From Acidimicrobiia bacterium (GTDB lineage Bacteria; Actinomycetota; Acidimicrobiia; Spongiisociales; UBA5794): a DNA stretch of 64,000 nucleotides. A model generated the notes under the pieces. The model did no database searches. It worked only from the letters and a program-made list of their open reading frames with translations, and was not told the origin of the DNA. Below are positions 1 through 64,000 of this stretch, in pieces (positions within the stretch are counted from its first letter, which is position 1; each line of letters begins with the position of its first letter). The stretch covers positions 339 to 64,338 of the forward strand of contig JAWKJB010000002.1 of assembly GCA_041393965.1 (NCBI GenBank). Reading direction: 5' to 3'. Made by a program: the position numbers and the translations under genes.

Positions 1-228
1 GCTGCGTTCGTGCTGTTCCGTGACTACAACTACGCGGTTCGTCGGGCGGTTCTTGTCCCGGTGGAAGTGGTCAGAGCCCAGTCCAACTATCGCAGCCACG
101 TGAACGGCTCAGTCGTGATGATGCGCGGCGCCCTGCTCGACCATGAGGATGCCGAAGACATCACGGATCGGCTCCGGGCGGCTGCCAGTGACGGTTAGCG
201 TCGGGGGACGGGCCGGACGGGTGGCTCC

Positions 229-969
229 GTGTCGCCGTTCCGGCCACAGGCCAACCGCATCCGCGATGCTGCCTACAGCCGCGACGATCTCAAGAAGTTC
301 CTCATCGAAGCGGACTTCCAGGTCGGAACCGCACACAGCTTCCAAGGCGACGAACGGGATCTCATGATCTTCTCTCCGGTCGTCACAGATGGGATCGCCT
401 ACGGCTCGGTACGATTCTTGAACGCGAACTCGAACCTGTTCAACGTCGCAGTCACACGCGCACGTGCTGCACTCGTCGTCGTCGGTGACGCCAACTCTGA
501 GGCGATCAAGGGGGTGACATATCTCGCAGCGTTCCGCGACTACGCAATGGATGTGAAGGATGAGCCAGCGCTTCTTGACGGACTCGTCAAAGTCGATCAT
601 GGCCCTACCTACCCGGACGTTGTGAATCCTGACCAGGTCTCGACATGGGAACGCCTCTTCTATCGGGAGTTGTACGCGGCCGGAATTGTCACATCACCAC
701 AAGTGCCAATTGAGAACTACCGCCTCGACTTGGCTGTCATCGATGGCGTCCGACGTCTCGACATCGAAGTTGACGGCGAGCACTACCACCGCGCATGGAG
801 CGGGGAGCTCGCCAGACGCGATCAGCTGCGCAACCAGCGGTTGATCGAACTCGGCTGGGACATCCAACGGTTCTGGGTTTATCAGATCCGCGACGATATG
901 AAGCGCTCGGTTGCTCGTGTCCGCTGGTGGCTCGAGAACGAGGGGCCGACGACTCGTAGCCGAGGCTGA
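229..969 (+). pseudogene. Superfamily-I helicase C-terminal domain (AAA_12-like; SFQGDERD, NVAVTRAR motifs) fused to a DUF559/Vsr-like endonuclease domain. The N-terminal helicase core is missing; upstream same-frame ORF 10-198 ends at an in-frame TAG at 196-198.
   Basis: Translation shows helicase motifs V/VI followed by the DUF559-like segment DLAVIDGVRRLDIEVDGEHYH. Same frame as ORF 10-198 but separated by a stop; no upstream helicase motifs I-IV in the window. Confidence 0.55.
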
Positions 970-1267
970 CAGTCGACGGCGCCGGTTGCCGAGGGCGACA
1001 TTCAACCCGTTCAGGTGAACGGAGCCGTGACTCTGGGGTTCCAGCGGCCGGTGCCGACCCATCGGACGGCTTGCGTGGTGTCGAATCCTCCGGTCCCACT
1101 CGTGAGGCATCGTGTCGCGGTATTCGGGAAGCCGGTTCCGTTGATGACGAGGCGACCGCACTCCGGTCGGGTCGCGCACCGAGCGGAGTCAGTAATGTTG
1201 AATCAAACAGCGGTCAAGGATCCACAGCTGCTCCATACGATCATCTGGTGGTAGCCCACCATTACTT

Positions 1268-2391
1268 ATGGCAGTAAAGGTCCCTTACACTGGTTTAGTG
1301 CTAACGGAACGGGAACAACAGATCGTCGACTTGCTCCGACGCGATCCGCTGATGGGAACCGACGCTTTGGCCGCGACACTGGGAACTAGCCGGGCCTCAA
1401 TCAATGTGCACATTTCCAATCTTGGCAAGAAGGGCGTGATCCTTGGCCGTAGCTATGTCCTGGACGAGCGGCCCGGCGCTGTCGTTATCGGTGGGGCCAA
1501 CCTAGACCTCAAGGCTCGCAGCAAGGCTCGGGCGTCTGGCCAGACCAGCAACCCCGGCCACGGCTCGATGGCGCCGGGAGGCGTAGCACGCAACATCGCT
1601 GAGAACCTCGCGCGGCTCGGCGACCGCGTGCACCTGATCAGCATTGTGGGGCGCGACCCCATGGGCGATAATCTGCTCGACCACACCGCGGCGGCGGGTG
1701 TACGGATCGAGCACGTAGTACGGACCGATCGGCCGACTGGCACGTATACCGCGGCGTTGGACGTCGACGGTGAATTGATTGTCGCGATTGCTGATATGGA
1801 GGCGACCTCCGAGCTCGGACCGGAGCAGCTCCACAACGCACGCGACCTGATCGCAACTGCCGGGGTGCTGGTCCTCGACGGGAACCTGCGCCGCGACACC
1901 CTCGACTACGCACTCGATCTGGCCCCGGGCGTGCGCACAGTCTTCGAGCCGGTCAGTGTGCCCAAGGCGGTCGGTCTCAAGGAAGCAATCGACGCCCGGG
2001 TCTACGCCGTCACCCCCAATCGCGACGAACTTGCTGCGCTCACCGATTCGCCGACGCGCACGGACCGGCAGGTGCGCGCGGCAGCGCGTGCCCTGCATGC
2101 CCGCGGCATAGAATTGGTCTGGATCAGACTGGGCGAGCGTGGCTCGCTGCTCAGCACGACCGACCACGCCATCGAAATCCCTGCCATTCCGACCGTCGTG
2201 CAGGATGTCACAGGCGCCGGCGACTCGATGCTGGGCGCTTTCTGTCATGTGTTGCTCAAGGGCGGCTCGCCGGAGGAAGCCGCCCGATTCGGCCATGCTG
2301 CCGCCGCTCTGACCATTGCCAGTTCGCACACAGTGAGACCCGATCTGACCCCGCGCCTGGTTCAAGCTGCCCTCGACCAGAAGGAACAAGA

Positions 2392-2395
<4 letters not shown>
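1268..2395 (+). CDS. psuK: PfkB-family kinase with an N-terminal winged-helix HTH extension; putative pseudouridine kinase
   Basis: N-terminal ~60 aa HTH (EREQQIVDLLRRDPLMGTDALAATLGTSRASINVHISNLGKKG) followed by a ribokinase/PfkB fold with the GAGD motif (VTGAGDSMLGAF). Overlaps psuG by 4 nt. Confidence 0.7.
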
Positions 2396-3312
<917 letters not shown>

Positions 3313-3351
3313 GCACCAGCGGAACTGTCAAAGCGGTGGTCGGCCGGTCCT

Positions 3352-3388
3352 GGCGCGAAGGCCGCGGGTTCGAATCCCGCCCGCGCTA
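3352..3388. other. GC-rich hairpin containing an exact tRNA T-loop-like 11-mer (GGTTCGAATCC). Either a bidirectional terminator between convergent genes or a remnant tRNA 3' fragment (att-like).
   Basis: Sequence GCGCGaagGCCGCGGGttcgaatCCCGCccGCGC. No D-arm, anticodon arm or 5' acceptor strand upstream, so it is not a complete tRNA. Confidence 0.3.
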
Positions 3389-3413
3389 CGAAGGGGAACC
3401 TTGGAACACCTAA

Positions 3414-3926
3414 TCAATCGATCTGATGGCTGTCTGTTTCGCTGAGGGTTTTGCGTAGGAGGGGCAGGGAGGCGCGGTCCTTGTCCCTGCCGGCTGCTTG
3501 TTTGCTGCGAATCACATCAGCCAAGGATGCCACCATGACGAAAAGTGCTGGCGATGTGCGGATTTGGGTGGAGTCGGCGGATCGTACGAGGTCTTTGTAG
3601 CCGGTTGTGCCGTCTGGCATGAAGACGAGATCAAGGTCGCCGTGGATCGTGGTCAATGTCCAGGAGTCCACGGATTGCAAGAAGCCCGGCTCTATCGGGA
3701 AGGCAAGCCCTTCGGGAGCTTCTGCGGTGCGTAGCTTGGCTTCAAGAGCCGTGAGCGCATCTGCGAGCTGGGTGAGGTTTTGGGCGTCGTTGGCTGGGGT
3801 GATGTCGATGTCCTGTGTGAGGAGCGGTGCGCCTCGGAGCCTTGCGGCGATGCCACCGATCACAATGAACTGCACATCGTGGTCGATGAGCACCTCGAGG
3901 AGGGCAACAGGATCGAACTCACGCAT
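3414..3926 (-). CDS. Minimal nucleotidyltransferase-fold protein (possible toxin/partner of the upstream XRE regulator)
   Basis: N-terminal hG[GS]...DhD NTase signature (FIVIGGIAARLRGAPLLTQDIDI). 8-nt overlap with the upstream XRE gene. Confidence 0.6.
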   Translation of the reverse strand: MREFDPVALLEVLIDHDVQFIVIGGIAARLRGAPLLTQDIDITPANDAQNLTQLADALTALEAKLRTAEAPEGLAFPIEPGFLQSVDSWTLTTIHGDLDLVFMPDGTTGYKDLVRSADSTQIRTSPALFVMVASLADVIRSKQAAGRDKDRASLPLLRKTLSETDSHQID

Positions 3927-4236
3927 GTGCAGCGTCCTGCATAGCCGTTAGGGCATTGACGGCTCGTGCCATGGACCCGAGTCGTTGTTCGGGGGTGACG
4001 GCAAGCTCTCGTCTGATGAGGGCGATGTCGTGATCGTCTCGTGGGGTGATGCTGATCGTCAGGTCGAAACCGGCTGCTCGCACGGCCTGCTCGACCGTCT
4101 CCAGCGAAGGCGAGGTGCGACCCCTCTCCCATCGGGCAACCACAGGCTGGTGAGTTCCCAGACGGCGGGCGAATTCTGCTTGGGTCAATCCAGCCCGTTT
4201 CCGAGCTTCGGCGATGATCCTTGCACTAGACGACAT
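3919..4236 (-). CDS. XRE-family helix-turn-helix transcriptional regulator
   Basis: Classic XRE HTH (AGLTQAEFARRLGTHQPVVARWERGRTSPSLETVEQ); first gene of a two-gene module. Confidence 0.75.
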   Translation of the reverse strand: MSSSARIIAEARKRAGLTQAEFARRLGTHQPVVARWERGRTSPSLETVEQAVRAAGFDLTISITPRDDHDIALIRRELAVTPEQRLGSMARAVNALTAMQDAAHA

Positions 4237-4249
4237 GCCTCATATCATA

Positions 4250-4261
4250 AACGATATCGTT
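4250..4261. promoter_or_regulatory. Perfect 12-bp palindrome AACGATATCGTT, with a second ACGATAT half-site 17 bp downstream, in the AT-rich region just upstream of the XRE gene. Candidate autoregulatory operator.
   Basis: Seen directly; local AT-richness contrasts with the ~68% GC genome. Confidence 0.4.
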
Positions 4262-4395
4262 GTCATACCAGATACGATATTTATCGAGGGTTCCATCGCG
4301 ATGGTCGTGGGAGTCGAGCGAGCCTCGGCGTCGTCGACCAGCGCCCAGCCGCTCAACCCGAGACGAATGCCTGCCGGGGGCGGGCCAATGGTTGC

Positions 4396-4869
4396 CTAAT
4401 CCGGCTCGGCCTCGTAGAACTCGGCCATGCGCTGCTCCATCTCCGATTGCGACAGGTCTTCGATGTGCTGCGCGAGACCCCAAGTGTGGCCGAAGGGATC
4501 GGCCAGCCGACCTCCCTTGTCGCCGTAGAACTGCATCTCCAAGGGGTAGACAACCTCACACCCGGCTGCGACTGCCCGCTCCGAGAGTGCGTCGACATCG
4601 TCGGTGTAGATGAACAGGGCTGCTGACGACCCGCCCAGGTTCTTGGGCGATGTGGTTGGACCGTCTGGCCACTCGTCACCCAACATCACCACGGAGTTGC
4701 CGATCCGGATCTCTGCGTGGGCAACCATCCTGTCGGGTCCTTCCATGCGGGGTTCAATCTCGGTCGCTCCGAATGCGTTGATGTAAAAGTCGATTGCCTC
4801 TGAACATGGGCTGACGGTGATCGCGGGTGTCACCGTTCCGAGGCGATCCGGAATCCCCGAGGCTGTCAT
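4396..4869 (-). CDS. VOC-family (glyoxalase/bleomycin-resistance fold, PhnB-like) protein
   Basis: ~157 aa from the internal ATG (MTASGIPDRLGTV...); the longer ORF N-terminus is Arg-rich junk. Confidence 0.65.
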   Translation of the reverse strand: MTASGIPDRLGTVTPAITVSPCSEAIDFYINAFGATEIEPRMEGPDRMVAHAEIRIGNSVVMLGDEWPDGPTTSPKNLGGSSAALFIYTDDVDALSERAVAAGCEVVYPLEMQFYGDKGGRLADPFGHTWGLAQHIEDLSQSEMEQRMAEFYEAEPD

Positions 4870-4919
4870 GGCTTCTCCCTGTGCCGGTCGTTTGATGTCG
4901 AATCTAGGCGATGGTGCCT

Positions 4920-5315
4920 TCAGGTCGTCGAGTCCGGGTCTTCGATTTCGGCCATGGATCGGAGAATGCAGAACTCGTTGCCCTCTGGATCGGCCATCAC
5001 GACCCACGAGACATCCGCGCTCTGTCCCACGGACACTCGCCTGGCGCCGAGTGATTCAGCGCGGGCGACTTCGGCGGATTGGTCGTCGGGTCGTAGGTCG
5101 AAATGAAGCCGATTCTTGGTCGACTTGCTCTCCGGAACTCGAAGGAACAAGATGTCCGGCGACACACCATTTTCGGGGGAACCTGCCGGTGGTTCGAGCA
5201 CGACCTCTTCGTTGTCTTCATGGGTTATGCGCCATCCGAGCAACTCGGCCCACCACCGAGCAATGGCTGCCGGTTCGTTCGAGTCCACGGAGATGGATTG
5301 CCAACGCATGACCAT
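4920..5315 (-). CDS. Glyoxalase-like domain (VOC superfamily) protein
   Basis: 131-aa C-terminal part of the long ORF (MVMRWQSISVDSNEPAAIARWWAELLGW...) has protein-like composition. The upstream 265 codons of the 396-aa ORF are low-complexity. Confidence 0.6.
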   Translation of the reverse strand: MVMRWQSISVDSNEPAAIARWWAELLGWRITHEDNEEVVLEPPAGSPENGVSPDILFLRVPESKSTKNRLHFDLRPDDQSAEVARAESLGARRVSVGQSADVSWVVMADPEGNEFCILRSMAEIEDPDSTT

Positions 5316-5529
5316 CGTCCCAGTATCGCAGATCGTTTCATTGAATTGTTTCCATCGTTCTTGTGGCGGCTCCGTCCCCTTCGGATTGCGAAGCCGATGC
5401 TTGCGCAGGCCAACGGCAGCGACTGTCGCAGCCGTACCGCGATTGAGGATTCGCTCGGCGGTAGCAGCGGGCTGTCGGTGGAGATCGCTTTCACGGCTCA
5501 AGCCGGGCGACGCGGCTTGAACCAGCCGG

Positions 5530-6159
5530 TCACTTGACGCGTTCGAACAGGTCGGCGAACGGTGAGTTGGTGTAGCCGATCCCTCTGCCGAGTTTGTGGA
5601 GCCGTTCAACGGTGACGGGTTGCGGCTTCTTCGGGACGAAGTAGGAGTCCAGCTGTTGATCGTCGATGCGGTAGCCACGGGTGCCGCCTGACTTGACCAC
5701 CGCACCAAGCCGGTACCGATCGTCGATCGAAGCCATTGCTGCATCACCGTGGCTCGGGTTGACCAGCAGCTGCCCACCGACTCGCAGGTAGCGGGTGCAG
5801 TGTTCCGACACGAAACCCGCATACAGCGACACCAGCAGGTCGTAGGACTCGTCGGCGAGACCCAAGTCCTCTCGGTAATCCCCCGCAATGAACTCGAGCG
5901 TTCGCTTTCCGACGCTGGTTTGGCATGCCGAAACGATCTCACCAACACCTTCGACATCGTCGAAGAAGGTCGCCGCCCTGTGATCGGAATCGATGTAGGT
6001 GACGGCGGGGAAGACGAATGAGGCCGCAACATCGACGAACGACCCCGGATAGAGCACTCGTGACGCTTCGATGTGTGTCGCCACCGCGGCGAACAAACGC
6101 CGCCGGTCACCGTGGTGTCGATCCTGACTCGACCACAGCGTCTCAGTTGACGACCTCAT
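5530..6159 (-). CDS. Putative class I SAM-dependent methyltransferase-like protein
   Basis: Motif-I-like VLYPGSFVDVAASFVFPAVTYIDSD and post-motif YDLLVSLYAGFV...GGQLLV. Start placed at the internal ATG; the longer ORF reaches 6279. Confidence 0.45.
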   Translation of the reverse strand: MRSSTETLWSSQDRHHGDRRRLFAAVATHIEASRVLYPGSFVDVAASFVFPAVTYIDSDHRAATFFDDVEGVGEIVSACQTSVGKRTLEFIAGDYREDLGLADESYDLLVSLYAGFVSEHCTRYLRVGGQLLVNPSHGDAAMASIDDRYRLGAVVKSGGTRGYRIDDQQLDSYFVPKKPQPVTVERLHKLGRGIGYTNSPFADLFERVK

Positions 6160-6277
6160 CCGGTCACGATAGGAGCCGAGGCGTTCGCTGACAGCTGCGG
6201 GTACAGCCGACCGCGAGGGAATGGCGGAATGGCGGGGGAAACGGCGAGACTGGGGCTCATGATGCGAGCGGGTACCC

Positions 6278-7780
6278 ATGGGCCTTCCTGACAGCGATCT
6301 TCCTGACGCCGATGTGCACGAACGACACTCGCGGTTTCGATCCGGCCGTCTTCAGCCCGGACCTTGGGTTTGGGCGCTCGTTTCCGCTGTGCTCCTAATG
6401 GCAGTGTCGGGAAGGCATGGCTTTCATCGGGATGAGCTCTACTTTGTGGTTGCTGGTCGGAATCTCGCGTGGGGTTTCATCGATCAGCCACCCTTCACAC
6501 CCTTGGTCGCCCGAATCTCGGAGCTTGTCGGCGGCACATCTCCGGTGGTGCTCCGTGTCCTTCCTGCCTTGGCGGTTGCGTCCGTCTCGCTGATGGCCGC
6601 CGCCATGGCCAGCCGCCTTGGAGGGGGTCGAGTCGCGCAGACATTTGCCGCGGCCACCGTCGGTCTTGCGGGGGTGCTCCTGGGCGAGGGCCATCTCCTG
6701 AGCACCGCAGTGTTCGACTTCGCCCTGTGGAGCGCCGCTCTCCTCATCCTGATCGTGCTCCTTGATGGAGGGTCACCGAAACTGTGGGTTGCACTGGGGC
6801 TCGTGATCGGTGTGGGGCTCCAAAACAAGCACACCATTGCTTTCCTGGCAGCCGCGATGCTTGTGGCGATCCTCCTGACGCCGCAACGCCGGATCCTGAG
6901 TGGCCGCTGGCCGTGGCTCGGCGCTCTCGTCGCAGGGGTCATCGCCTTCCCCAACCTGATGTGGCAGTGGGATCATGGCTTTCCCCAGTTCGAAATGGCT
7001 CGGGCCATCTCCAGCCGCAGCGACGGGCCGCTCGCATTCGTCTTCTATCAACCGCTTCTGCTGTCGGTCACGCTCGCAATCCCGGCCGCAATCGGCCTGT
7101 GGCGCCTCGCAAGGTCACCTACCTTGAAGACTTGGCGGTCCATCGCCATCGGCTATGGGCTCTTGTTCTCGGTGTTTCTTGTGACCGGTGCCAAGGCCTA
7201 CTACATCGCCCCGATGTACCCGGCTCTCCTCGCTGCCGGTGCAGTGTGGTTCGAAGGGCTGTCGAGCGCACGGAGGCGCCTCGTGGCAGCGCTGGCGGGT
7301 GCCGGCATCGTGATCGGAGTCCTCATTGCTCTCCCTGTGACTCCGGTTCGTTATACATCGACGCTCGATGCAACAGGCGAGGTTGCCGAGACCGTAGGCT
7401 GGCCCGCTCTGGTCGAGCAGGTCGCTGCCGTCTACGAGACGATCCCTGAAGCCGATCGGGACCGCGTTGCCATATTCACCGCTTCGTATGGGGAAGCTGG
7501 CGCGATCGATGTGTTGGGTCAACCGGCTGGCCTCCCGGCGGCCAGTAGCGGTCACAACAACTATTGGCTATGGGGGCCGCCAGCACACCACGGGCCCATC
7601 GTCGGGGTGGGGAGGGTCGAGGAGGCATTGGCGCTCGTCTGTCCCGGATTCCGTCAGGTCGGCGCGATTTCCAACCCGTATGGTGTCAACAACGAAGAGG
7701 CCGGACTTCCCATCTATCTCTGCACCGAACCGCAGAAGCAGCTTTCCGACATCTGGGACCAGGTGAGGCACTACAACTGA
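6278..7780 (+). CDS. Glycosyltransferase family 39 (ArnT/PMT-like) polytopic membrane protein
   Basis: 500 aa, ~12 TM segments, N-terminal DE/DDxxY-like loop (FHRDELYFVVAG). Confidence 0.75.
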   Translation: MGLPDSDLPDADVHERHSRFRSGRLQPGPWVWALVSAVLLMAVSGRHGFHRDELYFVVAGRNLAWGFIDQPPFTPLVARISELVGGTSPVVLRVLPALAVASVSLMAAAMASRLGGGRVAQTFAAATVGLAGVLLGEGHLLSTAVFDFALWSAALLILIVLLDGGSPKLWVALGLVIGVGLQNKHTIAFLAAAMLVAILLTPQRRILSGRWPWLGALVAGVIAFPNLMWQWDHGFPQFEMARAISSRSDGPLAFVFYQPLLLSVTLAIPAAIGLWRLARSPTLKTWRSIAIGYGLLFSVFLVTGAKAYYIAPMYPALLAAGAVWFEGLSSARRRLVAALAGAGIVIGVLIALPVTPVRYTSTLDATGEVAETVGWPALVEQVAAVYETIPEADRDRVAIFTASYGEAGAIDVLGQPAGLPAASSGHNNYWLWGPPAHHGPIVGVGRVEEALALVCPGFRQVGAISNPYGVNNEEAGLPIYLCTEPQKQLSDIWDQVRHYN

Positions 7781-7784
7781 CCCC

Positions 7785-8561
7785 ATGAGATACATCCTCT
7801 TGATTGTCGGTACCTTCATTGTGTTGCTCACGGTGCTCTGGCTCGGGCAGCGGCGGCTCATCTACTTCCCGGACCGAACGCAACCGCGTCTCAACGCCGA
7901 GGGTTGGGAAGAGATCACCTTCGAGACCGACGACGGCCTCATCCTCTCGGCCTGGTTCGCCCCGCCGCCGGAGGATGCGCCGATCGTGTTGGTCCTTCCG
8001 GGGAACGCGGGGAACCGTCGCGACCGCATCTCGCTTGGCTCCGCCTTGGTTGAGAAGGGGAGGGGTGTGCTCTTGGTGGACTACCGGGGATACGGCGGAA
8101 ACCCCGGCTCTCCCAATGAAGACGGCCTGGCTCGCGACGCCCGCGCCGCGGCGCATTGGGTGGCGTCGGCGGCTCCGAACAACCCCGTGATCTACTTCGG
8201 TGAGTCGCTGGGCGCGGCGGTCGCCGTGGAACTCGCGACCGACCTCCCGCCAGCAGCCCTCGTGCTGCGCTCGCCGTTCACCTCCCTGGGAGATGTCGCC
8301 TCTGCCCACTATCCGTACATCCCGGCACGCTGGCTCCTGCGCGACCACTACCCGTCGATGGACCGCATGGGCGACATCGATACTCCGGTCACCGTCATCC
8401 TGGGAACGGACGACTCAGTCATCCCGCCTGAGCAGAGCCGTCGCCTCTCCGAAGCGGCGTTGAATCAGCATCAACTCGTGGTCGTCGAGGGCTCCGATCA
8501 CAACGATCCCGAACTGTCCTACGGCCCGCAGGTCATCGCTGCAGTCCTCTCGGCCTTCTAG
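7785..8561 (+). CDS. Alpha/beta hydrolase (S9/S33-like; GESLG nucleophile elbow)
   Basis: N-terminal TM anchor; GESLGAA serine motif; D/H downstream. Confidence 0.75.
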   Translation: MRYILLIVGTFIVLLTVLWLGQRRLIYFPDRTQPRLNAEGWEEITFETDDGLILSAWFAPPPEDAPIVLVLPGNAGNRRDRISLGSALVEKGRGVLLVDYRGYGGNPGSPNEDGLARDARAAAHWVASAAPNNPVIYFGESLGAAVAVELATDLPPAALVLRSPFTSLGDVASAHYPYIPARWLLRDHYPSMDRMGDIDTPVTVILGTDDSVIPPEQSRRLSEAALNQHQLVVVEGSDHNDPELSYGPQVIAAVLSAF

Positions 8562-8918
8562 TGCCCCGACCGGCAATGTTTGCCGCGTTGACGGCGGCCA
8601 GATGACATCGCTGGCGGCGTCCTCGTCTTCGACGCATCCCCTGATGCGCCTTCGTCTTGCGTCCTGGCCAGCCATGCCCCTGGCTCGACTTCAACATCGC
8701 CAACGAAACCGGACAGGCACGAGCGATAGCGCCGCGCTGACGAGTCCGATCGCACTGAGATGCTCGACAGATGGCAAGCGACACGGCGAACCATTCCGGT
8801 GCTCGTTCGTCGCCGGATTCGGACCGGGGCGACTGACCGCGGGGACTCCAGATTCTGCCAGTGGATCGCACAATCGGGCGACTACCCTTTGGGGTAGGGA
8901 GACGATGGGAGAGGGCCG

Positions 8919-9182
8919 ATGACCGACGAACAGCGACAGTGGGCAATCAAACGGATCAAGGAGAAGCGAGCCTTCTGGACCCACCTCGTGGTCTACGTCG
9001 CCGTCAACGCCTTCCTCGTCGCGATTTGGGCGATCACCGACCGCAGCTATTTCTGGCCGGCGTGGGTCATGCTCGGTTGGGGCATCGGTCTCGTTGCCCA
9101 CGGATTGACTGTGTGGTTCGGTCCCTCCGACATCACCGAGGAGAGGATTCAGAAGGAGCTGCGAAGGCGTCGCAGCGGGTGA
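8919..9182 (+). CDS. 2TM domain-containing protein
   Basis: 87 aa with two TM helices and a conserved W/F-rich segment typical of the pfam 2TM family. Confidence 0.6.
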   Translation: MTDEQRQWAIKRIKEKRAFWTHLVVYVAVNAFLVAIWAITDRSYFWPAWVMLGWGIGLVAHGLTVWFGPSDITEERIQKELRRRRSG

Positions 9183-9283
9183 GGTACCGAAACCGTTTGC
9201 GATGACAGACTCCTCCGATCAGCAGACCTCGCGAAATCTCTGCCTCCTCGGGGGGCAGCGGTGTGCTACGGTGATGGTGAAAG

Positions 9284-9394
9284 CCCGAGGGGCTCTGGAG
9301 AGTCGGGTTGTCCCGGCTGAGACCTCGTAAACCAGCGAGGATATCCATCGAACCTGAACCGGATCATGCCGGCGCAGGGATCGAGTTCCTCGGG
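9284..9394 (+). ncRNA. TPP (THI-box) riboswitch
   Basis: P1 CCGAGG...CCTCGG; P3 CGGGttgtCCCG followed by GCTGAGA; then GAACCTGAACCGGATCATGCCGGCGCAGGGA, matching the conserved ACCUGAUCYGGAUAAUGCCAGCGUAGGGA core. Confidence 0.85.
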
Positions 9395-9503
9395 CTTTCT
9401 TGATGAATCCGCCGCCACCGCGGCCGCTTCCCTACTTTCTCTCCCGTCCGTGGTCGCGCCTTGCTCGAGAGCCCGCTTGGTGTACGGCTTGCGATCGGAG
9501 TAG

Positions 9504-9519
9504 TTATCACATATGATAA
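9504..9519. promoter_or_regulatory. AT-rich inverted repeat TTATCA-N4-TGATAA immediately before/overlapping the start codon of the AbiEii-like gene
   Basis: Seen directly; sits in a ~40-bp AT-rich island (agtagttatcacatatgataagtatatggtccatatg). Confidence 0.4.
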
Positions 9520-9523
9520 GTAT

Positions 9524-10213
9524 ATGGTCCATATGAGTGCAACACTGAGAACGGTCTTGGCGTCGGCTGCACTGCTGCAGGAGGTCGTGCCTGACGCCGT
9601 GTTGGTGGGTGGAGCAGCTGCGGCGCTGCATGCCGGTCACCGAGACTCGTTTGATCACGACCATGTCCTTGCCGATTTGGTGGAGCGGTACGAAGCCGTA
9701 CTGGAGGCAGTCGAGGCGACAGACGGGTGGGCAACCTCAGTGCGGGCTTCGAAACCGCCGTTCACGATCATGGGCAGCTTGTGGGGTGTTGAGGCAGGCC
9801 TTCGCCAGATGCGCCGCACCCGACCGCTCGAGACCTGTGAGATTGACCTGGATGAGGGGGCGGTTGTGGTGGCTCCAACGGCACCAGAGACACTCCGTGT
9901 GAAGGCGTTTCTGGTCGTGCAACGCAATGTGGTTCGTGACTATCTGGATGTGGTGGCACTCACTGAACACCTCGGATTCGGCAACGCCGTCGAGATCCTC
10001 TCCCGGATCGACGACTACTACACGGATCGATCAAACGAGCACGGCTCAGTCCTGACCTCGCTCGTGATCGCCCTTGCTGATCCCGCACCTCGGGACAGCG
10101 AGGTGATCGGCGAGCTTCCCCGCTACAAGGGACTCAAGGAGCGATACCACCGCTGGGAAGATGTGGTCGAGCTGTGCCAAGCCCTGGCGCTTCGACTCGG
10201 TGGTGCTCTTTAA
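9524..10213 (+). CDS. AbiEii/AbiGii-family (DUF1814-like) nucleotidyltransferase-like protein
   Basis: N-terminal LVGGAAAALHAGHRDSFDHDHVL matches the AbiEii GG...HR.S.DID signature, with DHDH in place of DID; C-terminal K..F...QR...RDYLDVVAL. Stop overlaps the next start (TAATG). Confidence 0.6.
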   Translation: MVHMSATLRTVLASAALLQEVVPDAVLVGGAAAALHAGHRDSFDHDHVLADLVERYEAVLEAVEATDGWATSVRASKPPFTIMGSLWGVEAGLRQMRRTRPLETCEIDLDEGAVVVAPTAPETLRVKAFLVVQRNVVRDYLDVVALTEHLGFGNAVEILSRIDDYYTDRSNEHGSVLTSLVIALADPAPRDSEVIGELPRYKGLKERYHRWEDVVELCQALALRLGGAL

Positions 10214-10662
10214 TGCCGATCACCTTCCGCAATGTCGACGCATCACCAACCGACGATGTCCGAACACTGCCGTATGAGGCACTGGTCACCCTGGTTGATC
10301 GCGGGCTTGTTGCCGACTGGAAGCCGCTGTTTCGCGAGATGCGCCGTTCGCCGTGGGGGAAGGTGGCCCGGCGCGTCGAACACTATCTCTCATACCGCGA
10401 ACCCGATGGTGTGAGCACCCTATTTGCCCTCGCGATCGAGCATGCCCGCAGCGATGCCGAGGCCGCTGATCGAGTCGAGGTGGCCGCCCGGATTCGAAGA
10501 GCCGCTGACGACTCGGGAATCACCAACGCCGAATTCGCTCGGCTTGTCGGAACGAGTGCCTCCCGGTTGAGCACATATCTGAGAGGCACGGTCATCCCAT
10601 CGGCCTCCATGTTGGTGCGAATCGAGCGTTGCGGCGAATACGGTGACGGTGGCGACGGCTGA
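10213..10662 (+). CDS. Hypothetical protein with a C-terminal XRE-type HTH (putative cognate regulator/antitoxin)
   Basis: C-terminal ITNAEFARLVGTSASRLSTYLRGTVIPSASMLVRIE; 1-nt overlap coupling with the upstream gene. Confidence 0.55.
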   Translation: MPITFRNVDASPTDDVRTLPYEALVTLVDRGLVADWKPLFREMRRSPWGKVARRVEHYLSYREPDGVSTLFALAIEHARSDAEAADRVEVAARIRRAADDSGITNAEFARLVGTSASRLSTYLRGTVIPSASMLVRIERCGEYGDGGDG

Positions 10663-10837
10663 TGGTGCTCCCTGACGAAGTCGCCGAGCCCCGGGTCCCC
10701 GCAGCGCCCTCCGATTCCCTTCTGTGGGTGGCTCCGGTCGAACACCAACCCTCGGCAGGCGTGAGATCGAGCCGATCATCGCGAACGCCGGCGAGATGCC
10801 CCTATCCCGCCGGGTCGAGATCGAGGGATCGCATCCG

Positions 10838-11539
10838 TCAGAGCAACCACACGGCCAGCTCGGAGTCGTCGTCCGTACGGGCGCGTTGGTGTCTTGAGGC
10901 TTGGTCGATACCTTCGATGATGAGATCGAGCCCGAACTCGAAGGAGTCACCGAAGTCGTAGCCCGGTTGGAGGACATGCTCGATAGCCAGCTCTGCCAAG
11001 TGGGGATACTCGTCGAACGGCATCGAGGCTGCGATCTCCGCAGCGGCCTTTGGCAAGTCTTCACCGGCGCCAGCGCCGGGGAGCGTTGCCTCCTCGAATG
11101 CGAAGCCGTAGATGAAGCTGTCGAGAACTGCGTATGCGTGCGCGGTCAACGCGATCGATAGGCCACCTCGTCGCAGACACCCGATGACGGCGTCGTGATG
11201 CCGAAGGTTCGCCGGACCGGGGGAGGGCCCGGACTCCATCAACGGGGCGGCCCATGGGTGGCGGTTGAGGACCGCGCGTGCCGACACGCACCGCCTGCGG
11301 ATGGCCGTCTTCCAGTCCAGGTCCTCAGGCGGCAGCTCGATCTCGGCAAAGACCAGCTCGACGATCCCGTCGATGATCGCCTCCTTCGAAGGAATGTGGT
11401 GGTAGAGCGTCATCGGTGCGGTCCCGAGCACATCGGCAAGCTTCCGCATCGTGAACGCCTCAAGCCCGTGCTCGTCGGCGAGACCAACCGCCGCTTCGAG
11501 AATGAGGGTTTGGGTGAGACGCTCCTTGCTCGTGGCCAT
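10838..11539 (-). CDS. TetR/AcrR-family transcriptional regulator
   Basis: N-terminal TetR HTH (RLTQTLILEAAVGLADEHGLEAFTMRKLADVLGTAPMTLYHHIPSKEAI). Confidence 0.8.
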   Translation of the reverse strand: MATSKERLTQTLILEAAVGLADEHGLEAFTMRKLADVLGTAPMTLYHHIPSKEAIIDGIVELVFAEIELPPEDLDWKTAIRRRCVSARAVLNRHPWAAPLMESGPSPGPANLRHHDAVIGCLRRGGLSIALTAHAYAVLDSFIYGFAFEEATLPGAGAGEDLPKAAAEIAASMPFDEYPHLAELAIEHVLQPGYDFGDSFEFGLDLIIEGIDQASRHQRARTDDDSELAVWLL

Positions 11540-11570
11540 GTACCGCATCTCCGGATTGCACATTGACGAT

Positions 11571-11615
11571 CGTACTAAGTACGAGTAGCATCATAGTCTA
11601 GCCGTACTAAGTACG
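11571..11615. promoter_or_regulatory. Two copies of the 13-bp palindrome CGTACTAAGTACG (11571-11583 and 11603-11615) in the TetR / MDR-oxidoreductase divergent intergenic region; candidate tandem TetR operators
   Basis: Exact duplicated palindromes 32 bp apart, between divergent genes. Confidence 0.55.
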
Positions 11616-11637
11616 GTAATCAAGTCTTGGAGGAAGC

Positions 11638-12681
11638 ATGGGACGGCAACATACGACCAGCGACGCAGCAGGCGCTACATCAGCCCCCCGAATGAAGGCC
11701 GTCGTCCAGCGGGCGTACGGGTCCGCCGACACGCTCGAACTCGTGGAGGTCGATAGTCCCGAGATCGGGCCAACCGAAGTGCTGGTCGAGGTCTGGGCCG
11801 CAGGGGTCGATCGAGGCGTGTGGCACATCATGACCGGACTGCCGTACCTGGTTCGCATCATGGGCTATGGCCTCAGACGACCAAAGACGGCCGTTCTCGG
11901 GTTCGATCTGTCAGGGCGCGTCGTCGCCGTCGGCGCCGAGGTTGAACGGTTCGAGGTCGGGGACGAGGTCTTCGGCATCGGCCGGGGCTCATTTGCCGAG
12001 TACGCGGTCGCAGACGAATCGAAACTGGTTGCCAAGCCAACAGGGATCACCCACGCGGAAGCGGCCGTTGCTGCGATCTCAGGCACCACAGCAGTCCAAG
12101 CGGTGACTGATGTCGGAAGGCTCGAACCCGGTCAGACCGTGCTGGTGATCGGCGCCTCGGGTGGCGTCGGGAGCTACGCCGTTCAGCTTGCCAAGGCCCT
12201 TGGTGGAACCGTCACGGGCGTCGCACGAGGCGCCAAGGCCGGATTCGTGCAGGACCTCGGCGCCGACTATGTCATCGACTACACCAAGACTGACTACTTG
12301 GACGGCGCCAGCCGGTACGACCTCATCGTCGACGCCGGCGGCGGAAACCCGGTGAGAAAGCTGCGTCGGGCGCTCACCCGGCATGGGACACTGGTCATCG
12401 TCGGTGCCGAAGGCGGTGGGCGCTGGACGGGCGGCGTTGGTCGATCGCTCCGAGCGTTCATCCTGTCGCCGATGGTTCCCCAGCGACTCACCTCGTTCAT
12501 CGCCAAGGAAGGGCACGAACACATCGCGCGGGTCGCGGAGTACCTCAGAACCGGTGAGATGGTGGCAGCCGTTGGGGAGCGGTTCGAGCTCGCCGATGCC
12601 GCAGAGGCGCTTCGCAGACTCGAAGCTGGCACGACCAGCGGCAAGTCCGTCATCATCGTGAAAGCGGACCATGAATCGTGA
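11638..12681 (+). CDS. Zinc-independent MDR-family NAD(P)H:quinone oxidoreductase / alcohol dehydrogenase-like protein
   Basis: GxGxxG (VIGASGGVGSYAVQLA); ADH_N/ADH_zinc_N-like architecture; good SD GGAGGA upstream. Confidence 0.75.
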   Translation: MGRQHTTSDAAGATSAPRMKAVVQRAYGSADTLELVEVDSPEIGPTEVLVEVWAAGVDRGVWHIMTGLPYLVRIMGYGLRRPKTAVLGFDLSGRVVAVGAEVERFEVGDEVFGIGRGSFAEYAVADESKLVAKPTGITHAEAAVAAISGTTAVQAVTDVGRLEPGQTVLVIGASGGVGSYAVQLAKALGGTVTGVARGAKAGFVQDLGADYVIDYTKTDYLDGASRYDLIVDAGGGNPVRKLRRALTRHGTLVIVGAEGGGRWTGGVGRSLRAFILSPMVPQRLTSFIAKEGHEHIARVAEYLRTGEMVAAVGERFELADAAEALRRLEAGTTSGKSVIIVKADHES

Positions 12682-12768
12682 ACACCTGATGGGAATCGGT
12701 CCGTGGTCCGTCTCGGGGCGGGGATCCGATACGGTGTGGCTACGGTTGGACACCGCGGAGGCAGCAAC

Positions 12769-13692
12769 ATGGCGGTGATCGTCGTCGACGAGTTGACCAA
12801 GAGCTACGACGACAGGGTCGTTGTCGACGATGTGTCATTCACGGTGGAGGAGGGCGAGATCTTCGCCATCCTCGGGCCAAACGGGGCGGGCAAGACGACG
12901 ACGGTGGAATCGATAGCGGGGCTGCGCACGCCCGATTCCGGGCACATCGAGGTGTTCGGCTTCGATCCGCTTGCCGATCGGGTCCAGGTCCGGAGCCGAC
13001 TCGGCGTGCAACTCCAAGAGAGCCGTTTCCAGGACCGCATCAAGGTGCGGGAGGTCATCGAGACATTCGCCTCGTTCTAGCCCGAACCCCTCGGTGTCAG
13101 TCAGCTCCTTGACCGTCTCCGACTCGACGACAAGGCCGATACGAGGTACGCGAGACTGTCCGGGGGCCAACAGCAGCGCGTCTCGATCGCGGTTGCCCTC
13201 GTTGGTCGACCTCGCGTCGTCATCCTCGACGAGTTGACGACCGGTCTGGATCCGCAAGCCCGACGAGAAACATGGGGCTTGGTCGAAGAGCTTCGCGATG
13301 GCGGTGTGACGATCGTCCTTGTCACCCATTTCATGGAGGAGGCAGAGCGGCTTGCGGACCGCCTTGCGCTGATCGACGAGGGGCGACTCGTGGCGCTCGA
13401 CACCCCCCGCGGGCTTGTCGAGCGTGTAGGTCTGGAGCAGCGACTTCGGTTCGTCACCGCAGAGATCGTCGAGGACGCGTGGCTCGAAGCCCTCCCGGAG
13501 GTCACCGGGGTGACCCGGGCCGGAAGCGAGATCGTGGTAACCGGCAACGACAAGATGCTGTTTGCCGTTGTGTCCCTCCTTGCCGGTCGTGAGATCGTCC
13601 CCGACCGGCTCCAAGTCGACCAGCCCACCCTCGACGACGCGTTCGTCGCCATCACCGGGCGCCGCCTCGACACGGCTGAGGAGCTGTCATGA
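12769..13692 (+). pseudogene. ABC transporter ATP-binding protein interrupted by a single in-frame TAG at 13078-13080
   Basis: Walker A (GPNGAGKTT) before the stop. LSGGQQQRVSIA signature, Walker B (VVILDELTTGLDP) and H-loop (VTHFMEE) follow in the same frame. The only disruption is ...ETFASF*PEPLGV... Confidence 0.7.
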
Positions 13693-14432
13693 AGGCACTC
13701 ACCGCGCTCACCAAGTCCCAGTCGAAGGTCTTCTTGCGGGAGCCGCTGTCCGTCTTCTTCGGTCTGGTGTTCCCGGCGCTGCTCCTCGTCATCATCGGAA
13801 CGGTCTATCCGGGTGCCACGGATCCGGACCCGGGGTTGGGAGGTCGCAGTCTCGTCGAGGTCTATGCCCCCGTGAGCATCGCCCTTGGACTGGCTACGGT
13901 TGCGCTCTCCCTCCTTCCCGCGACGCTCGGTGGCGATCGGGAGCGGGGCATCCTGCGACGACTATCGACAACTCCCGTTCACCCCAGGACGCTTGTGGCT
14001 GCTCACCTGATTGTGCAGTTTGTCGTGGTGACCATCGCTGCGGTTGCGGCCGTCTTGCTCGGGATGCTGGTCTTCGACATCCCGTTTCCCGAACTTCCCT
14101 GGTGGTTCGCCGTCTCCTACGCGTTGGGGGCGGTCTGCCTGCTGACGGTCGGATCGTTGATCGGGGCCGCGGTGTCAACGGCGAGCTCGGGTCAGGCGCT
14201 CGGGATGCTGTTCTACTTCCCATTGCTCTTCTTCGCAGGGGTCTACATCCCGCTCGAGGTGATGCCAGAAGGGATTCGGACCGTGAGCAGCTATACCCCG
14301 AGCGGGGCAGCCGTGCAGGCCCTTTCGGCGAGTTGGGCGGGGACTGTGCCCGCAGCGTCGAGCGTCGTAATGATGGTGGTGTATGTGGTGGTGCTCGGTT
14401 CAGTGGCCATATGGATCTTCCGCTGGGACTGA
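13689..14432 (+). CDS. ABC-2 family transporter permease
   Basis: 6 TM segments; 4-nt overlap with the ATPase gene. Confidence 0.7.
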   Translation: MKALTALTKSQSKVFLREPLSVFFGLVFPALLLVIIGTVYPGATDPDPGLGGRSLVEVYAPVSIALGLATVALSLLPATLGGDRERGILRRLSTTPVHPRTLVAAHLIVQFVVVTIAAVAAVLLGMLVFDIPFPELPWWFAVSYALGAVCLLTVGSLIGAAVSTASSGQALGMLFYFPLLFFAGVYIPLEVMPEGIRTVSSYTPSGAAVQALSASWAGTVPAASSVVMMVVYVVVLGSVAIWIFRWD

Positions 14433-14436
14433 TCAC

Positions 14437-15066
14437 CTACACGGTGGCGGTGTCACCCCAGTCGAGATCGAGGACCTCGATGTCGGCGTCGGCGAGCGCC
14501 CCACTCACCAACTGACGGATCCAAGCCCGTCCGCGTGCGCTCAGATAGAAGTCGTGGATGGGCACGACCTGGGCCGGTCGAAGCCGCTTGGCGAACTCGA
14601 CGGCACCCGTGGCCGAATCCCACGGGACAAGGATCGGGAGAGCGAGGACGGGTGCAGTGCTCGTTGGGTCACGACTGTCCCCTGGGTGGGTGAACACATC
14701 GTCAACTGTGAAGGCCCGATTGGGAGGTTGTGACCCGTTCGGGATCTTGCCGTGGAGGACATCCTCGACGCTGAATCCCGCCGGGACTTCCGTCGACACA
14801 TCGATGTCGTGCGCGGCCAGCAGGTCCGCAACTGCCTGGTTCGAATGCACCGCTACATCGTCGCCACGGCCGATCAGCCACTTCACGAAATCGGGATGGA
14901 CATGATCCCCGTGTTCGTGGGTGATCGCGACGGTGGTGATGTCACCCAACGAATCGAGATCGACCTCGCCGGATAGGAAACTGTGGAAGCCCGGATCGAA
15001 CAGGGTCGCAGTGATATCAGTGACGATGCTGACACAGGAATCCGTGAGTCGTGTGATCGTTGCCAT
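14437..15066 (-). CDS. MBL-fold metallo-hydrolase
   Basis: HEHGDH motif; start at the internal ATG (MATITRL...). Confidence 0.65.
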   Translation of the reverse strand: MATITRLTDSCVSIVTDITATLFDPGFHSFLSGEVDLDSLGDITTVAITHEHGDHVHPDFVKWLIGRGDDVAVHSNQAVADLLAAHDIDVSTEVPAGFSVEDVLHGKIPNGSQPPNRAFTVDDVFTHPGDSRDPTSTAPVLALPILVPWDSATGAVEFAKRLRPAQVVPIHDFYLSARGRAWIRQLVSGALADADIEVLDLDWGDTATV

Positions 15067-15229
15067 GCCACCAAACATAGTTGCCGAGACCGACCGTGAT
15101 GACGCTCGGCTCGCTCGCTGCGCGGCGTGAGGTGAGCGACCTGCATCGGTTGCCTTTCGGGCGGGCTCGCTCGTCGACATCTCGTGTGCGGACCGGCATG
15201 CCCATTCGGCATCCGACCGATCGCCGAAC

Positions 15230-15596
15230 CTACGATGTCACCGTTGGCTCGCTGTCACATATCCGAAGCGGCGTTTCAACAGGAAGCTCGCTTGCCATCT
15301 GCATGTGCTGTTTGGCGAAATCGATCGCCCAGTCCACATCAGCCGGTCCCCGGATCCAGCCGCCCTGCGTCAAGGTATCCAGGAACAGCTCGATGTACTC
15401 CGACGGCGACATGTCGAGGTCTCGGACGACGAAAGTTGTCGTGGCCTTATGACTCACGAACCCACCAACGGAACGGTCGCATCCACAGTCGGGACAGTCA
15501 CACGTCAGCGGTGGTAAATGAACCAGCTCACCGGGGATGGTGAAGGAGAAGTCGCTTTCAAGTTCCGAGGTCTGCTCAGCAACGAATACTCTCACG
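15230..15596 (-). CDS. Small cysteine-cluster protein (CDCPDCGCD), hypothetical
   Basis: GTG start with AAGGA SD 7 nt upstream; the C-terminal 121 aa of the longer ORF are protein-like. Confidence 0.4.
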
Positions 15597-15710
15597 GGGG
15601 CATCCTTTCGGTCGTGGCTCGATCGTATCTCACGGCTGTGACAGGATCGAACAGCTCGGAACAACGAAGGGCCCCCTTGCCGGGCGCCGCCCTCGCCACC
15701 GAGACCTGCC

Positions 15711-16349
15711 TCAGCGACGCGGCGATGCGGGTGACGGCAAGTGGTGCGACAGCTCGGCCAGATCGGCGACCGTTGCCGTTGCGGATGGGAACTCGGAGGG
15801 TCGATGGTTCGTGATTCCGATGAATCCGGTACCCGCGGCGCGAGCGGCTTCCATGTCCCATGTGGAGTCGCCAACCATCGTTGCGTCCGAACGAGATACG
15901 CCCAAGAGCCGGCACGCTTCGATGAGCTGGTCGGGGGCAGGTTTGGGGCGCAGGTCATGGCGTCGGCCAACGACCGTCGTGAACGGAACCGCGTGTGTCT
16001 CCAGCGCGCGCCGCGCCGCGTCGGGCCCCACAAGGGTGACGACCGCGACCGGTGTGTCCGCGACGGCATCGATCAGGTCTCCGAGTCCCGTCATCGGTCG
16101 GGACCGGGGAACTGCTGCGAGTTCGTGGTGCTCGATGCTGTCCGAAAGGGCCTGCCAGCGGGCATCCCCGGCCAGGGCCACGAGAGCTTCCATGCAGATC
16201 CTTGCCGGTGCATCCCAACTCGTGTCCGGAGCGCCCGGTTCTGACCACTGCCCGACCAGGGTCCTTGCATCTTCGAGCGCAGCGCCGTAATCGGTGTGGC
16301 CCTGAATATCGATCAGTGTCCAGTCGAGATCCAACAACAGCGCTTGCAT
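15711..16349 (-). CDS. HAD-family hydrolase
   Basis: LLLDLDWTLID (motif I DxD); later motifs GDSTWD. Confidence 0.7.
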   Translation of the reverse strand: MQALLLDLDWTLIDIQGHTDYGAALEDARTLVGQWSEPGAPDTSWDAPARICMEALVALAGDARWQALSDSIEHHELAAVPRSRPMTGLGDLIDAVADTPVAVVTLVGPDAARRALETHAVPFTTVVGRRHDLRPKPAPDQLIEACRLLGVSRSDATMVGDSTWDMEAARAAGTGFIGITNHRPSEFPSATATVADLAELSHHLPSPASPRR

Positions 16350-16547
16350 GCCGATGCACTGTAGACAGCGGGTGGGTTCCCCGCAGGCATCGACCGAGGG
16401 TGACCGCGACGCCTCCGCGGTGTTTGTCAGCAGGCGATTCCGAGGCATGGAGTCGAATCACGCGCCCTGTGTGTGTCGATCACAGATAGAATCGACTTCA
16501 GAGCGGCGGCCGGGGGCGTCAACCTGCATGCTCACAACGGAGGCCTG

Positions 16548-16943
16548 ATGAAGGCGTATGGACTGAAGACAACGACCGCCCTATCGATGGAAGACGCAGA
16601 GGCTGCGGCACGCCAGGCACTGGCTTCGGAGGGGTTCGGGGTGCTCACCGAGATCGATGTTGCCGCCACCCTTCGGGAGAAGCTCGGTGTAGACAGGTCC
16701 CCATACCGGATTCTCGGTGCGTGCAATCCACGACTCGCCGAGCAGGCGCTCGAGTCGGAATCCGATGTGGGGCTGCTGTTGCCGTGCAATGTGGTGGTCT
16801 ACGAGGATGGCGAATCGACGGTCGTGGCAGCCCTCGACCCGGGCATCATGGTGGATCTGACCGCCAACCCGGAGCTCGAAGCCATCGCTTCCGAAGCAAG
16901 GGAGCGCCTTGGCAGGGTCATCGCTGCGGTGCCGTCCGGGTAA
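16548..16943 (+). CDS. DUF302 domain protein
   Basis: MKAYGLKTT...GFGVLTEIDVAATLREKLGVD pattern typical of DUF302. Confidence 0.6.
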   Translation: MKAYGLKTTTALSMEDAEAAARQALASEGFGVLTEIDVAATLREKLGVDRSPYRILGACNPRLAEQALESESDVGLLLPCNVVVYEDGESTVVAALDPGIMVDLTANPELEAIASEARERLGRVIAAVPSG

Positions 16944-16959
16944 TTGTCGAGACGCCATC

Positions 16960-17448
16960 GTGAGCACGGATGTCGTTGCGGTCGTTGAGATACCGAAGGG
17001 GAGCCGCAACAAATACGAGATGGATGCCGCGACCGGCCGGATCTTCCTGGATCGGATGCTGTTCACCGCGACACGCTATCCGGCCGACTATGGCTTCGTG
17101 GAAGGCACTGCAGCCGAAGACGGTGATCCGCTCGATGTGCTGATCCTGGTGGGAGAGCCGACCTTCCCGGGATGTCGGATCGAGGTTCGGCCGATCGGCG
17201 TCTTCTTGATGGAAGACTCGGGCCTTCGCGATCACAAGGTGATTTCCGTTCCGGCAGGGGACCCCCGGTGGGCCGATATCGTCGATATCGAAGATCTCGA
17301 TGTGCACCTGCGCCGCGAATTGGAGCACTTCTTCGAGGTATACAAGGCGTTGGAGGACAAGAAGACCGCAGCATTGGGGTGGCAAGGAGTCGCAGAGGCC
17401 CGCGACATCATCGACGCCGCACGAGAGGCATTCCGCGAAGCCGAGTGA
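16960..17448 (+). CDS. ppa: Inorganic pyrophosphatase
   Basis: EIPKGSRNKYEMD, DYGF, DGDPLDVL motifs; GTG start. Confidence 0.85.
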   Translation: MSTDVVAVVEIPKGSRNKYEMDAATGRIFLDRMLFTATRYPADYGFVEGTAAEDGDPLDVLILVGEPTFPGCRIEVRPIGVFLMEDSGLRDHKVISVPAGDPRWADIVDIEDLDVHLRRELEHFFEVYKALEDKKTAALGWQGVAEARDIIDAAREAFREAE

Positions 17449-17490
17449 TGCGGGAGGGCTCCCTCCTCGCCAGACAGCTTCTATTATTCC

Positions 17491-17545
17491 GCCGCGGCGA
17501 TGGAGCTCGCCGAAAGCGCCCGACGGGCTGATGGCTCCTATTGAG
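17491..17545 (+). ncRNA. Fluoride riboswitch (crcB RNA motif)
   Basis: GCGGCGAUGGAGCUCGCC GAAAGCGCC CGACGGG CUGAUGGCUCC UAUUG aligns with the T. petrophila fluoride riboswitch (GGCGAUGGnnnnCGCC...AAnCnGCC...CUGAUGnnnCCU). Confidence 0.9.
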
Positions 17546-17640
17546 ACCACCCATCGAGGAGCCTCGTGTTTGAGCGGACCCGCGAACGACGACGATCTTG
17601 TACGGACCTGATCCGGCGGCTCGCGGCGCCCGGAGCGGTG

Positions 17641-17991
17641 ATGGCCGGTGGCCTCCTGGGATCGGGTCTGCGGGTGGCAGTCGTTGACCTGCTCCCGACA
17701 ACTCCGGGCCGTTTCCCGACGACCACGCTTGCGGTGAACCTCGCAGGTTCGCTCCTCGTCGGTTTCTACCTCGCTCGGCGGCAACGCGCCGTCATCGCCG
17801 AGTGGTCGCTACGGTTCTGGGCGATCGGGGTGCTCGGCTCGTTCACCACCTTCTCGATGTTCAGCGTCGAGGTGTTCGGGCTTCTCGACATGGACGCGAC
17901 TGTGGTTGCCGTCGGCTATGTCGGGGCATCGCTGCTCGGGGGCGTCGCGGCGGCGCTTGTCGGTAGACGGCTCGGAACGGTGGGCTGGTGA
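17641..17991 (+). CDS. crcB: Fluoride ion channel CrcB/FluC (subunit 1)
   Basis: 4-TM small protein with the GSFTTFSMF motif; directly downstream of the fluoride riboswitch. Confidence 0.8.
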   Translation: MAGGLLGSGLRVAVVDLLPTTPGRFPTTTLAVNLAGSLLVGFYLARRQRAVIAEWSLRFWAIGVLGSFTTFSMFSVEVFGLLDMDATVVAVGYVGASLLGGVAAALVGRRLGTVGW

Positions 17992-18338
17992 CGATCGTTG
18001 TGGCCGTCGTGGCAGGATCGGTCGGAGCTGTGGTGCGCTACGGGCTATCGGGCGCCGTTCAGCGTCGCAGCAGCTCCCTGCTGCCGCTCGGCACCGCCGC
18101 TGTGAACCTCGTCGGAGCGTTCCTGTTGGGGGTCGTCGTCGGGATCGGCGCCAGTACGCTGTGGTCGGTTGCGACGATGGGCCTCACGGGCGGCCTGTCG
18201 ACCTTCTCAACATGGATGGTCGAGACCGTCGAGCTCGGTGTCAATCCGAGGCCGACACGACGGGCCATCGTGAACCTCACGCTGATGACCGTGCTGGGGG
18301 TCGTACTGGCGGCTGCCGGTTACTACCTCGGGAATTGA
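17988..18338 (+). CDS. crcB: Fluoride ion channel CrcB/FluC (subunit 2)
   Basis: Paralogous 4-TM protein, GGLSTFSTW motif; 4-nt overlap. Confidence 0.8.
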   Translation: MTIVVAVVAGSVGAVVRYGLSGAVQRRSSSLLPLGTAAVNLVGAFLLGVVVGIGASTLWSVATMGLTGGLSTFSTWMVETVELGVNPRPTRRAIVNLTLMTVLGVVLAAAGYYLGN

Positions 18339-18350
18339 CAGGAGCACATC

Positions 18351-18695
18351 GTGGACCACGAAACTGACAATCGACTGCTCCGGATCTACATCGGAGAATC
18401 CGACACCTACGAAGGGCAGCCCCTGTATCAGGCCATTGTCGGGGCCATCCGTACGGCGGGACTCGCCGGCGCGACGGTGCTGCGCGGTATCGAGGGTTTC
18501 GGCAAGTCCAGCCACCTCCACACCGCACACATCCTGCGGCTGTCCGAGGACCTTCCGATCGTGATCGAATGCGTCGATACCGCAGACCACATCGAGGCCA
18601 TCTTCCCCGTGCTGGACGAGATGATCGGCGACGGATTGGTCACCATGGAACGAATCGAAGTCCGGACCTACCGCGCCGAACCCACCGAACCCTGA
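18351..18695 (+). CDS. DUF190 domain protein (PII-like, fluoride-regulon associated)
   Basis: LLRIYIGESDTYEGQPLYQAIV...GATVLRGIEGFG pattern. Confidence 0.7.
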   Translation: MDHETDNRLLRIYIGESDTYEGQPLYQAIVGAIRTAGLAGATVLRGIEGFGKSSHLHTAHILRLSEDLPIVIECVDTADHIEAIFPVLDEMIGDGLVTMERIEVRTYRAEPTEP

Positions 18696-19306
18696 CAGTT
18701 GCGGGCGGCGTAAGTCTTGGCGGTGTCGATCCGTGACCGATCGAAGCGTCGCCTTCGCGTCCACCCCAGGAACACGCTTGCCCCGACCGCGGCTACGGCT
18801 GCAGCCGTGTTGAACACGATATCAACGGGATCGAAGACACGGTTCGGTACGACGACCTGAATCAACTCGTCGACGAAACCGAGGAGCGTGGTGGCTCCGA
18901 TGGCGAGCCATGCCGGTCTCGGCACGGGACGCCCATTCCGGCGTCGCTCCAGCAGAGCTTGGTAGATCAGGACGGCGACCACGGCGTACTCCATCAGGTG
19001 ACTGCGCTCGACGGGGCTTGCAAGGCGAGTGACCACGAGGACGAGAGTGGCCCCGATACCGAGCCACACGAAGATCTCGGCGACGCCGACAGACCGCTTG
19101 ATGCCCTGGGTGGCGATCGTGGCAAGCACCAAAAGGGCACCGACGACGAAGGTCGTTGCGTTGAGCGCACGATCACCGATGAGTTCCGCGAGCGCCCCCG
19201 CAAGCCCGAGGGTGAGATAGATCAAGGCCACCACAGCGAATGCGAAGAACCACAACATCCGCTCTCGTTGTGAAGTGAACCATGAGTGCCGGGGACTGTC
19301 CGTCAT
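18668..19306 (-). CDS. VanZ-like family membrane protein
   Basis: HLMEYAVVAVL...FVDELIQVVVPNRVFDPVDIVFNTAAAVAAVG conserved VanZ core. Confidence 0.6.
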   Translation of the reverse strand: MTDSPRHSWFTSQRERMLWFFAFAVVALIYLTLGLAGALAELIGDRALNATTFVVGALLVLATIATQGIKRSVGVAEIFVWLGIGATLVLVVTRLASPVERSHLMEYAVVAVLIYQALLERRRNGRPVPRPAWLAIGATTLLGFVDELIQVVVPNRVFDPVDIVFNTAAAVAAVGASVFLGWTRRRRFDRSRIDTAKTYAARNCQGSVGSAR

Positions 19307-19587
19307 CGATCGGATTGGTTCATGGTGATCCGTTTCCAATTGTCTGCCCGAGGACGGGCCGAGTCTACGCGGGTACCCACCGGGCAAGCCTGAACGACGG
19401 GCTGGCCCGGTTCGGTATCGTGTGAGTCCGAAGCCTTGCACCACGAGCGGCGAGGGCACGGCCGTCGACCCCAGAGAGGAGCATTCGTGATCGGAACCCC
19501 CGCTGCGCCGACGACTCGGCCTTCTCTCTTTGCCGGATCGACGGACGGACTTCGCTGTTTCGTCGACGACCGAAACCCGAGGCAGCG

Positions 19588-20079
19588 ATGATCGACGGTC
19601 GCGATGGCGGAGCCAACTTTGTTGGCGCCGTATTCGCCCCGACGCCGTTTTCGGCTGACGAGATCAGGGACGGTTGTCCGCGCGGGCGCGAGGTGACCGT
19701 TCGGGTCGAAACGGCAGACGAGGATCCGTACCTGCGTCGGATCTGTTTCGTTGCAGTGGATGCGATCGGTGCAACCCAGACGCTGTCGCAATTCACCCTC
19801 GACGGGGACCCGATCGGCGAGACGAAGACGGTCTACGCGACATGGAAAGACCTCCAGGCCCACGCCTCGTTCCCGCGAGACAGGACAACGATCGACCGTG
19901 AGACGATCGAGACTCCGATGGGATCGCTCGAGTGCCTGCGCTACACAGTTGATGAAGACGGCCGACTCCGGGTCTTCTGGTTCGCTGTTGCGATCCCGGG
20001 TATGCCGGTGCGCTTCACCGTCACGGAAGACGGAACCGTCACCGACACCAGCACGATGGTCGCCAACACCGCTCCGTAG
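19588..20079 (+). CDS. Hypothetical protein
   Basis: 163-aa ORF with protein-like (acidic, non-repetitive) composition; GAGG SD. Confidence 0.4.
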   Translation: MIDGRDGGANFVGAVFAPTPFSADEIRDGCPRGREVTVRVETADEDPYLRRICFVAVDAIGATQTLSQFTLDGDPIGETKTVYATWKDLQAHASFPRDRTTIDRETIETPMGSLECLRYTVDEDGRLRVFWFAVAIPGMPVRFTVTEDGTVTDTSTMVANTAP

Positions 20080-20182
20080 GACTCCTTTGGCCCTCGGCTT
20101 CGCTCGCGGGCGAAGCTTGCGATGACGATGGTCGAAGATCGGCCGGTGGCATACTTGACGGGTCGATCGAAAGGCACTCGGA

Positions 20183-20656
20183 ATGTCAATGAAGCCCACA
20201 TTTGCGCGCCGCGACCTCAGCCGCCTGCACGGAACCTTCGGCTCGGATGCCTTCGGCAAGAAGGCGGAGTCATTCGCGAGGTTCTTCGGCACGCCGACCT
20301 TCCTCATCGTTCAGACGGCGGTTGTCGTGCTGTGGATCGTGATCAATGTGGCGGCTGTGTCCCTGCAATGGGATCCCTACCCCTTCATTCTCCTCAACCT
20401 CGCCTTCTCGCTCCAGGCCGCCTACGCGGCGCCGCTGATTCTGCTTGCGCAGACCCGCCAGGCAGATCGGGACAAAGCAATGAGCGAGACCGACGCCGAG
20501 CATCGAGAAGCGCTCGCGGCGGCGAACGAAGAGCGTCAGACGCTGGCGATGGACCTCTGGCAGAACATGAGCCGGATCCTCGAGGAGAACATGCGCCTCA
20601 CCGAGGAAGTGAACGCGTTGACAGCCGAGATCCACTCCCGCCTGATCCCGGCATAG
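20183..20656 (+). CDS. DUF1003 domain membrane protein
   Basis: TFLIVQTAVVVLWIVINV...PYPFILLNLAFSLQAAYAAPLILLAQ signature. Confidence 0.7.
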   Translation: MSMKPTFARRDLSRLHGTFGSDAFGKKAESFARFFGTPTFLIVQTAVVVLWIVINVAAVSLQWDPYPFILLNLAFSLQAAYAAPLILLAQTRQADRDKAMSETDAEHREALAAANEERQTLAMDLWQNMSRILEENMRLTEEVNALTAEIHSRLIPA

Positions 20657-20823
20657 GAGACCCAACGGAGCCGGCTTGGGGATCGGGTTGCTCGGGACCT
20701 CGGCGCAAGCAGCACAACAACGCTACGGCCGTAATCGAACAAGCTTGAACGCAGGGATCGGCAACTACCCGCACAGGGGGCGCCAACCGTCGACCCTTCG
20801 AGATTCCTAAGGACCGTACTTGA

Positions 20824-22209
<1,386 letters not shown>

Positions 22210-22388
22210 GGACCTCCGCGGTTTCACCGGCACAACTCACGAAGCCAGGGTTCCGGGTGGAGACGGTCGACGGGTCCCCGGCATCGGATCGCCGTCCGAG
22301 ACCAATGCTTGACACCGTTGCGCTCGCCACCGGTGGTTCACAGGTCGCGGCCTCCTCAGGACACCGCACCTGACGATCCATCGTGTGA

Positions 22389-23255
22389 TCAGGTCTTACG
22401 ACCATCCCCGAATCGACCGTCGCCGCCACCGAACAGGGGTCGATACAGAAGCGCGGCGCCGACGGTGAAGATGACCGCCGCAACGCTGAACAGGACCGTG
22501 GCGCCGGTCGTGGCGTTCGGATCATCATTGACTTGCATGGTGATGGCCATTGCTGCCACCGAAGCGGGAACAAGGGCGAACCATCCGGTGACGGCGTAGG
22601 CGGCTGTTCGTGCCCAGCTTGCGTTTCGTCGCAGACCGATCCCTGCCACGACCGCGGCGGGCACGACGACGCCGAGATCGAGGACACCGATCAACAGGTA
22701 GGCGGTTGGGTTCTCCAGATAGTCCGCGCCGGATGGGTCGCCATCGACGAGGTCGACGATTCCGGGCAGCCACCGACCCAGCAGGATGAAAGCGGCAACG
22801 CCGAACATCACCCAGCTTCGTCGTCGATCAGCCGGTCCGGATGCTGGCACAAGCCGGTCTCGATCCACGCAGCCCCATGCACCAAACAGCAGCACGACGG
22901 CAAGGACGAACAGCGCCAAATGGAAGACGAAGTACTGCTCGTTGTTGCCGGGAAGCTCCAGGTACTCAGGTCCGACAACATACTGGGGAGCCATGTACGC
23001 CGCGAATGTTGTCGGTATGAATGCCAGGATGGGTCCGGCCATGTGGCCCCGCAATATCAAGACTCCCGCAGCAACGGCGATTGGGACCGCGCCGAAGAGG
23101 ACAACGGCATCCAGCCCGATCCCTTGGTTGATCAGTGACTCCGAGTAGTGGTAGCGGATCGTCTCAAGGAAGAGTGGACCGAGCACGGAGTTGGCTGCAA
23201 GCCCGAGTGCCAACGCGAAGAGCCCGAAACCGAGCCAACGGCATCTCCTGACCAT
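22389..23255 (-). CDS. Polytopic membrane protein, hypothetical
   Basis: ~8 TM helices; start at the internal ATG. Confidence 0.45.
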   Translation of the reverse strand: MVRRCRWLGFGLFALALGLAANSVLGPLFLETIRYHYSESLINQGIGLDAVVLFGAVPIAVAAGVLILRGHMAGPILAFIPTTFAAYMAPQYVVGPEYLELPGNNEQYFVFHLALFVLAVVLLFGAWGCVDRDRLVPASGPADRRRSWVMFGVAAFILLGRWLPGIVDLVDGDPSGADYLENPTAYLLIGVLDLGVVVPAAVVAGIGLRRNASWARTAAYAVTGWFALVPASVAAMAITMQVNDDPNATTGATVLFSVAAVIFTVGAALLYRPLFGGGDGRFGDGRKT

Positions 23256-23529
23256 GTGTGTCGCCACCTCCCCACCGTCATGTGAATTCGTTGCCGCGCC
23301 TGTGTTGGCACCGGAGGGAACCTTACACAAGGAGGTTTCGTCGAAGCTCTGAATCAAACGGCGAACCTGTCGATGGGTTGGGAGTCGTCGGCAAGTACGA
23401 CCTCAAGCGGGTGTGTGCCGCCATCGACTACGCACTCGGTGGCTGATCGTCTCGTGCCCAGAATGGGGGTTGCGCCGGCACGCGGTCTCCGAAGTGGCTT
23501 TGCGAAGAGCACCGTGTCAGGATCAGGAC

Positions 23530-24546
23530 ATGTTGACGGTGGTGACTGGTGCATCCGGATTCCTGGGAGCCGTATTGGTGCGGGAGTTGCTTGCCAAGGG
23601 GCGACAGGTTCGGGCTGTTGATCTCGAACGGGGATCCGCACTTGGGGGCTTGGATGTCGAGTGGAGGTCGGCCGATGTACTTGACCCGTCGAGTCTCGAT
23701 ACCGCATTCGACGGTGCCGGTGTCGTGTATCACCTCGCGGCGGTGATCTCCGTGACCGGTGACCCGACCGGTCGAGTGTGGGCCACCAATGTCGGGGGCG
23801 TCCGAAATGTTGCGCGAGCAGCATTGAAGGCGAATGTGCGCCGACTGATCCATTGCAGCTCGGTGCACGCCTTCGACCTCGAGTCGGCAGCGTCGGTGGA
23901 CGAAAACAGTTCCCGTGCAACGGCGGCTCACCTCCCCGTGTACGACCGCTCGAAAGCTGCGGGCGAAGCTGAGCTTCGCAGTGTCATCGAATCGGGTCTC
24001 GACGCCGTGATCGTCAACCCCACGGGCGTTATCGGACCATACGACTTCGGACCTTCCCGGATGGGGCGAGTGTTTCTCGCGATGTTCCGTCGTCGGCTAC
24101 CCGCCGTCATCGACGGTTCCTTCGACTGGGTCGATGTGCGCGACGCGGCATCGAGCATGCTTGCCGCAGAGGTGAAGGGACGCTCCGGCGAGAACTATCT
24201 CCTGCCGGGCCATCACTTGTCTCTCGCAGATCTCGCAGCGATCGCGGCCGATGTGACCGGCCACCGCCGGCGCCTAATCACGCTCCCCATGTGGTTCGCA
24301 AGGATCTGGGGACCGCTCGCCGATGTCGTGAGCAGGCGAAGCGGTGACCCCTTGTGGTACACCCGTGAGTCGATCCACGCGCTCCGGTTCAGCCCGACGG
24401 TGAACGGCGCAAAAGCCGCTGCGGAACTGGATCACGATCCGAGACCGATGCACGAGACCGTCTCGGACATGTACGAGTGGTTCAAACAGCGTGGCCTGCT
24501 TGGCGAGGAGAACGGCCACGCGTACCCAGGGTTCCCGTTCAACTAA
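23530..24546 (+). CDS. NAD-dependent epimerase/dehydratase (extended SDR) family protein
   Basis: TGASGFLG Rossmann motif; YxxxK (YDRSKAAGE). Confidence 0.75.
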   Translation: MLTVVTGASGFLGAVLVRELLAKGRQVRAVDLERGSALGGLDVEWRSADVLDPSSLDTAFDGAGVVYHLAAVISVTGDPTGRVWATNVGGVRNVARAALKANVRRLIHCSSVHAFDLESAASVDENSSRATAAHLPVYDRSKAAGEAELRSVIESGLDAVIVNPTGVIGPYDFGPSRMGRVFLAMFRRRLPAVIDGSFDWVDVRDAASSMLAAEVKGRSGENYLLPGHHLSLADLAAIAADVTGHRRRLITLPMWFARIWGPLADVVSRRSGDPLWYTRESIHALRFSPTVNGAKAAAELDHDPRPMHETVSDMYEWFKQRGLLGEENGHAYPGFPFN

Positions 24547-24653
24547 AAGGTCAACTTCAGCCCACGGAACACCAGGGTTCATCTGTGGGCCAGAATGTAC
24601 CTTTCATCTGTGGGCCAGAGTGTACCTTTTCGTGCAACGCGAACCCGGGGTAC
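24522..24653. repeat. MITE-like element copy 1 (~132 bp). It has 29-bp imperfect terminal inverted repeats (GTACCCAGGGTTCCCGTTCAACTAAAAGG ... CCTTTTCGTGCAACGCGAACCCGGGGTAC) and an internal 24-bp tandem duplication (TCATCTGTGGGCCAGAATGTACCTT x2).
   Basis: Seen directly. Its left TIR is identical to the left TIR of copy 2 at 46609 and encodes the last 8 codons and stop of the epimerase gene. Confidence 0.6.
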
Positions 24654-24673
24654 GCGTCTATCGATCGGCGTCT

Positions 24674-25282
24674 TCAGTCGCGGAGGCCCTTGCCCTCGAG
24701 GATCCTGTCAACGCAGCGGTCCACGCGCGTTTCGCGGGTCTTGGCTTGCTTCGCGCTCGAGATGTGCAGGTTGTATTCGCGTTGCCGGCCGGGCGTGAGC
24801 CCTTCGAACGCCGCCTTGAGCGCCGGGTCGCGGTCGAGCCGGTCTTGGAGTTCGTCGACCAGGACGAGCTCGGGGGCGGGACCAACATCGAGACCGGCTT
24901 CCTCCACCTCGATCGCCTCTTCAACGAGGACTCTGACGGTGTCCTCCAACCGGTTGGTGTCATCCACCGAAGTGAACCGCATGCGTCGCGCCGCACGGGA
25001 ATTCGGCCCGACCGCCTCGAGAACCCCTGCGGGATCGTCCAGCAAGGCACCCTTGAAGAACATGAGGGCGAGAAACTCGTTCATCTCCTGGAGGATGGCG
25101 ATGTTCTTGCCACCATGCGTGTAGCACGGTTTGCCCCACTTGATCTCCTCGGTGAGCCCACAGCCCAGCAGGAGTGGCCGCACGGCAGCCATCTCCTCTG
25201 GCCACTTGTCCGACCTTTCGATGTAGGCATCGACTCGTGGATTCGTCAACTCGTCTGCCTTGTCTCGACAATCGCTCCGCAA
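24674..25282 (-). CDS. YdeI/OmpD-associated (DUF1801-type) family protein
   Basis: NPRVDAYIE...LTPGRQREYNLHISSAKQAKTRETRVDRCVDRILEGKGL C-terminal signature. Confidence 0.6.
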   Translation of the reverse strand: MRSDCRDKADELTNPRVDAYIERSDKWPEEMAAVRPLLLGCGLTEEIKWGKPCYTHGGKNIAILQEMNEFLALMFFKGALLDDPAGVLEAVGPNSRAARRMRFTSVDDTNRLEDTVRVLVEEAIEVEEAGLDVGPAPELVLVDELQDRLDRDPALKAAFEGLTPGRQREYNLHISSAKQAKTRETRVDRCVDRILEGKGLRD

Positions 25283-25323
25283 CGATACTGTGATCGTGTG
25301 ACGCCAACCACGGGGCGGGCCGA

Positions 25324-27399
25324 TTGCAGCAACATCACGAGAGCCACCCGGAAGAGATGAGCGTAACTATCCGGGATTCTGACCACGCCCCGCACGATCC
25401 AACAAGCGGCGACGATGGTCATCACGGCCATGACAAGCATGAGGGTCACAGTGTCGCCATGTTCCGGGATCGTTTCTGGCTCTCTCTCGCCCTCACGGTC
25501 CCGGTTGTCTTGTTCAGTGACACCGTCCAGGGCTGGTTCGGGTACACGGCACCGACATTTCCTGGCTCCGATTGGGTTTCTCCCGTTCTCGGTACGCTGA
25601 TCTTCTTCTATGGGGGGATGCCCTTCCTGAAGGGCGCGGTGCGCGAGACGAGGGAGCGTCAACCGGGGATGATGCTGCTGATCGGTATGGCCATCACGGT
25701 CGCATTCGGCGCATCGGTGGCGACCACCGCAGGTTGGTTCGACCTCGAATTCTGGTGGGAGCTGGCCGCCCTGATCACGGTCATGCTGCTCGGCCATTGG
25801 ATGGAGATGCGCTCCATCGGCCAGGCGCGCGGGGCACTGGCCGCCCTTGCCGAGCTACTCCCCGATGAAGCCGAACGCGTTACCGACGAGGGTGTCCAGA
25901 CGGTGCACTTGTCCGACTTGGCGGTCGGCGATGTCGTACTGGTCCGGCCGGGAGGGCGTGTCCCTGCCGACGGCGTGATCACTGAGGGTTCGGCGGAGTT
26001 CGATGAGTCGATGGTGACTGGCGAGTCCAAGCCCGTGGCCAAAGAGCCTGGCGATCGGGTGGTCGCAGGGACCGTCGCGACCGACACCTCCGTGCGTATC
26101 GAGATAGAGGCAGTCGGCGACGACACCACGCTCGCTGGAATCCAGCGTCTTGTGGCGGAAGCCCAGGAGTCGCAATCGCGCGCCCAGGTCTTGGCCGATC
26201 GAGCCGCGGCGCTGTTGTTCTATGTTGCGGTGGGTGCCGCCGTTATCACCGCGACGGTGTGGGCCATCGTCGGCCAACCGGACCAGGCCGTGGTCAGGAC
26301 CGTGGCCGTCCTCGTCATTGCGTGCCCGCACGCGTTGGGCCTTGCCATCCCTCTCGTCGTGTCGATCTCAACAGGTATGGCGGCACGCAACGGGATCCTT
26401 GTCACCGACCGACTGTCGCTTGAACGAATGCGCACGGTGGACTTCGTGCTGTTCGACAAGACCGGAACCCTCACGAAGGGTGAACACCGGCTCTACGGGG
26501 CGATCGCGGTGGACGGGGACACACATGGGATGCTGGCCCTTGCGGCCGCCGTCGAATCCGATTCCGAACACCCCTTGGCGCGGGCCATCGTGGGAGCAGC
26601 GGAAGAACATGGAGATATCCCCGTTGCTTCCGGCTTTCGATCGATGAGTGGCAGAGGCGTGGAGGCGTCGGTGGGGAACGACACGATCGCCGTCGGTGGC
26701 CCCACGATGATCAGCGAACGGGGTGTTCGAGTTCCCGACTCGATCAAGGACACCGTTTCGGCATGGGAGGGTCGCGGCGCCTCGATCCTCTTCGTCCTGA
26801 AAGACGACCGCATAATCGGTGCGCTCTCGGTCGAGGACGAGGTACGAGAGGAGTCGCGAGCGGCCATCGATGAACTTCATGGGCTCGGTGTGAAGGTGGC
26901 GATGATCACCGGCGACGCCATCCAGGTGGCTGAAGCCGTTGCTGCGGAACTCGACATCGACGAGGTGATGGCTGAGGTCCTGCCCGAGGACAAGCACTCG
27001 AAAGTTCGCGAGCTTCAGGATCGCGGCCATGTCGTGGCGATGGTGGGTGACGGCGTCAACGATGCCCCGGCGTTGGCTCAGGCCGATGTGGGCATCGCGA
27101 TTGGAGCAGGCACCGATGTCGCGATCGAGTCCGCAGGAGTGGTCCTCGCCTCGGACGATCCGCGGGCTGTGGTCGCGGTTCGTCGGCTCTCCGATGCGGG
27201 ATACACCAAGATGCTGCAGAACCTCGGTTGGGCCGCTGGCTACAACATCTTCGCGATACCGCTCGCTGCCGGGGCGTTTGCCTGGGCCGGAATCGTCCTC
27301 GGGCCAGCCGTGGCTGCCCTGCTGATGAGCGCTTCGACGGTGATCGTTGCGGTCAACGCCCAATTCCTGCGTCGTCTCGATCTGAGCGCGACGGTGTGA
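25324..27399 (+). CDS. Heavy-metal-translocating P1B-type ATPase, CopB-like (His-rich N-terminus, CPH transmembrane motif)
   Basis: DKTGTLT phosphorylation site, TGDN/GDGxNDxP hinge, VIACPHALGLAIPL (CPH). N-terminus is rich in H/D (HHESHPEE...DDGHHGHDKHEGH) and has no CxxC HMA domain. Confidence 0.85.
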   Translation: MQQHHESHPEEMSVTIRDSDHAPHDPTSGDDGHHGHDKHEGHSVAMFRDRFWLSLALTVPVVLFSDTVQGWFGYTAPTFPGSDWVSPVLGTLIFFYGGMPFLKGAVRETRERQPGMMLLIGMAITVAFGASVATTAGWFDLEFWWELAALITVMLLGHWMEMRSIGQARGALAALAELLPDEAERVTDEGVQTVHLSDLAVGDVVLVRPGGRVPADGVITEGSAEFDESMVTGESKPVAKEPGDRVVAGTVATDTSVRIEIEAVGDDTTLAGIQRLVAEAQESQSRAQVLADRAAALLFYVAVGAAVITATVWAIVGQPDQAVVRTVAVLVIACPHALGLAIPLVVSISTGMAARNGILVTDRLSLERMRTVDFVLFDKTGTLTKGEHRLYGAIAVDGDTHGMLALAAAVESDSEHPLARAIVGAAEEHGDIPVASGFRSMSGRGVEASVGNDTIAVGGPTMISERGVRVPDSIKDTVSAWEGRGASILFVLKDDRIIGALSVEDEVREESRAAIDELHGLGVKVAMITGDAIQVAEAVAAELDIDEVMAEVLPEDKHSKVRELQDRGHVVAMVGDGVNDAPALAQADVGIAIGAGTDVAIESAGVVLASDDPRAVVAVRRLSDAGYTKMLQNLGWAAGYNIFAIPLAAGAFAWAGIVLGPAVAALLMSASTVIVAVNAQFLRRLDLSATV

Positions 27400-27463
27400 A
27401 CTCTCGTCGACTGGCCAGTCACCCGCCGACCGACCACGAGAACCATCTCGCAGGGGTCGTGGG

Positions 27464-27814
27464 TCAGCTTTCGACCCATGTCCATGCCTTGTCGGCGTCG
27501 TGGAACCACTCGATCTTGTGGGCGTAGAACGGGGCAGCAATCTTCGCAAGGTACTTACCCCACGCCTGATCTCCGACAAGCGCCATCCGCTCGATCTTGT
27601 CGTGCAGGGCGCGGCCGAAGCGGAGGTCGGATCCCCACGCCTCCACGCGCTCCCACTTGAACTCGGTCATGTCAAGGAGCAGCCGGACCGCCCCATGCTC
27701 CTCGACTGCCTTTTCGACGGCGGGCGTGAGGACTTCGTAGTCAGCCTTGGTGATGTCCCCGACCATCCGGAACGCGAGGACCTCCGTGTCCGGCCTCTTG
27801 ATGGCTTCGATCAT
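27464..27814 (-). CDS. STAS/SEC14-like (SpoIIAA-like) domain protein
   Basis: 116 aa from the internal ATG, with a GGAGGA SD. Confidence 0.5.
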   Translation of the reverse strand: MIEAIKRPDTEVLAFRMVGDITKADYEVLTPAVEKAVEEHGAVRLLLDMTEFKWERVEAWGSDLRFGRALHDKIERMALVGDQAWGKYLAKIAAPFYAHKIEWFHDADKAWTWVES

Positions 27815-28019
27815 GGCTCCTCCAGTCTTCAATGATCGCGTCGACGCGTCAGCGTAGACGGGCGGGACGGGATCCCAGCGACAGCGCACGGGGCCTGTGT
27901 ACTGGGGGCCTGTGCACAGGCGGCGTCGCCACGGGCGGGCAGGGTTGCCGTCAGCTCCGTCACCGCATCGCCCTGCCACCGATACCCTTGCTGCGAGTCA
28001 AGAGATGGGAGAACGAGTC

Positions 28020-28520
28020 ATGAAGATGGCAGACGAGCTTGTCGCGGCATACAACGAACAGGTCACTCTCGAACTAGCCTCGTCCGTTGCATACCTGCAG
28101 ATGGCGGCCCACTTCGAAAGCAGCAACCTCGTGGGCATGGCGGGCTGGATGCGTGCCCAAGCAGCCGAGGAAGCCGCACATGCCGACCGATTCATCGCGT
28201 TCATCCTCGACCGGGGAGCCGATGTGAAGATCGGCAACATACCCGCACCGACCACAGACTTTGGTGCCCCTGAGGCCGTGTTCGAGGCATCCCTCAACCA
28301 GGAACGAGCGGTTACCAAGTCGATCCACGACCTCTTCCGGCTTGCCCGCAAGAACGACGACCTTGCTTCCGAGCCCTTTCTCTCGTCGTTCATCGACGAA
28401 CAGATCGAAGAGGAATCAACCGTCGAATCCATTCTTGAGCGTGTCCGGCTCGCCGGCGGTGAGTCGAGCGCACTGTTGCTACTCGACAGCGAACTCGGAG
28501 CGCGAACAGCCCCGGCGTGA
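28020..28520 (+). CDS. Ferritin (non-haem bacterial Ftn)
   Basis: Ferroxidase-centre residues in E..Y...E..H..R context (ELASSVAYLQMAAHFE...EEAAHADRF). Confidence 0.8.
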   Translation: MKMADELVAAYNEQVTLELASSVAYLQMAAHFESSNLVGMAGWMRAQAAEEAAHADRFIAFILDRGADVKIGNIPAPTTDFGAPEAVFEASLNQERAVTKSIHDLFRLARKNDDLASEPFLSSFIDEQIEEESTVESILERVRLAGGESSALLLLDSELGARTAPA

Positions 28521-28568
28521 TCCACCACGAGCGAACCGGGGCAGTGTAGACCCGCTCCGCGGGCGGCA

Positions 28569-31124
28569 TCAGGGGATCGTGACCTGTACGAAGCCGCCGT
28601 GGCAGGTGGAGAGATCCGTGAGCTGACAGTTCGCGTTTCCGACCGCATCGACGGCTCGTACGCGCACCTCGTACACCCCCAACGAACTGAAGGGGCCGAA
28701 CTTGTTCGTGTAGATCCCAGTTCGGTCTCGCAGCATCAGGCCCCAGAACACGAATGGGTTCTTTCCCGATCGGAAGAACACCGAGACGGTTCCGATCCCA
28801 CTCGGGTCGGTCACTGAGGCCGTGAGCATCGATACATCCGGGGGGTTCCCGTTCGTGAAGATGGTGGCCGGATCGGCCTGAAACCCGGACACCTTCGGGC
28901 CGGTCGTGTCAGGAGCGACCGAGGTGGTTGGTGCTGGCGCAGTGGTTGTCGTGGTCGGCGCGGCCGATGAGGTGGTCGTGGTGGATGGCTCGGGCGCCGT
29001 GGTCGGCGTCGCGGCGCTCGATGTGGTGGCGTAGGACCCCGTGGCGTCCCCGGGGTCCACTGTCGCATCGCCGGGGGGTTCGTCGCCGGGTGGGTCGGCT
29101 TCGGGGTCGAATCCGATCGAGTCCTGTCGCTCGAACAGCACCGGGCCCCCGACGGCGGGGGAGGGCTCGCTCATCGCTTCCTGCAACGCTTCAGATGCCG
29201 CGGTCGTCGGGACTCGGACTGTGGTCCACACGAAGAGCCCGGCCGAGGTGAGAGCGGCAATGGCGAGGAAGGATGCTCCCACTCTCGCATAGGCGGTTTG
29301 GGTCCAAAAGAGCCCGACCGCCGCAAGGCCCGCGAGGGCCGTTGCGCTCAAGAAGACCCATGGAGGCAGGAGCGGCTGGCAATCGAGGCAACCCGGTGGT
29401 TCGACACCGACGGCGAATCGGACGAGCCTGAACCGCACAGAGGGCTCGCCGCCACCGGTTGGTTCACCGTCGGATGCGACGATGCTGTGGTGTGTCGCCG
29501 TGTAGGTGCCAGGCTCGAGGCAGGACGACTCCGCGACCAGCCCCGCGGTTCGCACCTCGAGCGGGATACACATCTCGCCGGGGGCCTCCACCGCGACCGC
29601 TCGTGTCGGCACGGGCAGCGTGCGGAAACCTGAGGCCTCGACGAGGGACTGACCGGCAACATCGAGGGGCCACCAACCCAGCTCCCATCCGATCGCGGCC
29701 GTCAGCCCTTCGTAGCCGATCAGATAGGCGCCCCATGACACATCGAGGGTCTCGTGGCGCTCGAGGTCGAAGGAGTACTCGATCGCCACATTCCCGTTCA
29801 CCCCGGTCGATGTGATGATCTCTCCCGGCCGGGCATGGCAACGATCGGGATTGCCGAGAAACGCGACATAGTCGCCTCCGGACCGCCAGCCGACCGTGTC
29901 GAGATGCTGGTGAGGGTTGTACAACGAAAGATCCGAATCCTCTTCACCGACATAGAAGTAGCCCTGGGGAAGGCAGTCGGCCCATAGGTACTCCTCGATC
30001 GGGGCCGACGGGAGCAAGAACGCTGTCGTGGACATGGGCGGCGAGAAGGTGACGGATTCGTTGTTGCCGATGTGCCACACATCTTCCCGAGGGCAGGGAA
30101 TGTCGAAGACGGGCTGGCCCCCTGGCCCGGACGCGCCAAGGTTCTGAGGAGCGACGCGGATCGGGGCATCGATCCCATCGGCTGGCCAGCAGAACACCCC
30201 AAGACCAGACGAATCGCCGAGAAGCCACGGTCGCGCCATGATGAAGATGTCGCCGGGACCGATCGCGTCACCGTCGTGGAAGACCGTGATGCGATGGACT
30301 TTGAGGGTCCACAGATTGTTCCATCCCCCGCTTTGTGATACGAGATCAGCGTCATCGAGGGCATCCCCAAGACCGGACGGTCTGAAGCCGGAACTGGGAT
30401 CGATAAGGCGGTTGGACGGGTCGGCCTCGACATAGGTGATCTCAAGCGCTGCGGGAGCCCCTCCGTCCGATGCGGCGATCTCGAGCCCCGCGCCGTCGAA
30501 GTGGCCAGCCGGATCCCGGATCGTGAACGCGATGTCCAACCCGTTCTGCCAGCTGACACCACTTCGAACCGCCGTCAGGAGCTCCGTGACATCGATCGGA
30601 TAGACCTGGCCTTCAACCCAATCGGCGGGCACGGCAACCGCCCAGCCAACATCGTCGCCGAGATCCGTTCCCGAACACGCTGGCGCATTGCCGGAGTTGA
30701 TTTCGCCGGCTGGGGCCCTCGGCCCTGCGTACACGGTGAGCCAGCGGGTCGAACCGTAGGTAGTGACGGGCGCCGCTGCGGTGGCGTTCAGCGTGGCGTG
30801 ACTGATCGCCAGCTCTTCGGGGAACGCAACATTGCGAAACAGGAGGGAGGCCATCGCCTCGTCACCGCCGTTGGCCCCGATCGCAAGGTCGCTGGCTGTG
30901 GTGTTGAAAGCGGTGTTGCACGGGTAAGCCTCCCCAGACGCGGGACGGGTGACGGTGATGTCGTCGGCCGGGTGCGACACGTGATGTGTCGTTGTGAACC
31001 CGTCGCTCGTTGCACCCGCGGATGCCGACACGATCACCATCAAGACGACGAAGATCGTCCCGATGATGGCGGCCGTGACGAGTTGTCGGCCAGGGATGCA
31101 GATTGTGCGGTCCTGCAAGAACAT
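28569..31124 (-). CDS. Large membrane-anchored surface protein: N-terminal TM, ~600-aa extracellular region, two TM helices, Pro/Thr/Ser-rich linker, ~110-aa C-terminal domain shared with the 35965-36846 protein
   Basis: Start at the internal ATG 31124 (MFLQDRTICIPGRQLVTAAIIGTIFVVLMVIV). The C-terminal TGPKVS...ASVTDPSGIGTVSVFF...GIYTNKFGPF...VRAVDAVGN is paralogous to the C-terminus of the 35965-36846 protein. Confidence 0.6.
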   Translation of the reverse strand: MFLQDRTICIPGRQLVTAAIIGTIFVVLMVIVSASAGATSDGFTTTHHVSHPADDITVTRPASGEAYPCNTAFNTTASDLAIGANGGDEAMASLLFRNVAFPEELAISHATLNATAAAPVTTYGSTRWLTVYAGPRAPAGEINSGNAPACSGTDLGDDVGWAVAVPADWVEGQVYPIDVTELLTAVRSGVSWQNGLDIAFTIRDPAGHFDGAGLEIAASDGGAPAALEITYVEADPSNRLIDPSSGFRPSGLGDALDDADLVSQSGGWNNLWTLKVHRITVFHDGDAIGPGDIFIMARPWLLGDSSGLGVFCWPADGIDAPIRVAPQNLGASGPGGQPVFDIPCPREDVWHIGNNESVTFSPPMSTTAFLLPSAPIEEYLWADCLPQGYFYVGEEDSDLSLYNPHQHLDTVGWRSGGDYVAFLGNPDRCHARPGEIITSTGVNGNVAIEYSFDLERHETLDVSWGAYLIGYEGLTAAIGWELGWWPLDVAGQSLVEASGFRTLPVPTRAVAVEAPGEMCIPLEVRTAGLVAESSCLEPGTYTATHHSIVASDGEPTGGGEPSVRFRLVRFAVGVEPPGCLDCQPLLPPWVFLSATALAGLAAVGLFWTQTAYARVGASFLAIAALTSAGLFVWTTVRVPTTAASEALQEAMSEPSPAVGGPVLFERQDSIGFDPEADPPGDEPPGDATVDPGDATGSYATTSSAATPTTAPEPSTTTTSSAAPTTTTTAPAPTTSVAPDTTGPKVSGFQADPATIFTNGNPPDVSMLTASVTDPSGIGTVSVFFRSGKNPFVFWGLMLRDRTGIYTNKFGPFSSLGVYEVRVRAVDAVGNANCQLTDLSTCHGGFVQVTIP

Positions 31125-31257
31125 GGCAACATCCTGCCGGACGGGGGTTGCGAAAAGGTTACCGATCGTCCTCGGCCGGTGCGGTGCCAACGACGACGAC
31201 GGCGGGATGCTCGCTGCTCCAGCTGGGTAGATTGAGCCGGGAGACGGAAAGGACCGC

Positions 31258-32385
31258 ATGCGCCCACAAACAGTGGACGAGAACCTGTTCGATGGACTTG
31301 CCGCCCGCCGAGGGACTTCTTTGGTTTCTATCGTTATCCCAACCCACGAGCGGGGTCGCGAGGTCACCCAGGACCCGATCAGGTTCAAGAACCAGGTGTC
31401 GCGTATCGACGAAGAACTGGAATCCCTTGGATGGAGACGGCGCAAACGAGCCGCGCATCTCCAAGGCGCCAAGGACCTCGTCGACGACCGTGAGTTCTGG
31501 GAACACCAAGGGCCGGGTCTCGCGTTCTACCTTGCCGACGACGGTGCTTCGTGGGCGATCGCGCTGGGCCATCGGCCCGAGCCTGCATTCTGGATCATGC
31601 CGACATTCGCCGTTCGGCCGCTGCTGATGGAGCTCACCGCTGTCGAGTTGGATGCTCTCGCCTTGAGCCGCGGCTTGGTCGGCCTCTACACGGTTTCGGC
31701 CCGGTCGGTGCGCCGTGTCGATGCCGACCTACCGGCCTCGTTCGATGATGTGAACTGGTTCGTGGATCGCGAGACCCAGCGGCAACAGCACCCCGACCGT
31801 GTCGGATCCGATCGGAATCGCCACGGTCACGATCCCAGATCCCAGGAGCACGAGGATCTCGCCCGATTCCTCCGCGAGGTGGACCGCGCCTTGCCTCCCG
31901 GCCCGCGAGAGCTGCCCCTCGTCGTCCTCGGTGACGACGACCTCGTCGCTCGATTCGCGAACATCACGGATCGTGATACGACAAGTCCGAACCGCAGCGG
32001 GTTTCCGACCTCGGTGTCTGATGAGCAGATTCGCGACATGGCGAAACCGATCGTCGAGGACGCCGAACAGGAACGCACGAACCGGTTCATCACCAAGGCA
32101 GTGGATCGAGCGGGCAGCGGGCAGGGAACCAGCCAGATCACCGAAGCCATCCGGGCCGCCCTGTCAGGTCGGGTCGAGCTGCTGATCACCGACATCGGCG
32201 CCGACCCGATCTGGGGGCGCATCGATGAGGCAACGCACCGTGTCACCGTGACCGAGGACCGGGGCGCCGACGATGTGGATCTCCTCGATCGACTGGTTGT
32301 GCTCACCACAAGCAACGGAGGCGATGTGTACGGTGTCATGGATGCCGTCGACGGACACCCGTTCATCGCGACCTACCGCTACTGA
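31258..32385 (+). CDS. Conserved hypothetical protein (possible eRF1/Dom34-like fold; speculative)
   Basis: 375-aa ORF with good protein-like composition; no diagnostic motif recognised. Confidence 0.45.
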   Translation: MRPQTVDENLFDGLAARRGTSLVSIVIPTHERGREVTQDPIRFKNQVSRIDEELESLGWRRRKRAAHLQGAKDLVDDREFWEHQGPGLAFYLADDGASWAIALGHRPEPAFWIMPTFAVRPLLMELTAVELDALALSRGLVGLYTVSARSVRRVDADLPASFDDVNWFVDRETQRQQHPDRVGSDRNRHGHDPRSQEHEDLARFLREVDRALPPGPRELPLVVLGDDDLVARFANITDRDTTSPNRSGFPTSVSDEQIRDMAKPIVEDAEQERTNRFITKAVDRAGSGQGTSQITEAIRAALSGRVELLITDIGADPIWGRIDEATHRVTVTEDRGADDVDLLDRLVVLTTSNGGDVYGVMDAVDGHPFIATYRY

Positions 32386-32416
32386 ACACCATTGAGAACA
32401 GGACGCGCAGCACCGT

Positions 32417-33679
32417 TTGGCACTGGACCCGATGTTGTCGCCTGAAGTGCTCCCCGGGGCCTCGCTCGTGTTGGCGGTTGTGCTTGCCGTCTTCCTTGCG
32501 GCCGCAGAGGCGTCCCTGCTGCGAATCACGCCCGTGCGGGCTCGAACCATCGCCGAAACGGGGGACAAGAGGGCTGTCCGTCTCGTCGATCTCGTCGAGC
32601 GACTCCCGGAAGTACTCAACCTGATCCTGCTCCTCGCACTCTTGTCCCAAATCGGGGCTGCCACCATTGCCGGGGTGCTCGGCCAGAGGATGTTCGGCAG
32701 TGTGGGGGTCACGGTTGCGTCGGTTGTCCTCACCGTCTTCCTCTTCATCTACGGGGAGGCGATCCCGAAGACCTACGCCATTCGCCATGTGGAGCGGACC
32801 GCATTGTTTGTAGCCCGACCCGTTGCCATCGCCGAGCGTCTTTTCCGCCCATTGGTGCGGCTGCTGGTTTGGATCGCCGACATCCAGCTCCCCGGCAAAG
32901 GGATCACCACAACGGCAACCGTGACCGAGGACGAACTGAGGCTTCTGGCCATCGAAGCCGCAGAAGAGGGAGAGATCACATCGACCGACAGGGACTTGAT
33001 CGATCGGGTGTTCCGTTTCGGCGACCGCCGCGTCGACGACATCATGATCCCACGACCCGACATCGTGGCCGTGAGCGTGGAAGCATCCCTCGATGATGCT
33101 CTCGACATTGCCCTTCGAGCAGGACATCGTCGCCTTCCCGTCTATGAAACCGACCTCGATGAGATCACTGGCGTGGTGCGCATGCGCGATTTGGTGTCGG
33201 CGCGCGACCGCGGCGAGACGAACCTTCGGTCCGTTACGCGTCCACCCCTGATCGTTCCGGAATCCAAGCGGGTCAGCCGCCTGCTCACCGAGATGCAGGA
33301 ACTCAACAACCATATGGCGATGGTCATCGACGAATACGGGGTGACCGTCGGGCTCGTCACCGTCGAAGATGCCGTCGAGAGCCTCGTCGGCAGCATCACC
33401 GACACGACCGAAGCATCCGACATCATCGAAGAGAGCCACGGCCGTTGGCATGCGTCTGGCTCCGCGCCGGTGGAGGATCTCGCCGAGGCGTTGGAGGCCG
33501 AACTCCCGGAGGGGGACTGGAACACGGTGGCTGGCCTCATGCTCGGCGTGGCAGGCAAACTCCTCGAGCCGGGTGACCATGTCGAGATCGCAGGGTTCGA
33601 CTTTCGGGTGCGCTCGGTCCGGGGCCGGAGGATCACCAGCATCGACATCCGGGCGCCGTCGCTTCCGACCGAACGGTGA
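32417..33679 (+). CDS. HlyC/CorC-family transporter (DUF21/CNNM TM domain + CBS pair + CorC_HlyC)
   Basis: 4-TM N-terminus, tandem CBS region, C-terminal transporter-associated domain. Confidence 0.75.
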   Translation: MALDPMLSPEVLPGASLVLAVVLAVFLAAAEASLLRITPVRARTIAETGDKRAVRLVDLVERLPEVLNLILLLALLSQIGAATIAGVLGQRMFGSVGVTVASVVLTVFLFIYGEAIPKTYAIRHVERTALFVARPVAIAERLFRPLVRLLVWIADIQLPGKGITTTATVTEDELRLLAIEAAEEGEITSTDRDLIDRVFRFGDRRVDDIMIPRPDIVAVSVEASLDDALDIALRAGHRRLPVYETDLDEITGVVRMRDLVSARDRGETNLRSVTRPPLIVPESKRVSRLLTEMQELNNHMAMVIDEYGVTVGLVTVEDAVESLVGSITDTTEASDIIEESHGRWHASGSAPVEDLAEALEAELPEGDWNTVAGLMLGVAGKLLEPGDHVEIAGFDFRVRSVRGRRITSIDIRAPSLPTER

Positions 33680-33716
33680 GATGGGCCCGGATCCCGCCCG
33701 GGCGTACACTCTCGCC

Positions 33717-34154
33717 ATGACCTCGACCTCCACGAGCAGTGTTTGGCCGCATCTCGCGTATCGTGATGTCACAGCCGCGGTTGCGTTCCTCCACGACGCG
33801 TTCGGCTTCGTGAACACCGCGATGCACACCGCCGATGGAGACGATGCCGTGGTCAAACACGCGGAGATGCGCCTGCCCGAAGGAGGCGGCATCATGATCG
33901 CGACCGTTGGGAGGGACGACTCGGCATTTGGTCGCCGGGTTCCCGGCAACGACTCCGTCTATGTCGCATGCGACGATCCCGATGCCGTCTTCGAGCGCGC
34001 CGTGGCTGCGGGAGCGGTCGTCGTGCAAGAACCGATCGATGAGAAGCACGGTTGGCGAGGATTCACCGTTCGTGATCCTGAGGGGACCCTGTGGAGTTTC
34101 GGAACGCACCAGGGAGCGCGGGATGACGATTTCGGTGTCGAGCACCCAGCCTGA
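33717..34154 (+). CDS. VOC-family (glyoxalase/bleomycin-resistance) protein
   Basis: WPHLAYRDVTAAVAFLHDAFGF...EMRLPEGG...GFTVRDPEGTLWSF pattern; start at the internal ATG. Confidence 0.6.
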   Translation: MTSTSTSSVWPHLAYRDVTAAVAFLHDAFGFVNTAMHTADGDDAVVKHAEMRLPEGGGIMIATVGRDDSAFGRRVPGNDSVYVACDDPDAVFERAVAAGAVVVQEPIDEKHGWRGFTVRDPEGTLWSFGTHQGARDDDFGVEHPA

Positions 34155-34914
34155 CCATTCGAACGGTGGACCGCCGCTCGTGTTCGTTCACGGTGCATGG
34201 CACGCGGGCTGGTGCTGGGATCCCTTCGTCGGGTTCTTCACCGAGCTCGGCTACCACACGCACGCGCTGGATCTTCAGGGCCATGGGGATTCGCCTGGCA
34301 ACCTTCGTTGGTCACGCATTTCGGACTATGTCGGCAATGTGGCGGAGGTGGTCGCGTCGCTCGACACCGCACCGGTTCTCGTCGGGCACTCGATGGGCGG
34401 GCTCATCGTCCAGCACTACCTCGCTGCCAACGGTGTGAGAGCCGGAGTGCTCGTCGCCCCGGTCCCCACGAGGGGAGCGATCGGTGCGACTTGGCGGGCC
34501 GCTCGCCGACATCCGCTGGCGTTCCTGCGCTCGAACCTGACCTTCTCACTCGGCCCTATGGTCGACGATCCCGACCGTGCCGCCGGTCTCCTGTTCGGCC
34601 CCAACGCCGATCCGGGGGTCGTCGCGGCGACCGTTGAGCGTCTCGGTTCCGAGTCGTACCCGGCGTATCTCGACATGATCTTCCGCCGCCCGAAACCCCA
34701 ACTGGTCACCGATCCCGTCCTCGTGCTCGGCGCCACCGAGGATGCTCTGTTTTCGGTAGCGGAGATCCGAGCGACCGCGAAACGCTACGGGACCGAAGCG
34801 GTCTTGTTCGACGGCATGGGACACGACATGATGCTCGATGCCGGCTGGCAGGAACCGGCCCAGGTGGTTGCCGACTGGCTTGCGGGCCTTCCGGACGCGG
34901 ACCCAGGACGGTGA
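34123..34914 (+). CDS. Alpha/beta hydrolase
   Basis: LVFVHGAWHAGWCW, GHSMGG nucleophile elbow; start at the internal ATG with a GGGAG SD. Confidence 0.7.
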   Translation: MTISVSSTQPDHSNGGPPLVFVHGAWHAGWCWDPFVGFFTELGYHTHALDLQGHGDSPGNLRWSRISDYVGNVAEVVASLDTAPVLVGHSMGGLIVQHYLAANGVRAGVLVAPVPTRGAIGATWRAARRHPLAFLRSNLTFSLGPMVDDPDRAAGLLFGPNADPGVVAATVERLGSESYPAYLDMIFRRPKPQLVTDPVLVLGATEDALFSVAEIRATAKRYGTEAVLFDGMGHDMMLDAGWQEPAQVVADWLAGLPDADPGR

Positions 34915-34979
34915 GGCCGCCGTCCGAGCATCGAGGTCGACGCCGTATCCTCAGGCATCGGCGATCATGAGGAAGGGCC

Positions 34980-35288
34980 ATGGGCGAGAGCGGCTCCGGT
35001 GGAGCAATCCAGGTGAGCTATATCGAGACCGACATCGACTGCCACAGCTGCTTCGACGAGGTGCGGCACGGGTTGGCCGCCATCCCCGAGGTCGAAGGCG
35101 TCGAAGCCGACATGGCAGCTGGGTGCTTCGTGGTCACGCACCGGACCGATGCCGAACACCTGCTTCCGGTCGTCACCGAACTCGGGCACCGTATCGCTGT
35201 CGGGGACAACGGTGAGCTCGTGATGAGCCGTGCCACGGCGGTGACAGCACCCGGGTGCACCCGCCACCACGCAAACCCGGACCACTGA
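34980..35288 (+). CDS. Small CxxC protein (HMA-like metal-binding candidate)
   Basis: CHSC motif near the N-terminus plus ferredoxin-like beta-alpha-beta spacing. Confidence 0.35.
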   Translation: MGESGSGGAIQVSYIETDIDCHSCFDEVRHGLAAIPEVEGVEADMAAGCFVVTHRTDAEHLLPVVTELGHRIAVGDNGELVMSRATAVTAPGCTRHHANPDH

Positions 35289-35298
35289 ACCCGATCCG

Positions 35299-35931
35299 AT
35301 GCTGTCGCCGAGGCTCGCCCGCATCATTGCCCTTGCGCTGCTCGGGACCTCGTTTGCCTGCGTGTTCCTCGCTCCGCTGGCAATGCCAAGCGGCTACTCG
35401 GTGCTTGAGCACTCGATCAGCGAGTCGGCAGCACAGGGCCTCACGAATGCATGGATTGCCCGGGTCGGGTTCGTCAGCTTCGGACTCTCGGTGATCCTGC
35501 TTGCGGCCACCCAAGCAGTGCGGTGGTCGAGGTGGGGACAGGTCGCCCACGGCATTTTCGGCGTGTCGATGCTCGCGGTGGCGGTGTTCTCGCACAAGCC
35601 CTTCGCTAATGGCCCCTTCGACGCGTTTGAAGACTCGCTGCACTCGATCGGGGCGTCGGTGGTGGGTGTCGCCTTCATCGTTGGCGTCCTTCTGGTGATC
35701 GTCGCAGGTGGGCCCGTGAGCCGGTCGCGTCGCGTCTTCGACTGGTTTGCGGTAGCGGTGGCTCTCGTCGCCCCGCCTCTGATGCTCGTCGCCCCGAGCT
35801 TGGCCGGGGCGTTCCAGCGAGCCATGTTCGGTGTCGCCTACCTGTGGTACGCGGTTGAAGCGATGACGGTCACCGACCGGGGTGTCCGGGAGGCGCGTCC
35901 GGGAGACGCGGGATCACTGCGGCACTTGTGA
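35299..35931 (+). CDS. DUF998-family membrane protein
   Basis: 6 TM helices with conserved HS.SE...NAW..R pattern. Confidence 0.55.
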   Translation: MLSPRLARIIALALLGTSFACVFLAPLAMPSGYSVLEHSISESAAQGLTNAWIARVGFVSFGLSVILLAATQAVRWSRWGQVAHGIFGVSMLAVAVFSHKPFANGPFDAFEDSLHSIGASVVGVAFIVGVLLVIVAGGPVSRSRRVFDWFAVAVALVAPPLMLVAPSLAGAFQRAMFGVAYLWYAVEAMTVTDRGVREARPGDAGSLRHL

Positions 35932-35964
35932 CCGCCATGATTTGGTAAGTACACTATTGAGGTC

Positions 35965-36846
35965 ATGATGTCCGTGAAGGCGGCGCTGTTCGTTGGCGCA
36001 GCTGTCATCGTTGGTGGGGCTGCTGTGGGGGTCGCCGCCGACCAAACCGGCGCCCTCTCTCCGCTTCCCGAACCGAGTGTCTCGGCTCACCTCGACGAGG
36101 TTCCCTACCTGGAGTGCCCTGACGGGGATCGACTCGGCGAACTGCACCGGGGAGATCGGGTGTTCGCAACGGGACGAACCGACGACCTCGCGTGGTTGGA
36201 GGTCCGCGCCCCGTACGATGTGGCAACCGGCGTGTGGGTGGAGGCGGCCTGGCTGACACCCGACGCCGACCTCGACGCCCTCCCGGTGGTGTCCTGCCAA
36301 ACGGATACCGCGCCTGCGCCGACCACGACGACTACGACGAGACCCCTCGCTCCTTCGACCACCCTTGCTGGGGCGACCACCTCAACCACGATCGGGCCGA
36401 CCTCGACCACGAACGCTCCGACCTCGACCACGAACGCTCCGACCACCACCAGTACCACCGCCACGACGACCACGACAACCACCGTGCCCGACACCACCGG
36501 ACCGACGATTTCGAACCTTGCATCCGAAGAAGCCCAGATCTGGGAGGAAGCCAATTACGGGGGATGCCCGACCCAAGTTCACACGACGATCATCAGCGCG
36601 TCGGTGAGCGACCCGTCCGGTGTCGGCACCGTGATCCTCGGATGGGAGGTTGGCTCGGCGAGTGGGAGCACACCGATGGGACATGTGGGAAGTATCTACA
36701 CGGCTGAACTCGGGCCGTTCGACGACACCACCGTGAGTGCCGATGAACCGATCTACCTATCGGTGACTGCCCATGACACCGTCGGCAACCCGACCATGGT
36801 CGACTCGATCGACCTTGTCGTCTTGAGAAACTGCACGATCGCATGA
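35965..36846 (+). CDS. Secreted protein with signal peptide, Thr-rich linker and the same C-terminal ~110-aa domain as the 28569-31124 protein
   Basis: PDTTGPTIS...ASVSDPSGVGTV...SIYTAELGPF...VTAHDTVGN aligns to the large protein's C-terminus. Confidence 0.6.
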   Translation: MMSVKAALFVGAAVIVGGAAVGVAADQTGALSPLPEPSVSAHLDEVPYLECPDGDRLGELHRGDRVFATGRTDDLAWLEVRAPYDVATGVWVEAAWLTPDADLDALPVVSCQTDTAPAPTTTTTTRPLAPSTTLAGATTSTTIGPTSTTNAPTSTTNAPTTTSTTATTTTTTTVPDTTGPTISNLASEEAQIWEEANYGGCPTQVHTTIISASVSDPSGVGTVILGWEVGSASGSTPMGHVGSIYTAELGPFDDTTVSADEPIYLSVTAHDTVGNPTMVDSIDLVVLRNCTIA

Positions 36847-38732
36847 CGATGTCCTTGCGATCGATCGCTCTGTTCGGACTGCTCGCCATTTCAGGTTTCG
36901 CAGCGGGCCTGCTGATTTCGGACGCTCTCATGGACGATCCCGTGGTCACGCTCCCCGAACCGGCGCAGTACTACCCGATTCCTCAGATCGCCGTTGCCGC
37001 TGAGCCGGTGGCCGACGGGGATCCCGGCGGTGTGATCGGGCCGGTGGAGGTTCCCGCCCCCGCCCCGCTGTTCGAAGAATCGATCCCGGTCTACCCGACG
37101 ATCTACGAAGAGGACGGAACGCCCGTTCCCGATCTCCCGCCAAGCTTGCCGGGCGGCGCCTCATCGACAAGCACCACGACAACAGAGCCTGCCACCACGA
37201 CGACAACGGGGGCCGCCACCACGACGACGCTCACCCAAACGGGGCCTTCACCACCGGCGGCAGGACCCGCAGGAGCGACCGTCACCATCGCTCGGTTCAC
37301 CGACCTATGCGCAAGCAGCCTGACGCCTGCCTGTCCTCCCGGCGTCGGCGCCCTCGTGCTATACGGTGCGGACGGGCCAAAGCCGCCGCCATTGGCGATC
37401 GAGATCGTTCCTGACGCCGATGCCAGCGTGCTGGTGGGGCTGCGATGCGACCCCGGGTGGCCGTCGGGCACCGAGATCCCGGTGGTGCTGTTCAGCAACC
37501 GTCCCTTCAGCCTCCTGCATGTCAGGCTCAAGGCCGCGGACGGCTCCGAACTCGACGCCGTCGTCAACACCAAGTCGGAACCCTCCGAGCACGCGGCATA
37601 CGACACCCGAGTCAAGATGGGAAAGCCGCTCCACCCGACGCTTGCCGAAGGGGCACACACCTGTGTCACGCTTCGAACGGACAAGAAAGGGAAGCCTCCG
37701 GACCGGAATGGCCCGTTCGAAGTCTCCGTCCTTGGATACACGAACGACGACACCGAGTCAAAGTCGGTGCGCTTCACCGGCCACTACACGGCACAGCGGC
37801 CACCCGTGCGAATCTTCCCCCTCGACGCACACCGTGCCTATGTCGTTGTGCCTCAGCGAGCCAACGACACCGTCAATGTGTGGGCATACGATCAGCGCGA
37901 AGCCGAGTCGGTTGGCCGGTACGACGCGGGATGCAGCCTGCCGCCGGCGGACACGACCGGTGCTCTTGCACTGCGTCGCTCCCCGCTCAAGGGTCCGACA
38001 CCGGTTGCGACCGGCACAGCCGGCTATCCGTGGGACCGCGACTACAACCGTCAGACGATATGGGATCTCGAACTGCGAGACGCCACCCGGTACACGCTGT
38101 GTGTCAATCACCTCCCTGACGACGAAACCGAAGAGTGGGTGATCGAGACGGCGAACGACCTCGAACTCGATGTGTACGGCGGAGCCCTCCGCCACACGAA
38201 GACTGCGGTCGCCGGCACGCTGCTCGTCCACCTCCTCGGGGTTCCTCATTGCTTTGTCGCAAGCCCCGATGTGCGCCAAGGTGATGGCCGCACCCCGTTC
38301 CCGGATGTGACGGTCTACGGCGACGGAACCTATCCGTGGGGAAGGGGTGCCGACATGTGCCACAGCGCTGGCTGGAGGATCGGGCCGACGATCGAGCTCC
38401 GGGCGTTGTTCCCCGACGGCACAAACAAGGTGTATGGCACGATCGCCGTCCCAACCGCGACGCTCAAGGCGCACTGTCTCCGGGACCTGTCACAGCAACC
38501 ACCGACCGGTCAGCCATGCGAGCAGCATCTCGAGTGGCGCAACCAGAACATCCTCTGTGGGGGAGGGTTCGGCACGCCGAGCTGCAAAGGTGATCTGTTC
38601 TTCAGCCTCGAAGTCTCGATGTGGATGTCCGACGGGCGAACCAACAACCGTACCAACCCGACGGATTGGGGCATCTCATACATCGCGCACGCCGCCGACC
38701 CGCCCGACACGGTGCCGTTGCCATCGGGTTGA
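36843..38732 (+). CDS. Secreted/anchored cysteine-rich protein with N-terminal signal anchor and Thr-rich linker; translationally coupled (ATGA) to the upstream gene
   Basis: 629 aa; ~14 Cys in the globular part; no recognisable catalytic motif. Confidence 0.55.
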   Translation: MTMSLRSIALFGLLAISGFAAGLLISDALMDDPVVTLPEPAQYYPIPQIAVAAEPVADGDPGGVIGPVEVPAPAPLFEESIPVYPTIYEEDGTPVPDLPPSLPGGASSTSTTTTEPATTTTTGAATTTTLTQTGPSPPAAGPAGATVTIARFTDLCASSLTPACPPGVGALVLYGADGPKPPPLAIEIVPDADASVLVGLRCDPGWPSGTEIPVVLFSNRPFSLLHVRLKAADGSELDAVVNTKSEPSEHAAYDTRVKMGKPLHPTLAEGAHTCVTLRTDKKGKPPDRNGPFEVSVLGYTNDDTESKSVRFTGHYTAQRPPVRIFPLDAHRAYVVVPQRANDTVNVWAYDQREAESVGRYDAGCSLPPADTTGALALRRSPLKGPTPVATGTAGYPWDRDYNRQTIWDLELRDATRYTLCVNHLPDDETEEWVIETANDLELDVYGGALRHTKTAVAGTLLVHLLGVPHCFVASPDVRQGDGRTPFPDVTVYGDGTYPWGRGADMCHSAGWRIGPTIELRALFPDGTNKVYGTIAVPTATLKAHCLRDLSQQPPTGQPCEQHLEWRNQNILCGGGFGTPSCKGDLFFSLEVSMWMSDGRTNNRTNPTDWGISYIAHAADPPDTVPLPSG

Positions 38733-38833
38733 CCGACGGGTGGTTTGGTCCCGCCGGGTTGGCTGCCCGCCGATAGGATGGGTCGCGGATGAAGCGGTGG
38801 CATGTCCCGGCGCACCATGGGAGGGCCCTGATC

Positions 38834-39763
38834 GTGACCGATGAGCTTGAGCGTTGGGTTGGCGCGGGTCTCCTCGACGAGGAAACCGCCGACCGGATCA
38901 GACACTATGAAGCGACGAGGCAGCAAGCCCCAGCTTCCGGTCCGTCCGACATCGGGCGAGGCGTCGAAGCCGCCGCGTACGCGGGAGCGGCGTTGGTGCT
39001 CGTTGCAGCGGTGATCTTCACCGTCGAGTTCTGGGACCGCATCAACTCGTGGGCACAGTTCGGGATGATCGCGGCTGCCGCACTCGTTCTCCTCGGAGTC
39101 GGAATCGTCTTCGGCCGCAGTGAGCTTCCGTCGCTTCAGCGGGCGCAGATGTTCGCGTGGCTGCTCACCGTGGTCGCTGTCTTCTTCGCGGCCATGGATG
39201 GCTTGCGCGACATTGCCGACATCGATGGGCAGGCAGCGTTCCTGTGGTCGTCCTTTGCCGCGTTCGGTGTCGCTGCCGCACTGTGGGGGCTGCGCCGCTC
39301 GTCGCTCCAGATGGTGGCGATGGGGGTCGCTACTGCTGTGGCAACCATGGCGGTGATTGCCCAGATTCCGGACGAGCCAGAGTGGTTCTACGGCGTTGCA
39401 CTGTTCGTGCTCGGGCTGTTGTGGTTCGTGCTCGGGCTCGGGGGCCGGTTCACGCCCCGTCGGACGAGCCTCGTTCTCGGTGGCCTCGGCATGGTGCTGA
39501 TCGCCTTTCCCGAAGCAGATCAGTTGCCGTGGCCGCTGCTCGGGCTCGGCGTCAGCATCGGCCTGATGGTGCTATCGGCCTTCGCCGATGAGGGGATCCT
39601 GCTCGGAGTCGGTGTGGCGGGACTGTTCGTCTATGTGCCGATCGCCGCCGTTGAGGTCTTCGGCGACGGTGTGGGTGTGCCGCTTGCGATCCTCATGACG
39701 GGCCTGGTGCTCCTCGGCACGGTCGTTGTCGTGGTGCGGAGGCAGCGGGCACAGGAGCCCTGA
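38834..39763 (+). CDS. DUF2157-family membrane protein
   Basis: GTG start with GGGAGG SD; N-terminal soluble DELERWVGAGLLDEETADRI followed by ~8 TM helices. Confidence 0.6.
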   Translation: MTDELERWVGAGLLDEETADRIRHYEATRQQAPASGPSDIGRGVEAAAYAGAALVLVAAVIFTVEFWDRINSWAQFGMIAAAALVLLGVGIVFGRSELPSLQRAQMFAWLLTVVAVFFAAMDGLRDIADIDGQAAFLWSSFAAFGVAAALWGLRRSSLQMVAMGVATAVATMAVIAQIPDEPEWFYGVALFVLGLLWFVLGLGGRFTPRRTSLVLGGLGMVLIAFPEADQLPWPLLGLGVSIGLMVLSAFADEGILLGVGVAGLFVYVPIAAVEVFGDGVGVPLAILMTGLVLLGTVVVVVRRQRAQEP

Positions 39764-39795
39764 ACGACCCCTTCGAACCGTGTCCGGCAGGGCGA

Positions 39796-40344
39796 CTACG
39801 GCGCTTCGACCGGTACCCGCCGGTAGTGGGCGTAGGGATCGAAATCGCGCCGGGTCGGTGGCGCGACGAGCAGCGCGACGATGGCCCAGTTCACAAGGCC
39901 GGTCAGGATCCCGAACCACGCAGCCGGTGCGGGTGGGCTCGCGGCGAAACCGGCAAGCGCCGCGGAGACCGAGAAGATGCCGAGCATCCCAAAGACGAAC
40001 ATCGCCCCCTCCCGCGCCCAGATCTGGCGAAACGCGAGGCCAACGGTCAAAACCGCCGTGGTGACCACCGTCGCGCCGAACACGACCGTGATGATCGCCG
40101 TGGTGTTCTGTGCTATCTCCCCAGGGTTGTTTCCGCCTCCTCCGAAACCGAGCGACCCCCGGGCGAAACTGTTGTCGATCCGGCTCGGATCGATCCAACT
40201 CAGGAGGGAACCGAGGGTGATCCAGCCGAACACGGCCGTCAGTCCCGCCGCAACCACGACGGCCGCTGCGGTCGTTCCATGGTCGTGCATCCACCGTTTC
40301 ACGGCGTCAAGCGTACCCCGCCGTTCACGAACCGGGCCTGACAA
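39796..40344 (-). CDS. Membrane protein, hypothetical
   Basis: 4 TM helices. Confidence 0.4.
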   Translation of the reverse strand: MSGPVRERRGTLDAVKRWMHDHGTTAAAVVVAAGLTAVFGWITLGSLLSWIDPSRIDNSFARGSLGFGGGGNNPGEIAQNTTAIITVVFGATVVTTAVLTVGLAFRQIWAREGAMFVFGMLGIFSVSAALAGFAASPPAPAAWFGILTGLVNWAIVALLVAPPTRRDFDPYAHYRRVPVEAP

Positions 40345-40390
40345 AGGATGCTGTGCAGGGGAGGGGGATGGTTCGCGCTATTGGTTCGAC

Positions 40391-42091
40391 CTATTGGGCG
40401 AAGACCCGGATCTCGTGCAGGATCACCCACCCGTCCATGTCGGTCGTATCGACCCGGACATGGCGGATTCCCGGTTGTGGTGTGAAGGTCACCGTGAGCA
40501 CATCTCCTTGGGCGGCGTCGGCCGTGACCTCGCCAACGGGTGATCCCCGACCCGATTCACCCTCGGCTCGCACATACACCCGGTGGGTCTGGGGACCCGG
40601 CGGTGAGACATGGCCGATCAGGATCTCGACCCGTGCGACGGTCTGGGGGCTCCCGAGGTCGATCTCCGCCCACTGTGGAGGTCCGGCGGCGGCGCTCCAC
40701 CAGGTTGCGTCGGACCCATCGACGAGTTTGGCTCCTCCGTACTCGGTGCTCTCCTCCGCTGAGACGGTGACGGAGCGATCGAGCGCAAGGTTGTTGCTTG
40801 CGAACGGCCCGACATCACACGGATCAGGTCGGACCGAGGGAGATATAGCCCGTGCGATCGTGGCGTCATCGACCTCGACGGGAATCACCTCGTCGTCCTT
40901 GTCCGCCCCCCAGAACCACAAGAGCCATCCGTCGAACCCATACACACACGACGCGGCCTGCCACCGAGCCATCACCGCCGCACCCTCGGACGCGACCGGA
41001 TACGCCGATTCGAACGCTCCGAATTCCCCAAGGAGCATCGGCGTTGCGGGCTCGTCGTCAACAATGCCGTACGACGAGGCGATCGCGTCCCAGACACCGC
41101 CGAGTCCCGGGTACGCGTGCAGGTCAACGAAATCGAGCGTCGACTCGTCGATGATGGCGGCCGGGACGACCCAACGATTGTCAAGCCCAACCCGTCCCGA
41201 TTCTGGATCCTCAGCCGAAAAGAAACCCATCGTGATCAGCGCGCCGTCGTCGGCTGCGCGGATGGCGTCTCCGACATTGGTGATGTAGCTGCGCAGATTG
41301 TTCACGACCATGGCCGCGACCGCTTCGTCATCCGACAGGTCGTAGGTTGCACCGTCAGCGGTGGTCACGGACCCCGTTGTGATCGAAATGGGTGGGACAT
41401 CGCGCAGGTAGAACTGTTCGTTTGCGAGCTGCCAGCCGAGGATGTGGTGCGTCGGGGCGCCGCGCGCGTGGAGCCCTTCGATGAGCTCCGTCCAATACTC
41501 GATCGCTATCTGCTGCCCCTCCGGTGCGAGATAGAGGGAGTTGCGATACCCACCGAACGGTTCACAGCACGGGAGACGGTTCGAGAAGCCAGGGTCGGGG
41601 ACATCGTTGCTGGTGGGAAGGGCGACGAGGCCGTGCGCCTCGAGGCGAGTCAGGAGATCCGCAAGATGGTCGAGATACTCCGCACGAATCCCGGTGTCCG
41701 TGGTGGTGCACTGCATACACATGTCGAGGAAGAACCGCACGGTGTTCAGGCCGAGCGCCGCAATGGCGTCGAGTTGGGATTCCACCCATTCCTCGTCGTA
41801 GAGCGCGAAGAGCCGATCACCTCCTCCTCCGCCGATCTTGAGCAGGAGGTTGACACCGATCGGGACGAAGGTCGTGTCGGTGCGCCGGTCGACGAAACGG
41901 TCGCCGTCGATCTCGATCCAGCGAGATGGCGGGGCTGGGGTGGTGGTCGTTGTTTCGGGGGGAGGTGTTGACGAGGTCGACGGGGTGGTGGTTGGCGGTG
42001 GAGGGGCGGTCGTTGGTGGCGACGAAGCGGTACACGCTGCGATGAGCGCGGCACCGACGATCGCAACCGCAAGGGACCGTTTGGACATCAT
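40391..42091 (-). CDS. Glycoside hydrolase family 5 lipoprotein with a C-terminal F5/8 type C (discoidin/CBM32-like) domain
   Basis: Lipobox LIAAC; Thr/Pro linker; GH5 NE catalytic motif (GWQLANEQ); C-terminal LVDGSDATWWSA...WAEIDLG discoidin signature. Confidence 0.7.
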   Translation of the reverse strand: MMSKRSLAVAIVGAALIAACTASSPPTTAPPPPTTTPSTSSTPPPETTTTTPAPPSRWIEIDGDRFVDRRTDTTFVPIGVNLLLKIGGGGGDRLFALYDEEWVESQLDAIAALGLNTVRFFLDMCMQCTTTDTGIRAEYLDHLADLLTRLEAHGLVALPTSNDVPDPGFSNRLPCCEPFGGYRNSLYLAPEGQQIAIEYWTELIEGLHARGAPTHHILGWQLANEQFYLRDVPPISITTGSVTTADGATYDLSDDEAVAAMVVNNLRSYITNVGDAIRAADDGALITMGFFSAEDPESGRVGLDNRWVVPAAIIDESTLDFVDLHAYPGLGGVWDAIASSYGIVDDEPATPMLLGEFGAFESAYPVASEGAAVMARWQAASCVYGFDGWLLWFWGADKDDEVIPVEVDDATIARAISPSVRPDPCDVGPFASNNLALDRSVTVSAEESTEYGGAKLVDGSDATWWSAAAGPPQWAEIDLGSPQTVARVEILIGHVSPPGPQTHRVYVRAEGESGRGSPVGEVTADAAQGDVLTVTFTPQPGIRHVRVDTTDMDGWVILHEIRVFAQ

Positions 42092-42168
42092 GGTACGGTA
42101 GTCGTTCGGAGTCGGAGAAAACCGCCTCAGAATTGTATGGAGCCACACCAGTCAGGTAGGTTTCGGGG

Positions 42169-42720
42169 ATGAGCCAGGAACAGACACCAACCACCATCTT
42201 GCGCGAAGACCATCAGCTGATCCTGAAGGTTGCCGGACGGCTCGACGAGATGCTCACCGACGAAGAGCAGGGGCTTGCACTCCGTTTCGATGTGCTCGAA
42301 TCGTGTGTCACCTTCTTCAGGCTGTTCACCGACGCGTTCCACCACGGCATGGAGGAGGACCACCTCTTCCCCGGTCTCGAGGAGGAAGGGCTCCCTTCCG
42401 ACTCCGGCCCGATCGCCCAGATGCTCGAGGATCACGCGCAGGGGCGTGCGTATGTCGCGGTGATGGTCGCCAACCTCGATGCGGCACGAGAAGGAGACAC
42501 ACAGGCAGGGGCGGCGGTGCGGGACGCAGCCCGTGGCTATGTGGATCTGATCGTGGACCACATCACCCGCGAAGACGGCATCCTCTTCGACATGGCCGAC
42601 AACATGATCACCGGGTCCGCGTGTTCGGCACTGTGCGCCAAGTACGACGATGTGTGCGCAAGCAAGTTCGAAGGCAAGACGAAGGAAGACCTCGAGCGGC
42701 TCGCGGCTGAGATCCTCTAG
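42169..42720 (+). CDS. Hemerythrin-domain protein
   Basis: H..E...H(H)...H...D iron-ligand spacing (LREDHQLI, FHHGMEEDHLFP, LEDHAQG, DHITRED). Confidence 0.65.
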   Translation: MSQEQTPTTILREDHQLILKVAGRLDEMLTDEEQGLALRFDVLESCVTFFRLFTDAFHHGMEEDHLFPGLEEEGLPSDSGPIAQMLEDHAQGRAYVAVMVANLDAAREGDTQAGAAVRDAARGYVDLIVDHITREDGILFDMADNMITGSACSALCAKYDDVCASKFEGKTKEDLERLAAEIL

Positions 42721-42739
42721 CGAGGGCTATCGCCTGCGC

Positions 42740-43150
42740 TCACTCCGGAGTTGACCCCGAGTGCGGAACGATGCGGAAGATCGGGTGGTCCGCCGGATCG
42801 GGCAATGCTTCCCACTGACGCCTTGTCGGGCGGTCCCACTTCTGCCGGTACGCGGTGATGAGGTCAGGCTTGTCGGCCGTGTCGAGCTCGACGAGCATGA
42901 TGGGTTCGACCGAGCGACGCCTCTTCAGCTGCGCCCTCCCAGCAGCCCGGACATTGCGAACCCAATCGGTTTCCCCTCGGGGCGCGACGAGGTATCGCTC
43001 ACCTTTGTGGTGAAGGACATTGATCGGGATCTCCTGGGGGTTGCCACTCGTGCGGCCCTCGACCACGAGCACCGGATTCCCGAAGAGCCGTGTGAGTCGG
43101 TTGCCGACCTCCCTGAGAATCCAGGGTGGCGGGATGTACGCGCGGGCCAT
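42740..43150 (-). CDS. Nitroreductase-family deazaflavin(F420)-dependent oxidoreductase (DUF385)
   Basis: GRTSGNPQEIPINV...GERYLVAPRGETDWVRN pattern of the DUF385/FDR-A family. Confidence 0.7.
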   Translation of the reverse strand: MARAYIPPPWILREVGNRLTRLFGNPVLVVEGRTSGNPQEIPINVLHHKGERYLVAPRGETDWVRNVRAAGRAQLKRRRSVEPIMLVELDTADKPDLITAYRQKWDRPTRRQWEALPDPADHPIFRIVPHSGSTPE

Positions 43151-43217
43151 GCTCGGAGCGTAGTGCCTCGCGCTGCGCGCCTGAAGGTCGAATCCGCCCC
43201 CGGGGAGATGGAGCCGC

Positions 43218-43886
43218 CTACGAGCGGCGCAGCGCGTACGCGACCGCTTCGGCTCTTGAGTGCACGCCGAGCTTGTTCAGGATGTGCTGGATGTGGTTCC
43301 GCACGGTTGCCTGGGAGAGAAACAGCCTCTCCGCGATCGTCGGCCCGTCGAGGCCTTCGGTGAGCAGCTCGAGGACTTCTCGTTCGCGGGGGGTCAGGAC
43401 ATCGAGTCGTTCATCCGTCTTCTCGGTTCCCAGGGTCCATCCATCGAGGCGGTCGACGATGAGACGCTCGAGCTCGGGGGGAAGCGAGATCTCACGGATC
43501 AGATGCACCATCCGGCACTCATCGCGCATCTCGATCGGCGGAATGATCGTCGATGCGCTCAGCCACAGGGTCCGGTCCTTCGACGATCGGCCGAGCACCT
43601 CCCGAGGTCCCATGATCTCGTCGGGATCCCCGAGCTCGGCGGCGGGGCAGTTGGGACCGCAGACGGCGTCGCCGCATCGGTCTCGCCAACAGAGGATCTC
43701 CGCGCACGGTCGTCCGAGCGCTTCTTCCGCGGTGTAGCCGAGGAGGGAGCTCGCGGCGTCGTTCCACGCGATGATCTCGAGGGAGCCGTCCATGGCGACC
43801 ATCGCGTCACCGGTTCGACCGAGGACATCGAGCATTCCGGCGAGGTCTTCACTCACCGTGCTGTCGATGGAAGTCGTTGAAGCCAT
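43218..43886 (-). CDS. PAS-domain LuxR-family transcriptional regulator
   Basis: N-terminal PAS; C-terminal LuxR HTH (LTPREREVLELLTEGLDGPTIAERLFLSQATVRNHI). Confidence 0.8.
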   Translation of the reverse strand: MASTTSIDSTVSEDLAGMLDVLGRTGDAMVAMDGSLEIIAWNDAASSLLGYTAEEALGRPCAEILCWRDRCGDAVCGPNCPAAELGDPDEIMGPREVLGRSSKDRTLWLSASTIIPPIEMRDECRMVHLIREISLPPELERLIVDRLDGWTLGTEKTDERLDVLTPREREVLELLTEGLDGPTIAERLFLSQATVRNHIQHILNKLGVHSRAEAVAYALRRS

Positions 43887-43923
43887 GGTGCTCGCAAACT
43901 GTATGAAACCCGTGTGGTGTCCG

Positions 43924-44442
43924 TCAAGCGTACCGGGGGTCGTTCACCCCCGACGACGAACGCAGCACCTGGAGAATCCCGCCTGCCGCGAGGATCTCGC
44001 GCATCTCGTCCGGGAGCCGGTCCCCGGTGAGGGTCTCCCCACTCGTCGTGTTGGCGACCGCACCATCGGCGAGGTCGACGGTGATGCGGTCGCCGTCGTC
44101 GAAGGTGTCGTGGACACCCCTGCAGACAACAACCGGGAGCCCGAGGGCGATGGCGTTGCGCATGAAGATGCGTGCGAACGACTCGGCGACGACGCATGAG
44201 ACCCCGAGTGCTTTGAGGTTCTCGGCAGCGGTCTCCCGGCTCGAGCCGCATCCGAAGTTCGTTCCGGCGACAACGACATCGCCGGGCTCGACACCCGATG
44301 CGAATGCCGGGTTGACCGATTCGAGGACATGAAGCTTGCGGACCTCGACCGGGTCGACGGCGTACTGACCCGGTGAAAGAACATCCGTGCTGATGTCGCT
44401 TCCGAACTTCCAGACCCGACCGGAGATTGGAGCGTCAGCCAT
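43924..44442 (-). CDS. LeuD-like small subunit of an aconitase-family (3-isopropylmalate dehydratase-type) hydro-lyase
   Basis: GRVWKFGSDISTDVLSPGQY...FGCGSSRE motifs; overlaps the large-subunit gene by 8 nt. Confidence 0.75.
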   Translation of the reverse strand: MADAPISGRVWKFGSDISTDVLSPGQYAVDPVEVRKLHVLESVNPAFASGVEPGDVVVAGTNFGCGSSRETAAENLKALGVSCVVAESFARIFMRNAIALGLPVVVCRGVHDTFDDGDRITVDLADGAVANTTSGETLTGDRLPDEMREILAAGGILQVLRSSSGVNDPRYA

Positions 44443-45706
44443 CGTTGACCTCCATGTCGCGAGGGTCGACGATGTGGCCCGCAACGGCGGCTGCTGCGAC
44501 GGTGACCGGTGAGGCGAGGAAGATCTCGGCCTGCGCACTGCCCATCCTTCCAGGGAAGTTGCGGTTGTGGGTTCCGATGCATCGTTCGCCGGGTCCGAGG
44601 AGGCCGCCGTGGCCGCCGAAGCACGGCCCACAACCGGGCGCGAGCACCGTGGCTCCTGCCGCCATCAGCTTGCTCATGGCCCCCGACTCCATGGCTTTGG
44701 AGACAACCATCCGTGAGGCGGGGGAGACGATCAACCGCACACCGTTCGCGACCTGTTTTCCTTCGAGGAACTCCGCGGCGGCTTCGAGGTCTTCGATCCT
44801 GCCGTTGGTGCACGACCCGATGAATGCCTGGTGGATCTCGATCCCGGCTGCCTCGGTGATGTCGGTGACATGATCGACCTCGTTCGGAAGGGCGACCTGT
44901 GGGGGGAGATCCGTGAGGTTGATCTCGTGGATCGCCTCATAGTTCGCGTCGAGATCGGCGGAGAAGGGATCACAGCCGGTTCCGTTCGCCTCGATGAGGT
45001 ACTTGTCCGTGATGTCGTCAGCGGCGAAGAGACCGAACTTTGCTCCCACCTCGACAGCCATGTTCGCCACAGTGAGGCGGGAAGCCATGTCGGCGTCCTT
45101 GACGGCCGGCCCGCCGAACTCCATCGCCTTGTACTGGGCGACATCGGATCCGAACCGTCCAGCGATGTGGAGGATGACATCTTTCCAGGTGACGCATCGC
45201 TGGAGGTCACCGAACATCTCGAACCGAATCGTCTCTGGCACCCGGAACCACAGCCGGCCGGTTGCGAGCGTGTACACCATCTCGGAGGTTCCGATCCCGG
45301 TCCCGCCGGCGCCGAGCGCGCCGTAGGTCGTCGAGTGCGAGTCGGTTCCCACCACGAGCATGCCGGGGCGAATGTGACCGTTTTCGGGGAGAAGCTGATG
45401 ACAGATGCCGGAGCCCGAGTCGTAGAAGGTCTCGATGCCGAGGCGTTTCACATGGGCCCGGATGCGCTGATGCAGTTCGGCCGCTTCCGCGGTCGGGGCA
45501 GGAACCAGGTGGTCTACCACGACAGCGACCTTGCTCGGGTCGAAGGCACCTTCCGGGTGGACATCGTCCAAGATGTCGAACACTCGGGCGGCGAAGATGT
45601 CGTGGAGCAGTGCAAGGTCGATGTCCCCCACGACGAACTCGCCGGCGGACACCGAATCGGCGCCTGAGGCTCGTGCGAGGATCTTCTCTGCGAGGGTCAT
45701 ACCCAT
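44435..45706 (-). CDS. LeuC-like large subunit of an aconitase-family hydro-lyase
   Basis: MTLAEKIL start; Fe-S cysteines in GSCTNGR and PGCGPCFG contexts. Confidence 0.8.
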   Translation of the reverse strand: MGMTLAEKILARASGADSVSAGEFVVGDIDLALLHDIFAARVFDILDDVHPEGAFDPSKVAVVVDHLVPAPTAEAAELHQRIRAHVKRLGIETFYDSGSGICHQLLPENGHIRPGMLVVGTDSHSTTYGALGAGGTGIGTSEMVYTLATGRLWFRVPETIRFEMFGDLQRCVTWKDVILHIAGRFGSDVAQYKAMEFGGPAVKDADMASRLTVANMAVEVGAKFGLFAADDITDKYLIEANGTGCDPFSADLDANYEAIHEINLTDLPPQVALPNEVDHVTDITEAAGIEIHQAFIGSCTNGRIEDLEAAAEFLEGKQVANGVRLIVSPASRMVVSKAMESGAMSKLMAAGATVLAPGCGPCFGGHGGLLGPGERCIGTHNRNFPGRMGSAQAEIFLASPVTVAAAAVAGHIVDPRDMEVNDG

Positions 45707-45829
45707 GGCATCACTCCTGTCATCGTGCTCCTGTCTGCCTGCGTTCGTCAACCCGATTCGATCAATCCGATTACCCGGTTTGCTCCCGTCAACCGGATTC
45801 GGTCGATCTGACGGACCCGGTCGGTTCGG

Positions 45830-46576
45830 TCATCCTGCTCCGAGACTACGCCCTCCACATACATAGAGGATCTGGCCGGTGACATACGACGACTCGTCTG
45901 CGGCGAGGAACAGCGCCGCGTTACCGATGTCGGCCGGTGTCCCGATCCGGCGTGCGGGGATCGTCTTGATGAGTCGCTCCTGGACATCGTCCTTCAGGCT
46001 CCGGAACAGGGGAGTGTCGACGAGGGCGGGTGCGATCACATTCGCGGTGATGCCGTACCTGGCCATCTCAAGGGCGAGGGTGCGTGTCAGGGAGATCACG
46101 GCCCCTTTGGAAGCGGCGTAGTTGGCCTGTCCAGGACCGCCGAGCCATGCGCGGGACGAGATGTTGATGATCCTGCCGTGGTTGCGGTCCATCATGTGGG
46201 GCGCGACCGCCCGACACATGAGGAATTGGGACTTGAGGTTGACCTCGATGACGGTGTCCCAGTCCTCGTCGGACATCTTCGCCAGCCATCCGTCTCGTGC
46301 CATGCCCACATTGTTGACGAGGATGTCGACGCCACCGAAGGCGTCGATGGCGGAGGCGACGAGTCCCTCGGCGCCCTCCCGCGATGCCACATTCGCCGCG
46401 TGACCGGTGGCTGTGTAGCCAGCGTTCTTGAACTCGTCGACCACTTCGTCGACCCGTTCTGATACGAGATCGTTGACGACCACCTTCGCTCCCGCCGCGG
46501 CGAGCGCCTCAGCGATCCCTTTGCCGATCCCCTGACCCGAGCCGGTGACGATCGCAACTCTGTCCTTCACATTCAC
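45830..46576 (-). CDS. SDR-family oxidoreductase (FabG-like)
   Basis: TGSGQGIG, NNVG, YAASK motifs. Confidence 0.8.
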   Translation of the reverse strand: MNVKDRVAIVTGSGQGIGKGIAEALAAAGAKVVVNDLVSERVDEVVDEFKNAGYTATGHAANVASREGAEGLVASAIDAFGGVDILVNNVGMARDGWLAKMSDEDWDTVIEVNLKSQFLMCRAVAPHMMDRNHGRIINISSRAWLGGPGQANYAASKGAVISLTRTLALEMARYGITANVIAPALVDTPLFRSLKDDVQERLIKTIPARRIGTPADIGNAALFLAADESSYVTGQILYVCGGRSLGAG

Positions 46577-46608
46577 ATTGCTTCCTTTCGTTCGACCCGT
46601 ACCCAGGG

Positions 46609-46729
46609 TTCCCGTTCAACTAAAAGGTGCGCCCTCACCCACAGAACCAGCATCAGGACCTCAGCCGTCGAACCGTCGAGTTTCTGTGGGCCACAGGTGA
46701 CATTTCAGTTGAACGGGAACCCTGGGTAC
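46609..46729. repeat. MITE-like element copy 2 (~121 bp) with near-perfect terminal inverted repeats (GTACCCAGGGTTCCCGTTCAACT...AGTTGAACGGGAACCCTGGGTAC) and an internal CCCACAGAA/TTCTGTGGG inverted pair
   Basis: Seen directly; same TIR as copy 1 at 24522; lies inside the operon between the hydratase stop and the SDR start. Confidence 0.6.
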
Positions 46730-46744
46730 GGGGAGACGCGATGG

Positions 46745-47572
46745 TTATCGGCCTTTGAATTCTGGGGATCGCTTCTCGACGAATGCTTGGATGCCTTCGT
46801 CGCGGTCTTCACTCGCTCGGAGCACGGCGTGGCTCGTCGATTCGAGCTCGAGCCCGGTTTCGAGGTCGGTTTCGGTGGCTCGGTTGATCAGTTCCTTCAC
46901 CCGGTCGTGTGAAAGCGGTGCCCGGCTCGCGATGCGCTCGGCGAGTTCCATCGTTTCGTCCATCAGGTCGTCGTCGGGGACGACCCGGTTGACGAGCCCC
47001 ATCCGGAAGGCGTCCGCAGCAGAGATGTGGTCTGCGGTGAACATGAGCTCCTTTGCGTAGCCCGGGCCGATGAGTCGCGTTGCGCGCTGGGTTCCGCCTG
47101 CACCGGGGAGGCTTCCGACCTTGGCTTCCGGGAAGCCGAGGCGTGCGCTCTCGGTTGCGATGCGGAGGTCGCAGGCGAGTGCCATCTCGAGCCCTCCGCC
47201 GAGTGCATAGCCACGGATCGCCGCGATCACCGGCACATGCAGCGATTCGAATCTGCCGAATACGCTGCGGACCAGCAGCCCGAGCGGATCATGGATCAGA
47301 CCGGCCTCGAACTTGGTTCCGCGGCTCTTGAGGTCTGCTCCGACGCAGAACGCCTTGTCTCCGGCCCCGGTGAGGACCAACGCGCGGGTGTCCGGGTCCT
47401 CTTCGATCTGGTCGAGCAGGTCGCCAATGGTTTCGAGCATCGCGACCGTCATCGCGTTGAGGGCCTTGGGTCGGTTGAGCGTCAGCACACCAACCGAACC
47501 CACGCGTTTGTAGAGCACAAGGTCCTCTTCGACCTCCTCGGTCGAGGTGTCTGCCTTTTCTTCAACGGCCAC
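46745..47572 (-). CDS. Enoyl-CoA hydratase/isomerase (crotonase) family protein
   Basis: [31 protein letters not shown] motifs. Confidence 0.85.
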
Positions 47573-48794
47573 GATTGCCTCCTACGGTCGCTTCCTTGTC
47601 TGATCCGACGACCACACCGTCTTCGATCAGTCGTGTGATCTCGGCTTCGGTGAATCCGTGACTCCCGAGCACCCTCTCGGTGTCTTCGCCCGGCACCGCA
47701 GGGGCAGGTCCGGTCCCGTCGCGAGGCGTCGCCGAGAACCGGCCCGGCAGGACCGGTGAGCGGACCTCGCCGAGCAGCGGATGGGTTGCGGTGACGATCG
47801 AACCGGACCGCTCGACATGCTCGGTGCGGGTGAGCTGGTCGTAGTCGAGGATGGGGCCGCACAGCACATCGGCCTCGTCGAGGATCTCGATCCACTCTGC
47901 GGTGGTCTTGTGCGCAAACAGCGGGCCGAGGAGGTCGTGGAGCGTTGCGCGGTCGCGGACCCGCTTGTCGTTGGTGTCGAGCCGGGGATCGTCTGCGAGT
48001 TCCGGTGCGCCGAGCGCCGTGCACAGCGCGGGCCAGCGCTTCTGGGTGTACCCGGCAACCATCACATAGCCGTCCTTGGTGGGGAATGCCTCGTTTGGGG
48101 CGGCGTAGGGGGCGGCGCTTCCGAGCCGCTTCGGCGACACACCGCTCGCGAGATACATCGACAGGGGCACAACCTGGAACGCGAGCAGCGCATCAAGGAG
48201 CGACACATCGACCCGTTGACCGGTTCCCGTGCGCTCACGCGCAAGGAGGGCAGCGAGGATTGCTTGGGAGGCAAACACGCCGCCCGCCATGTCGGCCGCG
48301 GGAACCCCAACCTTGACAGGCGGGCCGTCCTCGGTCCCGGTGACGCTCATGATGCCTCCCATGGCCTGGGCGACACCGTCGACGCCGGGACGGTCACGCC
48401 ACGGGCCCGTCTGCCCGAACGCGGAGATCGCGGCATACACGATCCGGGGGTTCGCTGCCCGCATCGCTTCGTAGCCGACACCGAGACGGTCCGCAACACC
48501 GGGACGGAAGCTCTCGAGTGCGACATCGCATTGCTGTGCGAGGCGCAGCACGATTTCGGCACCTTCGGGGTGTTTGAGGTCGACGACGATGCCCTGCTTG
48601 TTCCGGTTCATGCCGAGGTACGCAGCGGCGACACCTTCGACGAACGGTGGTCCGAGTCGGCGACCCCACTCACCCCCTGGGGGTTCGACCTTGATGACCG
48701 TTGCGCCCATGTCGCCGAGGTGCATTGCACAGGTCGGCCCTGCCGCACCCTGTGACAGATCGAGGACCGTGAAGCCTTCGAGCGCTCCGGTCAT
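47562..48794 (-). CDS. Family III CoA-transferase (CaiB/BaiF/Frc-type)
   Basis: [23 protein letters not shown]-terminal signature; 410 aa. Confidence 0.85.
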
Positions 48795-49390
48795 CGTGCG
48801 ACAGCGGCAGGTTCGGGAACCGATGCGCCACGCACCGCGAATCGGGCAAAGTCCTCAGCGATCTCGTGTGCCGTCTTGGCGCCGTCCGGCCGGTACCAGC
48901 GGATCACCGAGTTGCACATCCCGAGGATGGCCTTGACAGCGACACCAAAATCCTGGGCGACGAATTCCCCTGCCTCATAGCCCTCCTCGAGCAGCCGGCG
49001 GAAGACGGCTTCGTAGGCGTCGCGCCGGGCGAGATGTGCTGCCATGTACTCGGTGTCGAGGTAGCGGCCCTCGTCGGTGAAACAGGCAACGGCGTCGCGG
49101 TCCTCGATCGCTCCGACCGTGTGGAGGATGACCGCGAGACGGAGCCGTTCGGCGGCAGGGACATGCATGTCGGCCACATCTTCGACAAGTGGTGTCACCC
49201 GGCGAACCGTGCGTTCGATGATCTCGGACAGCAACGCCTGCTTGGAAGGGAAATGGTGATAGAGGCTGGATTTGGTGATCCCAACCGCCTCGGCGAGTTC
49301 GGACATCGAGGTACCGTTGAAGCCCTTGCGTCGGAATAGTGCGGCGCCTTCGAGGCGAATGCGGTCCCGCGTGTCGGTTCCGTGAATCAC
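48791..49390 (-). CDS. TetR/AcrR-family transcriptional regulator embedded within the catabolic operon (4-nt overlaps on both sides)
   Basis: TetR HTH (GFNGTSMSELAEAVGITKSSLYHHFPSKQAL). Confidence 0.8.
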   Translation of the reverse strand: MIHGTDTRDRIRLEGAALFRRKGFNGTSMSELAEAVGITKSSLYHHFPSKQALLSEIIERTVRRVTPLVEDVADMHVPAAERLRLAVILHTVGAIEDRDAVACFTDEGRYLDTEYMAAHLARRDAYEAVFRRLLEEGYEAGEFVAQDFGVAVKAILGMCNSVIRWYRPDGAKTAHEIAEDFARFAVRGASVPEPAAVAR

Positions 49391-49923
49391 GCCGCGGCGC
49401 CCTGCGCAAGTCGCATGCCTGCAGCGAGCGCCTCGAGGTTCTTCTTTCGGTGCTGGGGCGGAACCCGCGCAGCCACCGCCCGTTCGAGCGCCGCACCGTC
49501 GACAAGGCCGGTATGGGCCTGGAGGACACCGAGCGCAACGACGCCTGTGGCGAGTTCGCCACCGGTGACCGCCCGCGCTGTGTCGACGACGGGGAAGAAC
49601 ACGGCGGTGTCGTCCGGCTCCTCGAGGACGCAGCGGGAGTCGATGATCAGCGTGCTTCCGACCGCCAAATCCGGCTTGTACTTGTCGAGAGCCTTCTGCG
49701 ACAGCGCAACAAGCGTATCGATGCTGTCGGCGAGCGGAAACCCAACCGTGTCGGTCGCGATCACCACATCGGAACGGCTCGAACCGCCCCTTGATTGGGG
49801 TCCGTACAGCTGGCTGTGCGTCGCCCGCTTCCCGGAAAGGATCGCGGCTTCCGCAAGGATCCTGCCTGCGGTCACCACACCTTGCCCGCCCGCGCCAGCG
49901 ATCCTGATCTCATTGCGAGCCAC
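49387..49923 (-). CDS. 2-oxoacid:ferredoxin oxidoreductase gamma subunit
   Basis: GTG start with AGGAGG SD; IRIAGAGGQGVVTAG (POR gamma motif). Confidence 0.75.
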   Translation of the reverse strand: MARNEIRIAGAGGQGVVTAGRILAEAAILSGKRATHSQLYGPQSRGGSSRSDVVIATDTVGFPLADSIDTLVALSQKALDKYKPDLAVGSTLIIDSRCVLEEPDDTAVFFPVVDTARAVTGGELATGVVALGVLQAHTGLVDGAALERAVAARVPPQHRKKNLEALAAGMRLAQGAAA

Positions 49924-50785
49924 GGCCACCTCCTGCGCCTGCCCCCTGGAACACGGGACGGATCTCCTTCTTGAGCACACCGGTCTTGAGGGCGGGTGCA
50001 GGCAGATCGACCGGCACATGCTCGACGAAACGCTTGTCCGACAGCGGTCCGGCAACCCCTTCATCGCGCATGGCGATCCAGTTGAGCATCTCGGGCCCGC
50101 CCCCGATCTTGTTGTAGCGCCCGAAGTACTCGGGGCAGTCGCTCACCAACTCGATGAACGCGAACCCGGGATGGGAGAGGCCTTCCGCCATCACCTTGGT
50201 CATGGCGATCGGGTTGGCTGCGAAGACCCTCGCAACGAAGGACGCCCCTGCACCCTTGAGCAGCTCACAGGCGTCAAATCCCGGCTCGGCGTTGCCTTGG
50301 GGCGTTGTCGAAGCGATCGCCCCTTCGGGTGTGGTTGGGGCTGCCTGGCCCCCGGTCATGCCGTAGATCGAGTTGTTGAGCAGCAGCACGGTCATGTCGA
50401 TGTTGCGCCTGGCGGCATGGATGAGGTGATTGCCGCCAATCGCGAGCCCGTCACCATCGCCGGTGACGACCACCACATTGAGATCGGGACGAGCGAGCTT
50501 CAAGCCGGTCGCAAAGGCCGGGGCGCGTCCGTGTGTGCCGTGGAGCGTGCAGAAATCCACATAGCCGGCAAGCCGTGAACTGCAGCCGATCCCAGCAACC
50601 ATCGCGATCTTGTTCTGGTCGAGTTGGAGTTGGTCGACGGCTTCGAGGAATGATCGAAGCACGATGCCGTGGGCGCACCCGGGACACAGGACATGGGGCA
50701 TCGCCCACTCTCGCAAGTAGGCCTTCACATCGGTCTTCGATGCGGCCGTTGTTTCGGTTTCGGGGTGGATCCTGACATCGGTCAT
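49910..50785 (-). CDS. 2-oxoacid:ferredoxin oxidoreductase beta subunit (TPP-binding)
   Basis: CPGCAHG, GIGCSS, TGDGDGLAIGGNH motifs. Confidence 0.85.
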   Translation of the reverse strand: MTDVRIHPETETTAASKTDVKAYLREWAMPHVLCPGCAHGIVLRSFLEAVDQLQLDQNKIAMVAGIGCSSRLAGYVDFCTLHGTHGRAPAFATGLKLARPDLNVVVVTGDGDGLAIGGNHLIHAARRNIDMTVLLLNNSIYGMTGGQAAPTTPEGAIASTTPQGNAEPGFDACELLKGAGASFVARVFAANPIAMTKVMAEGLSHPGFAFIELVSDCPEYFGRYNKIGGGPEMLNWIAMRDEGVAGPLSDKRFVEHVPVDLPAPALKTGVLKKEIRPVFQGAGAGGGRGSQ

Positions 50786-51927
50786 GCGCGTCCTCCGTGG
50801 ATCTTGGTGAGCACTTCCTCGATCGCGATCGGGGTGACCGGCTCGCCTCCCGAGCGCAGGTGCGGGACGATCTCGGCCTTGCCCATCGCGGAGCGTTCGA
50901 CTTCCCCGACCAGCTGCCCGAGGTTCATCTCGGCAACGACGATCGTGTCGACTCGTTCGGCCACAGCCCTCACCTGTTCGGTTGGGAACGGCCACACGGT
51001 CAGCGGTCTGATCATGCCTGCCTTGATCCCGCGCTCGCGTGCCCGTTCGACCGCGAGCTTGGCGGAGCGTCCAACGATGCCGTAGGCGAACACGGCGATG
51101 TCGGCATCATCGAGGAGGTACTCGTCGACTTCGACGACCTCATCGAGGTGGGCATCGATCTTGTTGTGGAGCCGGCTGATGAGCGCCTCGGCAACGGCGG
51201 TGTCGTTGGTGGGGAACCCCCGGTGGTCGTGGGCGAGGCCGGTCACATGGAACCGATAGCCGTCCCCGAACGGCGACATCGCGGGGACACCATCGGGATC
51301 GGCGTCCTTGGGCCAGAACTCGTCGAGGGCCGTACCTGGTGTCACGCGGTCGACCACGGTCACCGAATCCGGGAGCTCGACGCTTTCACGGGTGTGCCCG
51401 ATGATCTCGTCGTAGAGGAGAATGACCGGTGTGCGGAAGCGCTCCGCGAGGTTGAAGGCCTTGACGGTGAGGTCGAAGACCTCCCCGACCGACGAGGGGG
51501 CAAGCACGATGGCGGGATGGTCGCCGTGGGTCCCCCACCGTGCCTGCATCACATCTCCCTGCGATGGCGAGGTTGGCATGCCCGTGCTGGGACCTCCCCG
51601 CATCACATTGACGATCACACAAGGGACCTCGGCGATCGTCGCAAACCCGACATGCTCTTGCATGAGGGAGAAGCCCGGCCCGCTCGTCGCGGTCATCGCT
51701 TTGGCACCGGCGATCGACGCACCGATGACCGCCGCGAGGGACGAGATCTCGTCCTCCATCTGCACCGAGACTCCACCGACCTCGGGCATGCGCCGCACCA
51801 TGTGCTCGGCGATCTCCGACGATGGGGTGATGGGATACCCCCCGTAGAAGGTGCAACCGGCGGCGAGGGCGCCCTTGACGCAGGCCTCGTTGCCCTGGAT
51901 GAGCTTTGCGGTTGTCGCGGTTGTCAT
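50782..51927 (-). CDS. 2-oxoacid:ferredoxin oxidoreductase alpha subunit
   Basis: LIQGNEACVKGALAAGCTFYGGYPITPSSEI N-terminus; GGGAGGA SD. Confidence 0.85.
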   Translation of the reverse strand: MTTATTAKLIQGNEACVKGALAAGCTFYGGYPITPSSEIAEHMVRRMPEVGGVSVQMEDEISSLAAVIGASIAGAKAMTATSGPGFSLMQEHVGFATIAEVPCVIVNVMRGGPSTGMPTSPSQGDVMQARWGTHGDHPAIVLAPSSVGEVFDLTVKAFNLAERFRTPVILLYDEIIGHTRESVELPDSVTVVDRVTPGTALDEFWPKDADPDGVPAMSPFGDGYRFHVTGLAHDHRGFPTNDTAVAEALISRLHNKIDAHLDEVVEVDEYLLDDADIAVFAYGIVGRSAKLAVERARERGIKAGMIRPLTVWPFPTEQVRAVAERVDTIVVAEMNLGQLVGEVERSAMGKAEIVPHLRSGGEPVTPIAIEEVLTKIHGGRA

Positions 51928-52802
51928 CGGGTGGTCCTCCCTGATGCTGCCGGCACCGGATCGGCTGTCTCCGCCGGTGGGTGGATGGTGATTGCAAAGT
52001 CGGGGCACAACATCTCGCACAGACGACACCCGGTGCAGGCATCGGCATCGACGATCAGCAGCGTGCCGTCGGTATCGAGCTTCAGGCAGTACTCGGGACA
52101 GACCCTCGGGCAGATGTCGCAGCTCTTGCACCAGTCCTGGCGGATCTCGATGAGGTGGGGTCCCGGGGCAACCTCGGGATCCGGCCCCGGGAGCGGGATC
52201 TCCGCCGACGGTGCCTGCCGCCCTGCACGGAACGCCGCAAGGTTGACCTCTTCGGTTCCTTTCGGCACGAGGCTGGTGATTGCCGCTTCCCAGTGTTCGG
52301 TGTCGATGTCGACGAAGGCAGCCACCGATCCGAGGATGACGCTGTTCGCGGCCCGCACATTGCCGAGTGCGGCGGCGTTTGCCGTTGCGTCAACGAAGCG
52401 GGATTCGAGTCTCCGGTTCTTGAACAGGTCGCCGTCGAATCGGGGATAGGCCCTCGACCAGGCCCTTGTATCGTTGCACGCTCCCGGCGGGACGATCGTC
52501 TTGAGGTCGGTGACGACGGCACCGCCGTCGCGGACATACTCGACCCATCGGATGGCTTCCGCCCATTCGAAAGCGGCAAGGACCTCGGCGCTTCCCTTCT
52601 CGACGAGCGGGCTGTCGACCTTGTCGCGTTTCCAACGGATGTGGCTCACGACGGAGCCGCCCCGTTGGGCCATGCCGTGCACCTCGCTCTGTTTGACATC
52701 GAACCCTGCTCGCATAAGCGCATCGGCGACGATCATGCTCGCGAGGATGACGCCCTGGCCCCCGACGCCTGCCAGCAAGAGGCCCTTCGCACCGTCAGCC
52801 AT
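51924..52802 (-). CDS. iorB: Indolepyruvate/2-oxoacid ferredoxin oxidoreductase beta (gamma-type) subunit fused to a C-terminal 2x[4Fe-4S] ferredoxin domain
   Basis: LLAGVGGQGVILAS (POR_C); C-terminal CKSCDICPRVCP...CTGCRLCEMLCP. Confidence 0.6.
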   Translation of the reverse strand: MADGAKGLLLAGVGGQGVILASMIVADALMRAGFDVKQSEVHGMAQRGGSVVSHIRWKRDKVDSPLVEKGSAEVLAAFEWAEAIRWVEYVRDGGAVVTDLKTIVPPGACNDTRAWSRAYPRFDGDLFKNRRLESRFVDATANAAALGNVRAANSVILGSVAAFVDIDTEHWEAAITSLVPKGTEEVNLAAFRAGRQAPSAEIPLPGPDPEVAPGPHLIEIRQDWCKSCDICPRVCPEYCLKLDTDGTLLIVDADACTGCRLCEMLCPDFAITIHPPAETADPVPAASGRTTR

Positions 52803-54606
52803 CGCCGTTCCTCCCGTTCATGTCAACCGGCACGATTGCGAGCGGTGGGCAGAGCTGTGCACACAGGGTGCAGCCCGTGCAGGTCACCGTATCGATGACC
52901 ACCTTGCGCCGTCCTTCGAACATCTCGTCGGACCACACGATCGATGGGCAACCGGCGGTCATGCACGCTTGGCACGCCGTGCAGTCCTCTGCGATCACCC
53001 GGAATGGTGTATCCCTGACTTTGATCGGGGCTTCGACACACGGGCGGTTGGTGATGACCACCGACGGGCCGACATGGGCGATCGCCCCTTCGATGGCGCC
53101 ATAGGTTGCTGCCATGTCGTAGGGGTCGATGACGCGGACATCCCGGACACCGAGGGACTTGCATAGCCCTACCAGATCGACAGGAGTCGCCTCCTGCCCT
53201 TGCAATGTGGTCCCGGTGCCCGGATGCTCCTGCCCGCCGGTCATCGCTGTTGTTCCGTTGTCCAAGATGATGACGGTGATGTTTGCATCGGCGTAGACCG
53301 CGTCGGCGAGACCCGCGATACCGCCGTGGAGGAAGGTCGAGTCACCGATGGTGGCGACGACGGGGCCTGCGGCGCCTCCCGATGCCGCGAGTCCGACCGC
53401 CATGCCGATGCTCGAGCCCATCGCGACACAGGTGTCCATTGACGACAGCGGCTCGAGCGCGGCAAGCGTGTAACACCCGATGTCGCCGGTGACGACGGCG
53501 CCGAGGCGCTTGAGGGCAAGGTACGGAGGGGTGTGCGGACAGCCGGGGCACATGAGCGGTGGCCGCGCAACCGTGCCGGGAGCTGGCTCGATCGCGAGGT
53601 ACTCGGGAAGGACTCCGGCTGCGGCAAATCCTCGCCTGACGGCATCGGGGCTGAGCTCGCCAGCCTGGGGAAAGAACTCCTTGCCTTCGACGGCGAGCCC
53701 AGCGGCGCGCAGATCGTTCTCGACGAGGGGATCGAGCTCCTCGATCACGAAGAGCCGATCGACGGTCTTTGCGAACGCTTTGATCCGTTCCATCGGGAGG
53801 GGATAGCTCATGCCGAGCTTGAGGGCCTTGGCGTCCGGGAGCACCTCACGGAGGTAGTGGTGGGCGATACCGGAGGTGACCACGCCGATCGAGGTATCCG
53901 TCCCGGATTCCTCGATCAGGGGGCTCTGGTCTGCGAATTCTTTCAGGTCCTGCAACCGCCGCAGGAGTGCCGGTCGTCGCCCTCGGGCGTGCCCAGGAAT
54001 CATGACGTACTTCTGGGGGTTACGCTCGAAGCCGGCGACCGGCCTTTCCTGGCGGTCCCTGAGTTCTACGACCCCTCGGTTGTGCGAAACCCGTGTCGTC
54101 GTGCGAACGAGAACCGGGGTGTCGTATTGCTCGGAGATCTCAAATGCGAGCGCCGTGAACCGCTTGGCTTCGGCGCTGTTTGCGGGTTCGAGGAGCGGTA
54201 CGGAGCCCATCCGGGCGTAGGCCCTCGTGTCCTGCTCGTTCTGGGAACTGTGCATGCCGGGATCGTCCGCGACGAGGATGACGAGGCCCGCCCCGACCCC
54301 CGTGTAGGCCATCGTCATGAAGGTGTCTGCGGCAACATTGAGCCCGACATGCTTCATCGTGCACAGGGTGCGGATGCCGCCGAGTGACGCGCCGAGGGCA
54401 ACATCGAGGGCGACCTTCTCGTTGGGGGACCAGCGGACCTGCATGTCGGTGCGGTTCGCGATCGATTCGAGTGTCTCGGTGCTCGGCGTTCCCGGATAGC
54501 CGACGGCCATGAGGGCCCCCGCTTCCACCGCCCCGCGGGCGATGGCCTCGTTGCCGGACAGGAGGACGGTCGTGCCCTCGTCGACACGCGTTTCGAGGGT
54601 CGTCAT
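52795..54606 (-). CDS. iorA: Indolepyruvate:ferredoxin oxidoreductase alpha subunit (fused TPP/pyrimidine-binding domains with a C-terminal 4Fe-4S)
   Basis: 603 aa; LLSGNEAIARGAVEAG N-terminus, GDIGCYT, C-terminal CTACQAC...CTGCTLCAQLCP. Confidence 0.75.
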   Translation of the reverse strand: MTTLETRVDEGTTVLLSGNEAIARGAVEAGALMAVGYPGTPSTETLESIANRTDMQVRWSPNEKVALDVALGASLGGIRTLCTMKHVGLNVAADTFMTMAYTGVGAGLVILVADDPGMHSSQNEQDTRAYARMGSVPLLEPANSAEAKRFTALAFEISEQYDTPVLVRTTTRVSHNRGVVELRDRQERPVAGFERNPQKYVMIPGHARGRRPALLRRLQDLKEFADQSPLIEESGTDTSIGVVTSGIAHHYLREVLPDAKALKLGMSYPLPMERIKAFAKTVDRLFVIEELDPLVENDLRAAGLAVEGKEFFPQAGELSPDAVRRGFAAAGVLPEYLAIEPAPGTVARPPLMCPGCPHTPPYLALKRLGAVVTGDIGCYTLAALEPLSSMDTCVAMGSSIGMAVGLAASGGAAGPVVATIGDSTFLHGGIAGLADAVYADANITVIILDNGTTAMTGGQEHPGTGTTLQGQEATPVDLVGLCKSLGVRDVRVIDPYDMAATYGAIEGAIAHVGPSVVITNRPCVEAPIKVRDTPFRVIAEDCTACQACMTAGCPSIVWSDEMFEGRRKVVIDTVTCTGCTLCAQLCPPLAIVPVDMNGRNGDG

Positions 54607-55862
54607 TGCGTGCTCCCGGCGGCGATCAGGTCAAGGATCTCGTCCTCGGCGAGGACATGGTCCGATGTCTTTGCGGCCGCGAGGATCTTGTCGACCGTCG
54701 CGTCGTCGGTCTCACGGCCCCGTTTCGTGAGCCATGCGACCGCATTGGCCCTTCCGCTCATGGGGCCGACGGTGATCTCTTGTTCCCTCCCGAGGAGGTC
54801 TGCGGGTACGCCGCTGTAGATGCGGTTGGCGAGCCATTCGTCGCCCGTACGAATGGCCTTGAGGACGGCTGCGGCGTGCACACCGGTGCTCGTCTCGAAT
54901 GCGTCACTCCCGATCGCTGGCCAGTTCTTGGGAATCGGTGTGCTGGTCGCCTTGGAGACCGCCTCACAGTAGGCGGGGAGGGTCGTGAGGTCGAGGTCGA
55001 GCCAGCCCATCAGCTTGAGGTTGACGAGCAGCATCTCCATGGGCGTGTTGCCTGCCCGTTCCCCGATGCCGATCCCGCACCCATGCACACGGTGGGCTCC
55101 CGAGGCGAGAGCCTGAATCGAGTTGATGACGGACAGGTTGCGGTCCCGGTGGCCGTGATAGTCGATCTTGATGTCTTCGCCGGTTTCGGCGACGATGTCG
55201 ACGGCGAGTTCGACGAGCGCCCGTACCCCCCATGGGGTTGCGTGGCCGACGGTGTCGGAGAGGCAGATGCGCCGTGCGCCCGCTTCGATCGCCGCGGTGT
55301 ACAGCGTGCGGAGGATCTCTGGCCTTGCCCGGGTCGTGTCCTCGGTCACATACATGACCTCGAGACCTTCCTTGCGGGCGAGATTGATGGCGTCGACGGT
55401 TGTCTTTGCGAGGAAGTCGACATCCCAGCCCTCGACGAATTGGCGGATGGGGCTCGTGCCGAGGAACAGGGAAGCTTCGATCGCGACGCCGGAGCGTTGC
55501 TGGGCCTCGGCGATGGGGAGGATGTCTGCTGGGTGGGTCCGGCCTGCACAGTTGGGCTCGATCGAGAAGCCTTCCTTGTCGATCTCTTCGGCAAGGGCGG
55601 TGACATGGTCAAGTACGGTCGCGTCGGCGCCCGGGTAGCCGAGATCGACGGCCTGGATGCCGAGGCCAGCCATGCGGTGGAGGATCTCGAGTTTCTCATC
55701 GAGGTTCGGTTGACGGACCGACGGGCTCTGGAGGCCGTCACGCAGCGTCTCGTCGTCGAGCTCCACCGTTGCAGGTGCCGGCGTGCCCTCCATGCCGACG
55801 ACATTCCAGTCGTAGAGCAGCTCCTGTTCCCGAGCGCTGGTGTCTTGCCCCATGCCCTCGCC
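54603..55862 (-). CDS. DRE-TIM metallolyase (LeuA/HMGL-like; 2-isopropylmalate/homocitrate/citramalate synthase family)
   Basis: LDDETLRDGLQ motif; HxH metal site (IDYHGHRD). Start chosen at the internal ATG 55862 preceded by a perfect AAGGAGG SD; the longer ORF N-terminus lacks an SD. Confidence 0.75.
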   Translation of the reverse strand, partial: GEGMGQDTSAREQELLYDWNVVGMEGTPAPATVELDDETLRDGLQSPSVRQPNLDEKLEILHRMAGLGIQAVDLGYPGADATVLDHVTALAEEIDKEGFSIEPNCAGRTHPADILPIAEAQQRSGVAIEASLFLGTSPIRQFVEGWDVDFLAKTTVDAINLARKEGLEVMYVTEDTTRARPEILRTLYTAAIEAGARRICLSDTVGHATPWGVRALVELAVDIVAETGEDIKIDYHGHRDRNLSVINSIQALASGAHRVHGCGIGIGERAGNTPMEMLLVNLKLMGWLDLDLTTLPAYCEAVSKATSTPIPKNWPAIGSDAFETSTGVHAAAVLKAIRTGDEWLANRIYSGVPADLLGREQEITVGPMSGRANAVAWLTKRGRETDDATVDKILAAAKTSDHVLAEDEILDLIAAGSTQ

Positions 55863-56207
55863 TCCTTTGCGTTGGATCGATCCCTCGCAGCCGTCCGGCC
55901 GGTCGGTTGACAAGGTAGTCATAGAATCCCAAGGACGGGGGCGACCGGCAATCCGCCTTTTGTATCATTTATCTGATGCATTCGCATCACGACAGTGATC
56001 GTGGTGCACAAATCACGATCCGGCAAGAGGATCCCGACGATTCGTCAGGCGACGGCCCGGACCGCAGGTAGGCTGAATGCATCACAGAAATGGGGTCGGT
56101 GGCTCATTGACGCAGCGAGGTCACGGGGAGACACTCGGGTCTGGACGACCGACCGGCCGGAAGGCAGATGCGGTTCGGCGTGCCCACGGCCACACGAAGG
56201 AGGAGCA

Positions 56208-56627
56208 TTGACGACAGCTGTGATGGGGGCATCATTCCGACCGGGGGAGCTCGAGATCCACGACGACGGCACCGGCAACCTGCTCGGCAGCCGATGCACC
56301 AACTGCGGGGCGTGCTTCTTCCCGATCCGGGAGGCCTGTGCGGGATGCCTGAGCCAGGAACTGGACACGATCCGGTTCTCGACCGAGGGGACGCTGTACA
56401 CCTATTCGATCGTACGCCAGTCGATCCCCGCGTTCGAGGTTCCGTACGCGCTCGGGTATGTGGACTTCCCTGAGGGTGTCCGCATCATGGGCCAGATCTC
56501 AGGGATAGACTTCGATGACATCGAGATCGGCATGCCGATGTCGCTCTCGCTTGAACCGTTCGGTGAGGATGCCGATGGCAACCCACTCACGGGCTACCGA
56601 TTTCGTCCCTCGGAGGTGTCTGAATGA
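56208..56627 (+). CDS. Zn-ribbon OB-fold (DUF35) protein, thiolase partner
   Basis: CTNCGACFFPIREACAGC zinc ribbon; TTG start 5 nt after the AAGGAGG SD; 4-nt overlap with the thiolase gene. Confidence 0.65.
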   Translation: MTTAVMGASFRPGELEIHDDGTGNLLGSRCTNCGACFFPIREACAGCLSQELDTIRFSTEGTLYTYSIVRQSIPAFEVPYALGYVDFPEGVRIMGQISGIDFDDIEIGMPMSLSLEPFGEDADGNPLTGYRFRPSEVSE

Positions 56628-57766
56628 CCGATGTCCACATCGTCGGGGTCGGCATGACCCGCTTCGGCAAGCATCCGGACAGCGATGCCACCGACCTCGG
56701 CTCGGCCGCGCTGCTCGAGGCAGTCGCCGACGCCGGCATCGACGCACGCCTCATCGAGTCGGCCTATGTCGGCCATGTGTTCCAGGGCATGGTGACGGGC
56801 CAGCGGATCCTCGCCCAGGTCGGCCTTGCAGGCCTTCCGCTCGTCAATGTCGAGAACGCCTGCAGCTCCGGTGCCACCGCGATCCGCGAGGCATCCCTTG
56901 CGATCCGTGCCGGTGAGAACGATGTTGTGGTGGCGGTCGGCACCGAGCACCTCACCTCGAAGTTCGGGGGAGCCCTCACCCCGGATCCAAGCGATCCGGA
57001 AGCGGCCATCGGGGCGACGATGCCGGGGATCTACGCCATGCGCGCCACCCGGTACATGGCCGATCATGGCATGACCCGCGAACAGCTCGCCCTGATCCCT
57101 GTCAAGAACAAGGCGAACGCGGCGCAGAATCCGCTCGCCCATTTCCGTACGCCGATCACGGTGGAAGATGTGCTCGAGTCGCGTCCCGTCGCCGATCCGC
57201 TCCACCTCCACGACTGCTCGCCGGTGACCGACGGCGCTGCTGCGGTGATCATGATGAGTGATGCCGCAGCAGCGAGGTACGCCAATGGGCGAGGTGTCAG
57301 GCTCGCCGCCTCGGCGCTTCGTTCCGGCTCGGTCGAGACTGAGCCAACGACGATGACCTTCGAACCGCTCACCTGGGCGACGGCGCAAGATGCCTACGAG
57401 AAGGCAGGTGTTGGCCCAGACGAGGTCGACTTCGCCGAGGTCCATGACTGCTTCTCGATCGCTGAGGTGCTGCGCGTTGAAGGCCTCGGCCTCTTCGAGC
57501 AGGGCAGCTATCCCCGAGCGGTCGAGCGTGGCGAAGCCAACATCAACGGCCGTCTGCCGGTGAACCCGAGTGGCGGCCTCATCGGCAAAGGGCACCCGCT
57601 CGGCGGCACGGGAGTGGCCCAGGTCGTCGAGCTGGTGCGTCAGCTCCGCGGGGAGGCGGGAGATCGCCAGATCGAGGGAGCCAAGGTGGGCCTCGCCCAC
57701 TGTCGGGGCGGAAAGGCAGTCGGGATCGAGGGAGCTGCGTGCACCGTTCAGATCTTGACTCGCTGA
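56624..57766 (+). CDS. SCP-x-type thiolase (thiolase-domain protein that pairs with DUF35)
   Basis: HIVGVGMTRFGKH, NVENACSSGATAI (active Cys), GGLIGKGHPLGGTG. Confidence 0.8.
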   Translation: MTDVHIVGVGMTRFGKHPDSDATDLGSAALLEAVADAGIDARLIESAYVGHVFQGMVTGQRILAQVGLAGLPLVNVENACSSGATAIREASLAIRAGENDVVVAVGTEHLTSKFGGALTPDPSDPEAAIGATMPGIYAMRATRYMADHGMTREQLALIPVKNKANAAQNPLAHFRTPITVEDVLESRPVADPLHLHDCSPVTDGAAAVIMMSDAAAARYANGRGVRLAASALRSGSVETEPTTMTFEPLTWATAQDAYEKAGVGPDEVDFAEVHDCFSIAEVLRVEGLGLFEQGSYPRAVERGEANINGRLPVNPSGGLIGKGHPLGGTGVAQVVELVRQLRGEAGDRQIEGAKVGLAHCRGGKAVGIEGAACTVQILTR

Positions 57767-58914
57767 AAGCGTCTGGCACCGAGCAACGGTCGGTGCCGTT
57801 CGTGCTGATGCGCGGCGGCACCAGCAAAGCCGTCTTCCTCAGATCCGAGCATGTCCCCGAAGGTGCCGCCGCAGCCGACGCCATGATCTTGGCGCTGTTC
57901 GGCAGTCCGGACCCGCGTCAGATCGACGGACTCGGAGGCGCCGACCTCCTCACCTCCAAGCTTGCCATCATCGGGCCAACGACCCGACCCGACGCCGACA
58001 TCGACTACACCTTTGCGCAGGTGAGCATCACCGAGGCGGTCGTCGACTACGACATCAACTGCGGGAACATCTCTGCGGCGGTGGGGGCTTACGCCGTCGA
58101 CGAGGGCCTCGTGCCGGTGGTTGTGCCGGTGACGACGGTCGCGATCCACAATACGAACACCGGACGGGTGCTGCGCGCAGGTGTTCCGATCGTCGACGGA
58201 AGGGCCGCCGTCGAGGGCTCGTACCGTGTCCACGGGGTGCCGGGCACCGGAGCCCCCATCTCCCTCGACTTTGCGCAGACCGCGGGGGGAATCACCGGGT
58301 CGCTGCTGCCCACCGGCAATGTGTCGGATGTCCTCGACACCGAGATCGGCCCCGTTGAGGTCACGATCGTTGACCTTGCCAACCTGACGGTCTTCATGCG
58401 GGCCGAAGCGGTTGGCATGCGCGGGAACGAGACGCCGGGGGAGTTCACCGAGGGGAACCTCGAAGCGATTTCGGCCGTGAAAGCGAGCGCCGCTACCCTC
58501 CTTGGCATGCCAACCGACGGCCTCACCCCCGTGCCAGCGATCGTGTCGGAACCCGCGGCGTATGTGGCCTATGGCTCCGAGGACAAGGTCGAGGCCTCCG
58601 AGATCGACCTCGTCGCGCGGGTGGTCGGCGGCCGCCCGCCGGTCGTGCACAAGGCGTATCCGGGAACGGTCGCCGCCTGCACCGGTGTTGCCGCTTCCAT
58701 TGAAGGGACCACCGTGCATGCCGTCACGAGCCCCGATCGTGTGGATGCGACCAGGTTCGCGATCGGGCACCCTGCGGGCGTCATGCCGGTGACTGCGCGG
58801 GTGGCACGCAGCGCCGGGAATTGGGAAGCCGAGGAAGCCACCTATCTGCGGACCGCGCGCCGGATCGCGCAGGGTGAGGCCTTCATCCGCAACGATGGGG
58901 TGCTGCCGGGATGA
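57739..58914 (+). CDS. PrpF/AcnD-accessory-family isomerase (methylaconitate/methylitaconate isomerase-like)
   Basis: VPFVLMRGGTSKAVF signature; start uncertain (the ORF overlaps the thiolase stop by 28 nt; a later GTG is possible). Confidence 0.7.
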   Translation: MHRSDLDSLKASGTEQRSVPFVLMRGGTSKAVFLRSEHVPEGAAAADAMILALFGSPDPRQIDGLGGADLLTSKLAIIGPTTRPDADIDYTFAQVSITEAVVDYDINCGNISAAVGAYAVDEGLVPVVVPVTTVAIHNTNTGRVLRAGVPIVDGRAAVEGSYRVHGVPGTGAPISLDFAQTAGGITGSLLPTGNVSDVLDTEIGPVEVTIVDLANLTVFMRAEAVGMRGNETPGEFTEGNLEAISAVKASAATLLGMPTDGLTPVPAIVSEPAAYVAYGSEDKVEASEIDLVARVVGGRPPVVHKAYPGTVAACTGVAASIEGTTVHAVTSPDRVDATRFAIGHPAGVMPVTARVARSAGNWEAEEATYLRTARRIAQGEAFIRNDGVLPG

Positions 58915-59393
58915 CCGACGGGGTGCTCACGCTCGAGATCAACGGGGAGCAGCGCTCCGCGATCATCGACACCAACCGGACCCTGCTGGAGTTCCTCCGT
59001 GAGGATCTGTCCATGACCGGCACCAAGCACGGCTGCGACCTCGGAGAGTGCGGGACCTGCACCGTTCTCGTCGACGGCAAGCCGGTGCTGTCGTGCATCA
59101 CCCTTGCGTGGCAGGTTGCCGGAAGCACGATCACCACGATCGAGGGCCTCTCCGACGGGCGGTTCCCTGATGAGCTCCAGACCGCATTCGCAGAGCTGAA
59201 CGCCGCGCAATGCGGATACTGCACACCGGGCATGATCCTGTCGGCGCGCTCGCTCCTCGATCGGAACCCTGACCCTTCGACCGACGAGATCAACGAAGCC
59301 CTCGCGGGCAACCTGTGCCGGTGCACCGGCTATGTGAAGATCATCAGCGCCGTCCACCTTGCGGCGACCCGTAGCGCACCGGAGTCCGGCTGA
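58911..59393 (+). CDS. (2Fe-2S)-binding small subunit of a xanthine-dehydrogenase-family molybdoenzyme
   Basis: CDLGECGTCTV and CGYCTPG...CRCTGY motifs. Confidence 0.85.
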   Translation: MTDGVLTLEINGEQRSAIIDTNRTLLEFLREDLSMTGTKHGCDLGECGTCTVLVDGKPVLSCITLAWQVAGSTITTIEGLSDGRFPDELQTAFAELNAAQCGYCTPGMILSARSLLDRNPDPSTDEINEALAGNLCRCTGYVKIISAVHLAATRSAPESG

Positions 59394-61777
59394 TGGGAGC
59401 CGTCGGGATACCGGCAGCCCGTGTCGACGGGATGGAACAGACGACCGGGCGGACCGCCTATGTCGATGACATGAAGCTCCCCGGCATGCTGATCGGTCGC
59501 CAGCTCAGAAGCACCGCCGTGCACGCGAGGATCGTCAGCATCGACACCTCGAAGGCCGAAGCGCTCGAGGGTGTGAAGGCAGTCATCACGGGCGCCGACC
59601 TCCCGATCACCTACGGCATTCTTCCGGTGAGCCAGGATGAACCGGCCCTCGCCATCGACCGTGTGCGTCACGCAGGGGAAGCAGTCGCCGCGGTTGCCGC
59701 GGTCGATGCCAAGACCGCTGAACGGGCACTGGACCTCATCGAAGTCGTGTATGAGCCGCTCGACACGATCGCAACCTATGAGGACGCCTTCGACGACAAC
59801 CTCGACCTGCTCCACGGTGACGGGAAGGGCAGGAACACCCACCGAGCGGCGGCCCTCGAGTTCGGCGATGTCGATGAGGGTTTCGCCGCAGCGGACCACA
59901 TCAGGGAGGATGTGTTCTACTTCGAGGGCAACACCCACGCTGCCCTCGAGATGCACGCCGCCCTCGCGTCGTGGGAGCCGTCGGGGAAGGTAACGCTGTG
60001 GTCCTCGACCCAGGTTCCCCACTATGTCCACCGGACCCTCGCCAAGGTGCTCGAGATGCCCGCGGGGCAGATCAGGGTGATTGCTGCACCGGTCGGCGGC
60101 GGTTTCGGGGGCAAGACCGACCCGTTCTCACATGAGATCGTTGCGGCGAAGCTGTCGATGATGACCGGGCGCCCTGTCAAGATCACCTTGACCCGTGAGG
60201 AGGTGTTCTACTGTCACCGCGGTCGCCACCCAGTGCTCATGTGGGTGAGGACCGGCTTCGATTCCGAGGGCCGCATCACGGCGAGCCACTTCAAGACCTA
60301 CCTCGACGGTGGCGCCTACGGCAGCTACGGCATCGCCACCCTGTACTACACCGGCGCACTCCAGACCACCACCTATTCGATCCCCAACTATCGGTTCGAG
60401 GGTGTGAGGGTCTATACGAACAAGCCGGTGTGTGGCCCGAAGCGGGGCCACGGAACGCCGCAGCCCCGGTTCGCACTCGAGTGTCAGCTCGACAAGGCCG
60501 CGGAGGATCTCGGCATCGATCCCGTGTCGATCCGGCTCGTGAATGCCGTGCCGGAGCATTCGATGACGGTCAACCATCTTCGGATCACGAGCTGTGGGCT
60601 CACCGAATGCATCGAACGCGTCGCTGAGGCTTCCGGCTTTGCCGAAAAACACGGCAAGCTCCCGGAGGGACGCGGTATCGGGCTCGCGGTTGGGGCCTAC
60701 ATGTCGGGGGCAGGGCTCCCCATCTACTTCAACGACATGCCCCAATCAGAGGTCCAGATCAAGGTCGATCGTGGCGGGGGAGTCACCGTGTATTCGATGG
60801 CGACCGACATCGGCCAGGGTTCCACCTCGATGCTTGCGACGATCGTCGCAGAGACGCTCGGGCTCGATCCGACCGACATTGCGATGGTGACCGCCGACAC
60901 GGACCTCACCCCCGTCGATCTGGGGAGCTACTCGTCGAGGGTCACCTTCATGGGCGGCAACGCGGCCCTCGCAGCGGGGGTCAACCTCCGTGATCGAATC
61001 GTCACCGCGGTCGCAGACAAACTCGGGGTGGCCCCCGGGGATCTTGTCGCCCGCAACGGACGCATCGAGGTGGACGGGGATCCTGACACCGGCGTTCCGT
61101 GGCTGGAGGCGGTCACGATCACGATCGCCGCCACGGGATCCCTCGTCGTGTCCGGCAGCTACAAGGCGCCGGAACTCGCCGGATCCCACAAAGGTGCCGG
61201 TGTGGGCATCTCGCCCGCCTACAGCTATTCGGCCGCCGTCGTGGAGCTCGACTGTGACTCGACGACCGGGTTGGTGAAAGTTCACAAGGTCTGGCTCGCC
61301 CACGATATCGGGACCTCGATCAATCCGCTCCTCGTCGAGGGCCAGATCGAAGGTGGGGTTTATATGGGTCTCGGTGAGGCGTTGTATGAGGAACAGAGCT
61401 TCCGTGGAGCGCTGCTCCGGGGGCCGTCGCTGTTGGATTACAAGATGCCGACGAGCCTCGACATGCCGCCGGTCGAGTCGATCATCGTCGATACGGATGA
61501 CCCGGAGGGCCCGTTCGGTGCCAAGGAGGTGGGCCAGGGGCCGCTTCTTCCGGTGATCCCGGCCGTGGCGAACGCCATCTACGATGCGATCGGTATCCGC
61601 ATGGATGCCACCCCGTTCACCCCTGACCGGATCGTTTCCGCGCTCCGCGATCGGGCACGGGGGCGGGAGGGCAGGTACGGCCCTGACTCGGTTCCCGACT
61701 TCGAGTTCCCGCCGCTCGTCAAGGTGGAGCCACCCGAGGCGTTCGCACCGATGGCGACGAAGGTCGGTGCACCATGA
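59393..61777 (+). CDS. Molybdopterin-binding large subunit of a xanthine-dehydrogenase-family enzyme
   Basis: 794 aa with the Ald_Xan_dh_C/C2 domain layout; 1-nt overlap with the small-subunit gene. Confidence 0.85.
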   Translation: MGAVGIPAARVDGMEQTTGRTAYVDDMKLPGMLIGRQLRSTAVHARIVSIDTSKAEALEGVKAVITGADLPITYGILPVSQDEPALAIDRVRHAGEAVAAVAAVDAKTAERALDLIEVVYEPLDTIATYEDAFDDNLDLLHGDGKGRNTHRAAALEFGDVDEGFAAADHIREDVFYFEGNTHAALEMHAALASWEPSGKVTLWSSTQVPHYVHRTLAKVLEMPAGQIRVIAAPVGGGFGGKTDPFSHEIVAAKLSMMTGRPVKITLTREEVFYCHRGRHPVLMWVRTGFDSEGRITASHFKTYLDGGAYGSYGIATLYYTGALQTTTYSIPNYRFEGVRVYTNKPVCGPKRGHGTPQPRFALECQLDKAAEDLGIDPVSIRLVNAVPEHSMTVNHLRITSCGLTECIERVAEASGFAEKHGKLPEGRGIGLAVGAYMSGAGLPIYFNDMPQSEVQIKVDRGGGVTVYSMATDIGQGSTSMLATIVAETLGLDPTDIAMVTADTDLTPVDLGSYSSRVTFMGGNAALAAGVNLRDRIVTAVADKLGVAPGDLVARNGRIEVDGDPDTGVPWLEAVTITIAATGSLVVSGSYKAPELAGSHKGAGVGISPAYSYSAAVVELDCDSTTGLVKVHKVWLAHDIGTSINPLLVEGQIEGGVYMGLGEALYEEQSFRGALLRGPSLLDYKMPTSLDMPPVESIIVDTDDPEGPFGAKEVGQGPLLPVIPAVANAIYDAIGIRMDATPFTPDRIVSALRDRARGREGRYGPDSVPDFEFPPLVKVEPPEAFAPMATKVGAP

Positions 61778-62769
61778 CGATCCAGGTCCCGCCGGTCGGA
61801 TATGTCACACCCGCAACGCTCGACGAGGCGGTCGAGCTGCTCGCCGATCCGACCGTTTCCGTGATCGGTGGTGGGACCGATCTCGTCCCGAAGATGAAGC
61901 GGCGACAGGCCACACCGGTCACGCTCGTGTCGCTTGCCCACATCGACGACATGGCAGGGATCAGGGTCGACGACACCGGCAACTGCATCATCGGGGCATC
62001 GACGACCCTCGTTGAGATCGTCACCTCCCCAACGGTCCCCAGGGTCGTTGCCGTGGCCGCCGAATCGGTTGCTTCACCGCAGATCCGGAACACGGGCACG
62101 ATCGGCGGGAACCTGTGCATCGATACACGCTGCAACTACATCGACATGCCGCTCGACTGGCGGCGGACCCGCGGGCACTGCCTCAAGGACGGCGGTGACA
62201 CCTGTTGGGTTGCGCCGAAGAGCAACAAGTGCTGGGCGATCAGCTCGACGGATCTCGCCCCGGTGATGATCGCCCTCGACGCGACGGTGCGGCTCGTCAG
62301 CGGAAGGGGAGAACGCTCGATCCCCGTGGAGGCGCTCTACCACAACGACGGCATGGACTACCTCACGAAGGCGCCAGACGAGATCCTCATCGATGTGACC
62401 ATCCCACCGTTCGACGGACGCGCGAGCTACCAGAAGCTGCGCAGGCGGGGCTCGATCGATTTCGGTCTGCTCGGGGTGGCTGCTGCCGTGAGTTTTGATG
62501 CGGGAGGCGTCTGTACGACCGCACGGATCGCCGTCGGCGGTATCGCATCGGCGCCGTTGCGAGCGACCGACGCTGAGGAATACCTCGTGGGCAAGGTGCT
62601 GACCGACGAAACGATCGACGAAGCTTCGGAGCTCGTCTCGAAGGCATTCCGGAGCCAGGACAACACCGACACGGGGTCTCGCTACCGCAAGTGGATGATC
62701 CCGGTCCATGCAGCCAAGGCGCTCCACGAGGTCGCGGGCGGCGACGGTGAGGCGGAAGGGAACCGATGA
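61774..62769 (+). CDS. FAD-binding medium subunit carrying a cysteine-rich insertion (C-x4-C-x15-C-x7-C-x8-C), HcrB-like
   Basis: FAD_binding_5/CO_deh_flav_C; insertion GNLCIDTRCNYIDMPLDWRRTRGHCLKDGGDTCWVAPKSNKCW. Confidence 0.8.
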   Translation: MTIQVPPVGYVTPATLDEAVELLADPTVSVIGGGTDLVPKMKRRQATPVTLVSLAHIDDMAGIRVDDTGNCIIGASTTLVEIVTSPTVPRVVAVAAESVASPQIRNTGTIGGNLCIDTRCNYIDMPLDWRRTRGHCLKDGGDTCWVAPKSNKCWAISSTDLAPVMIALDATVRLVSGRGERSIPVEALYHNDGMDYLTKAPDEILIDVTIPPFDGRASYQKLRRRGSIDFGLLGVAAAVSFDAGGVCTTARIAVGGIASAPLRATDAEEYLVGKVLTDETIDEASELVSKAFRSQDNTDTGSRYRKWMIPVHAAKALHEVAGGDGEAEGNR

Positions 62770-63824
62770 CGGAGAGCAGATACGCCTGGCGGTTCGTTGC
62801 CGTCGGTGAACCCCTCGAGAAGGTCGAAGCTGCCGGTCGCGAGCCACAAGACCACGAAGTCGTGGTGCAGGTGGCGGGCTGCGGCATCTGTCACACCGAC
62901 CTCGGATTCCTCGACGGGAGCGTCTCGACGAAGGCAGGGCTGCCACTCGTCCTCGGACACGAGATCGCGGGTACCGTCGTCGAGGCCGGCGCCGGCGCTG
63001 AGGAGTGGCCTGGTCGTGATGTGCTCGTACCCGCAGTGATCCCGTGTGGGGACTGTGATCTGTGCAACAAGGGCAAGGGCAATGCCTGCACACGCCAGCT
63101 GATGCCTGGAAACGATCTTGATGGAGGCTGGGCAACCCATGTGACGATTCCCACGCGGGGGCTCTCGGTGATCGAAGACCTGCCCGAACGGTACGAACTC
63201 GCCGACTTGTCGGTGATCGCTGACGCGGTCACAACACCGCTCCAGGCTGTGCGTCGCGCCGGCGTCACCGACGGTGACCTCGCCGTGGTGATCGGCGTCG
63301 GCGGTGTCGGTTCGTACGCGGTGCAGATCGCTGCTGCGAGCGGGGCCAAGGTGGTCGCGATCGACATCGACGACGACCGGCTCGCCGTCCTTGAGGATCA
63401 TGGGGCGGCAGCGACCGTGAACTCGAGGGGGATGGATCCGAGGGAGGTGCGCGACGCCGTGCGGTTCCACGCCAAGCAGCTCGGCGCGCCGTCGATTGGC
63501 TGGAAGATCTTCGAATGCTCCGGCACCGCTCCGGGTCAGGAAACCGCGTACGGTCTCCTCGGTCCGCAGGCCACCCTCGCGGTGGTGGGGTTCACGATGG
63601 ACAAGATCTCGGTACGGCTCTCGAACCTGATGGCGTTCGATGCGACCGCATTCGGGACCTGGGGATGTCCGCCAGAGCGGTATCCCGAGGCGGTCGAACT
63701 CGTGATCTCCGGGAAGGTCGATCTCGCCCCGTTCATCCGCAAAGTCCCGATGGCCGAGATCGCTCGGGCCATCGACGATGCCCACAACCATGTCGATCCA
63801 CGACGAACCATTCTCATCCCATAG
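62766..63824 (+). CDS. Zinc-binding MDR alcohol dehydrogenase family protein
   Basis: GCGICHTD, GHEIAG, catalytic/structural Zn Cys cluster CGDCDLCNKGKGNAC, GVGGVGS Rossmann. Confidence 0.8.
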   Translation: MTESRYAWRFVAVGEPLEKVEAAGREPQDHEVVVQVAGCGICHTDLGFLDGSVSTKAGLPLVLGHEIAGTVVEAGAGAEEWPGRDVLVPAVIPCGDCDLCNKGKGNACTRQLMPGNDLDGGWATHVTIPTRGLSVIEDLPERYELADLSVIADAVTTPLQAVRRAGVTDGDLAVVIGVGGVGSYAVQIAAASGAKVVAIDIDDDRLAVLEDHGAAATVNSRGMDPREVRDAVRFHAKQLGAPSIGWKIFECSGTAPGQETAYGLLGPQATLAVVGFTMDKISVRLSNLMAFDATAFGTWGCPPERYPEAVELVISGKVDLAPFIRKVPMAEIARAIDDAHNHVDPRRTILIP

Positions 63825-63839
63825 GAAAGGTGGCACCAG

Positions 63840-64000
63840 GTGACACTCATCAACCATGAATTGGCTCCCGACCATGTGTACTCCGAGATCCTCTACGAGG
63901 AGCGTCCGATCCACGACCAGGACGGGAACGAGGTCGACGGCTTGCACGCTGTGTGGATCACGCTGAACAACCCGAAGCAACTGAACTCATATACGACCGC
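63840..64000 (+). CDS. Enoyl-CoA hydratase/isomerase family protein (5' part; continues past the window end)
   Basis: GTG start; ITLNNPKQLNS crotonase-fold N-terminus. Confidence 0.6.
   Translation, partial: MTLINHELAPDHVYSEILYEERPIHDQDGNEVDGLHAVWITLNNPKQLNSYTT

Follow-up and report, generated by a model that had tools for sequence, protein, structure and literature searches.

Which pathway is served by an operon that combines LeuA- and LeuCD-like enzymes with IorAB, a second three-subunit 2-oxoacid:ferredoxin oxidoreductase (OFOR), a CoA-transferase, a crotonase and an SDR? Such an operon lies on the minus strand of a stretch of 64,000 nucleotides, here called the window, from the MAG of an uncultured member of the Acidimicrobiia, and judged by its gene families and their order it appears to form, within a conserved island for anaerobic benzoyl-CoA metabolism, the arm that encodes the peripheral pathway. 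Gene starts were picked by RBS, and the domains named in the original prediction were found in all 12 genes using Pfam and NCBIfam models:

54603-55853, minus strand: LeuA-like enzyme, 416 aa, Pfam HMGL-like
52795-54606, minus strand: IorA, NCBIfam TIGR03336
51924-52802, minus strand: fusion of IorB with a 2x[4Fe-4S] domain; POR domain, then Fer4/OorD/PorD models
50782-51927, minus strand: second OFOR, alpha subunit, NF006412
49910-50785, minus strand: second OFOR, beta subunit (TPP-binding); best NCBIfam match 2-oxoglutarate:ferredoxin oxidoreductase beta
49387-49923, minus strand: second OFOR, gamma subunit, POR domain and NF006323
48791-49390, minus strand: TetR regulator, TetR_N and TetR_C_24
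47562-48794, minus strand: family-III CoA-transferase; best NCBIfam match succinate-glutarate CoA-transferase
46745-47572, minus strand: crotonase (enoyl-CoA hydratase), ECH_1
46596-46732, no strand: inverted-repeat (MITE-like) element, 137 nt, in the crotonase-SDR gap
45830-46576, minus strand: BbsD-like SDR; best PDB match 7pcs_B
44435-45706, minus strand: LeuC-like large subunit of the aconitase family, NF001614 and TIGR01343
43924-44442, minus strand: LeuD/DmdB-like small subunit, TIGR02087

The 5' end of the operon had been placed at 55862; the actual ATG is at 55853, and this start of the LeuA-like gene is backed by an identical database protein of 416 aa. The overlaps of 4-14 nt described earlier exist at nine junctions, namely 4, 8, 4, 4, 14, 4, 4 and 11 nt in order from the LeuA-like gene through the crotonase gene and 8 nt between the LeuC- and LeuD-like genes, with the ATG of iorA overlapping the LeuA-like stop by 4 nt (translational coupling). 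There are two gaps rather than one: the crotonase-SDR gap of 168 nt, which does contain the repeat element, and an SDR-LeuC gap of approximately 123 nt. The arms of the element are 51 nt long and 82% complementary, a second copy is located at 24519-24655, and in relatives the crotonase-SDR gap measures just 22-46 nt. Scans for consensus promoters and terminators found nothing exceeding shuffled expectation, so that a single transcript and three units both fit. Beyond the operon, a PAS-LuxR regulator (PAS and GerE; 43218-43886, minus strand) is encoded, homologues of which adjoin the cluster in loci L015, L022 and L031, as is a hemerythrin-domain protein (Pfam Hemerythrin; 42169-42720, plus strand), also adjacent in L002, L017 and L031.

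The LeuA-like protein is a DRE-TIM enzyme of the acyl-CoA:2-oxoacid condensing type without the LeuA regulatory domain. It stayed under all NCBIfam cutoffs for LeuA, NifV and CimA (top score 178 bits versus 517), and its best PDB match reached merely 117 bits. Alignment placed Ala103 at the gatekeeper position, which is Ala in HphA, His in HCS and Leu in IPMS (PMC12961565, Table 1), and revealed neither the His nor the Arg determinant of homocitrate synthase; these features suggest a putative 2-benzylmalate synthase. The LeuC-like protein cleared the subfamily cutoffs of NF001614 and TIGR01343 and the LeuD-like protein that of TIGR02087. The LeuA-like family shows strong conservation: stand-alone homologues from Acidobacteriota and Chloroflexi, which are 55-58% identical and also carry the Ala gatekeeper, sit in classical LeuA-LeuCD-Iso_dh operons (an Iso_dh gene adjoins 10 stand-alone homologues), and the clade may thus use an ordinary substrate. 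This observation would favor ordinary Leu, Ile or Lys biosynthesis by LeuA and LeuCD with coincidental catabolic neighbours, which we nevertheless regard as very unlikely given the scores below the LeuA, CimA and NifV cutoffs and the missing regulatory domain and homocitrate synthase determinants. Moreover, the LeuA-IorA translational coupling is conserved across phyla, and the cluster-linked copies bear signatures of their own: Y73, G104 and Q118 are common to cluster-linked LeuA-like proteins across phyla, whereas stand-alone copies have L, A and S, and the LeuD specificity loop reads SPGxYA--V(D/E)P as compared to IPGRYCH(I/L)TDP in stand-alone LeuD, being two residues shorter. In addition, none of the cluster-linked loci has a LeuB-type dehydrogenase gene (Iso_dh) less than 10 kb away, which speaks against the classical chain elongation suggested at the outset as well.

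The joining of LeuA/LeuCD-type chemistry with 2-oxoacid:ferredoxin oxidoreductases, on the other hand, was borne out. IorA, the alpha subunit of indolepyruvate/arylpyruvate:ferredoxin oxidoreductase with a C-terminal 2x[4Fe-4S] domain, cleared the TIGR03336 equivalog cutoff of NCBIfam (663 bits versus 650.9). Residues 14-196 of IorB matched POR and residues 220-273 matched the Fer4, OorD and PorD models (delta-subunit-like); over 120 clusters of proteins of approximately 290 aa retain this fusion. The alpha subunit of the second OFOR cleared NF006412 (564.8 bits versus 411), with 2-oxoglutarate synthase alpha as the next-best family (429 versus 579), the beta subunit matched 2-oxoglutarate:ferredoxin oxidoreductase beta at 271 bits (cutoff 364), and the gamma subunit has the same length as in relatives (178 aa). 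Matches of the OFOR subunits to PadG, PadI and PadE were weak (98, 30 and 31 bits; cutoffs 700, 700 and 300). IorAB and the Oor-like OFOR would connect arylacetyl-CoA, 2-oxoacids and ferredoxin, their roles and directions being guesses.

The operon faces a divergent arm on the plus strand:

55854-56207, no strand: divergent control region with conserved motifs
56208-56627, plus strand: DUF35/BbsA-like thiolase partner, TTG start at 56208, 139 aa, zf-ChsH2 and OB_ChsH2_C
56624-57766, plus strand: SCP-x-type thiolase, BbsB-like; best PDB match 7pxp_C
57739-58914, plus strand: Mii-type delta-isomerase of the PrpF superfamily, 3g7k match
58911-62769, plus strand: 4-hydroxybenzoyl-CoA reductase-type Mo-hydroxylase with three subunits (gamma 58911-59393, alpha 59393-61777, beta 61774-62769), NCBIfam Hcr matches
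62766-63824, plus strand: Had, 6-hydroxycyclohex-1-ene-1-carbonyl-CoA dehydrogenase, TIGR03201
63846-63998, plus strand: N-terminus of Oah, the ring-hydrolysing 6-oxocyclohex-1-ene-1-carbonyl-CoA hydrolase, running off the window end

The Mii-like isomerase, the key partner of the operon, lies outside the coordinates of the original prediction, which named neither it nor the Bbs-like thiolase. The control region contains the near-palindrome ACCGACCGGCCGGACGG as an inverted pair (55891-55907 and 56148-56164), together with TGATGCATTCGCATCA, a palindrome at 55974-55989. Both motifs are conserved in 7 relatives and occur nowhere else within the window, and the operon-internal TetR gene holds the same position in relatives; TetR probably binds these paired palindromes.

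BbsA was the sole NCBIfam match of the DUF35 protein, the start position of which is conserved in relatives. The thiolase matched benzoylsuccinyl-CoA thiolase (7pxp_C) at 289 bits with a runner-up at 231 bits, and the SDR aligned over its full length with BbsD (7pcs_B, 265.5 bits; FabG 215 bits). The margins of BbsD over FabG (265 versus 215 bits) and of BbsB over other SCP-x thiolases (289 versus 231 bits) are modest, and all Bbs matches fall under the NCBIfam equivalog cutoffs; the SDR is here proposed to be a 2-[hydroxy(phenyl)methyl]succinyl-CoA dehydrogenase. The CoA-transferase best matched the succinate-glutarate, SUGCT and mesaconate CoA-transferases (succinyl-CoA:dicarboxylate type); it is not BbsEF-like, scoring 143 bits against BbsF and 125 bits against BbsE. 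It may act as a phenylitaconate CoA-transferase; with the succinate-glutarate type as its top NCBIfam match, a role in processing the glutarate that the lower pathway yields fits equally. For the crotonase, the PDB matches were generic crotonases only. BbsA/B/D-like proteins in the cluster could indicate toluene or cresol degradation via benzylsuccinate, and bbsA and bcr genes of UBA5794 Acidimicrobiia have been interpreted as toluene degradation (PMC12008989). This is highly improbable for the present locus: benzylsuccinate synthase and a BbsG-type dehydrogenase are absent from the window and from the relatives' flanks, and the CoA-transferase is encoded by a single gene and is nearer to SUGCT than to BbsEF.

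The Mii-like isomerase matched 3g7k at 350 bits with 51% identity (PrpF 199 bits) and is conserved at the positions that correspond to Lys62 and Cys96 of Mii. Top NCBIfam matches of the Mo enzyme were, by a wide margin, the Hcr gamma (193.5 bits), alpha (881.6 bits) and beta (252 bits) subunits, each slightly under its cutoff, and the beta subunit retains the inserted Hcr-specific [4Fe-4S] loop with four aligned Cys. The co-occurrence of an isomerase this similar to E. barkeri Mii with a dehydratase of the LeuD/DmdB family and a Mo enzyme of the XDH family recalls nicotinate-type fermentation of N-heterocycles in the style of Eubacterium barkeri, by Mo-hydroxylase, methylitaconate isomerase, dimethylmalate dehydratase and lyase. 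That such a fermentation is encoded here is scarcely credible, since the FAD subunit of the Mo enzyme scored 187 bits against Hcr and 102 against nicotinate dehydrogenase and has the reductase-specific loop, and enamidase, 6-hydroxynicotinate reductase, B12 mutase and PEP-mutase-type lyase were not found among those window proteins that were scanned with Pfam or NCBIfam models. Furthermore, Had and Oah indicate benzoyl-CoA: Had cleared the TIGR03201 equivalog cutoff (458 bits versus 338.65), and the Oah fragment shares 71% identity with residues 9-59 of Oah from L005, a protein that clears TIGR03200. The Had score, the Hcr-type Mo enzyme and the nearest relatives BbsB, BbsD and Mii agree with the earlier suggestion of anaerobic aromatic catabolism tied to the divergent operon, and specific support for a role in branched-chain amino acid metabolism was not obtained.

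The gene-neighbourhood comparison called for earlier revealed the same operon gene order in approximately 15 species-level genomes (MAGs), where Dch-Oah-Had-(Hcr)-Mii-thiolase-DUF35 faces LeuA-IorA-IorBfd-OFOR-TetR-CoAT-ECH-SDR-LeuCD, an arrangement far from chance. Some relatives also carry Dch, Oah (clearing its cutoff) and BcrC/B/A/D-like genes, and in seven loci, belonging to several phyla, the genes for the LeuA-like enzyme and IorAB have a PaaK-like ligase gene as neighbour. In Armatimonadota and Thermofontivivens clusters with LeuA, LeuCD, IorAB and OFOR, Mii-like and Bbs-like genes are absent from the stretch seen.

How the parts of the operon may fit together is suggested by the Mii-like isomerase and the Bbs-like thiolase. 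Based on protein families and synteny, we tentatively propose, with confidence a little short of even, that the operon and the divergent arm convert arylpyruvate to (4-hydroxy)benzoyl-CoA via leucine-biosynthesis-like and toluene-pathway-like enzymes. Phenylpyruvate or 4-hydroxyphenylpyruvate would arise from transamination of Phe or Tyr or through IorAB acting between arylacetyl-CoA and arylpyruvate. Following this, the LeuA-like enzyme would condense arylpyruvate with acetyl-CoA to 2-benzylmalate, the LeuCD-like dehydratase would yield 2-benzylmaleate, and the Mii-like isomerase would shift the double bond, giving (E)-phenylitaconate. The CoA-transferase, with succinyl-CoA as donor, would then form phenylitaconyl-CoA, which the crotonase would hydrate and the BbsD-like SDR oxidise to benzoylsuccinyl-CoA, and in the last step the BbsAB-like thiolase would release benzoyl-CoA and succinyl-CoA. 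With tyrosine-type substrates the thiolase would produce 4-hydroxybenzoyl-CoA, to be dehydroxylated by the adjacent reductase-type Mo enzyme. The task of the Oor-like OFOR, with its delta-type ferredoxin domain on IorB, would be to oxidise a 2-oxoacid (probably 2-oxoglutarate) and thereby to supply succinyl-CoA as well as electrons of low potential, the latter for use by IorAB and the reductases. Such a route would require no glycyl-radical enzyme, acyl-CoA dehydrogenase or LeuB-type dehydrogenase, and the gene absences fit it: domain scans of the window proteins found neither of the former two, and Iso_dh is not linked. Elongation and aromatic catabolism, originally offered as alternatives, look like one pathway here.

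Homologation by one carbon is an unlikely alternative, in which the LeuA-like and LeuCD-like enzymes with an unlinked LeuB-type dehydrogenase would turn phenylpyruvate into 2-oxo-4-phenylbutyrate, the second OFOR would form 3-phenylpropionyl-CoA, and crotonase, SDR and thiolase would complete an ordinary beta-oxidation to benzoyl-CoA and acetyl-CoA. Under this reading the two OFORs would have separate roles, and HphA, HphCD and HphB offer a precedent for phenylpyruvate elongation; moreover, in Thermofontivivens L024 an acyl-CoA dehydrogenase and a crotonase gene lie beside LeuC, together with PaaK-LeuA-IorAB-OFOR. However, neither Iso_dh near the cluster-linked loci nor an acyl-CoA dehydrogenase in the window is available to it, it assigns no role to either the Mii-like isomerase or the CoA-transferase of the dicarboxylate type, and the thiolase and the SDR are nearest to enzymes for succinyl-branched substrates. 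Somewhat less unlikely, but still improbable, are separate co-regulated modules rather than one linear pathway. IorAB and OFOR would oxidise 2-oxoacids that stem from amino acids, and the ferredoxin thus reduced would serve the reductases of benzoyl-CoA and 4-hydroxybenzoyl-CoA. Ring-cleavage products (such as 3-hydroxypimelyl-CoA and glutarate) would be the substrates of the CoA-transferase, crotonase, SDR and thiolase, and the LeuA-like, LeuCD-like and Mii-like enzymes would serve another dicarboxylate. The succinate-glutarate match of the CoA-transferase is in line with this, as are the 2-oxoglutarate:ferredoxin oxidoreductase found alongside benzoyl-CoA genes in Thauera and the separation of the Ior/OFOR block from the LeuA-CoAT block in L002, L017 and L018. 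Contrarily, three tightly conserved, specialised enzymes would be left without function, DUF35-type thiolases typically act on alpha-branched or bulky substrates and not on 3-oxopimelyl-CoA, and the LeuA-like gene is translationally coupled to iorA as the Mii-like gene is co-operonic with the thiolase gene.

The view that this is not a textbook pathway stands, and no paper describing the proposed arylpyruvate route was found in the literature, its parts having counterparts in several known systems. With the Bbs pathway for benzylsuccinate beta-oxidation in toluene-degrading anaerobes such as Thauera and Geobacter (BbsEF, BbsG, BbsH, BbsCD, BbsAB) it shares a DUF35 plus SCP-x thiolase, SDR, crotonase and family-III CoA-transferase, with BbsB and BbsD as best solved relatives, and the proposed final four steps with the products benzoyl-CoA and succinyl-CoA. 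It differs in having neither benzylsuccinate synthase nor BbsG, in its single SDR and CoA-transferase genes where Bbs has heteromeric pairs, and in its proposed entry at phenylitaconate via LeuA/LeuCD/Mii-type chemistry, whereas the Bbs pathway enters by fumarate addition and subsequent dehydrogenation. As in the homophenylalanine pathway of Nostoc (HphA, HphCD, HphB) and the LeuABCD-type 2-oxoacid elongation from which that pathway stems, an acetyl-CoA:2-oxoacid condensing enzyme, with the Ala gatekeeper of HphA, is followed by a two-subunit aconitase-family dehydratase; the other four pocket positions are Met, Val, Cys and His here and Asp, Ala, Met and Ser in HphA, the beta-decarboxylating dehydrogenase is absent, the context is catabolic, and the route would branch off from the elongation cycle once the maleate intermediate has formed. 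The late part of nicotinate fermentation in E. barkeri (Mii, DmdAB, Dml) likewise places a Mii-type delta-isomerase beside a LeuCD/DmdAB-type hydro-lyase acting on itaconate, maleate and malate analogues, but the direction proposed here is the reverse (malate to maleate to itaconate type), a LeuA-like synthase replaces the PEP-mutase-family lyase, and upstream nicotinate genes are lacking.

The phenylalanine/phenylacetate pathway of Thauera and Aromatoleum, with PadBCD as phenylacetyl-CoA:acceptor oxidoreductase and PadEFGHI as phenylglyoxylate oxidoreductase, also achieves O2-free benzylic CH2 oxidation of a C6-C2/C3 acid to benzoyl-CoA with involvement of an OFOR-type enzyme; unlike there, no DMSO-reductase-type PadBCD is present and the crotonase would add water after C2 extension. 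Similarity to the core of Thauera aromatica (HcrCAB, BcrCBAD, Dch-Had-Oah, KorAB, ferredoxin) extends to the window-encoded Hcr-like, Had and Oah proteins, to the Dch and BcrCBAD-like genes of relatives and to the adjacent Oor/Kor-like OFOR, although the organism is uncultured and of another phylum, the Hcr/Bcr subunits are under equivalog cutoffs and the OFOR delta domain resides on IorB. Finally, the IOR and aryl-acid CoA ligase of methanogens and rumen anaerobes, which lead from aryl acid to arylpyruvate, resemble the IorAB genes adjoining PaaK-like ligase genes in relatives, no aryl-acid CoA ligase gene being present in the window. By analogy IorAB may run in the direction of reductive carboxylation, in which case its product would enter a catabolic condensing enzyme and not amino acid synthesis. 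If the proposed route is correct, the conversion of arylpyruvate to benzoyl-CoA would represent an undescribed variant built from known enzyme types.

Each of the twelve minus-strand genes at 43924-55853 carries the domains assigned to it in the original prediction, as confirmed by both Pfam and NCBIfam. In a window with a GC content of about 64%, these genes, the genes diverging from them and the features between and beyond them are arranged as follows.

43924-55853, minus strand: operon encoding, from first to last gene, a LeuA-like DRE-TIM enzyme, IorA, an IorB-2x[4Fe-4S] protein, the alpha, beta and gamma subunits of a second 2-oxoacid:ferredoxin oxidoreductase (OFOR), a TetR regulator, a family-III CoA-transferase, a crotonase, an SDR, a LeuC-like and a LeuD-like protein
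55854-56207: divergent intergenic region of 354 nt
From 56208, plus strand: divergent arm upstream of the operon, encoding DUF35, an SCP-x thiolase, a PrpF-superfamily protein, a three-subunit XDH-family molybdenum (Mo) enzyme and a Zn-dehydrogenase
63846-63998: N-terminus of an Oah homologue, adjoining the Zn-dehydrogenase gene in the final ~150 nt of the window

With the start codons of the operon picked by ribosome-binding site (RBS), its first codon is the ATG at 55853, in agreement with an Acidimicrobiia metagenome-assembled genome (MAG) that encodes the identical 416 aa. The junctions from the LeuA-like to the crotonase gene are overlaps of 4, 8, 4, 4, 14, 4, 4, and 11 nt, and LeuC and LeuD overlap by 8 nt. 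Instead of the single gap described originally, two gaps were found, one of 168 nt separating the crotonase and SDR genes and another of about 123 nt separating the SDR gene from LeuC; both look like local insertions because the corresponding gaps in relatives are only about 20-46 nt long (22-46 nt for crotonase-SDR alone). The former houses a 137-nt inverted-repeat element (46596-46732), a second copy of which is located at 24519-24655. Both copies of this MITE-like element have long terminal inverted repeats beginning (C/G)CGTACCCAGGGTTCCCGTTCAAC, and in the copy between the crotonase and SDR genes the operon strand has a weak stem resembling a terminator. Relatives have an SDR-LeuC gap shorter by about 100 nt; in the window, this gap carries two direct copies of GA(C/T)CGAATC(C/G)GGTTGACG with a spacing of 40 nt at 45746-45803 (minus strand), which could serve as an internal promoter or operator or else be left over from an insertion. 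Scans for promoters and terminators gave no informative result, and an Rfam search of 42-64 kb gave zero matches.

The divergent intergenic region contains the near-palindrome ACCGACCGGCCGGACGG twice in inverted orientation, at 55891-55907 and 56148-56164, so that one copy lies close to the start of each operon, and a second palindrome, TGATGCATTCGCATCA, at 55974-55989. Seven relatives share the two motifs, which are absent elsewhere in the window and plausible as putative operators for the TetR protein of the operon and for a PAS-LuxR regulator. The latter is encoded in the operon flank (42169-43886) together with a hemerythrin-domain protein and a small F420H2-quinone-reductase-like ORF (42740-43150). 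Hemerythrin and PAS-LuxR genes accompany the cluster in other phyla too (L031, L002, L017, and L022; such numbers denote related loci carrying LeuA-like homologues), and this co-occurrence suggests O2 or redox sensing.

The divergent arm carries genes related to the benzoyl-CoA pathway. The longest ORF for DUF35 (55995-56627) is too long, and the conserved start is the TTG at 56208, which directly follows the RBS GAAGGAGGAG, yields 139 aa and is matched by an ATG at the identical position in L015. The Zn-dehydrogenase was identified as 6-hydroxycyclohex-1-ene-1-carbonyl-CoA dehydrogenase (Had), with 458 bits against an equivalog cutoff of 338.65. Of the Dch-Had-Oah lower pathway, Had and Oah are adjacent and both above their equivalog cutoffs, where the Oah score is that of the orthologue in L005 (566.6 vs 464 bits); Dch is present only in relatives and remains below its cutoff (202.5 vs 292.5 bits). 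Since the window stops inside the N-terminus of Oah, the island extends past it; in relatives, Dch and BcrCBAD-like genes come after Oah. At the other end, scanning of 1-42 kb for more pathway genes revealed only unrelated housekeeping or miscellaneous genes, and therefore the island begins near 42.2 kb. A baeRF family 3 (bacterial aeRF1-like) protein at 31258-32385 was seen there beside an opposite-strand 967-aa ORF without Pfam match (28569-31472). Taken together, the 12-gene operon is very probably part of an anaerobic benzoyl-CoA island.

All three subunits of the Mo enzyme matched 4-hydroxybenzoyl-CoA reductase (Hcr) models best, each slightly below cutoff, and the alpha subunit reached 882 bits to Hcr as compared to 538 for the next family. 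As in HcrCAB, the three-subunit XDH-family enzyme keeps the inserted loop of the FAD subunit with four conserved Cys, which align to C122, C138, C146, and C155 of Thauera HcrB, in this numbering presumably the [4Fe-4S] ligands. The PrpF-superfamily protein is closest to 3-methylitaconate delta-isomerase (Mii) from E. barkeri (3g7k; 350 bits, 51% identity), nearer than to PrpF (199 bits), LigU or GalD, and has conserved K and C aligned to Mii Lys62 and Cys96, which we take to be the catalytic residues. The co-occurrence of Mii-like, DmdAB-like and Mo-enzyme genes might point to nicotinate fermentation as in E. barkeri. This explanation is unlikely and was rejected, as the Mo enzyme is of the Hcr type and only the Mii-like and DmdAB-like genes were matched; nicotinate dehydrogenase, 6-hydroxynicotinate reductase, enamidase, B12-dependent 2-methyleneglutarate mutase and dimethylmalate lyase were not found among the window proteins scanned.

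Further proteins were compared with enzymes of benzylsuccinate beta-oxidation (Bbs). The thiolase is closest to the benzoylsuccinyl-CoA thiolase BbsB (289 bits against PDB, next match 231), with a score of 317 bits to the BbsB NCBIfam equivalog that is far below the cutoff of 750. BbsA is the sole NCBIfam match of DUF35 (79.5 bits, far below the equivalog cutoff of 250), and the two genes are adjacent, BbsAB being a pair of an SCP-x thiolase and a DUF35 zinc-ribbon/OB partner that is specific for benzoylsuccinyl-CoA. The closest PDB match of the SDR over its full length is BbsD (265.5 bits; FabG 215). However, BbsCD is a heteromeric SDR of two paralogues, whereas the operon has only one SDR gene and no BbsC-like partner. 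Similarly, the single CoA-transferase gene differs from the heteromeric family-III transferase BbsEF, its product being closest to succinyl-CoA:dicarboxylate enzymes (SUGCT, succinate-glutarate, mesaconate; 267 bits for SUGCT vs 143 for BbsF and 125 for BbsE); searching for an exact match to the CoA-transferase returned nothing. The crotonase gave a generic match, with BbsH absent among the solved-structure and top NCBIfam matches. Neither Acyl-CoA_dh (BbsG) nor glycyl-radical (bssABC) domains were detected among the window proteins scanned, nor were they called in L002, L004, and L005. One genome paper takes bbsA in Acidimicrobiia as toluene degradation (PMC12008989); in the present case a toluene pathway is unlikely and was rejected due to the lack of Bss and BbsG among the proteins scanned and a CoA-transferase unlike BbsEF. 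The modest score margins of the Bbs matches and the glutarate enzyme as top match of the CoA-transferase would also fit a loose assembly of separate modules, which we consider improbable.

The LeuA-like protein is distant from every characterised synthase, its best NCBIfam scores all being below cutoff (IPMS 178 vs 517, NifV 173 vs 463, CimA 104 vs 450). A 2026 study of the 2-benzylmalate synthase HphA gave five pocket positions in its Table 1 and found a small gatekeeper (Ala73 in HphA) to be decisive for the acceptance of aromatic 2-oxoacids (PMC12961565). These positions were placed on the LeuA-like protein by pairwise alignments via the IPMS Leu and the homocitrate synthase (HCS) His.

Residues of the LeuA-like protein at the pocket positions listed for HphA, with their counterparts in HphA, HCS and IPMS
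Ala103: HphA Ala, HCS His, IPMS Leu
Met167: HphA Asp, HCS Arg, IPMS Glu
Val169: HphA Ala, HCS Thr, IPMS Ser
Cys197: HphA Met, HCS Ser, IPMS Asn
His257: HphA Ser, HCS His, IPMS Glu

Ala103 maps to the small gatekeeper of HphA and is invariant in the family (82 of 82 members), and the remaining four mapped positions differ from HphA. From the residues at the five positions, the pocket is predicted to be uncharged, without HCS determinants and with an HphA-like small gatekeeper. The best PDB match was HCS; this identity was rejected because the S. acidocaldarius HCS (6ktq) residues His and Arg, which bind the distal carboxylate of 2-oxoglutarate, are replaced by Ala103 and Met167.

The species-representative genome scan for the LeuA-like protein yielded at least 591 loci, 85 of which were retrieved and searched by tblastn with all window proteins, and many relatives showed 70-82% identity. 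In about 15 of the 85 loci, mostly from MAGs of Acidimicrobiia or other Actinomycetota, the order [BcrCBAD-like]-Dch-Oah-Had-(HcrBAC)-Mii-like-thiolase-DUF35 faces LeuA-IorA-IorBfd-OFOR-TetR-CoAT-ECH-SDR-LeuC-LeuD, where IorBfd denotes the IorB-ferredoxin fusion. Variants lack Hcr (L008 and L009), have the Ior/OFOR block elsewhere (L002, L017, and L018) or additionally encode a PaaK-like ligase along with a Liv-type ABC transporter (L004, L006, and L014). NCBIfam analysis of relatives showed Oah passing its cutoff, Dch and BcrC/B/A/D as best matches, and phenylacetate-CoA ligase as best match of the ligases. Homologues in Acidobacteriota and Chloroflexi are stand-alone copies outside the cluster, with 55-58% identity and heterogeneous neighbours. 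Ten stand-alone homologues adjoin an isocitrate/isopropylmalate-dehydrogenase (LeuB-type) gene, Iso_dh, and three lie in LeuA-LeuC-LeuD-Iso_dh operons (copies in or near such operons include L038, L039, L045, and L066); Iso_dh was sought at the cluster-linked loci and found at none. Plain amino-acid biosynthesis by LeuA and LeuCD is an unlikely function of the operon.

In a group comparison testing neofunctionalisation, about 11 columns distinguish cluster-linked from stand-alone LeuA-like proteins, a modest divergence with one column beside the gatekeeper. The cluster-linked copies from three phyla have Y73, G104, and Q118 in common, with G104 adjoining the gatekeeper, whereas stand-alone copies have L, A, and S there. 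The cluster-linked LeuD specificity loop SPGxYA--V(D/E)P is two residues shorter than the stand-alone IPGRYCH(I/L)TDP and lacks the Arg.

With respect to the two OFORs, IorA exceeds its equivalog cutoff (663 vs 650.9 bits), and IorB is below its cutoffs (193 vs 237 and 138 vs 206 bits) and has an additional ferredoxin domain. The second OFOR is Oor/Kor-like, with 2-oxoglutarate-specific models below cutoff (429 vs 579 and 271 vs 364) and an alpha subunit that passes only the generic NF006412. The operon matches the delta-alpha-beta-gamma order of OorDABC, except that the delta-type ferredoxin is fused onto IorB, a fusion kept in more than 120 protein clusters. IOR operates in the direction of reductive carboxylation in methanogens, and IorAB might likewise form arylpyruvate from arylacetyl-CoA, or else simply oxidise arylpyruvate; the second OFOR might supply electrons and succinyl-CoA, direction and substrate being a guess for both enzymes.

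We propose that the LeuA-like enzyme would condense arylpyruvate with acetyl-CoA to 2-benzylmalate, which the LeuCD-like enzyme would dehydrate to 2-benzylmaleate and the Mii-like protein would isomerise to (E)-phenylitaconate by a 1,3-shift like that by which Mii interconverts dimethylmaleate and methylitaconate. The CoA-transferase would then activate phenylitaconate with succinyl-CoA, the crotonase would hydrate the CoA ester, the BbsD-like SDR would oxidise it and the BbsAB-like thiolase would release benzoyl-CoA, which may enter the Bcr/Dch/Had/Oah steps, and succinyl-CoA. The tyrosine-derived analogue would yield 4-hydroxybenzoyl-CoA as substrate for the adjacent reductase. Such a route would account for the absence of BbsG, Bss and LeuB genes, for the Mii-like gene sharing an operon with the thiolase, and for the translational coupling of the LeuA-like gene with IorA and the recurrent PaaK-like ligase neighbours. 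The main caveat is that the short LeuA-like clade with its Ala gatekeeper is strongly conserved even within ordinary elongation operons. Judged from homology and gene context, this specific benzylmalate-phenylitaconate route is put forward tentatively, its likelihood being slightly short of even.

Homologation through 2-oxo-4-phenylbutyrate would be an elegant use of both OFORs and is hinted at by L024 (Ca. Thermofontivivens). However, it depends on LeuB-type and acyl-CoA dehydrogenases, both absent here, and leaves the Mii-like protein without explanation, so that it appears distinctly improbable. Together with L026 and L031 (Armatimonadota), L024 has a reduced cluster, LeuCD-(PaaK)-LeuA-IorA-IorBfd-OFOR-TetR, lacking Mii-like and Bbs-like genes in the stretch seen, and the Armatimonadota/Thermofontivivens loci retain PAS-LuxR, hemerythrin, LeuCD, LeuA, IorAB, OFOR, and TetR. 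L024 carries an acyl-CoA dehydrogenase, a crotonase and an AMP-ligase instead, which may represent a different downstream route.

Returning to the benzylmalate-phenylitaconate route, its fullest form would be an undescribed conversion, common in uncultured Acidimicrobiia, of arylacetyl-CoA or arylpyruvates to (4-hydroxy)benzoyl-CoA and succinyl-CoA via 2-benzylmalate, benzylmaleate and phenylitaconate, without O2 or a glycyl radical. The two OFORs would be wired through the IorB ferredoxin, with 2-oxoglutarate oxidation to succinyl-CoA directly driving the formation of arylpyruvate from arylacetyl-CoA by reductive carboxylation; overall, this transcarboxylation would be redox-neutral and would provide the CoA donor as well. 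This extended form is possible, albeit rather doubtful.

All enzyme families present and the benzoyl-CoA core are already known. Literature searches combining benzylmalate or phenylitaconate with benzoyl-CoA or phenylpyruvate, or IOR with PaaK and benzoyl-CoA, returned nothing relevant, which only weakly indicates absence as subscription journals were mostly outside their scope. Within the searchable literature, LeuA/LeuCD/Mii feeding a Bbs-type beta-oxidation was not found in combination with two OFOR gene sets joined by an IorB-ferredoxin fusion. To our knowledge, little is known of how anaerobes beyond the well-studied Proteobacteria channel Phe, Tyr and aryl-acetates into the benzoyl-CoA pathway, and for the unreactive benzylic CH2 the sole established solution is PadBCD, the molybdenum enzyme of the phenylacetate pathway. 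If true, the proposed route would be a second, mechanistically distinct solution, i.e., C2 addition, dehydration and double-bond shift, then hydration and cleavage, assembled from recruited enzymes of the leucine, nicotinate and toluene pathways. It would offer new enzymes for biocatalysis, such as benzylmalate synthase and benzylmaleate isomerase, and would correct metagenomic surveys that misread bbsA-like genes as indicating toluene degradation. Moreover, the route would reside in abundant uncultured Actinomycetota of sediment and groundwater.

Follow-up and report, generated by a model that had tools for sequence, protein, structure and literature searches.

The window, the whole 64,000-nucleotide stretch of DNA that was analysed, contains an aromatic supercluster of ∼25 to 30 kb that extends from position 43218 to beyond position 64000 and has a plus-strand operon as its right arm. 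We assign this supercluster to oxygen-free aromatic catabolism via benzoyl-CoA in its host, an uncultured marine Acidimicrobiia bacterium (an actinobacterium). HcrCAB, Had, and Oah form a familiar combination in a core pathway that is already well known; the unusual part is a BbsAB-like thiolase and a methylitaconate-isomerase homologue accompanied by the synthase, dehydratase, CoA-transferase, hydratase, and dehydrogenase of a divergent arm. Judging from which genes are present, their nearest relatives, and how consistently they are linked, we propose (probability about 0.5) that the latter genes feed aromatic keto acids into benzoyl-CoA. The feeder module is plausibly a new form joined to this known core, its genes suggesting an undescribed conversion of aromatic keto acids to benzoyl-CoA. 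The initial annotation had called the combination novel, which fits the thiolase and isomerase homologue with the divergent-arm genes but not HcrCAB-Had-Oah.

Pfam and NCBIfam searches of the plus strand revealed eight tightly coupled genes, in the order DUF35, thiolase, PrpF family, Mo enzyme (three genes), Zn-ADH, and the start of a crotonase, all as initially annotated. The E-values of the named genes (1e-18 to 1e-265) exclude chance.

56208-56627, plus strand: DUF35 protein (zinc ribbon and OB fold; Pfam zf-ChsH2 and OB_ChsH2_C), BbsA-like small thiolase partner
56624-57766, plus strand: SCP-x-type thiolase, BbsB-like (PDB 7PXP_C, NCBIfam BbsB)
57739-58914, plus strand: PrpF-family isomerase, closest to 3-methylitaconate delta-isomerase, Mii (PF04303, E-value 4e-98; PDB 3G7K)
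58911-59393, plus strand: HcrC-like subunit with two [2Fe-2S] clusters (TIGR03193)
59393-61777, plus strand: HcrA-like molybdopterin subunit (TIGR03194, PDB 1RM6_A)
61774-62769, plus strand: HcrB-like FAD subunit with an extra Cys-rich loop (TIGR03195, 1RM6_B)
62766-63824, plus strand: 6-hydroxycyclohex-1-ene-1-carbonyl-CoA dehydrogenase (Had), a Zn-ADH (TIGR03201)
63840-64000, plus strand: 6-oxocyclohex-1-ene-1-carbonyl-CoA hydrolase (Oah/BamA type), N-terminal 53 codons (TIGR03200)

Because neighbouring genes either overlap (ATGA or TGATG) or are separated by 16 nt containing a ribosome-binding site, we regard them as one translationally coupled operon. Its proposed extent of 55995 to 64000 was borne out except at the start: the first gene begins with TTG at 56208, preceded by GGAGGAG and kept in the related loci L056 and L057, so 55995-56207 is noncoding leader or intergenic DNA. 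As anticipated, the operon continues past the end of the window, where Oah-Dch are the next genes in syntenic Acidimicrobiia loci. Alignment of seven syntenic intergenic regions defined the following conserved elements between the two arms.

55923-56207: divergent promoter/operator region
55974-55989: palindrome TGATGC-ATTC-GCATCA
56107-56112: TTGACG
56145-56164: ACGACCGACCGGCCGGAAGG
about 56199-56206: ribosome-binding site GGAGGAG

The Mo enzyme is, as judged from its subunits' similarities, a three-subunit dehydroxylase of the 4-hydroxybenzoyl-CoA-reductase type that retains the enzyme-specific [4Fe-4S] loop, in line with its earlier description as HcrCAB-like. All three Hcr models match under their curated cut-offs: TIGR03193 is the top match of the HcrC-like subunit, whose Cys motifs are present (193 bits, cut-off 258), TIGR03194 gave 882 bits for the HcrA-like subunit (cut-off 995; second family 537 bits), and TIGR03195 gave 252 bits for the HcrB-like subunit (cut-off 405). 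Against the PDB, the HcrA-like subunit scored 645 bits with 1RM6_A and 300 bits with the runner-up, and the alignment of the HcrB-like subunit with 1RM6_B is unbroken across the ∼40-residue insert, in which five of five Cys residues are kept. The Zn-ADH scored 458 bits on the Had model TIGR03201, above the curated cut-off of 339, and the predicted catalytic and structural zinc ligands are intact (C42/H65 and C94-C97-C100-C108, respectively). When the crotonase was compared with Dch and Oah, the 53-residue fragment, truncated at the window end, matched only the Oah model TIGR03200 in NCBIfam (51 bits), which makes it a ring-opening hydrolase rather than a simple hydratase; it is 61 to 74% identical to orthologue N-termini in L001-L004 and L006, and the full-length orthologue in syntenic L005 scored 547 bits (cut-off 464). 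By homology, Had and Oah thus catalyse the last two steps of benzoyl-CoA ring opening of the Thauera type, and together with the Hcr-type Mo enzyme they substantiate the suggestion that pieces of an anaerobic aromatic-CoA pathway are present. Neither Dch nor benzoyl-CoA reductase was seen inside the 64-kb window. In L005, and likewise in L056 and L057, Oah is followed by a Dch-like gene and four BcrDABC-like genes; Dch and a class I ATP-dependent benzoyl-CoA-reductase-like enzyme are accordingly predicted here from relatives only. A known aerobic pathway, such as nicotinate or purine catabolism, had been named as the outcome that would overturn this reading; the reductase-like genes just downstream in relatives speak against it.

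The thiolase has the nucleophile motif ACSSG and an HDCF loop, and its top match in the PDB is benzoylsuccinyl-CoA thiolase (BbsB, 7PXP_C; 289 bits versus 231 for the runner-up); on the NCBIfam BbsB model it scored 317 bits (cut-off 750). The sole NCBIfam match of the DUF35 protein, which has all four zinc-ribbon Cys residues, is BbsA (81 bits, cut-off 250), and its PDB matches are an archaeal DUF35 protein (66 bits) and BbsA (62 bits). The PrpF-family isomerase scored 350 bits with Mii (3G7K, 50.6% identity) versus 199 bits with PrpF, and it keeps the family's catalytic Lys (TSK) and Cys (NCGN). The isomerase and thiolase reading frames share 28 nt, and the genes are paired at all loci examined. 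Pairing of a dehydratase with an isomerase has a precedent in Mii and dimethylmaleate hydratase of Eubacterium barkeri. Another is AcnD-PrpF, and roles have been described for K73 and C107 of PrpF (PMC5690661).

The plus-strand operon had been described as divergent from a 2-oxoacid:ferredoxin oxidoreductase (OFOR) operon. The oxidoreductase genes do belong to the facing minus-strand string, but the directly divergent gene encodes a synthase-like enzyme, and IorAB and KorABC come after it.

54603-55922, minus strand: isopropylmalate/homocitrate/citramalate-synthase-family enzyme, first divergent gene (HMGL-like TIM barrel and synthase subdomain)
52795-54606, minus strand: indolepyruvate (arylpyruvate):ferredoxin oxidoreductase alpha, IorA (TIGR03336 IOR_alpha)
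51924-52802, minus strand: indolepyruvate (arylpyruvate):ferredoxin oxidoreductase beta, IorB, with a C-terminal ferredoxin domain (NCBIfam IorB)
50782-51927, minus strand: 2-oxoacid:ferredoxin oxidoreductase alpha, KorA-like (NCBIfam PRK08659; chosen start)
49910-50785, minus strand: 2-oxoacid:ferredoxin oxidoreductase beta, KorB-like, TPP-binding (orthologue comparison)
49387-49929, minus strand: 2-oxoacid:ferredoxin oxidoreductase gamma, KorC-like (NCBIfam PRK08537; chosen start)
48791-49390, minus strand: TetR-family regulator (NCBIfam TetR-type; Pfam TetR_N in the L056 orthologue)
47562-48794, minus strand: family III (CaiB/BaiF) CoA-transferase, dicarboxylate type (PDB, NCBIfam)
46745-47572, minus strand: crotonase-type enoyl-CoA hydratase (NCBIfam, PDB)
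45830-46576, minus strand: BbsD-like short-chain dehydrogenase (PDB 7PCS_B)
44435-45751, minus strand: HacA/LeuC-like large subunit of an aconitase-family dehydratase (NCBIfam PRK00402, hacA_fam)
43924-44442, minus strand: LeuD/HacB-like small subunit of an aconitase-family dehydratase (Pfam Aconitase_C)

The synthase-family assignment, which also drew on an alignment, concerns a protein distant from characterised enzymes: NCBIfam models for isopropylmalate synthase (IPMS) and homocitrate synthase gave 140 to 178 bits, all under cut-off, and the top PDB match, homocitrate synthase, gave only 117 bits. IorA scored 663 bits on TIGR03336 (cut-off 651); IorB reached at most 193 bits on the NCBIfam IorB models, under cut-off, with Fer4-type matches at residues 217-276. 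The KorA-like subunit scored 564 bits on PRK08659 (cut-off 411), and the KorB-like subunit is 87% identical to its L002 orthologue, with Pfam TPP_enzyme_C found in the L056 orthologue. The short-chain dehydrogenase has BbsD as its top match across the whole PDB (265 bits over the full length, 248/248), versus 215 bits for the nearest FabG. For the CoA-transferase, the PDB gave succinate-hydroxymethylglutarate CoA-transferase (SUGCT) at 267 bits, BbsF at 143, and BbsE at 125, and the NCBIfam matches, all under cut-off, are succinate-glutarate and succinyl-CoA:mesaconate transferases; the crotonase of this arm matched solely generic short-chain enoyl-CoA hydratases. The large dehydratase subunit scored 540 bits on PRK00402 (cut-off 385) and 522 bits on hacA_fam, and the small-subunit gene follows HacA in L004, L060, and L063.

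In the proposed feeder route, the isopropylmalate-synthase-like enzyme would join acetyl-CoA to an arylpyruvate, either phenylpyruvate or 4-hydroxyphenylpyruvate, forming 2-benzylmalate; the LeuCD-like dehydratase would convert this to 2-benzylmaleate, and the Mii-like isomerase would move the double bond, yielding benzylidenesuccinate (phenylitaconate). The family III CoA-transferase would then consume succinyl-CoA in making the CoA ester, and hydration by the crotonase, oxidation by the BbsD-like dehydrogenase, and cleavage by the BbsAB-like thiolase would yield (4-hydroxy)benzoyl-CoA and succinyl-CoA, as in toluene-type β-oxidation. HcrCAB would remove the 4-hydroxyl group, and benzoyl-CoA reductase, Dch, Had, and Oah would open the ring. 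IorAB may reductively carboxylate arylacetyl-CoA to arylpyruvate or oxidize part of the arylpyruvate, and KorABC would most likely reduce ferredoxin for the reductases, as in Thauera. If true, the route would make a glycyl-radical enzyme and an acyl-CoA dehydrogenase dispensable; Pfam and NCBIfam detected neither of these, nor an isopropylmalate-dehydrogenase homologue, in 43218-64000. Our literature search found no paper describing a route from arylpyruvate through benzylmalate and benzylidenesuccinate to benzoyl-CoA. In favor of the feeder, its seven activities add up to a complete reaction chain, BbsB, BbsD, and BbsA are the matches described above, and the CoA-transferase most resembles dicarboxylate/succinyl-CoA transferases. 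Against it, the crotonase and CoA-transferase lack specific Bbs likeness, and the BbsA and BbsB models match under curated cut-offs, as do all three Hcr models. Moreover, a Planctomycetota MAG (L008) has a 50%-identical synthase beside ACAD-Had-Oah-Dch without isomerase, dehydratase, or thiolase, so the synthase could link to the benzoyl-CoA pathway otherwise.

The full gene set recurs in the six or seven longest related loci (L004, L056, L057, L060, L062, L063, and L067), and partial sets in identical order occur in at least six further shorter or cut loci, including L002, L005, L006, L061, and L066. These partner genes were seen only with synthase homologues at least 62% identical; in ∼70 loci with 51 to 58% identity, the synthase has housekeeping neighbours or lies in ordinary IPMS-LeuCD-LeuB-type operons. 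L002 lacks HcrCAB and retains everything else, which fits HCR as an add-on for 4-hydroxylated substrates. In L004 the row reads synthase-TetR-transferase-hydratase-dehydrogenase-dehydratase-(divergent hemerythrin-like ORF)-Had-Oah-Dch. IorAB also adjoins the synthase in further lineages (L122 and L134), which points to a shared 2-oxoacid.

Possibly, though we think it unlikely, the cluster encodes the known 4-hydroxybenzoate/benzoate pathway only. With KorABC supplying succinyl-CoA, the CoA-transferase would activate benzoate or 4-hydroxybenzoate, HcrCAB would dehydroxylate, and BCR-Dch-Had-Oah would open the ring; the dehydrogenase, DUF35/thiolase pair, and crotonase would act in the lower pathway (3-hydroxypimelyl-CoA to 3-oxopimelyl-CoA to glutaryl-CoA and acetyl-CoA, and crotonyl-CoA hydration). 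Counting against the feeder, the CoA-transferase, thiolase, dehydrogenase, and hydratase may instead work in that lower pathway, on 3-hydroxypimelyl-CoA, or in benzoate activation. The central genes are securely identified, the crotonase and CoA-transferase are of generic type, the thiolase and DUF35 protein fall under the Bbs cut-offs, and, as in Thauera, KorAB is a neighbour of Had across numerous other phyla (L007, L009-L012, and L016); a family III succinyl-CoA:benzoate CoA-transferase is known in Geobacter. However, the synthase, two-subunit dehydratase, and isomerase, conserved and interleaved, would be left without a role beyond an unrelated or anaplerotic side activity, even though the isomerase gene overlaps that of its constant partner, the thiolase, and the transferase, hydratase, and dehydrogenase genes of L004 are flanked on one strand by those of the synthase and dehydratase. 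The nearest relatives of the dehydrogenase and thiolase are also the toluene-pathway enzymes BbsD and BbsB, respectively, rather than enzymes of the fatty-acid type, and glutaryl-CoA dehydrogenase is absent from the cluster.

It is improbable that the same scheme (2-oxoacid plus acetyl-CoA to alkylmalate, alkylmaleate, alkylidenesuccinate, and β-oxidation) acts on a non-aromatic 2-oxoacid, for example 2-oxobutyrate, giving acetyl-CoA and succinyl-CoA, or a dicarboxylic 2-oxoacid, with adjacency to the benzoyl-CoA genes reflecting co-regulation rather than shared flux. The sequences place no constraint on the side chain R, no characterised enzyme is close to the synthase, and the CoA-transferase and crotonase resemble aliphatic dicarboxylate transferases and short-chain hydratases, respectively. 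Nevertheless, the synthase shares its operon with an arylpyruvate-type IorA above its curated cut-off, HcrCAB is inserted right behind the isomerase gene, with a BcrC-like gene next after HcrB on the same strand in L062, and BbsB and BbsD, the best structural relatives of two of the enzymes, are aromatic-specific.

A nicotinate/N-heterocycle-type pathway is highly improbable. In it, the Mo enzyme would be a hydroxylase akin to nicotinate or xanthine dehydrogenase, and the isomerase (whose best solved relative is Mii) and aconitase-type hydratase would act as in Eubacterium barkeri, whose nicotinate fermentation cluster contains Mii together with an XDH-family Mo enzyme and an aconitase-family hydratase of two subunits. 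This reading is largely refuted by the Mo subunit's likeness to HcrA (645 bits versus 258 for nicotinate dehydrogenase), the HCR-specific Cys loop of the FAD subunit, and the linkage to Had and Oah here and to Dch and BCR-like genes in relatives, while B12 mutase, enamidase, and dimethylmalate lyase are absent from the cluster (Pfam, NCBIfam).

The left border of the supercluster is formed by a LuxR-family regulator with a PAS domain (43218-43886, minus strand; Pfam GerE and PAS), a homologue of which (49% identity) adjoins the synthase gene in L066.

The plus strand from position 56208 to the end of the window carries eight genes recognized by both Pfam and NCBIfam, with E-values of 1e-18 to 1e-265, so the open reading frames are not chance occurrences.

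Genes of the plus-strand arm (Pfam and NCBIfam)
56208-56627, plus strand, DUF35 zinc-ribbon/OB protein
56624-57766, plus strand, SCP-x-type thiolase
57739-58914, plus strand, PrpF-family protein
58911-59393, plus strand, Mo enzyme [2Fe-2S] subunit
59393-61777, plus strand, Mo enzyme molybdopterin subunit
61774-62769, plus strand, Mo enzyme FAD subunit
62766-63824, plus strand, zinc alcohol dehydrogenase (Had)
63840-64000, plus strand, crotonase-fold protein (putative Oah), first 53 codons

Neighboring genes meet at ATGA or TGATG overlaps, or across a 16-nt gap with a ribosome-binding site, and the genes from 56208 to 64000 are one translationally coupled operon. All members were found in the order given by the initial annotation (DUF35, thiolase, PrpF-like, Mo enzyme, Zn-ADH, and crotonase). 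The start that it had assigned to the operon, 55995, only marks the earliest start codon in the longest ORF and was rejected as the start of the first gene; the conserved GGAGGA-N5-TTG start sits at 56208, where the TTG is preceded by GGAGGAG, as it is in the related loci L056 and L057. The G+C content is 62-66% all along the window.

The dehydrogenase has a zinc-dependent medium-chain ADH fold (Pfam ADH_N and ADH_zinc_N) and the full set of zinc ligands anticipated for it, namely C42 and H65 at the catalytic site and C94/C97/C100/C108 at the structural site. On comparison with 6-hydroxycyclohex-1-ene-1-carbonyl-CoA dehydrogenase, which the initial annotation had suggested, the protein was identified as Had (TIGR03201, 458 bits against a cut-off of 338.65, with the runner-up family at 147 bits). 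The crotonase-fold gene, for which Dch and Oah had been the candidates, starts 16 nt 3' of Had and is cut at position 64000. The 53 residues within the window have Oah as their sole family match (TIGR03200, 51 bits), and the full-length orthologue of locus L005 scores above the cut-off of the same model (546.6 versus 464.45 bits).

The operon was expected to run past the window end, and the genes that follow were inferred from syntenic loci, in which Had is succeeded by Oah-Dch (L002-L006, L056, L057, and L067). The order in L005 is Had, full-length Oah, a Dch-like hydratase (Dch as best match, 200 bits, below cut-off), a TetR gene, and four convergent BcrD/BcrA/BcrB/BcrC-like genes that resemble class I benzoyl-CoA reductase, all below equivalog cut-offs; L056 and L057-L059 continue past Had in the same manner. 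Class I benzoyl-CoA reductase has two BcrAD/BadFG-type ATPase subunits and two of HgdB type; corresponding Bcr-like genes lie 1-7 kb past Dch in L005, L056, and L057, and a BcrC-like gene is found on the same strand ∼1 kb 3' of HcrB in L062. No benzoyl-CoA reductase or CoA ligase was found in the rest of the window. Because Oah, Dch-like, and Bcr-like genes are located downstream in the syntenic loci, the cluster does not fall into a known aerobic pathway, the outcome that would have spoken against the earlier assignment. Directly past the Bcr-like genes of L005 (18615-21010, minus strand) are homologues of caprolactamase/acetophenone-carboxylase-type (hydantoinase A/B) subunits, which could give this lineage one more ATP-dependent reaction in the metabolism of aromatics or ketones.

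The three Mo enzyme subunits show the Pfam domains Fer2/Fer2_2, Ald_Xan_dh_C/MoCoBD_1/MoCoBD_2, and FAD_binding_5/CO_deh_flav_C, and by a wide margin their best matches are the three 4-hydroxybenzoyl-CoA reductase models (TIGR03193/4/5), with all scores below cut-off (gamma, 193.5 versus 257.8; alpha, 881.6 versus 994.55; beta, 252.2 versus 404.55). The alpha subunit reached 882 bits on the Hcr model and 537 on that of the runner-up family; against solved structures its best score was 645 bits (Thauera HcrA), followed by 300 for the next enzyme. The FAD subunit, whose Pfam match covers 204 residues for 166 profile positions, aligns unbroken through the ∼40-residue Cys-rich insert of HcrB (1RM6_B) and keeps all five of its cysteines (GNLC..TRC..C..C..C). 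In structure 1RM6 this insert binds an extra [4Fe-4S] cluster, and within the xanthine oxidase family it is not known outside 4-hydroxybenzoyl-CoA reductase (HCR). The enzyme is thus predicted to be a 4-hydroxybenzoyl-CoA reductase with reduced ferredoxin as the donor. HcrCAB is missing from L002, which keeps all else of the cluster. In L003 (2090-5792), HcrCAB-Had-Oah-Dch is preceded by a 739-aa crotonase-domain protein and a 606-aa ORF with no Pfam match, and the thiolase-isomerase pair is absent ahead of HcrCAB; since these upstream genes differ, HcrCAB moves between contexts.

With Had above its cut-off, Oah as the only match of the crotonase fragment, and a Mo enzyme of HCR type, the initial assignment of these genes to pieces of an anaerobic aromatic-CoA pathway holds. 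The predicted dehydroxylation of 4-hydroxybenzoyl-CoA and the later alcohol oxidation and ring hydrolysis are well supported, and the enzymes for the intervening ring reduction and hydration are, judging from the relatives, probably encoded just outside the window. The core resembles the bcrCBAD-dch-had-oah-korAB-fdx cluster of Thauera aromatica in its Had above the curated model, its Oah and Dch-like genes, the class I reductase-like enzyme of four subunits that its relatives encode, and the 2-oxoacid:ferredoxin oxidoreductase alongside; it shares with Thauera hcrCAB a reductase of three subunits encoded in the order gamma, alpha, beta, whose beta subunit carries the [4Fe-4S] loop. In contrast to the proteobacterium T. 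aromatica, the host is an uncultured member of the Acidimicrobiia (Actinobacteriota); NCBI equivalog cut-offs are missed by all Hcr, Dch, and Bcr homologues, Kor has three subunits, and hcrCAB stands between the thiolase-isomerase pair and had. The core adds a member to a known pathway, and its host is unusual. Most organisms known to degrade benzoyl-CoA anaerobically are Proteobacteria, with a few Firmicutes and a single archaeon besides. The Acidimicrobiia do not usually figure among the anaerobic degraders of aromatic compounds, and here a Thauera-type set that looks complete is found in one of their lineages, which is uncultured and abundant in sediment.

Divergent from this operon, the minus strand carries a single run of genes from 55922 down to 43218.

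Genes of the minus-strand arm
54603-55922, minus strand, isopropylmalate/homocitrate-synthase-family enzyme
52795-54606, minus strand, IorA (above its curated cut-off)
51924-52802, minus strand, IorB with ferredoxin domain
50782-51927, minus strand, KorA-like 2-oxoacid:ferredoxin oxidoreductase subunit
49910-50785, minus strand, KorB-like subunit
49387-49929, minus strand, KorC-like subunit
48791-49390, minus strand, TetR regulator
47562-48794, minus strand, family III CoA-transferase
46745-47572, minus strand, crotonase
45830-46576, minus strand, short-chain dehydrogenase (BbsD-like)
44435-45751, minus strand, HacA/LeuC-like dehydratase large subunit
43924-44442, minus strand, LeuD-like small subunit (ORF and Pfam)
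43218-43886, minus strand, LuxR/PAS regulator

No acyl-CoA dehydrogenase or glycyl-radical enzyme was found between 43218 and 64000, nor any isopropylmalate-dehydrogenase homologue in the cluster, and positions 1-43000 are unrelated housekeeping DNA with no gene related to aromatic metabolism. Just past the left end of the cluster are hemerythrin-domain and F420H2-dependent quinone-reductase-like proteins (42169-42720, plus strand, and 42740-43150, minus strand). L004 has a 182-aa ORF (9351-9899, minus strand), hemerythrin-like by eye only, between the dehydratase and Had. These neighbors may relate to oxygen or redox sensing.

The closest Had relatives, at 65-75% identity, all come from Acidimicrobiia metagenome-assembled genomes (MAGs), and their loci are syntenic with the window. 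The complete two-arm layout is repeated in L056, L057-L059, L060, L062, L063, and L067, with identities as low as 41-70% in L063, and parts of it recur in L002, L005, L006, L061, and L066. L004 lacks the IorAB-KorABC block and is rearranged into a row of synthase-TetR-transferase-hydratase-dehydrogenase-dehydratase-(divergent hemerythrin-like ORF)-Had-Oah-Dch, with PrpF-thiolase-DUF35 divergent from it. In several other phyla, Had has KorAB-like genes beside it. When metagenome contigs were scanned with a synthase alignment, at least 591 relatives were found, from which 80 loci were kept; among these, only synthase homologues of at least 62% identity carry the module, and ∼70 loci at 51-58% synthase identity (L069-L139, mostly soil samples by name) have unrelated housekeeping neighbors. 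Synthases of this subfamily (51-58% identity) are very common, with at least 591 matches, and their genes mostly stand alone among housekeeping genes. Three loci of other lineages, with synthases of 51-57% identity (L109, 1736-5954; L122, 7633-18262; and L134, 304-5821) have the order (IorAB)-synthase-HacA-LeuD, with IorAB preceding the synthase in L122 and L134 and an isocitrate/isopropylmalate-dehydrogenase homologue also present in L109 and L122; this set looks like reductive carboxylation combined with ordinary 2-oxoacid elongation.

The remaining enzymes of the two arms were compared with characterized proteins. The DUF35/SCP-x thiolase pair noted in the initial annotation was confirmed as a two-gene unit by its Pfam domains and ATGA overlap. 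The best PDB match of the thiolase is the benzoylsuccinyl-CoA thiolase BbsB of anaerobic toluene β-oxidation (289 bits versus 231 for the next), and its ACSSG, GHPLG, and HDCF motifs (catalytic Cys, His, and HDCF loop) are present; BbsA is the sole NCBIfam match of the DUF35 protein. Both miss the equivalog cut-offs (NF053627 and NF053628; BbsA, 81 versus 250 bits; BbsB, 317 versus 750 bits). The bbs-type context is found only in part, as a BbsD-like dehydrogenase, a crotonase, and a family III transferase. For the dehydrogenase, BbsD is the best match in the entire PDB (265 bits, end to end, 248/248), with FabG from 215 bits. The transferase is closest to succinate-hydroxymethylglutarate CoA-transferase (SUGCT, 267 bits; BbsF, 143; BbsE, 125). 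The crotonase has only a generic PDB match, and the PDB held no relative informative about its relation to BbsH. The synthase has no close relative among the solved members (best score, 117 bits) and carries a synthase-type subdomain after the TIM barrel. The PrpF-family protein (PF04303, 329 bits; identical to MEZ5175563.1 of an Acidimicrobiia MAG) gave 350 bits and 50.6% identity with the 3-methylitaconate delta-isomerase (Mii) of Eubacterium barkeri, 199 bits with PrpF, and 177 bits with oxalomesaconate isomerase (OMA), and it misses the PrpF and OMA equivalog cut-offs. Its TSK motif is aligned with residues 60-62 of Mii and its NCGN motif with residues 95-98; the PrpF equivalents of the isomerase Lys and Cys, K73 and C107, are essential in PrpF (PMC5690661).

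From these affinities we tentatively propose, with a probability of roughly 40%, that a hitherto undescribed anaerobic route turns aromatic 2-oxoacids into benzoyl-CoA. It would join the first two steps of leucine-type elongation (benzylmalate synthase and dehydratase) to the last four steps of toluene (Bbs) degradation, with the methylitaconate-isomerase homologue as the bridge from benzylmaleate to phenylitaconate. The synthase would condense an arylpyruvate with acetyl-CoA to 2-benzylmalate, the dehydratase would convert this to 2-benzylmaleate, and the isomerase would form benzylidenesuccinate by the reaction of Mii run from the maleate to the alkylidenesuccinate, with benzyl for methyl. 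The CoA-transferase would then form the CoA thioester of benzylidenesuccinate from succinyl-CoA, the crotonase would hydrate the thioester, the BbsD-like dehydrogenase would oxidize the hydrated form, and the BbsAB-like thiolase would release (4-hydroxy)benzoyl-CoA and succinyl-CoA. The seven activities would form one closed chain, as we infer from the gene content, with the net reaction arylpyruvate + acetyl-CoA + NAD+ → aroyl-CoA + succinate + NADH and no CO2 lost, and would need no glycyl-radical enzyme, acyl-CoA dehydrogenase, or phenylacetyl-CoA-oxidizing Mo enzyme. The 2-oxoacids might derive from phenylalanine, tyrosine, or, through reverse IorAB, phenylacetyl-CoA or 4-hydroxyphenylacetyl-CoA; IorAB could convert arylacetyl-CoA to arylpyruvate or oxidize some of the arylpyruvate. 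Kor supplies reduced ferredoxin to the reductases in Thauera, and by analogy KorABC probably does so here. The proposed route would account for the absence of the elongation-cycle dehydrogenase and for a pathway that can do without an acyl-CoA dehydrogenase. It would also account for the tight joining of the isomerase gene to the thiolase gene, for the position of HcrCAB as an optional insert right behind these two, and for the presence of an arylpyruvate oxidoreductase in the synthase's operon. It gives no account of the layout in L008 (7343-13702, a Planctomycetota MAG), where a 50% identical synthase heads the row synthase-acyl-CoA dehydrogenase-Had-Oah-Dch-SDR with no dehydratase, isomerase, or Bbs-like thiolase within 10 kb.

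The generic nature of the crotonase and transferase and the missed Bbs cut-offs would also suit a conventional arrangement, in which the transferase activates benzoate and the dehydrogenase, thiolase, and crotonase serve the lower pathway; we consider it less likely, as the synthase, dehydratase, and isomerase are then left without a role despite their strict co-conservation. That the feeder substrate is a non-aromatic 2-oxoacid is less probable still, being a poorer fit to IorA, HcrCAB, and the Bbs affinities. A nicotinate-type pathway, which would bring together Mii, an aconitase-type hydratase, and an enzyme of the XDH family, is rejected as highly improbable because the HCR-specific features, including the loop, contradict it and genes for the B12 mutase and dimethylmalate lyase were not found in the cluster. 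Two further candidates were set aside: the biosynthetic direction (benzoyl-CoA + succinyl-CoA to phenylpyruvate), since the synthase step is effectively irreversible, and a Re-citrate synthase/aconitase branch feeding KorABC, which leaves the Bbs-like genes and the isomerase unexplained.

The proposed route from arylpyruvate has partial counterparts in three known systems. The cluster shares with the bbs operon of anaerobic toluene degraders (BbsEF, G, H, CD, and AB) a DUF35/SCP-x pair (nearest relative, BbsAB) and a dehydrogenase (nearest relative, BbsD), together with a crotonase and a CoA-transferase of family III, and the reaction logic leading to benzoyl-CoA and succinyl-CoA is the same. 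Unlike that operon, it lacks benzylsuccinate synthase and the BbsG acyl-CoA dehydrogenase, has one dehydrogenase gene instead of BbsC and BbsD, and has a single CoA-transferase gene nearer SUGCT than BbsE or BbsF; under the proposal, the synthase, dehydratase, and isomerase together would supply the enoyl-level intermediate. The pairing of a PrpF-family isomerase with an aconitase-family (de)hydratase is also seen in Mii/dimethylmaleate hydratase of E. barkeri and in AcnD-PrpF of the 2-methylcitrate cycle. As in Mii, which interconverts compounds of the alkylidene-succinate and alkyl-maleate types, the catalytic Lys and Cys are kept, whereas the proposed direction is reversed (maleate to alkylidenesuccinate), the substituent would be benzyl and not methyl, and a B12 mutase and lyase are replaced as partners by a Claisen synthase and enzymes of Bbs type. 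With LeuA/LeuCD and HphA/HphCD the cluster shares an isopropylmalate/homocitrate-synthase-family enzyme followed by a two-subunit aconitase-family dehydratase, and a synthase of this kind is known to form benzylmalate (HphA/HphCD, homophenylalanine synthesis). The cluster differs from both in having no LeuB/HphB-type dehydrogenase; its synthase has no regulatory domain and is distant from characterized members, and the pathway is proposed to exit the elongation cycle after dehydration. No paper connecting benzoyl-CoA metabolism with benzylmalate, phenylitaconate, or methylitaconate isomerase came up in full-text searches.

The feeder module may, with similar reservation, be regarded as a credible, testable variant; every step uses soluble, expressible enzymes, so that the proposal is directly testable. 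If it is true, compounds derived from phenylalanine, tyrosine, and phenylacetate would undergo oxygen-free side-chain shortening by a new solution, the "toluene" β-oxidation enzymes would also be reached by a second way that involves no hydrocarbon, and bbsA- and bbsB-like metagenome genes would be unsafe as markers of toluene degradation. In related Acidimicrobiia (UBA5794) MAGs, bbsA and bcrBC have been listed as toluene/aromatic degradation genes (PMC12008989).

Alignment of the divergent intergenic region from seven syntenic loci revealed two conserved operator-like elements.

Conserved elements of the intergenic region
55974-55989, palindrome TGATGC-ATTC-GCATCA
56145-56164, ACGACCGA(A/C)CGG(C/T)CGG, core invariant even in the rearranged L004

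These are candidate binding sites for the TetR or LuxR regulators of the cluster. Scanned by itself for repeats and promoters, the intergenic region gave nothing convincing, and the motifs emerged solely from the cross-locus alignment. Elsewhere in the window, two large ORFs of coding-like composition (28569-31472, minus strand, 967 aa; 36843-38732, plus strand, 629 aa) had no Pfam match at E ≤ 1e-5. A TPP riboswitch (9286-9399, plus strand; 54.8 bits versus the Rfam gathering threshold of 54.3) lies upstream of a 250-aa ORF (9461-10213) with no Pfam match, and a fluoride riboswitch (17487-17547, plus strand; 48 bits, cut-off 34) is directly followed by small ORFs at 17566-17991, 17988-18338, and 18351-18695.

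What the first reader, a model, noticed from the sequence alone, without database searches (positions are those of the whole stretch)
58911..62769. Xanthine-dehydrogenase-family enzyme in HcrCAB gene order with a [4Fe-4S]-type cysteine insertion in the FAD subunit: candidate 4-hydroxybenzoyl-CoA reductase-class dehydroxylase
The subunit order small(2Fe-2S)-large(Mo)-medium(FAD) matches hcrCAB rather than coxMSL. The medium subunit carries C-x4-C-x15-C-x7-C-x8-C (CIDTRC...GHC...DTC...NKC), whose last four Cys reproduce the spacing of the [4Fe-4S] loop unique to HcrB. The last four cysteines match the HcrB spacing as recalled from memory, and this recall needs checking against the Thauera aromatica HcrB sequence. 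Together with ferredoxin-reducing OFORs next door this implies a reductive, ferredoxin-driven aryl dehydroxylation step in a high-GC, probably actinobacterial genome, where such enzymes are not commonly described.
Basis: partly seen in the sequence, partly recalled or inferred. Interest (0 to 1): 0.7.

Follow-up and report, generated by a model that had tools for sequence, protein, structure and literature searches.

The report
Glutamate-less 4-hydroxybenzoyl-CoA-reductase-like molybdenum enzyme
An uncultured Acidimicrobiia bacterium carries a three-subunit molybdenum enzyme that most resembles the aromatic-ring dehydroxylase 4-hydroxybenzoyl-CoA reductase and sits in an anaerobic benzoyl-CoA operon, but its widespread uncharacterised lineage has glutamine where this enzyme family has its catalytic glutamate.

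Summary
Three translationally coupled genes encode a small 2x[2Fe-2S] subunit, a large Mo subunit and a medium FAD subunit. [quoted passage not shown] The medium subunit aligns without gaps to HcrB across the [4Fe-4S] loop, and Cys120/136/144/153 match HcrB Cys122/138/146/155.

Context supports a reductive aryl-CoA dehydroxylase. The next gene is Had, above its NCBIfam cut-off. Syntenic Acidimicrobiia relatives continue with Oah, Dch and a four-subunit class I benzoyl-CoA reductase. A 68%-identical relative sits beside phenylphosphate synthase- and carboxylase-like genes.

It is not a canonical HcrCAB:
- All three subunits score below the NCBIfam equivalog cut-offs.
- The large subunit falls in a separate clade (100% bootstrap) found in many phyla, known only from MAGs or unnamed metagenome sequences.
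- All 203 members examined have Gln where canonical HcrA has Glu726, the catalytic Glu of the xanthine oxidase family. All 120 canonical sequences keep Glu.

Verdict: a new variant of a known kind, of moderate interest. The [4Fe-4S] loop is not unique to HcrB, and bcr genes in this Acidimicrobiia order have already been noted in print.

The parts
58911..59393 (+). Small (gamma) subunit, 160 aa, two [2Fe-2S] clusters (Cys42/47/50/62 and Cys101/104/136/138)
   Evidence: Best PDB hit is 1RM6_C at 2.3e-52, essentially tied with NdhS (3hrd_D). Best NCBIfam hit is TIGR03193 at 193.5 bits, below the 257.8 cut-off. Cys positions.
59393..61777 (+). Large (alpha) molybdopterin subunit, 794 aa, HcrA-like, 'Q-type' clade
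   Evidence: 1RM6_A scores 645 bits against 300 for the next PDB hit. TIGR03194 scores 881.6 bits, below the 994.55 cut-off. Identity to T. aromatica HcrA is 44%.
61535..61537 (+). CAG codon for Gln715, at the position of HcrA Glu726 / CoxL catalytic Glu / bovine XO Glu1261
   Evidence: Alignments; column counts; codon.
61774..62769 (+). Medium (beta) FAD subunit, 331 aa, with the HcrB-type insertion
   Evidence: 1RM6_B scores 187 bits against 109 for the next hit. Pfam FAD_binding_5 and CO_deh_flav_C. TIGR03195 scores 252.2 bits, below the 404.55 cut-off.
62116..62232 (+). [4Fe-4S] loop: Cys115 (variable, not a ligand) and Cys120/136/144/153 (equivalent to HcrB Cys122/138/146/155)
62766..63824 (+). 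6-hydroxycyclohex-1-ene-1-carbonyl-CoA dehydrogenase (Had), start overlaps the medium-subunit stop
   Evidence: TIGR03201 scores 458 bits, above the 338.65 cut-off. Junction.
57739..58914 (+). PrpF-family isomerase/tautomerase-like gene, stop overlaps the small-subunit start
   Evidence: Pfam PrpF 3.9e-98. Best NCBIfam hit is 4-oxalomesaconate tautomerase at 284.6 bits, below the 440 cut-off. Conserved upstream of the trio in L001-L008, L041 and L088.
55995..57766 (+). DUF35 (ChsH2-type OB/Zn-ribbon) protein plus SCP-x-type thiolase, a BbsAB-like pair
54603..55922 (-). HMGL-like (isopropylmalate/citramalate-synthase-like) enzyme, divergently transcribed
51924..54606 (-). Indolepyruvate/arylpyruvate:ferredoxin oxidoreductase: IorA (603 aa) and IorB fused to a 2x[4Fe-4S] delta-like domain (292 aa)
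   Evidence: IorA TIGR03336 scores 663 bits, above the 650.9 cut-off. IorB matches POR and Fer4.
49387..51927 (-). Three-subunit 2-oxoacid:ferredoxin oxidoreductase (alpha, beta and gamma; Kor-like)
   Evidence: NF006412 scores 564.8 bits, above the 411 cut-off, for the alpha subunit. Beta and gamma give best hits in the same family.
43924..49390 (-). TetR regulator, family III CoA-transferase, enoyl-CoA hydratase, SDR, LeuC/LeuD-like dehydratase. Belongs to the same conserved block; its role in the pathway is unresolved.
   Evidence: The same block accompanies the trio in L041.

Best explanation
The three genes encode a ferredoxin-dependent, reductively operating xanthine-oxidase-family enzyme of the 4-hydroxybenzoyl-CoA reductase type. 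It most likely removes the para-hydroxyl of 4-hydroxybenzoyl-CoA, or of a closely related aryl-CoA, to give benzoyl-CoA.

Proposed electron path:
1. The adjacent Kor-like and Ior 2-oxoacid:ferredoxin oxidoreductases reduce ferredoxin.
2. Electrons enter at the extra [4Fe-4S] cluster of the medium subunit (Cys120/136/144/153).
3. They pass via FAD and the two [2Fe-2S] clusters of the small subunit to the molybdenum cofactor in the large subunit. This is the inverted electron flow described for T. aromatica 4-HBCR.

Benzoyl-CoA is then dearomatised by an ATP-dependent class I benzoyl-CoA reductase. That enzyme is encoded just downstream in the closest relatives and would lie beyond the window's end here. 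The product is processed by Dch, Had (the next gene in this operon) and Oah.

The enzyme belongs to a distinct lineage in which the family's catalytic glutamate is glutamine. The acid/base chemistry at Mo must therefore differ in detail from canonical 4-HBCR.

What is shown: subunit identities, cofactor-binding motifs, clade membership, the Glu-to-Gln substitution and the gene context. What is inferred: the substrate, the electron donor and the direction of catalysis.
For: - All three subunits have 4-HBCR (1RM6) as best solved hit. The large subunit scores 645 bits against 300 for the next hit. The Hcr A/B/C models are the best NCBIfam hits.
- The HcrB [4Fe-4S] loop is conserved without gaps.
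- The genes form one operon with overlapping start and stop codons running PrpF-small-large-medium-Had. Had is above its curated cut-off.
- Syntenic loci L001 (71% id) and L005 (Acidimicrobiia UBA5794, 80% id) continue with Oah (560 bits, above the 464 cut-off), a Dch-like gene and four BCR-like subunits whose best hits are BcrA/B/C/D.
- L088 (68% id, same Gln) has the trio between PpsA/PpsB-like genes, a UbiD decarboxylase whose best hit is phenylphosphate carboxylase beta, a PaaK-family CoA ligase and a four-subunit BCR. This is the anaerobic route phenol -> 4-hydroxybenzoate -> 4-hydroxybenzoyl-CoA -> benzoyl-CoA.
- In the NJ tree the nearest Glu-type lineage, at only 50% bootstrap as sister (L089, Ignavibacteriales), also lies beside BCR ATPase subunits, Ior and a Had-like dehydrogenase.
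- Two ferredoxin-reducing OFORs lie beside the operon.
- Lack of the catalytic Glu argues against an oxidative hydroxylase. The conserved Glu activates Mo-OH for hydroxylation (PMC10420851).
Against: - All three subunits score below the NCBIfam equivalog cut-offs.
- Gln715 replaces Glu726, which is kept in all 120 canonical HcrA sequences.
- 49 alignment columns are fixed differently between the two clades, several in segments that line the Mo site in this family by analogy.
- The clade is not the exclusive sister of canonical HcrA (0 of 100 bootstraps).
- No aryl-CoA ligase is present in the window; only a family III CoA-transferase is.
- About 70 of 80 GTDB loci of the same clade (Pyrinomonadaceae, Gemmatimonadota, Chloroflexota and others) show no benzoyl-CoA-pathway gene within 10 kb. 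Some sit beside PaaK-like ligase and PaaA-like genes instead.
- BCR, Oah and Dch are not visible in the window itself, because it ends 176 bases after Had.
- No member of the clade has been assayed.
Confidence: 0.62

Rival explanations
1. Same chemistry, different substrate. The Gln-type clade reductively removes another substituent conjugated with the thioester, still yielding benzoyl-CoA or a BCR substrate. Candidates are 2-hydroxybenzoyl-CoA, 3,4-dihydroxybenzoyl-CoA, and 4- or 2-aminobenzoyl-CoA (reductive deamination). To my knowledge these activities have been reported in anaerobes without assigned genes.
For: Scores fall below the equivalog cut-offs. 49 clade-specific substitutions include loops next to the conserved Gln214, GGGFG and Arg motifs, plus E726Q. 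The clade is separate and has 100% bootstrap support. The benzoyl-CoA-pathway context is equally compatible with any benzoyl-CoA-forming reductase.
Against: L088 places the same clade next to phenylphosphate synthase- and carboxylase-like genes, whose product is 4-hydroxybenzoate. No aminobenzoate- or salicylate-specific genes were recognised in the window.
Confidence: 0.2
2. It is not a dehydroxylase of the benzoyl-CoA pathway. The clade has a more general role in mostly aerobic bacteria, for example an acyl- or aryl-CoA oxidoreductase or hydroxylase comparable to furoyl-CoA dehydrogenase, or a reductase of some other oxo or N-oxide substrate. Its position in the Acidimicrobiia operon would then be a lineage-specific recruitment.
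For: Most GTDB loci of the clade are in Acidobacteriota, Gemmatimonadota, Methylomirabilota and Chloroflexota without BCR, Had or Oah within 10 kb. In Pyrinomonadaceae the trio lies in a folK-panB-panC ... MocA-peroxiredoxin setting. L086 has PaaA-like genes nearby. L041 shares the LeuCD/SDR/ECH/CoA-transferase/HMGL/DUF35/thiolase/PrpF block but not Had, Oah or Dch.
Against: Loss of the catalytic Glu is hard to reconcile with a hydroxylase. The low-potential [4Fe-4S] entry loop is retained in all members. The gene is translationally coupled to Had in the window. BCR and phenol contexts occur in three separate lineages. A PaaK-family CoA ligase often follows the trio, which fits a CoA-ester substrate.
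Confidence: 0.13
3. It is a catalytically dead or purely electron-transferring paralogue, because the essential Glu is missing.
For: Gln715 sits at the catalytic Glu position.
Against: Gln is strictly conserved in all 203 sequences examined across many phyla, within an otherwise unchanged GAKE(A/V)G-Q-GPL motif. The Mo-binding motifs (Gln207, GGGFGG, Arg351) are intact, and the genes lie in catabolic operons. This pattern indicates purifying selection on a working active site.
Confidence: 0.05

Closest known systems
4-hydroxybenzoyl-CoA reductase HcrCAB of Thauera aromatica (PDB 1RM6/1SB3; HbaBCD in Rhodopseudomonas palustris)
   Same: Gene order small-large-medium. Three subunits with 2x[2Fe-2S], FAD and Mo. 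The ~40-residue beta insertion has the identical C-x15-C-x7-C-x8-C ligand spacing. It is the best PDB and NCBIfam match for every subunit, and it is associated with benzoyl-CoA-pathway genes and ferredoxin-reducing OFORs.
   Different: Identity is only 44% (alpha) and 38% (beta). Scores fall below the equivalog cut-offs. Gln715 replaces Glu726, and 49 positions are fixed differently between the clades. The clade is separate, with other Glu-type lineages branching between it and the canonical one.
Uncharacterised Glu-type HcrA-like lineages (e.g. P0242, fused gamma-alpha, Ignavibacteriales MAG, locus L089)
   Same: 57% identical alpha subunit and the same beta [4Fe-4S] loop. Neighbours include BCR ATPase subunits, IorAB, a Had-like dehydrogenase and MocA. 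The motif GAKEAG-E-GPL differs from the window clade's only at the Glu/Gln position.
   Different: It keeps the catalytic Glu, and its small subunit is fused to the large one.
E. coli periplasmic aldehyde oxidoreductase PaoABC (PDB 5G5G)
   Same: XO-family heterotrimer whose FAD subunit also carries a Cys-rich Fe-S insertion at the same site.
   Different: Different Cys spacing: only three of the four Cys columns coincide. Gene order is small-medium-large. The match is much weaker (beta 89.7 bits, alpha 211 bits). It is an oxidative aldehyde-detoxifying enzyme that retains the catalytic Glu (the Glu is from prior knowledge, not tested here).
Urolithin C 9-dehydroxylase Ucdh/UcdCFO of Enterocloster (XO family)
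   Same: The only other described reductive phenol dehydroxylase of the XO family. It removes a hydroxyl para to an electron-withdrawing carbonyl (PMC12771579).
   Different: According to the papers it is NADH-dependent, only ~33% identical to 4-HBCR, and the [4Fe-4S] cluster is not common to the Ucd and Uxd models. It acts on a free lactone, not a CoA ester. Its sequence was not compared here.
Aerobic molybdenum hydroxylases (CoxLMS, nicotinate, quinoline and 6-hydroxypseudooxynicotine dehydrogenases)
   Same: Same overall fold and cofactor set. Alpha matches score 255-300 bits.
   Different: They have no [4Fe-4S] insertion: beta alignments split into two stretches around it. The catalytic Glu is present (CoxL GIGES aligns to the window's VGQGP). 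Their electron flow is oxidative.

Membership tests
4-hydroxybenzoyl-CoA reductase (HcrCAB/HbaBCD) | Three separate subunits: 2x[2Fe-2S] gamma, FAD beta and Mo-pterin alpha of the xanthine oxidase family | tested here: met
   Pfam, NCBIfam and PDB hits. Eight Cys in gamma.
4-hydroxybenzoyl-CoA reductase (HcrCAB/HbaBCD) | ~40-residue insertion in beta with four Cys (HcrB 122/138/146/155) binding an extra [4Fe-4S] cluster | tested here: met
   Gapless alignment to 1RM6_B. Cys120/136/144/153 are invariant in 83 related loci.
4-hydroxybenzoyl-CoA reductase (HcrCAB/HbaBCD) | Active-site Glu726 of HcrA (the conserved catalytic Glu of the XO family) | tested here: not met
   The window has Gln715. 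Gln occurs in all 120 database and all 83 genome homologues of the clade; Glu occurs in all 120 canonical HcrA sequences.
4-hydroxybenzoyl-CoA reductase (HcrCAB/HbaBCD) | Score above the curated NCBIfam equivalog cut-offs (TIGR03194, TIGR03195, TIGR03193) | tested here: not met
   881.6 against 994.55; 252.2 against 404.55; 193.5 against 257.8. Each is nevertheless the best-scoring model.
4-hydroxybenzoyl-CoA reductase (HcrCAB/HbaBCD) | Placement in the clade that holds the biochemically characterised enzyme | tested here: not met
   NJ tree with 100 bootstraps: window clade 100%, canonical clade 100%, the two as exclusive sisters 0%. Nineteen 50%-cluster representatives score higher with the window than the canonical representative does. 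This is a distance tree only; no ML tree was made.
4-hydroxybenzoyl-CoA reductase (HcrCAB/HbaBCD) | Genomic association with benzoyl-CoA degradation (Had/Oah/Dch/BCR) and with 4-hydroxybenzoate-forming or -activating enzymes | tested here: inconclusive
   Had is in the same operon in the window. Oah, Dch and BCR are seen only in syntenic relatives L001 and L005. Phenol-pathway genes and a CoA ligase are seen only in L088. The window holds no ligase and ends after Had.
4-hydroxybenzoyl-CoA reductase (HcrCAB/HbaBCD) | Ferredoxin-dependent conversion of 4-hydroxybenzoyl-CoA to benzoyl-CoA + H2O | not testable with these tools
   Requires an enzyme assay.
PaoABC-type aldehyde oxidoreductase | PaoB-type Cys spacing of the Fe-S insertion and small-medium-large gene order | tested here: not met
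   In the alignment with E. coli PaoB, the third ligand column (window Cys144) is not Cys in PaoB, and PaoB has an extra Cys upstream. The window's gene order is small-large-medium.
Aerobic Mo hydroxylases (CoxLMS / Ndh / Qor / Kdh type) | Catalytic Glu present and medium subunit without an Fe-S insertion | tested here: not met
   Gln715 aligns to the Glu of CoxL GIGES. The insertion is present.

The most novel reading that the evidence does not exclude
The window's enzyme represents a large, phylum-spanning and so far uncharacterised family of [4Fe-4S]-bearing xanthine-oxidase-type enzymes that have given up the family's catalytic glutamate for glutamine. Two readings remain open. Either reductive aryl dehydroxylation does not need that residue, which would revise the mechanistic picture of 4-HBCR, perhaps with help from the co-conserved PrpF-type tautomerase/isomerase. 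Or the family carries out a different, unassigned reduction, such as reductive deamination or ortho-dehydroxylation of aryl-CoAs, or a reaction used by aerobic Acidobacteriota and Gemmatimonadota. The many metagenomic '4-hydroxybenzoyl-CoA reductase' annotations in these phyla would then be misassigned.
Probability: 0.3. Interest if true: 0.65.

Novelty: new variant of a known kind. Interest (0 to 1): 0.48.

Why it matters
4-HBCR is one of only two described xanthine-oxidase-family enzymes that run backwards to remove a phenolic hydroxyl (PMC12771579). Only the proteobacterial lineage has been studied, and the exact chemistry at Mo is unsettled: Birch-type one-electron and two-electron mechanisms have both been proposed.

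A natural, strictly conserved Glu-to-Gln variant that sits in benzoyl-CoA and phenol operons makes the role of that residue directly testable. The relevant mutants are Q715E in this enzyme and E726Q in the T. aromatica enzyme.

The result also warns that KO-based '4-hydroxybenzoyl-CoA reductase' calls merge at least two different active-site types. Such calls are used to infer anaerobic aromatic degradation in soil, sediment and sponge MAGs.

Finally, it adds a full gene-level case for an anaerobic aromatic pathway in uncultured Acidimicrobiia: OFORs, Hcr-like enzyme, Had-Oah-Dch and class I BCR. Previous work on this group mentioned only individual KEGG hits.

Tried and rejected
- Exact-sequence look-up of the window's large subunit, to read beyond the window end, failed twice. 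The protein is in the protein collection as an NCBI Acidimicrobiia MAG, but its contig is not on record. Downstream genes therefore had to be inferred from syntenic relatives.
- The 4-HBCR structure paper (Unciuleac et al. 2004) is not held. HcrA substrate-channel residues could not be taken from the literature. Only family-wide motifs and clade-specific columns were used.
- Literature searches combining 4-HBCR with Acidimicrobiia, and furoyl-CoA dehydrogenase with 4-HBCR, returned nothing. HmfABC could not be compared because no sequence was available.
- I considered that the neighbouring PrpF, LeuCD-like and HMGL-like genes indicate nicotinate-fermentation-type chemistry (Mii/DmdAB). I rejected this as the main reading because no enamidase, B12 mutase or nicotinate-dehydrogenase-like features are present, and the operon runs straight into Had.
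- I considered a CoxLMS/XDH-type aerobic hydroxylase. I rejected it because of the missing Glu, the [4Fe-4S] insertion and the much lower scores.
- The two small ORFs between Dch and BCR in L001 were checked as possible ferredoxins. They are not.
- Window 1-43 kb was scanned for a CoA ligase or bcr genes and none was found.
- Structure prediction was not run. The tool returns no coordinates, so it could not place Gln715 relative to Mo.


Full report
**1. What is in the sequence**

Window 58911-62769 holds three + strand ORFs of 160, 794 and 331 aa. Their ends overlap. The PrpF-like gene and the small subunit share ATGA. The small and large subunits share TGATG. The large and medium subunits share ATGA, as do the medium subunit and the next gene. 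These five genes therefore form one translationally coupled operon.

[quoted passage not shown] The small subunit has exactly eight cysteines in the two canonical groups, 42/47/50/62 and 101/104/136/138.

**2. The cysteine insertion**

The medium subunit contains C115-x4-C120-x15-C136-x7-C144-x8-C153. [quoted passage not shown] The next hit scores 109 bits.

The alignment runs without a gap through the insertion. The five Cys fall on HcrB Cys117/122/138/146/155. The last four are the [4Fe-4S] ligands of HcrB; this ligand assignment comes from my knowledge of the 1RM6 paper, which I could not read here. Medium subunits of CO, nicotinate, quinoline and 6-hydroxypseudooxynicotine dehydrogenases align only as two stretches that skip these ~40 residues.

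In 83 related genomic loci the four ligand Cys are invariant, and the first Cys is Cys or Leu.

The claim that the loop is unique to HcrB is not correct. E. coli PaoB, annotated as the 'FAD-binding Fe-S subunit', has a Cys-rich insertion at the same site with a different spacing. Every HcrA-like lineage I looked at has the HcrB-type loop.

**3. The large subunit**

Its best solved relative is HcrA (1RM6_A), at 645 bits. The next hit, a CoxL, scores 300 bits. The best NCBIfam model is TIGR03194 (HcrA) at 881.6 bits, with XdhA next at 537 bits. Identity to HcrA is 44%.

All three subunits nevertheless fall below the curated equivalog cut-offs: 881.6 against 994.55, 252.2 against 404.55, and 193.5 against 257.8. 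NCBI names the identical database protein only 'xanthine dehydrogenase family protein molybdopterin-binding subunit', from an Acidimicrobiia MAG on a 775,741-bp contig.

**4. An unexpected active-site difference**

HcrA has Glu726 in the motif GAKEASEGM. The window protein has Gln715 in GAKEVGQGP, encoded by CAG at 61535-61537. The same column is the Glu of CoxL's GIGES. From my memory of the bovine sequence, KAVGEPPLF, it corresponds to Glu1261 of bovine XO. This is the conserved residue that activates the Mo-OH group for hydroxylation (PMC10420851).

- Gln is present in all 120 closest database homologues, which are 65-100% identical.
- Gln is present in all 83 loci recovered from GTDB genomes and earlier look-ups, which are 57-80% identical.
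- Glu is present in all 120 sequences that are at least 74% identical to T. aromatica HcrA.

The neighbouring Glu-type lineages carry GAKEAG-E-GPL. The change is therefore a single specific substitution in an otherwise conserved motif.

A further 48 alignment columns are fixed differently in the two clades. Examples are Tyr217->His next to the conserved Gln, GGGFGAR->GGGFGGK, and the loops at HcrA 444-460 and 511-518.

**5. Where the clade sits**

I searched 1.84 billion cluster representatives. Nineteen of them score higher with the window protein than the representative of canonical HcrA does (605 bits, 42% identity).

A neighbour-joining tree with 100 bootstraps gave these supports:

| Grouping | Bootstrap support |
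|---|---|
| Gln-type clade | 100% |
| Canonical HcrA clade | 100% |
| The two as exclusive sisters | 0% |

Other Glu-type lineages branch between them. All named members of these lineages are MAGs.

The Gln-type clade occurs in Acidimicrobiia, Chloroflexota, Acidobacteriota (many Pyrinomonadaceae), Gemmatimonadota, Methylomirabilota, Bipolaricaulota, and a few alphaproteobacterial and archaeal MAGs.

**6. Genomic context**

The gene immediately downstream (62766-63824) is 6-hydroxycyclohex-1-ene-1-carbonyl-CoA dehydrogenase. It scores 458 bits on TIGR03201, above the 338.65 cut-off. The window ends 176 bases later.

Upstream lie the following genes:
- a PrpF-family gene;
- a thiolase with its DUF35 partner (BbsAB-like);
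- a divergent HMGL-like gene;
- IorA, above its cut-off, and IorB fused to a 2x[4Fe-4S] domain;
- a three-subunit Kor-like 2-oxoacid:ferredoxin oxidoreductase, with the alpha subunit above its cut-off;
- a TetR regulator, a family III CoA-transferase, an enoyl-CoA hydratase, an SDR and a LeuCD-like dehydratase.

Positions 1-43 kb are unrelated.

Context in related loci:

| Locus | Source | Alpha identity | Genes with the trio |
|---|---|---|---|
| L005 | Acidimicrobiia UBA5794, closest genome relative | 80% | Gene-for-gene syntenic with the window; continues Had-Oah-Dch, then bcrD/A/B-like genes |
| L001 | Acidimicrobiia-type locus | 71% | Oah 560 bits (above the 464 cut-off); Dch is best hit; four subunits have BcrD/A/B/C as best hits, all below cut-off |
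| L088 | Unassigned MAG, Gln-type | 68% | PpsA/PpsB-like genes, a UbiD enzyme with best hit phenylphosphate carboxylase beta, a PaaK-family ligase, DUF35-thiolase-PrpF, the trio, and a four-subunit BCR |
| L089 | Ignavibacteriales, nearest Glu-type lineage | 57% | BCR ATPase subunits, IorAB and a Had-like dehydrogenase |
| L086, L087 | Armatimonadota and Firmicutes MAGs | 65-66% | An IclR regulator and a PaaK-like ligase; L086 also has PaaA-like genes |

The L088 set is the classical anaerobic route phenol -> 4-hydroxybenzoate -> 4-hydroxybenzoyl-CoA -> benzoyl-CoA.

Against this, about 70 of the 80 GTDB loci show none of these genes within 10 kb. In Pyrinomonadaceae the trio lies between folK-panB-panC and a MocA-like cytidylyltransferase and a peroxiredoxin.

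**7. Most likely mechanism**

By homology and context, the enzyme is a ferredoxin-driven reductive aryl-CoA dehydroxylase. Electrons from ferredoxin, reduced by the neighbouring OFORs, enter at the beta [4Fe-4S] cluster. They pass through FAD and the two [2Fe-2S] clusters to Mo. There the para-hydroxyl of 4-hydroxybenzoyl-CoA is removed as water.

Benzoyl-CoA then goes to the class I BCR and on through Dch, Had and Oah.

The motifs, homology and context are shown by the data. The substrate, the donor and the direction of catalysis are inferred.

The Glu-to-Gln change argues against a hydroxylase. It is compatible with a dedicated reductase, which has no need to deprotonate Mo-OH. It also leaves room for a different substrate or a modified mechanism. 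I put the main reading at about 0.6.

**8. Comparison with what is known, and novelty**

The enzyme works like 4-HBCR and shares its diagnostic [4Fe-4S] loop. It fails three membership tests: the catalytic Glu, the equivalog score and the clade. I therefore file it as a new variant of a known kind rather than as HcrCAB proper.

The taxonomic surprise is modest:
- JGI already labels many members '4-hydroxybenzoyl-CoA reductase'.
- Canonical HcrA also occurs in some Actinomycetota MAGs.
- A 2025 study noted bbsA and bcrBC in marine-sediment UBA5794 Acidimicrobiia (PMC12008989).
- Soil MAG surveys count such genes routinely.

My searches did not find the Glu-less active site described anywhere. 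Those searches did not target it specifically and were limited to the held library. According to PMC12771579, only two reductive dehydroxylases are known in the XO family.

**9. Limits**

- There is no biochemical evidence for any member of the clade.
- The tree is a distance tree without characterised references other than T. aromatica HcrA.
- HcrA substrate-channel residues could not be taken from the structure paper.
- The window itself does not show BCR, Oah, Dch or a CoA ligase.

Noticed in passing
window 55995-58914; also L001, L002-L008, L041, L088: A DUF35-thiolase-PrpF module sits directly upstream of, and translationally coupled to, the Hcr-like trio. It is conserved in Acidimicrobiia, in a Kiloniellaceae MAG and in the phenol-cluster locus L088. 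What a PrpF-type isomerase/tautomerase does next to a dehydroxylase is unexplained.
   Followed up: partly
window 51924-52802 (-): The IorB-like gamma-type subunit carries a C-terminal 2x[4Fe-4S] domain (residues ~220-272). Its best hits are the delta subunits (OorD/PorD/KorD) of other OFORs. This looks like a fusion that may serve the adjacent Kor-like enzyme, which has no delta gene of its own.
   Followed up: no
window 43924-49390 and 54603-55922; L041: A block of LeuCD-like dehydratase, SDR, enoyl-CoA hydratase, family III CoA-transferase, TetR and an HMGL-like synthase/lyase accompanies the trio in the window. In L041 (55-73% identity) it does so without Had, Oah, Dch, Kor or Ior. This suggests a second pathway module linked to the enzyme whose substrate is unknown.
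   Followed up: partly
L089 (Ignavibacteriales MAG) 4964-11833 versus window 51924-62769: IorAB-type arylpyruvate:ferredoxin oxidoreductase genes lie next to the Hcr-like genes in two unrelated phyla. This hints at a functional link, either ferredoxin supply or tyrosine/4-hydroxyphenylpyruvate catabolism.
   Followed up: no
L019 and ~25 other Pyrinomonadaceae/Blastocatellia loci: In these presumably aerobic Acidobacteriota the Gln-type trio sits in a conserved folK-panB-panC / trio / MocA-like cytidylyltransferase / peroxiredoxin arrangement, with no aromatic-catabolic genes within 10 kb.
   Followed up: partly
L001 16762-16983 (-); homologues in L005, L006, L008: A conserved 73-aa ORF with a CxxCxxxC motif lies between Dch and the BCR genes. 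It matches no NCBIfam family and is not a ferredoxin.
   Followed up: no
window 28569-31472 (-) and 31258-32385 (+): A 967-aa ORF with good coding statistics has no Pfam hit. It lies next to a bacterial archaeo-eukaryotic release-factor-like (baeRF family 3) protein.
   Followed up: no
window 35965-38732 (+) and 39796-42148 (-): Several ORFs have good coding statistics but no, or only marginal, family hits: 293 aa, 629 aa, 182 aa, and a 585-aa protein with only a C-terminal F5/8 type C domain.
   Followed up: no
window 25324-28520 and 42169-42720: A P-type ATPase, a SpoIIAA-like protein, a ferritin/Dps-like protein and a hemerythrin lie in the unrelated part of the window. These suggest metal and oxygen handling, consistent with a microaerophilic or facultative lifestyle.
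   Followed up: no
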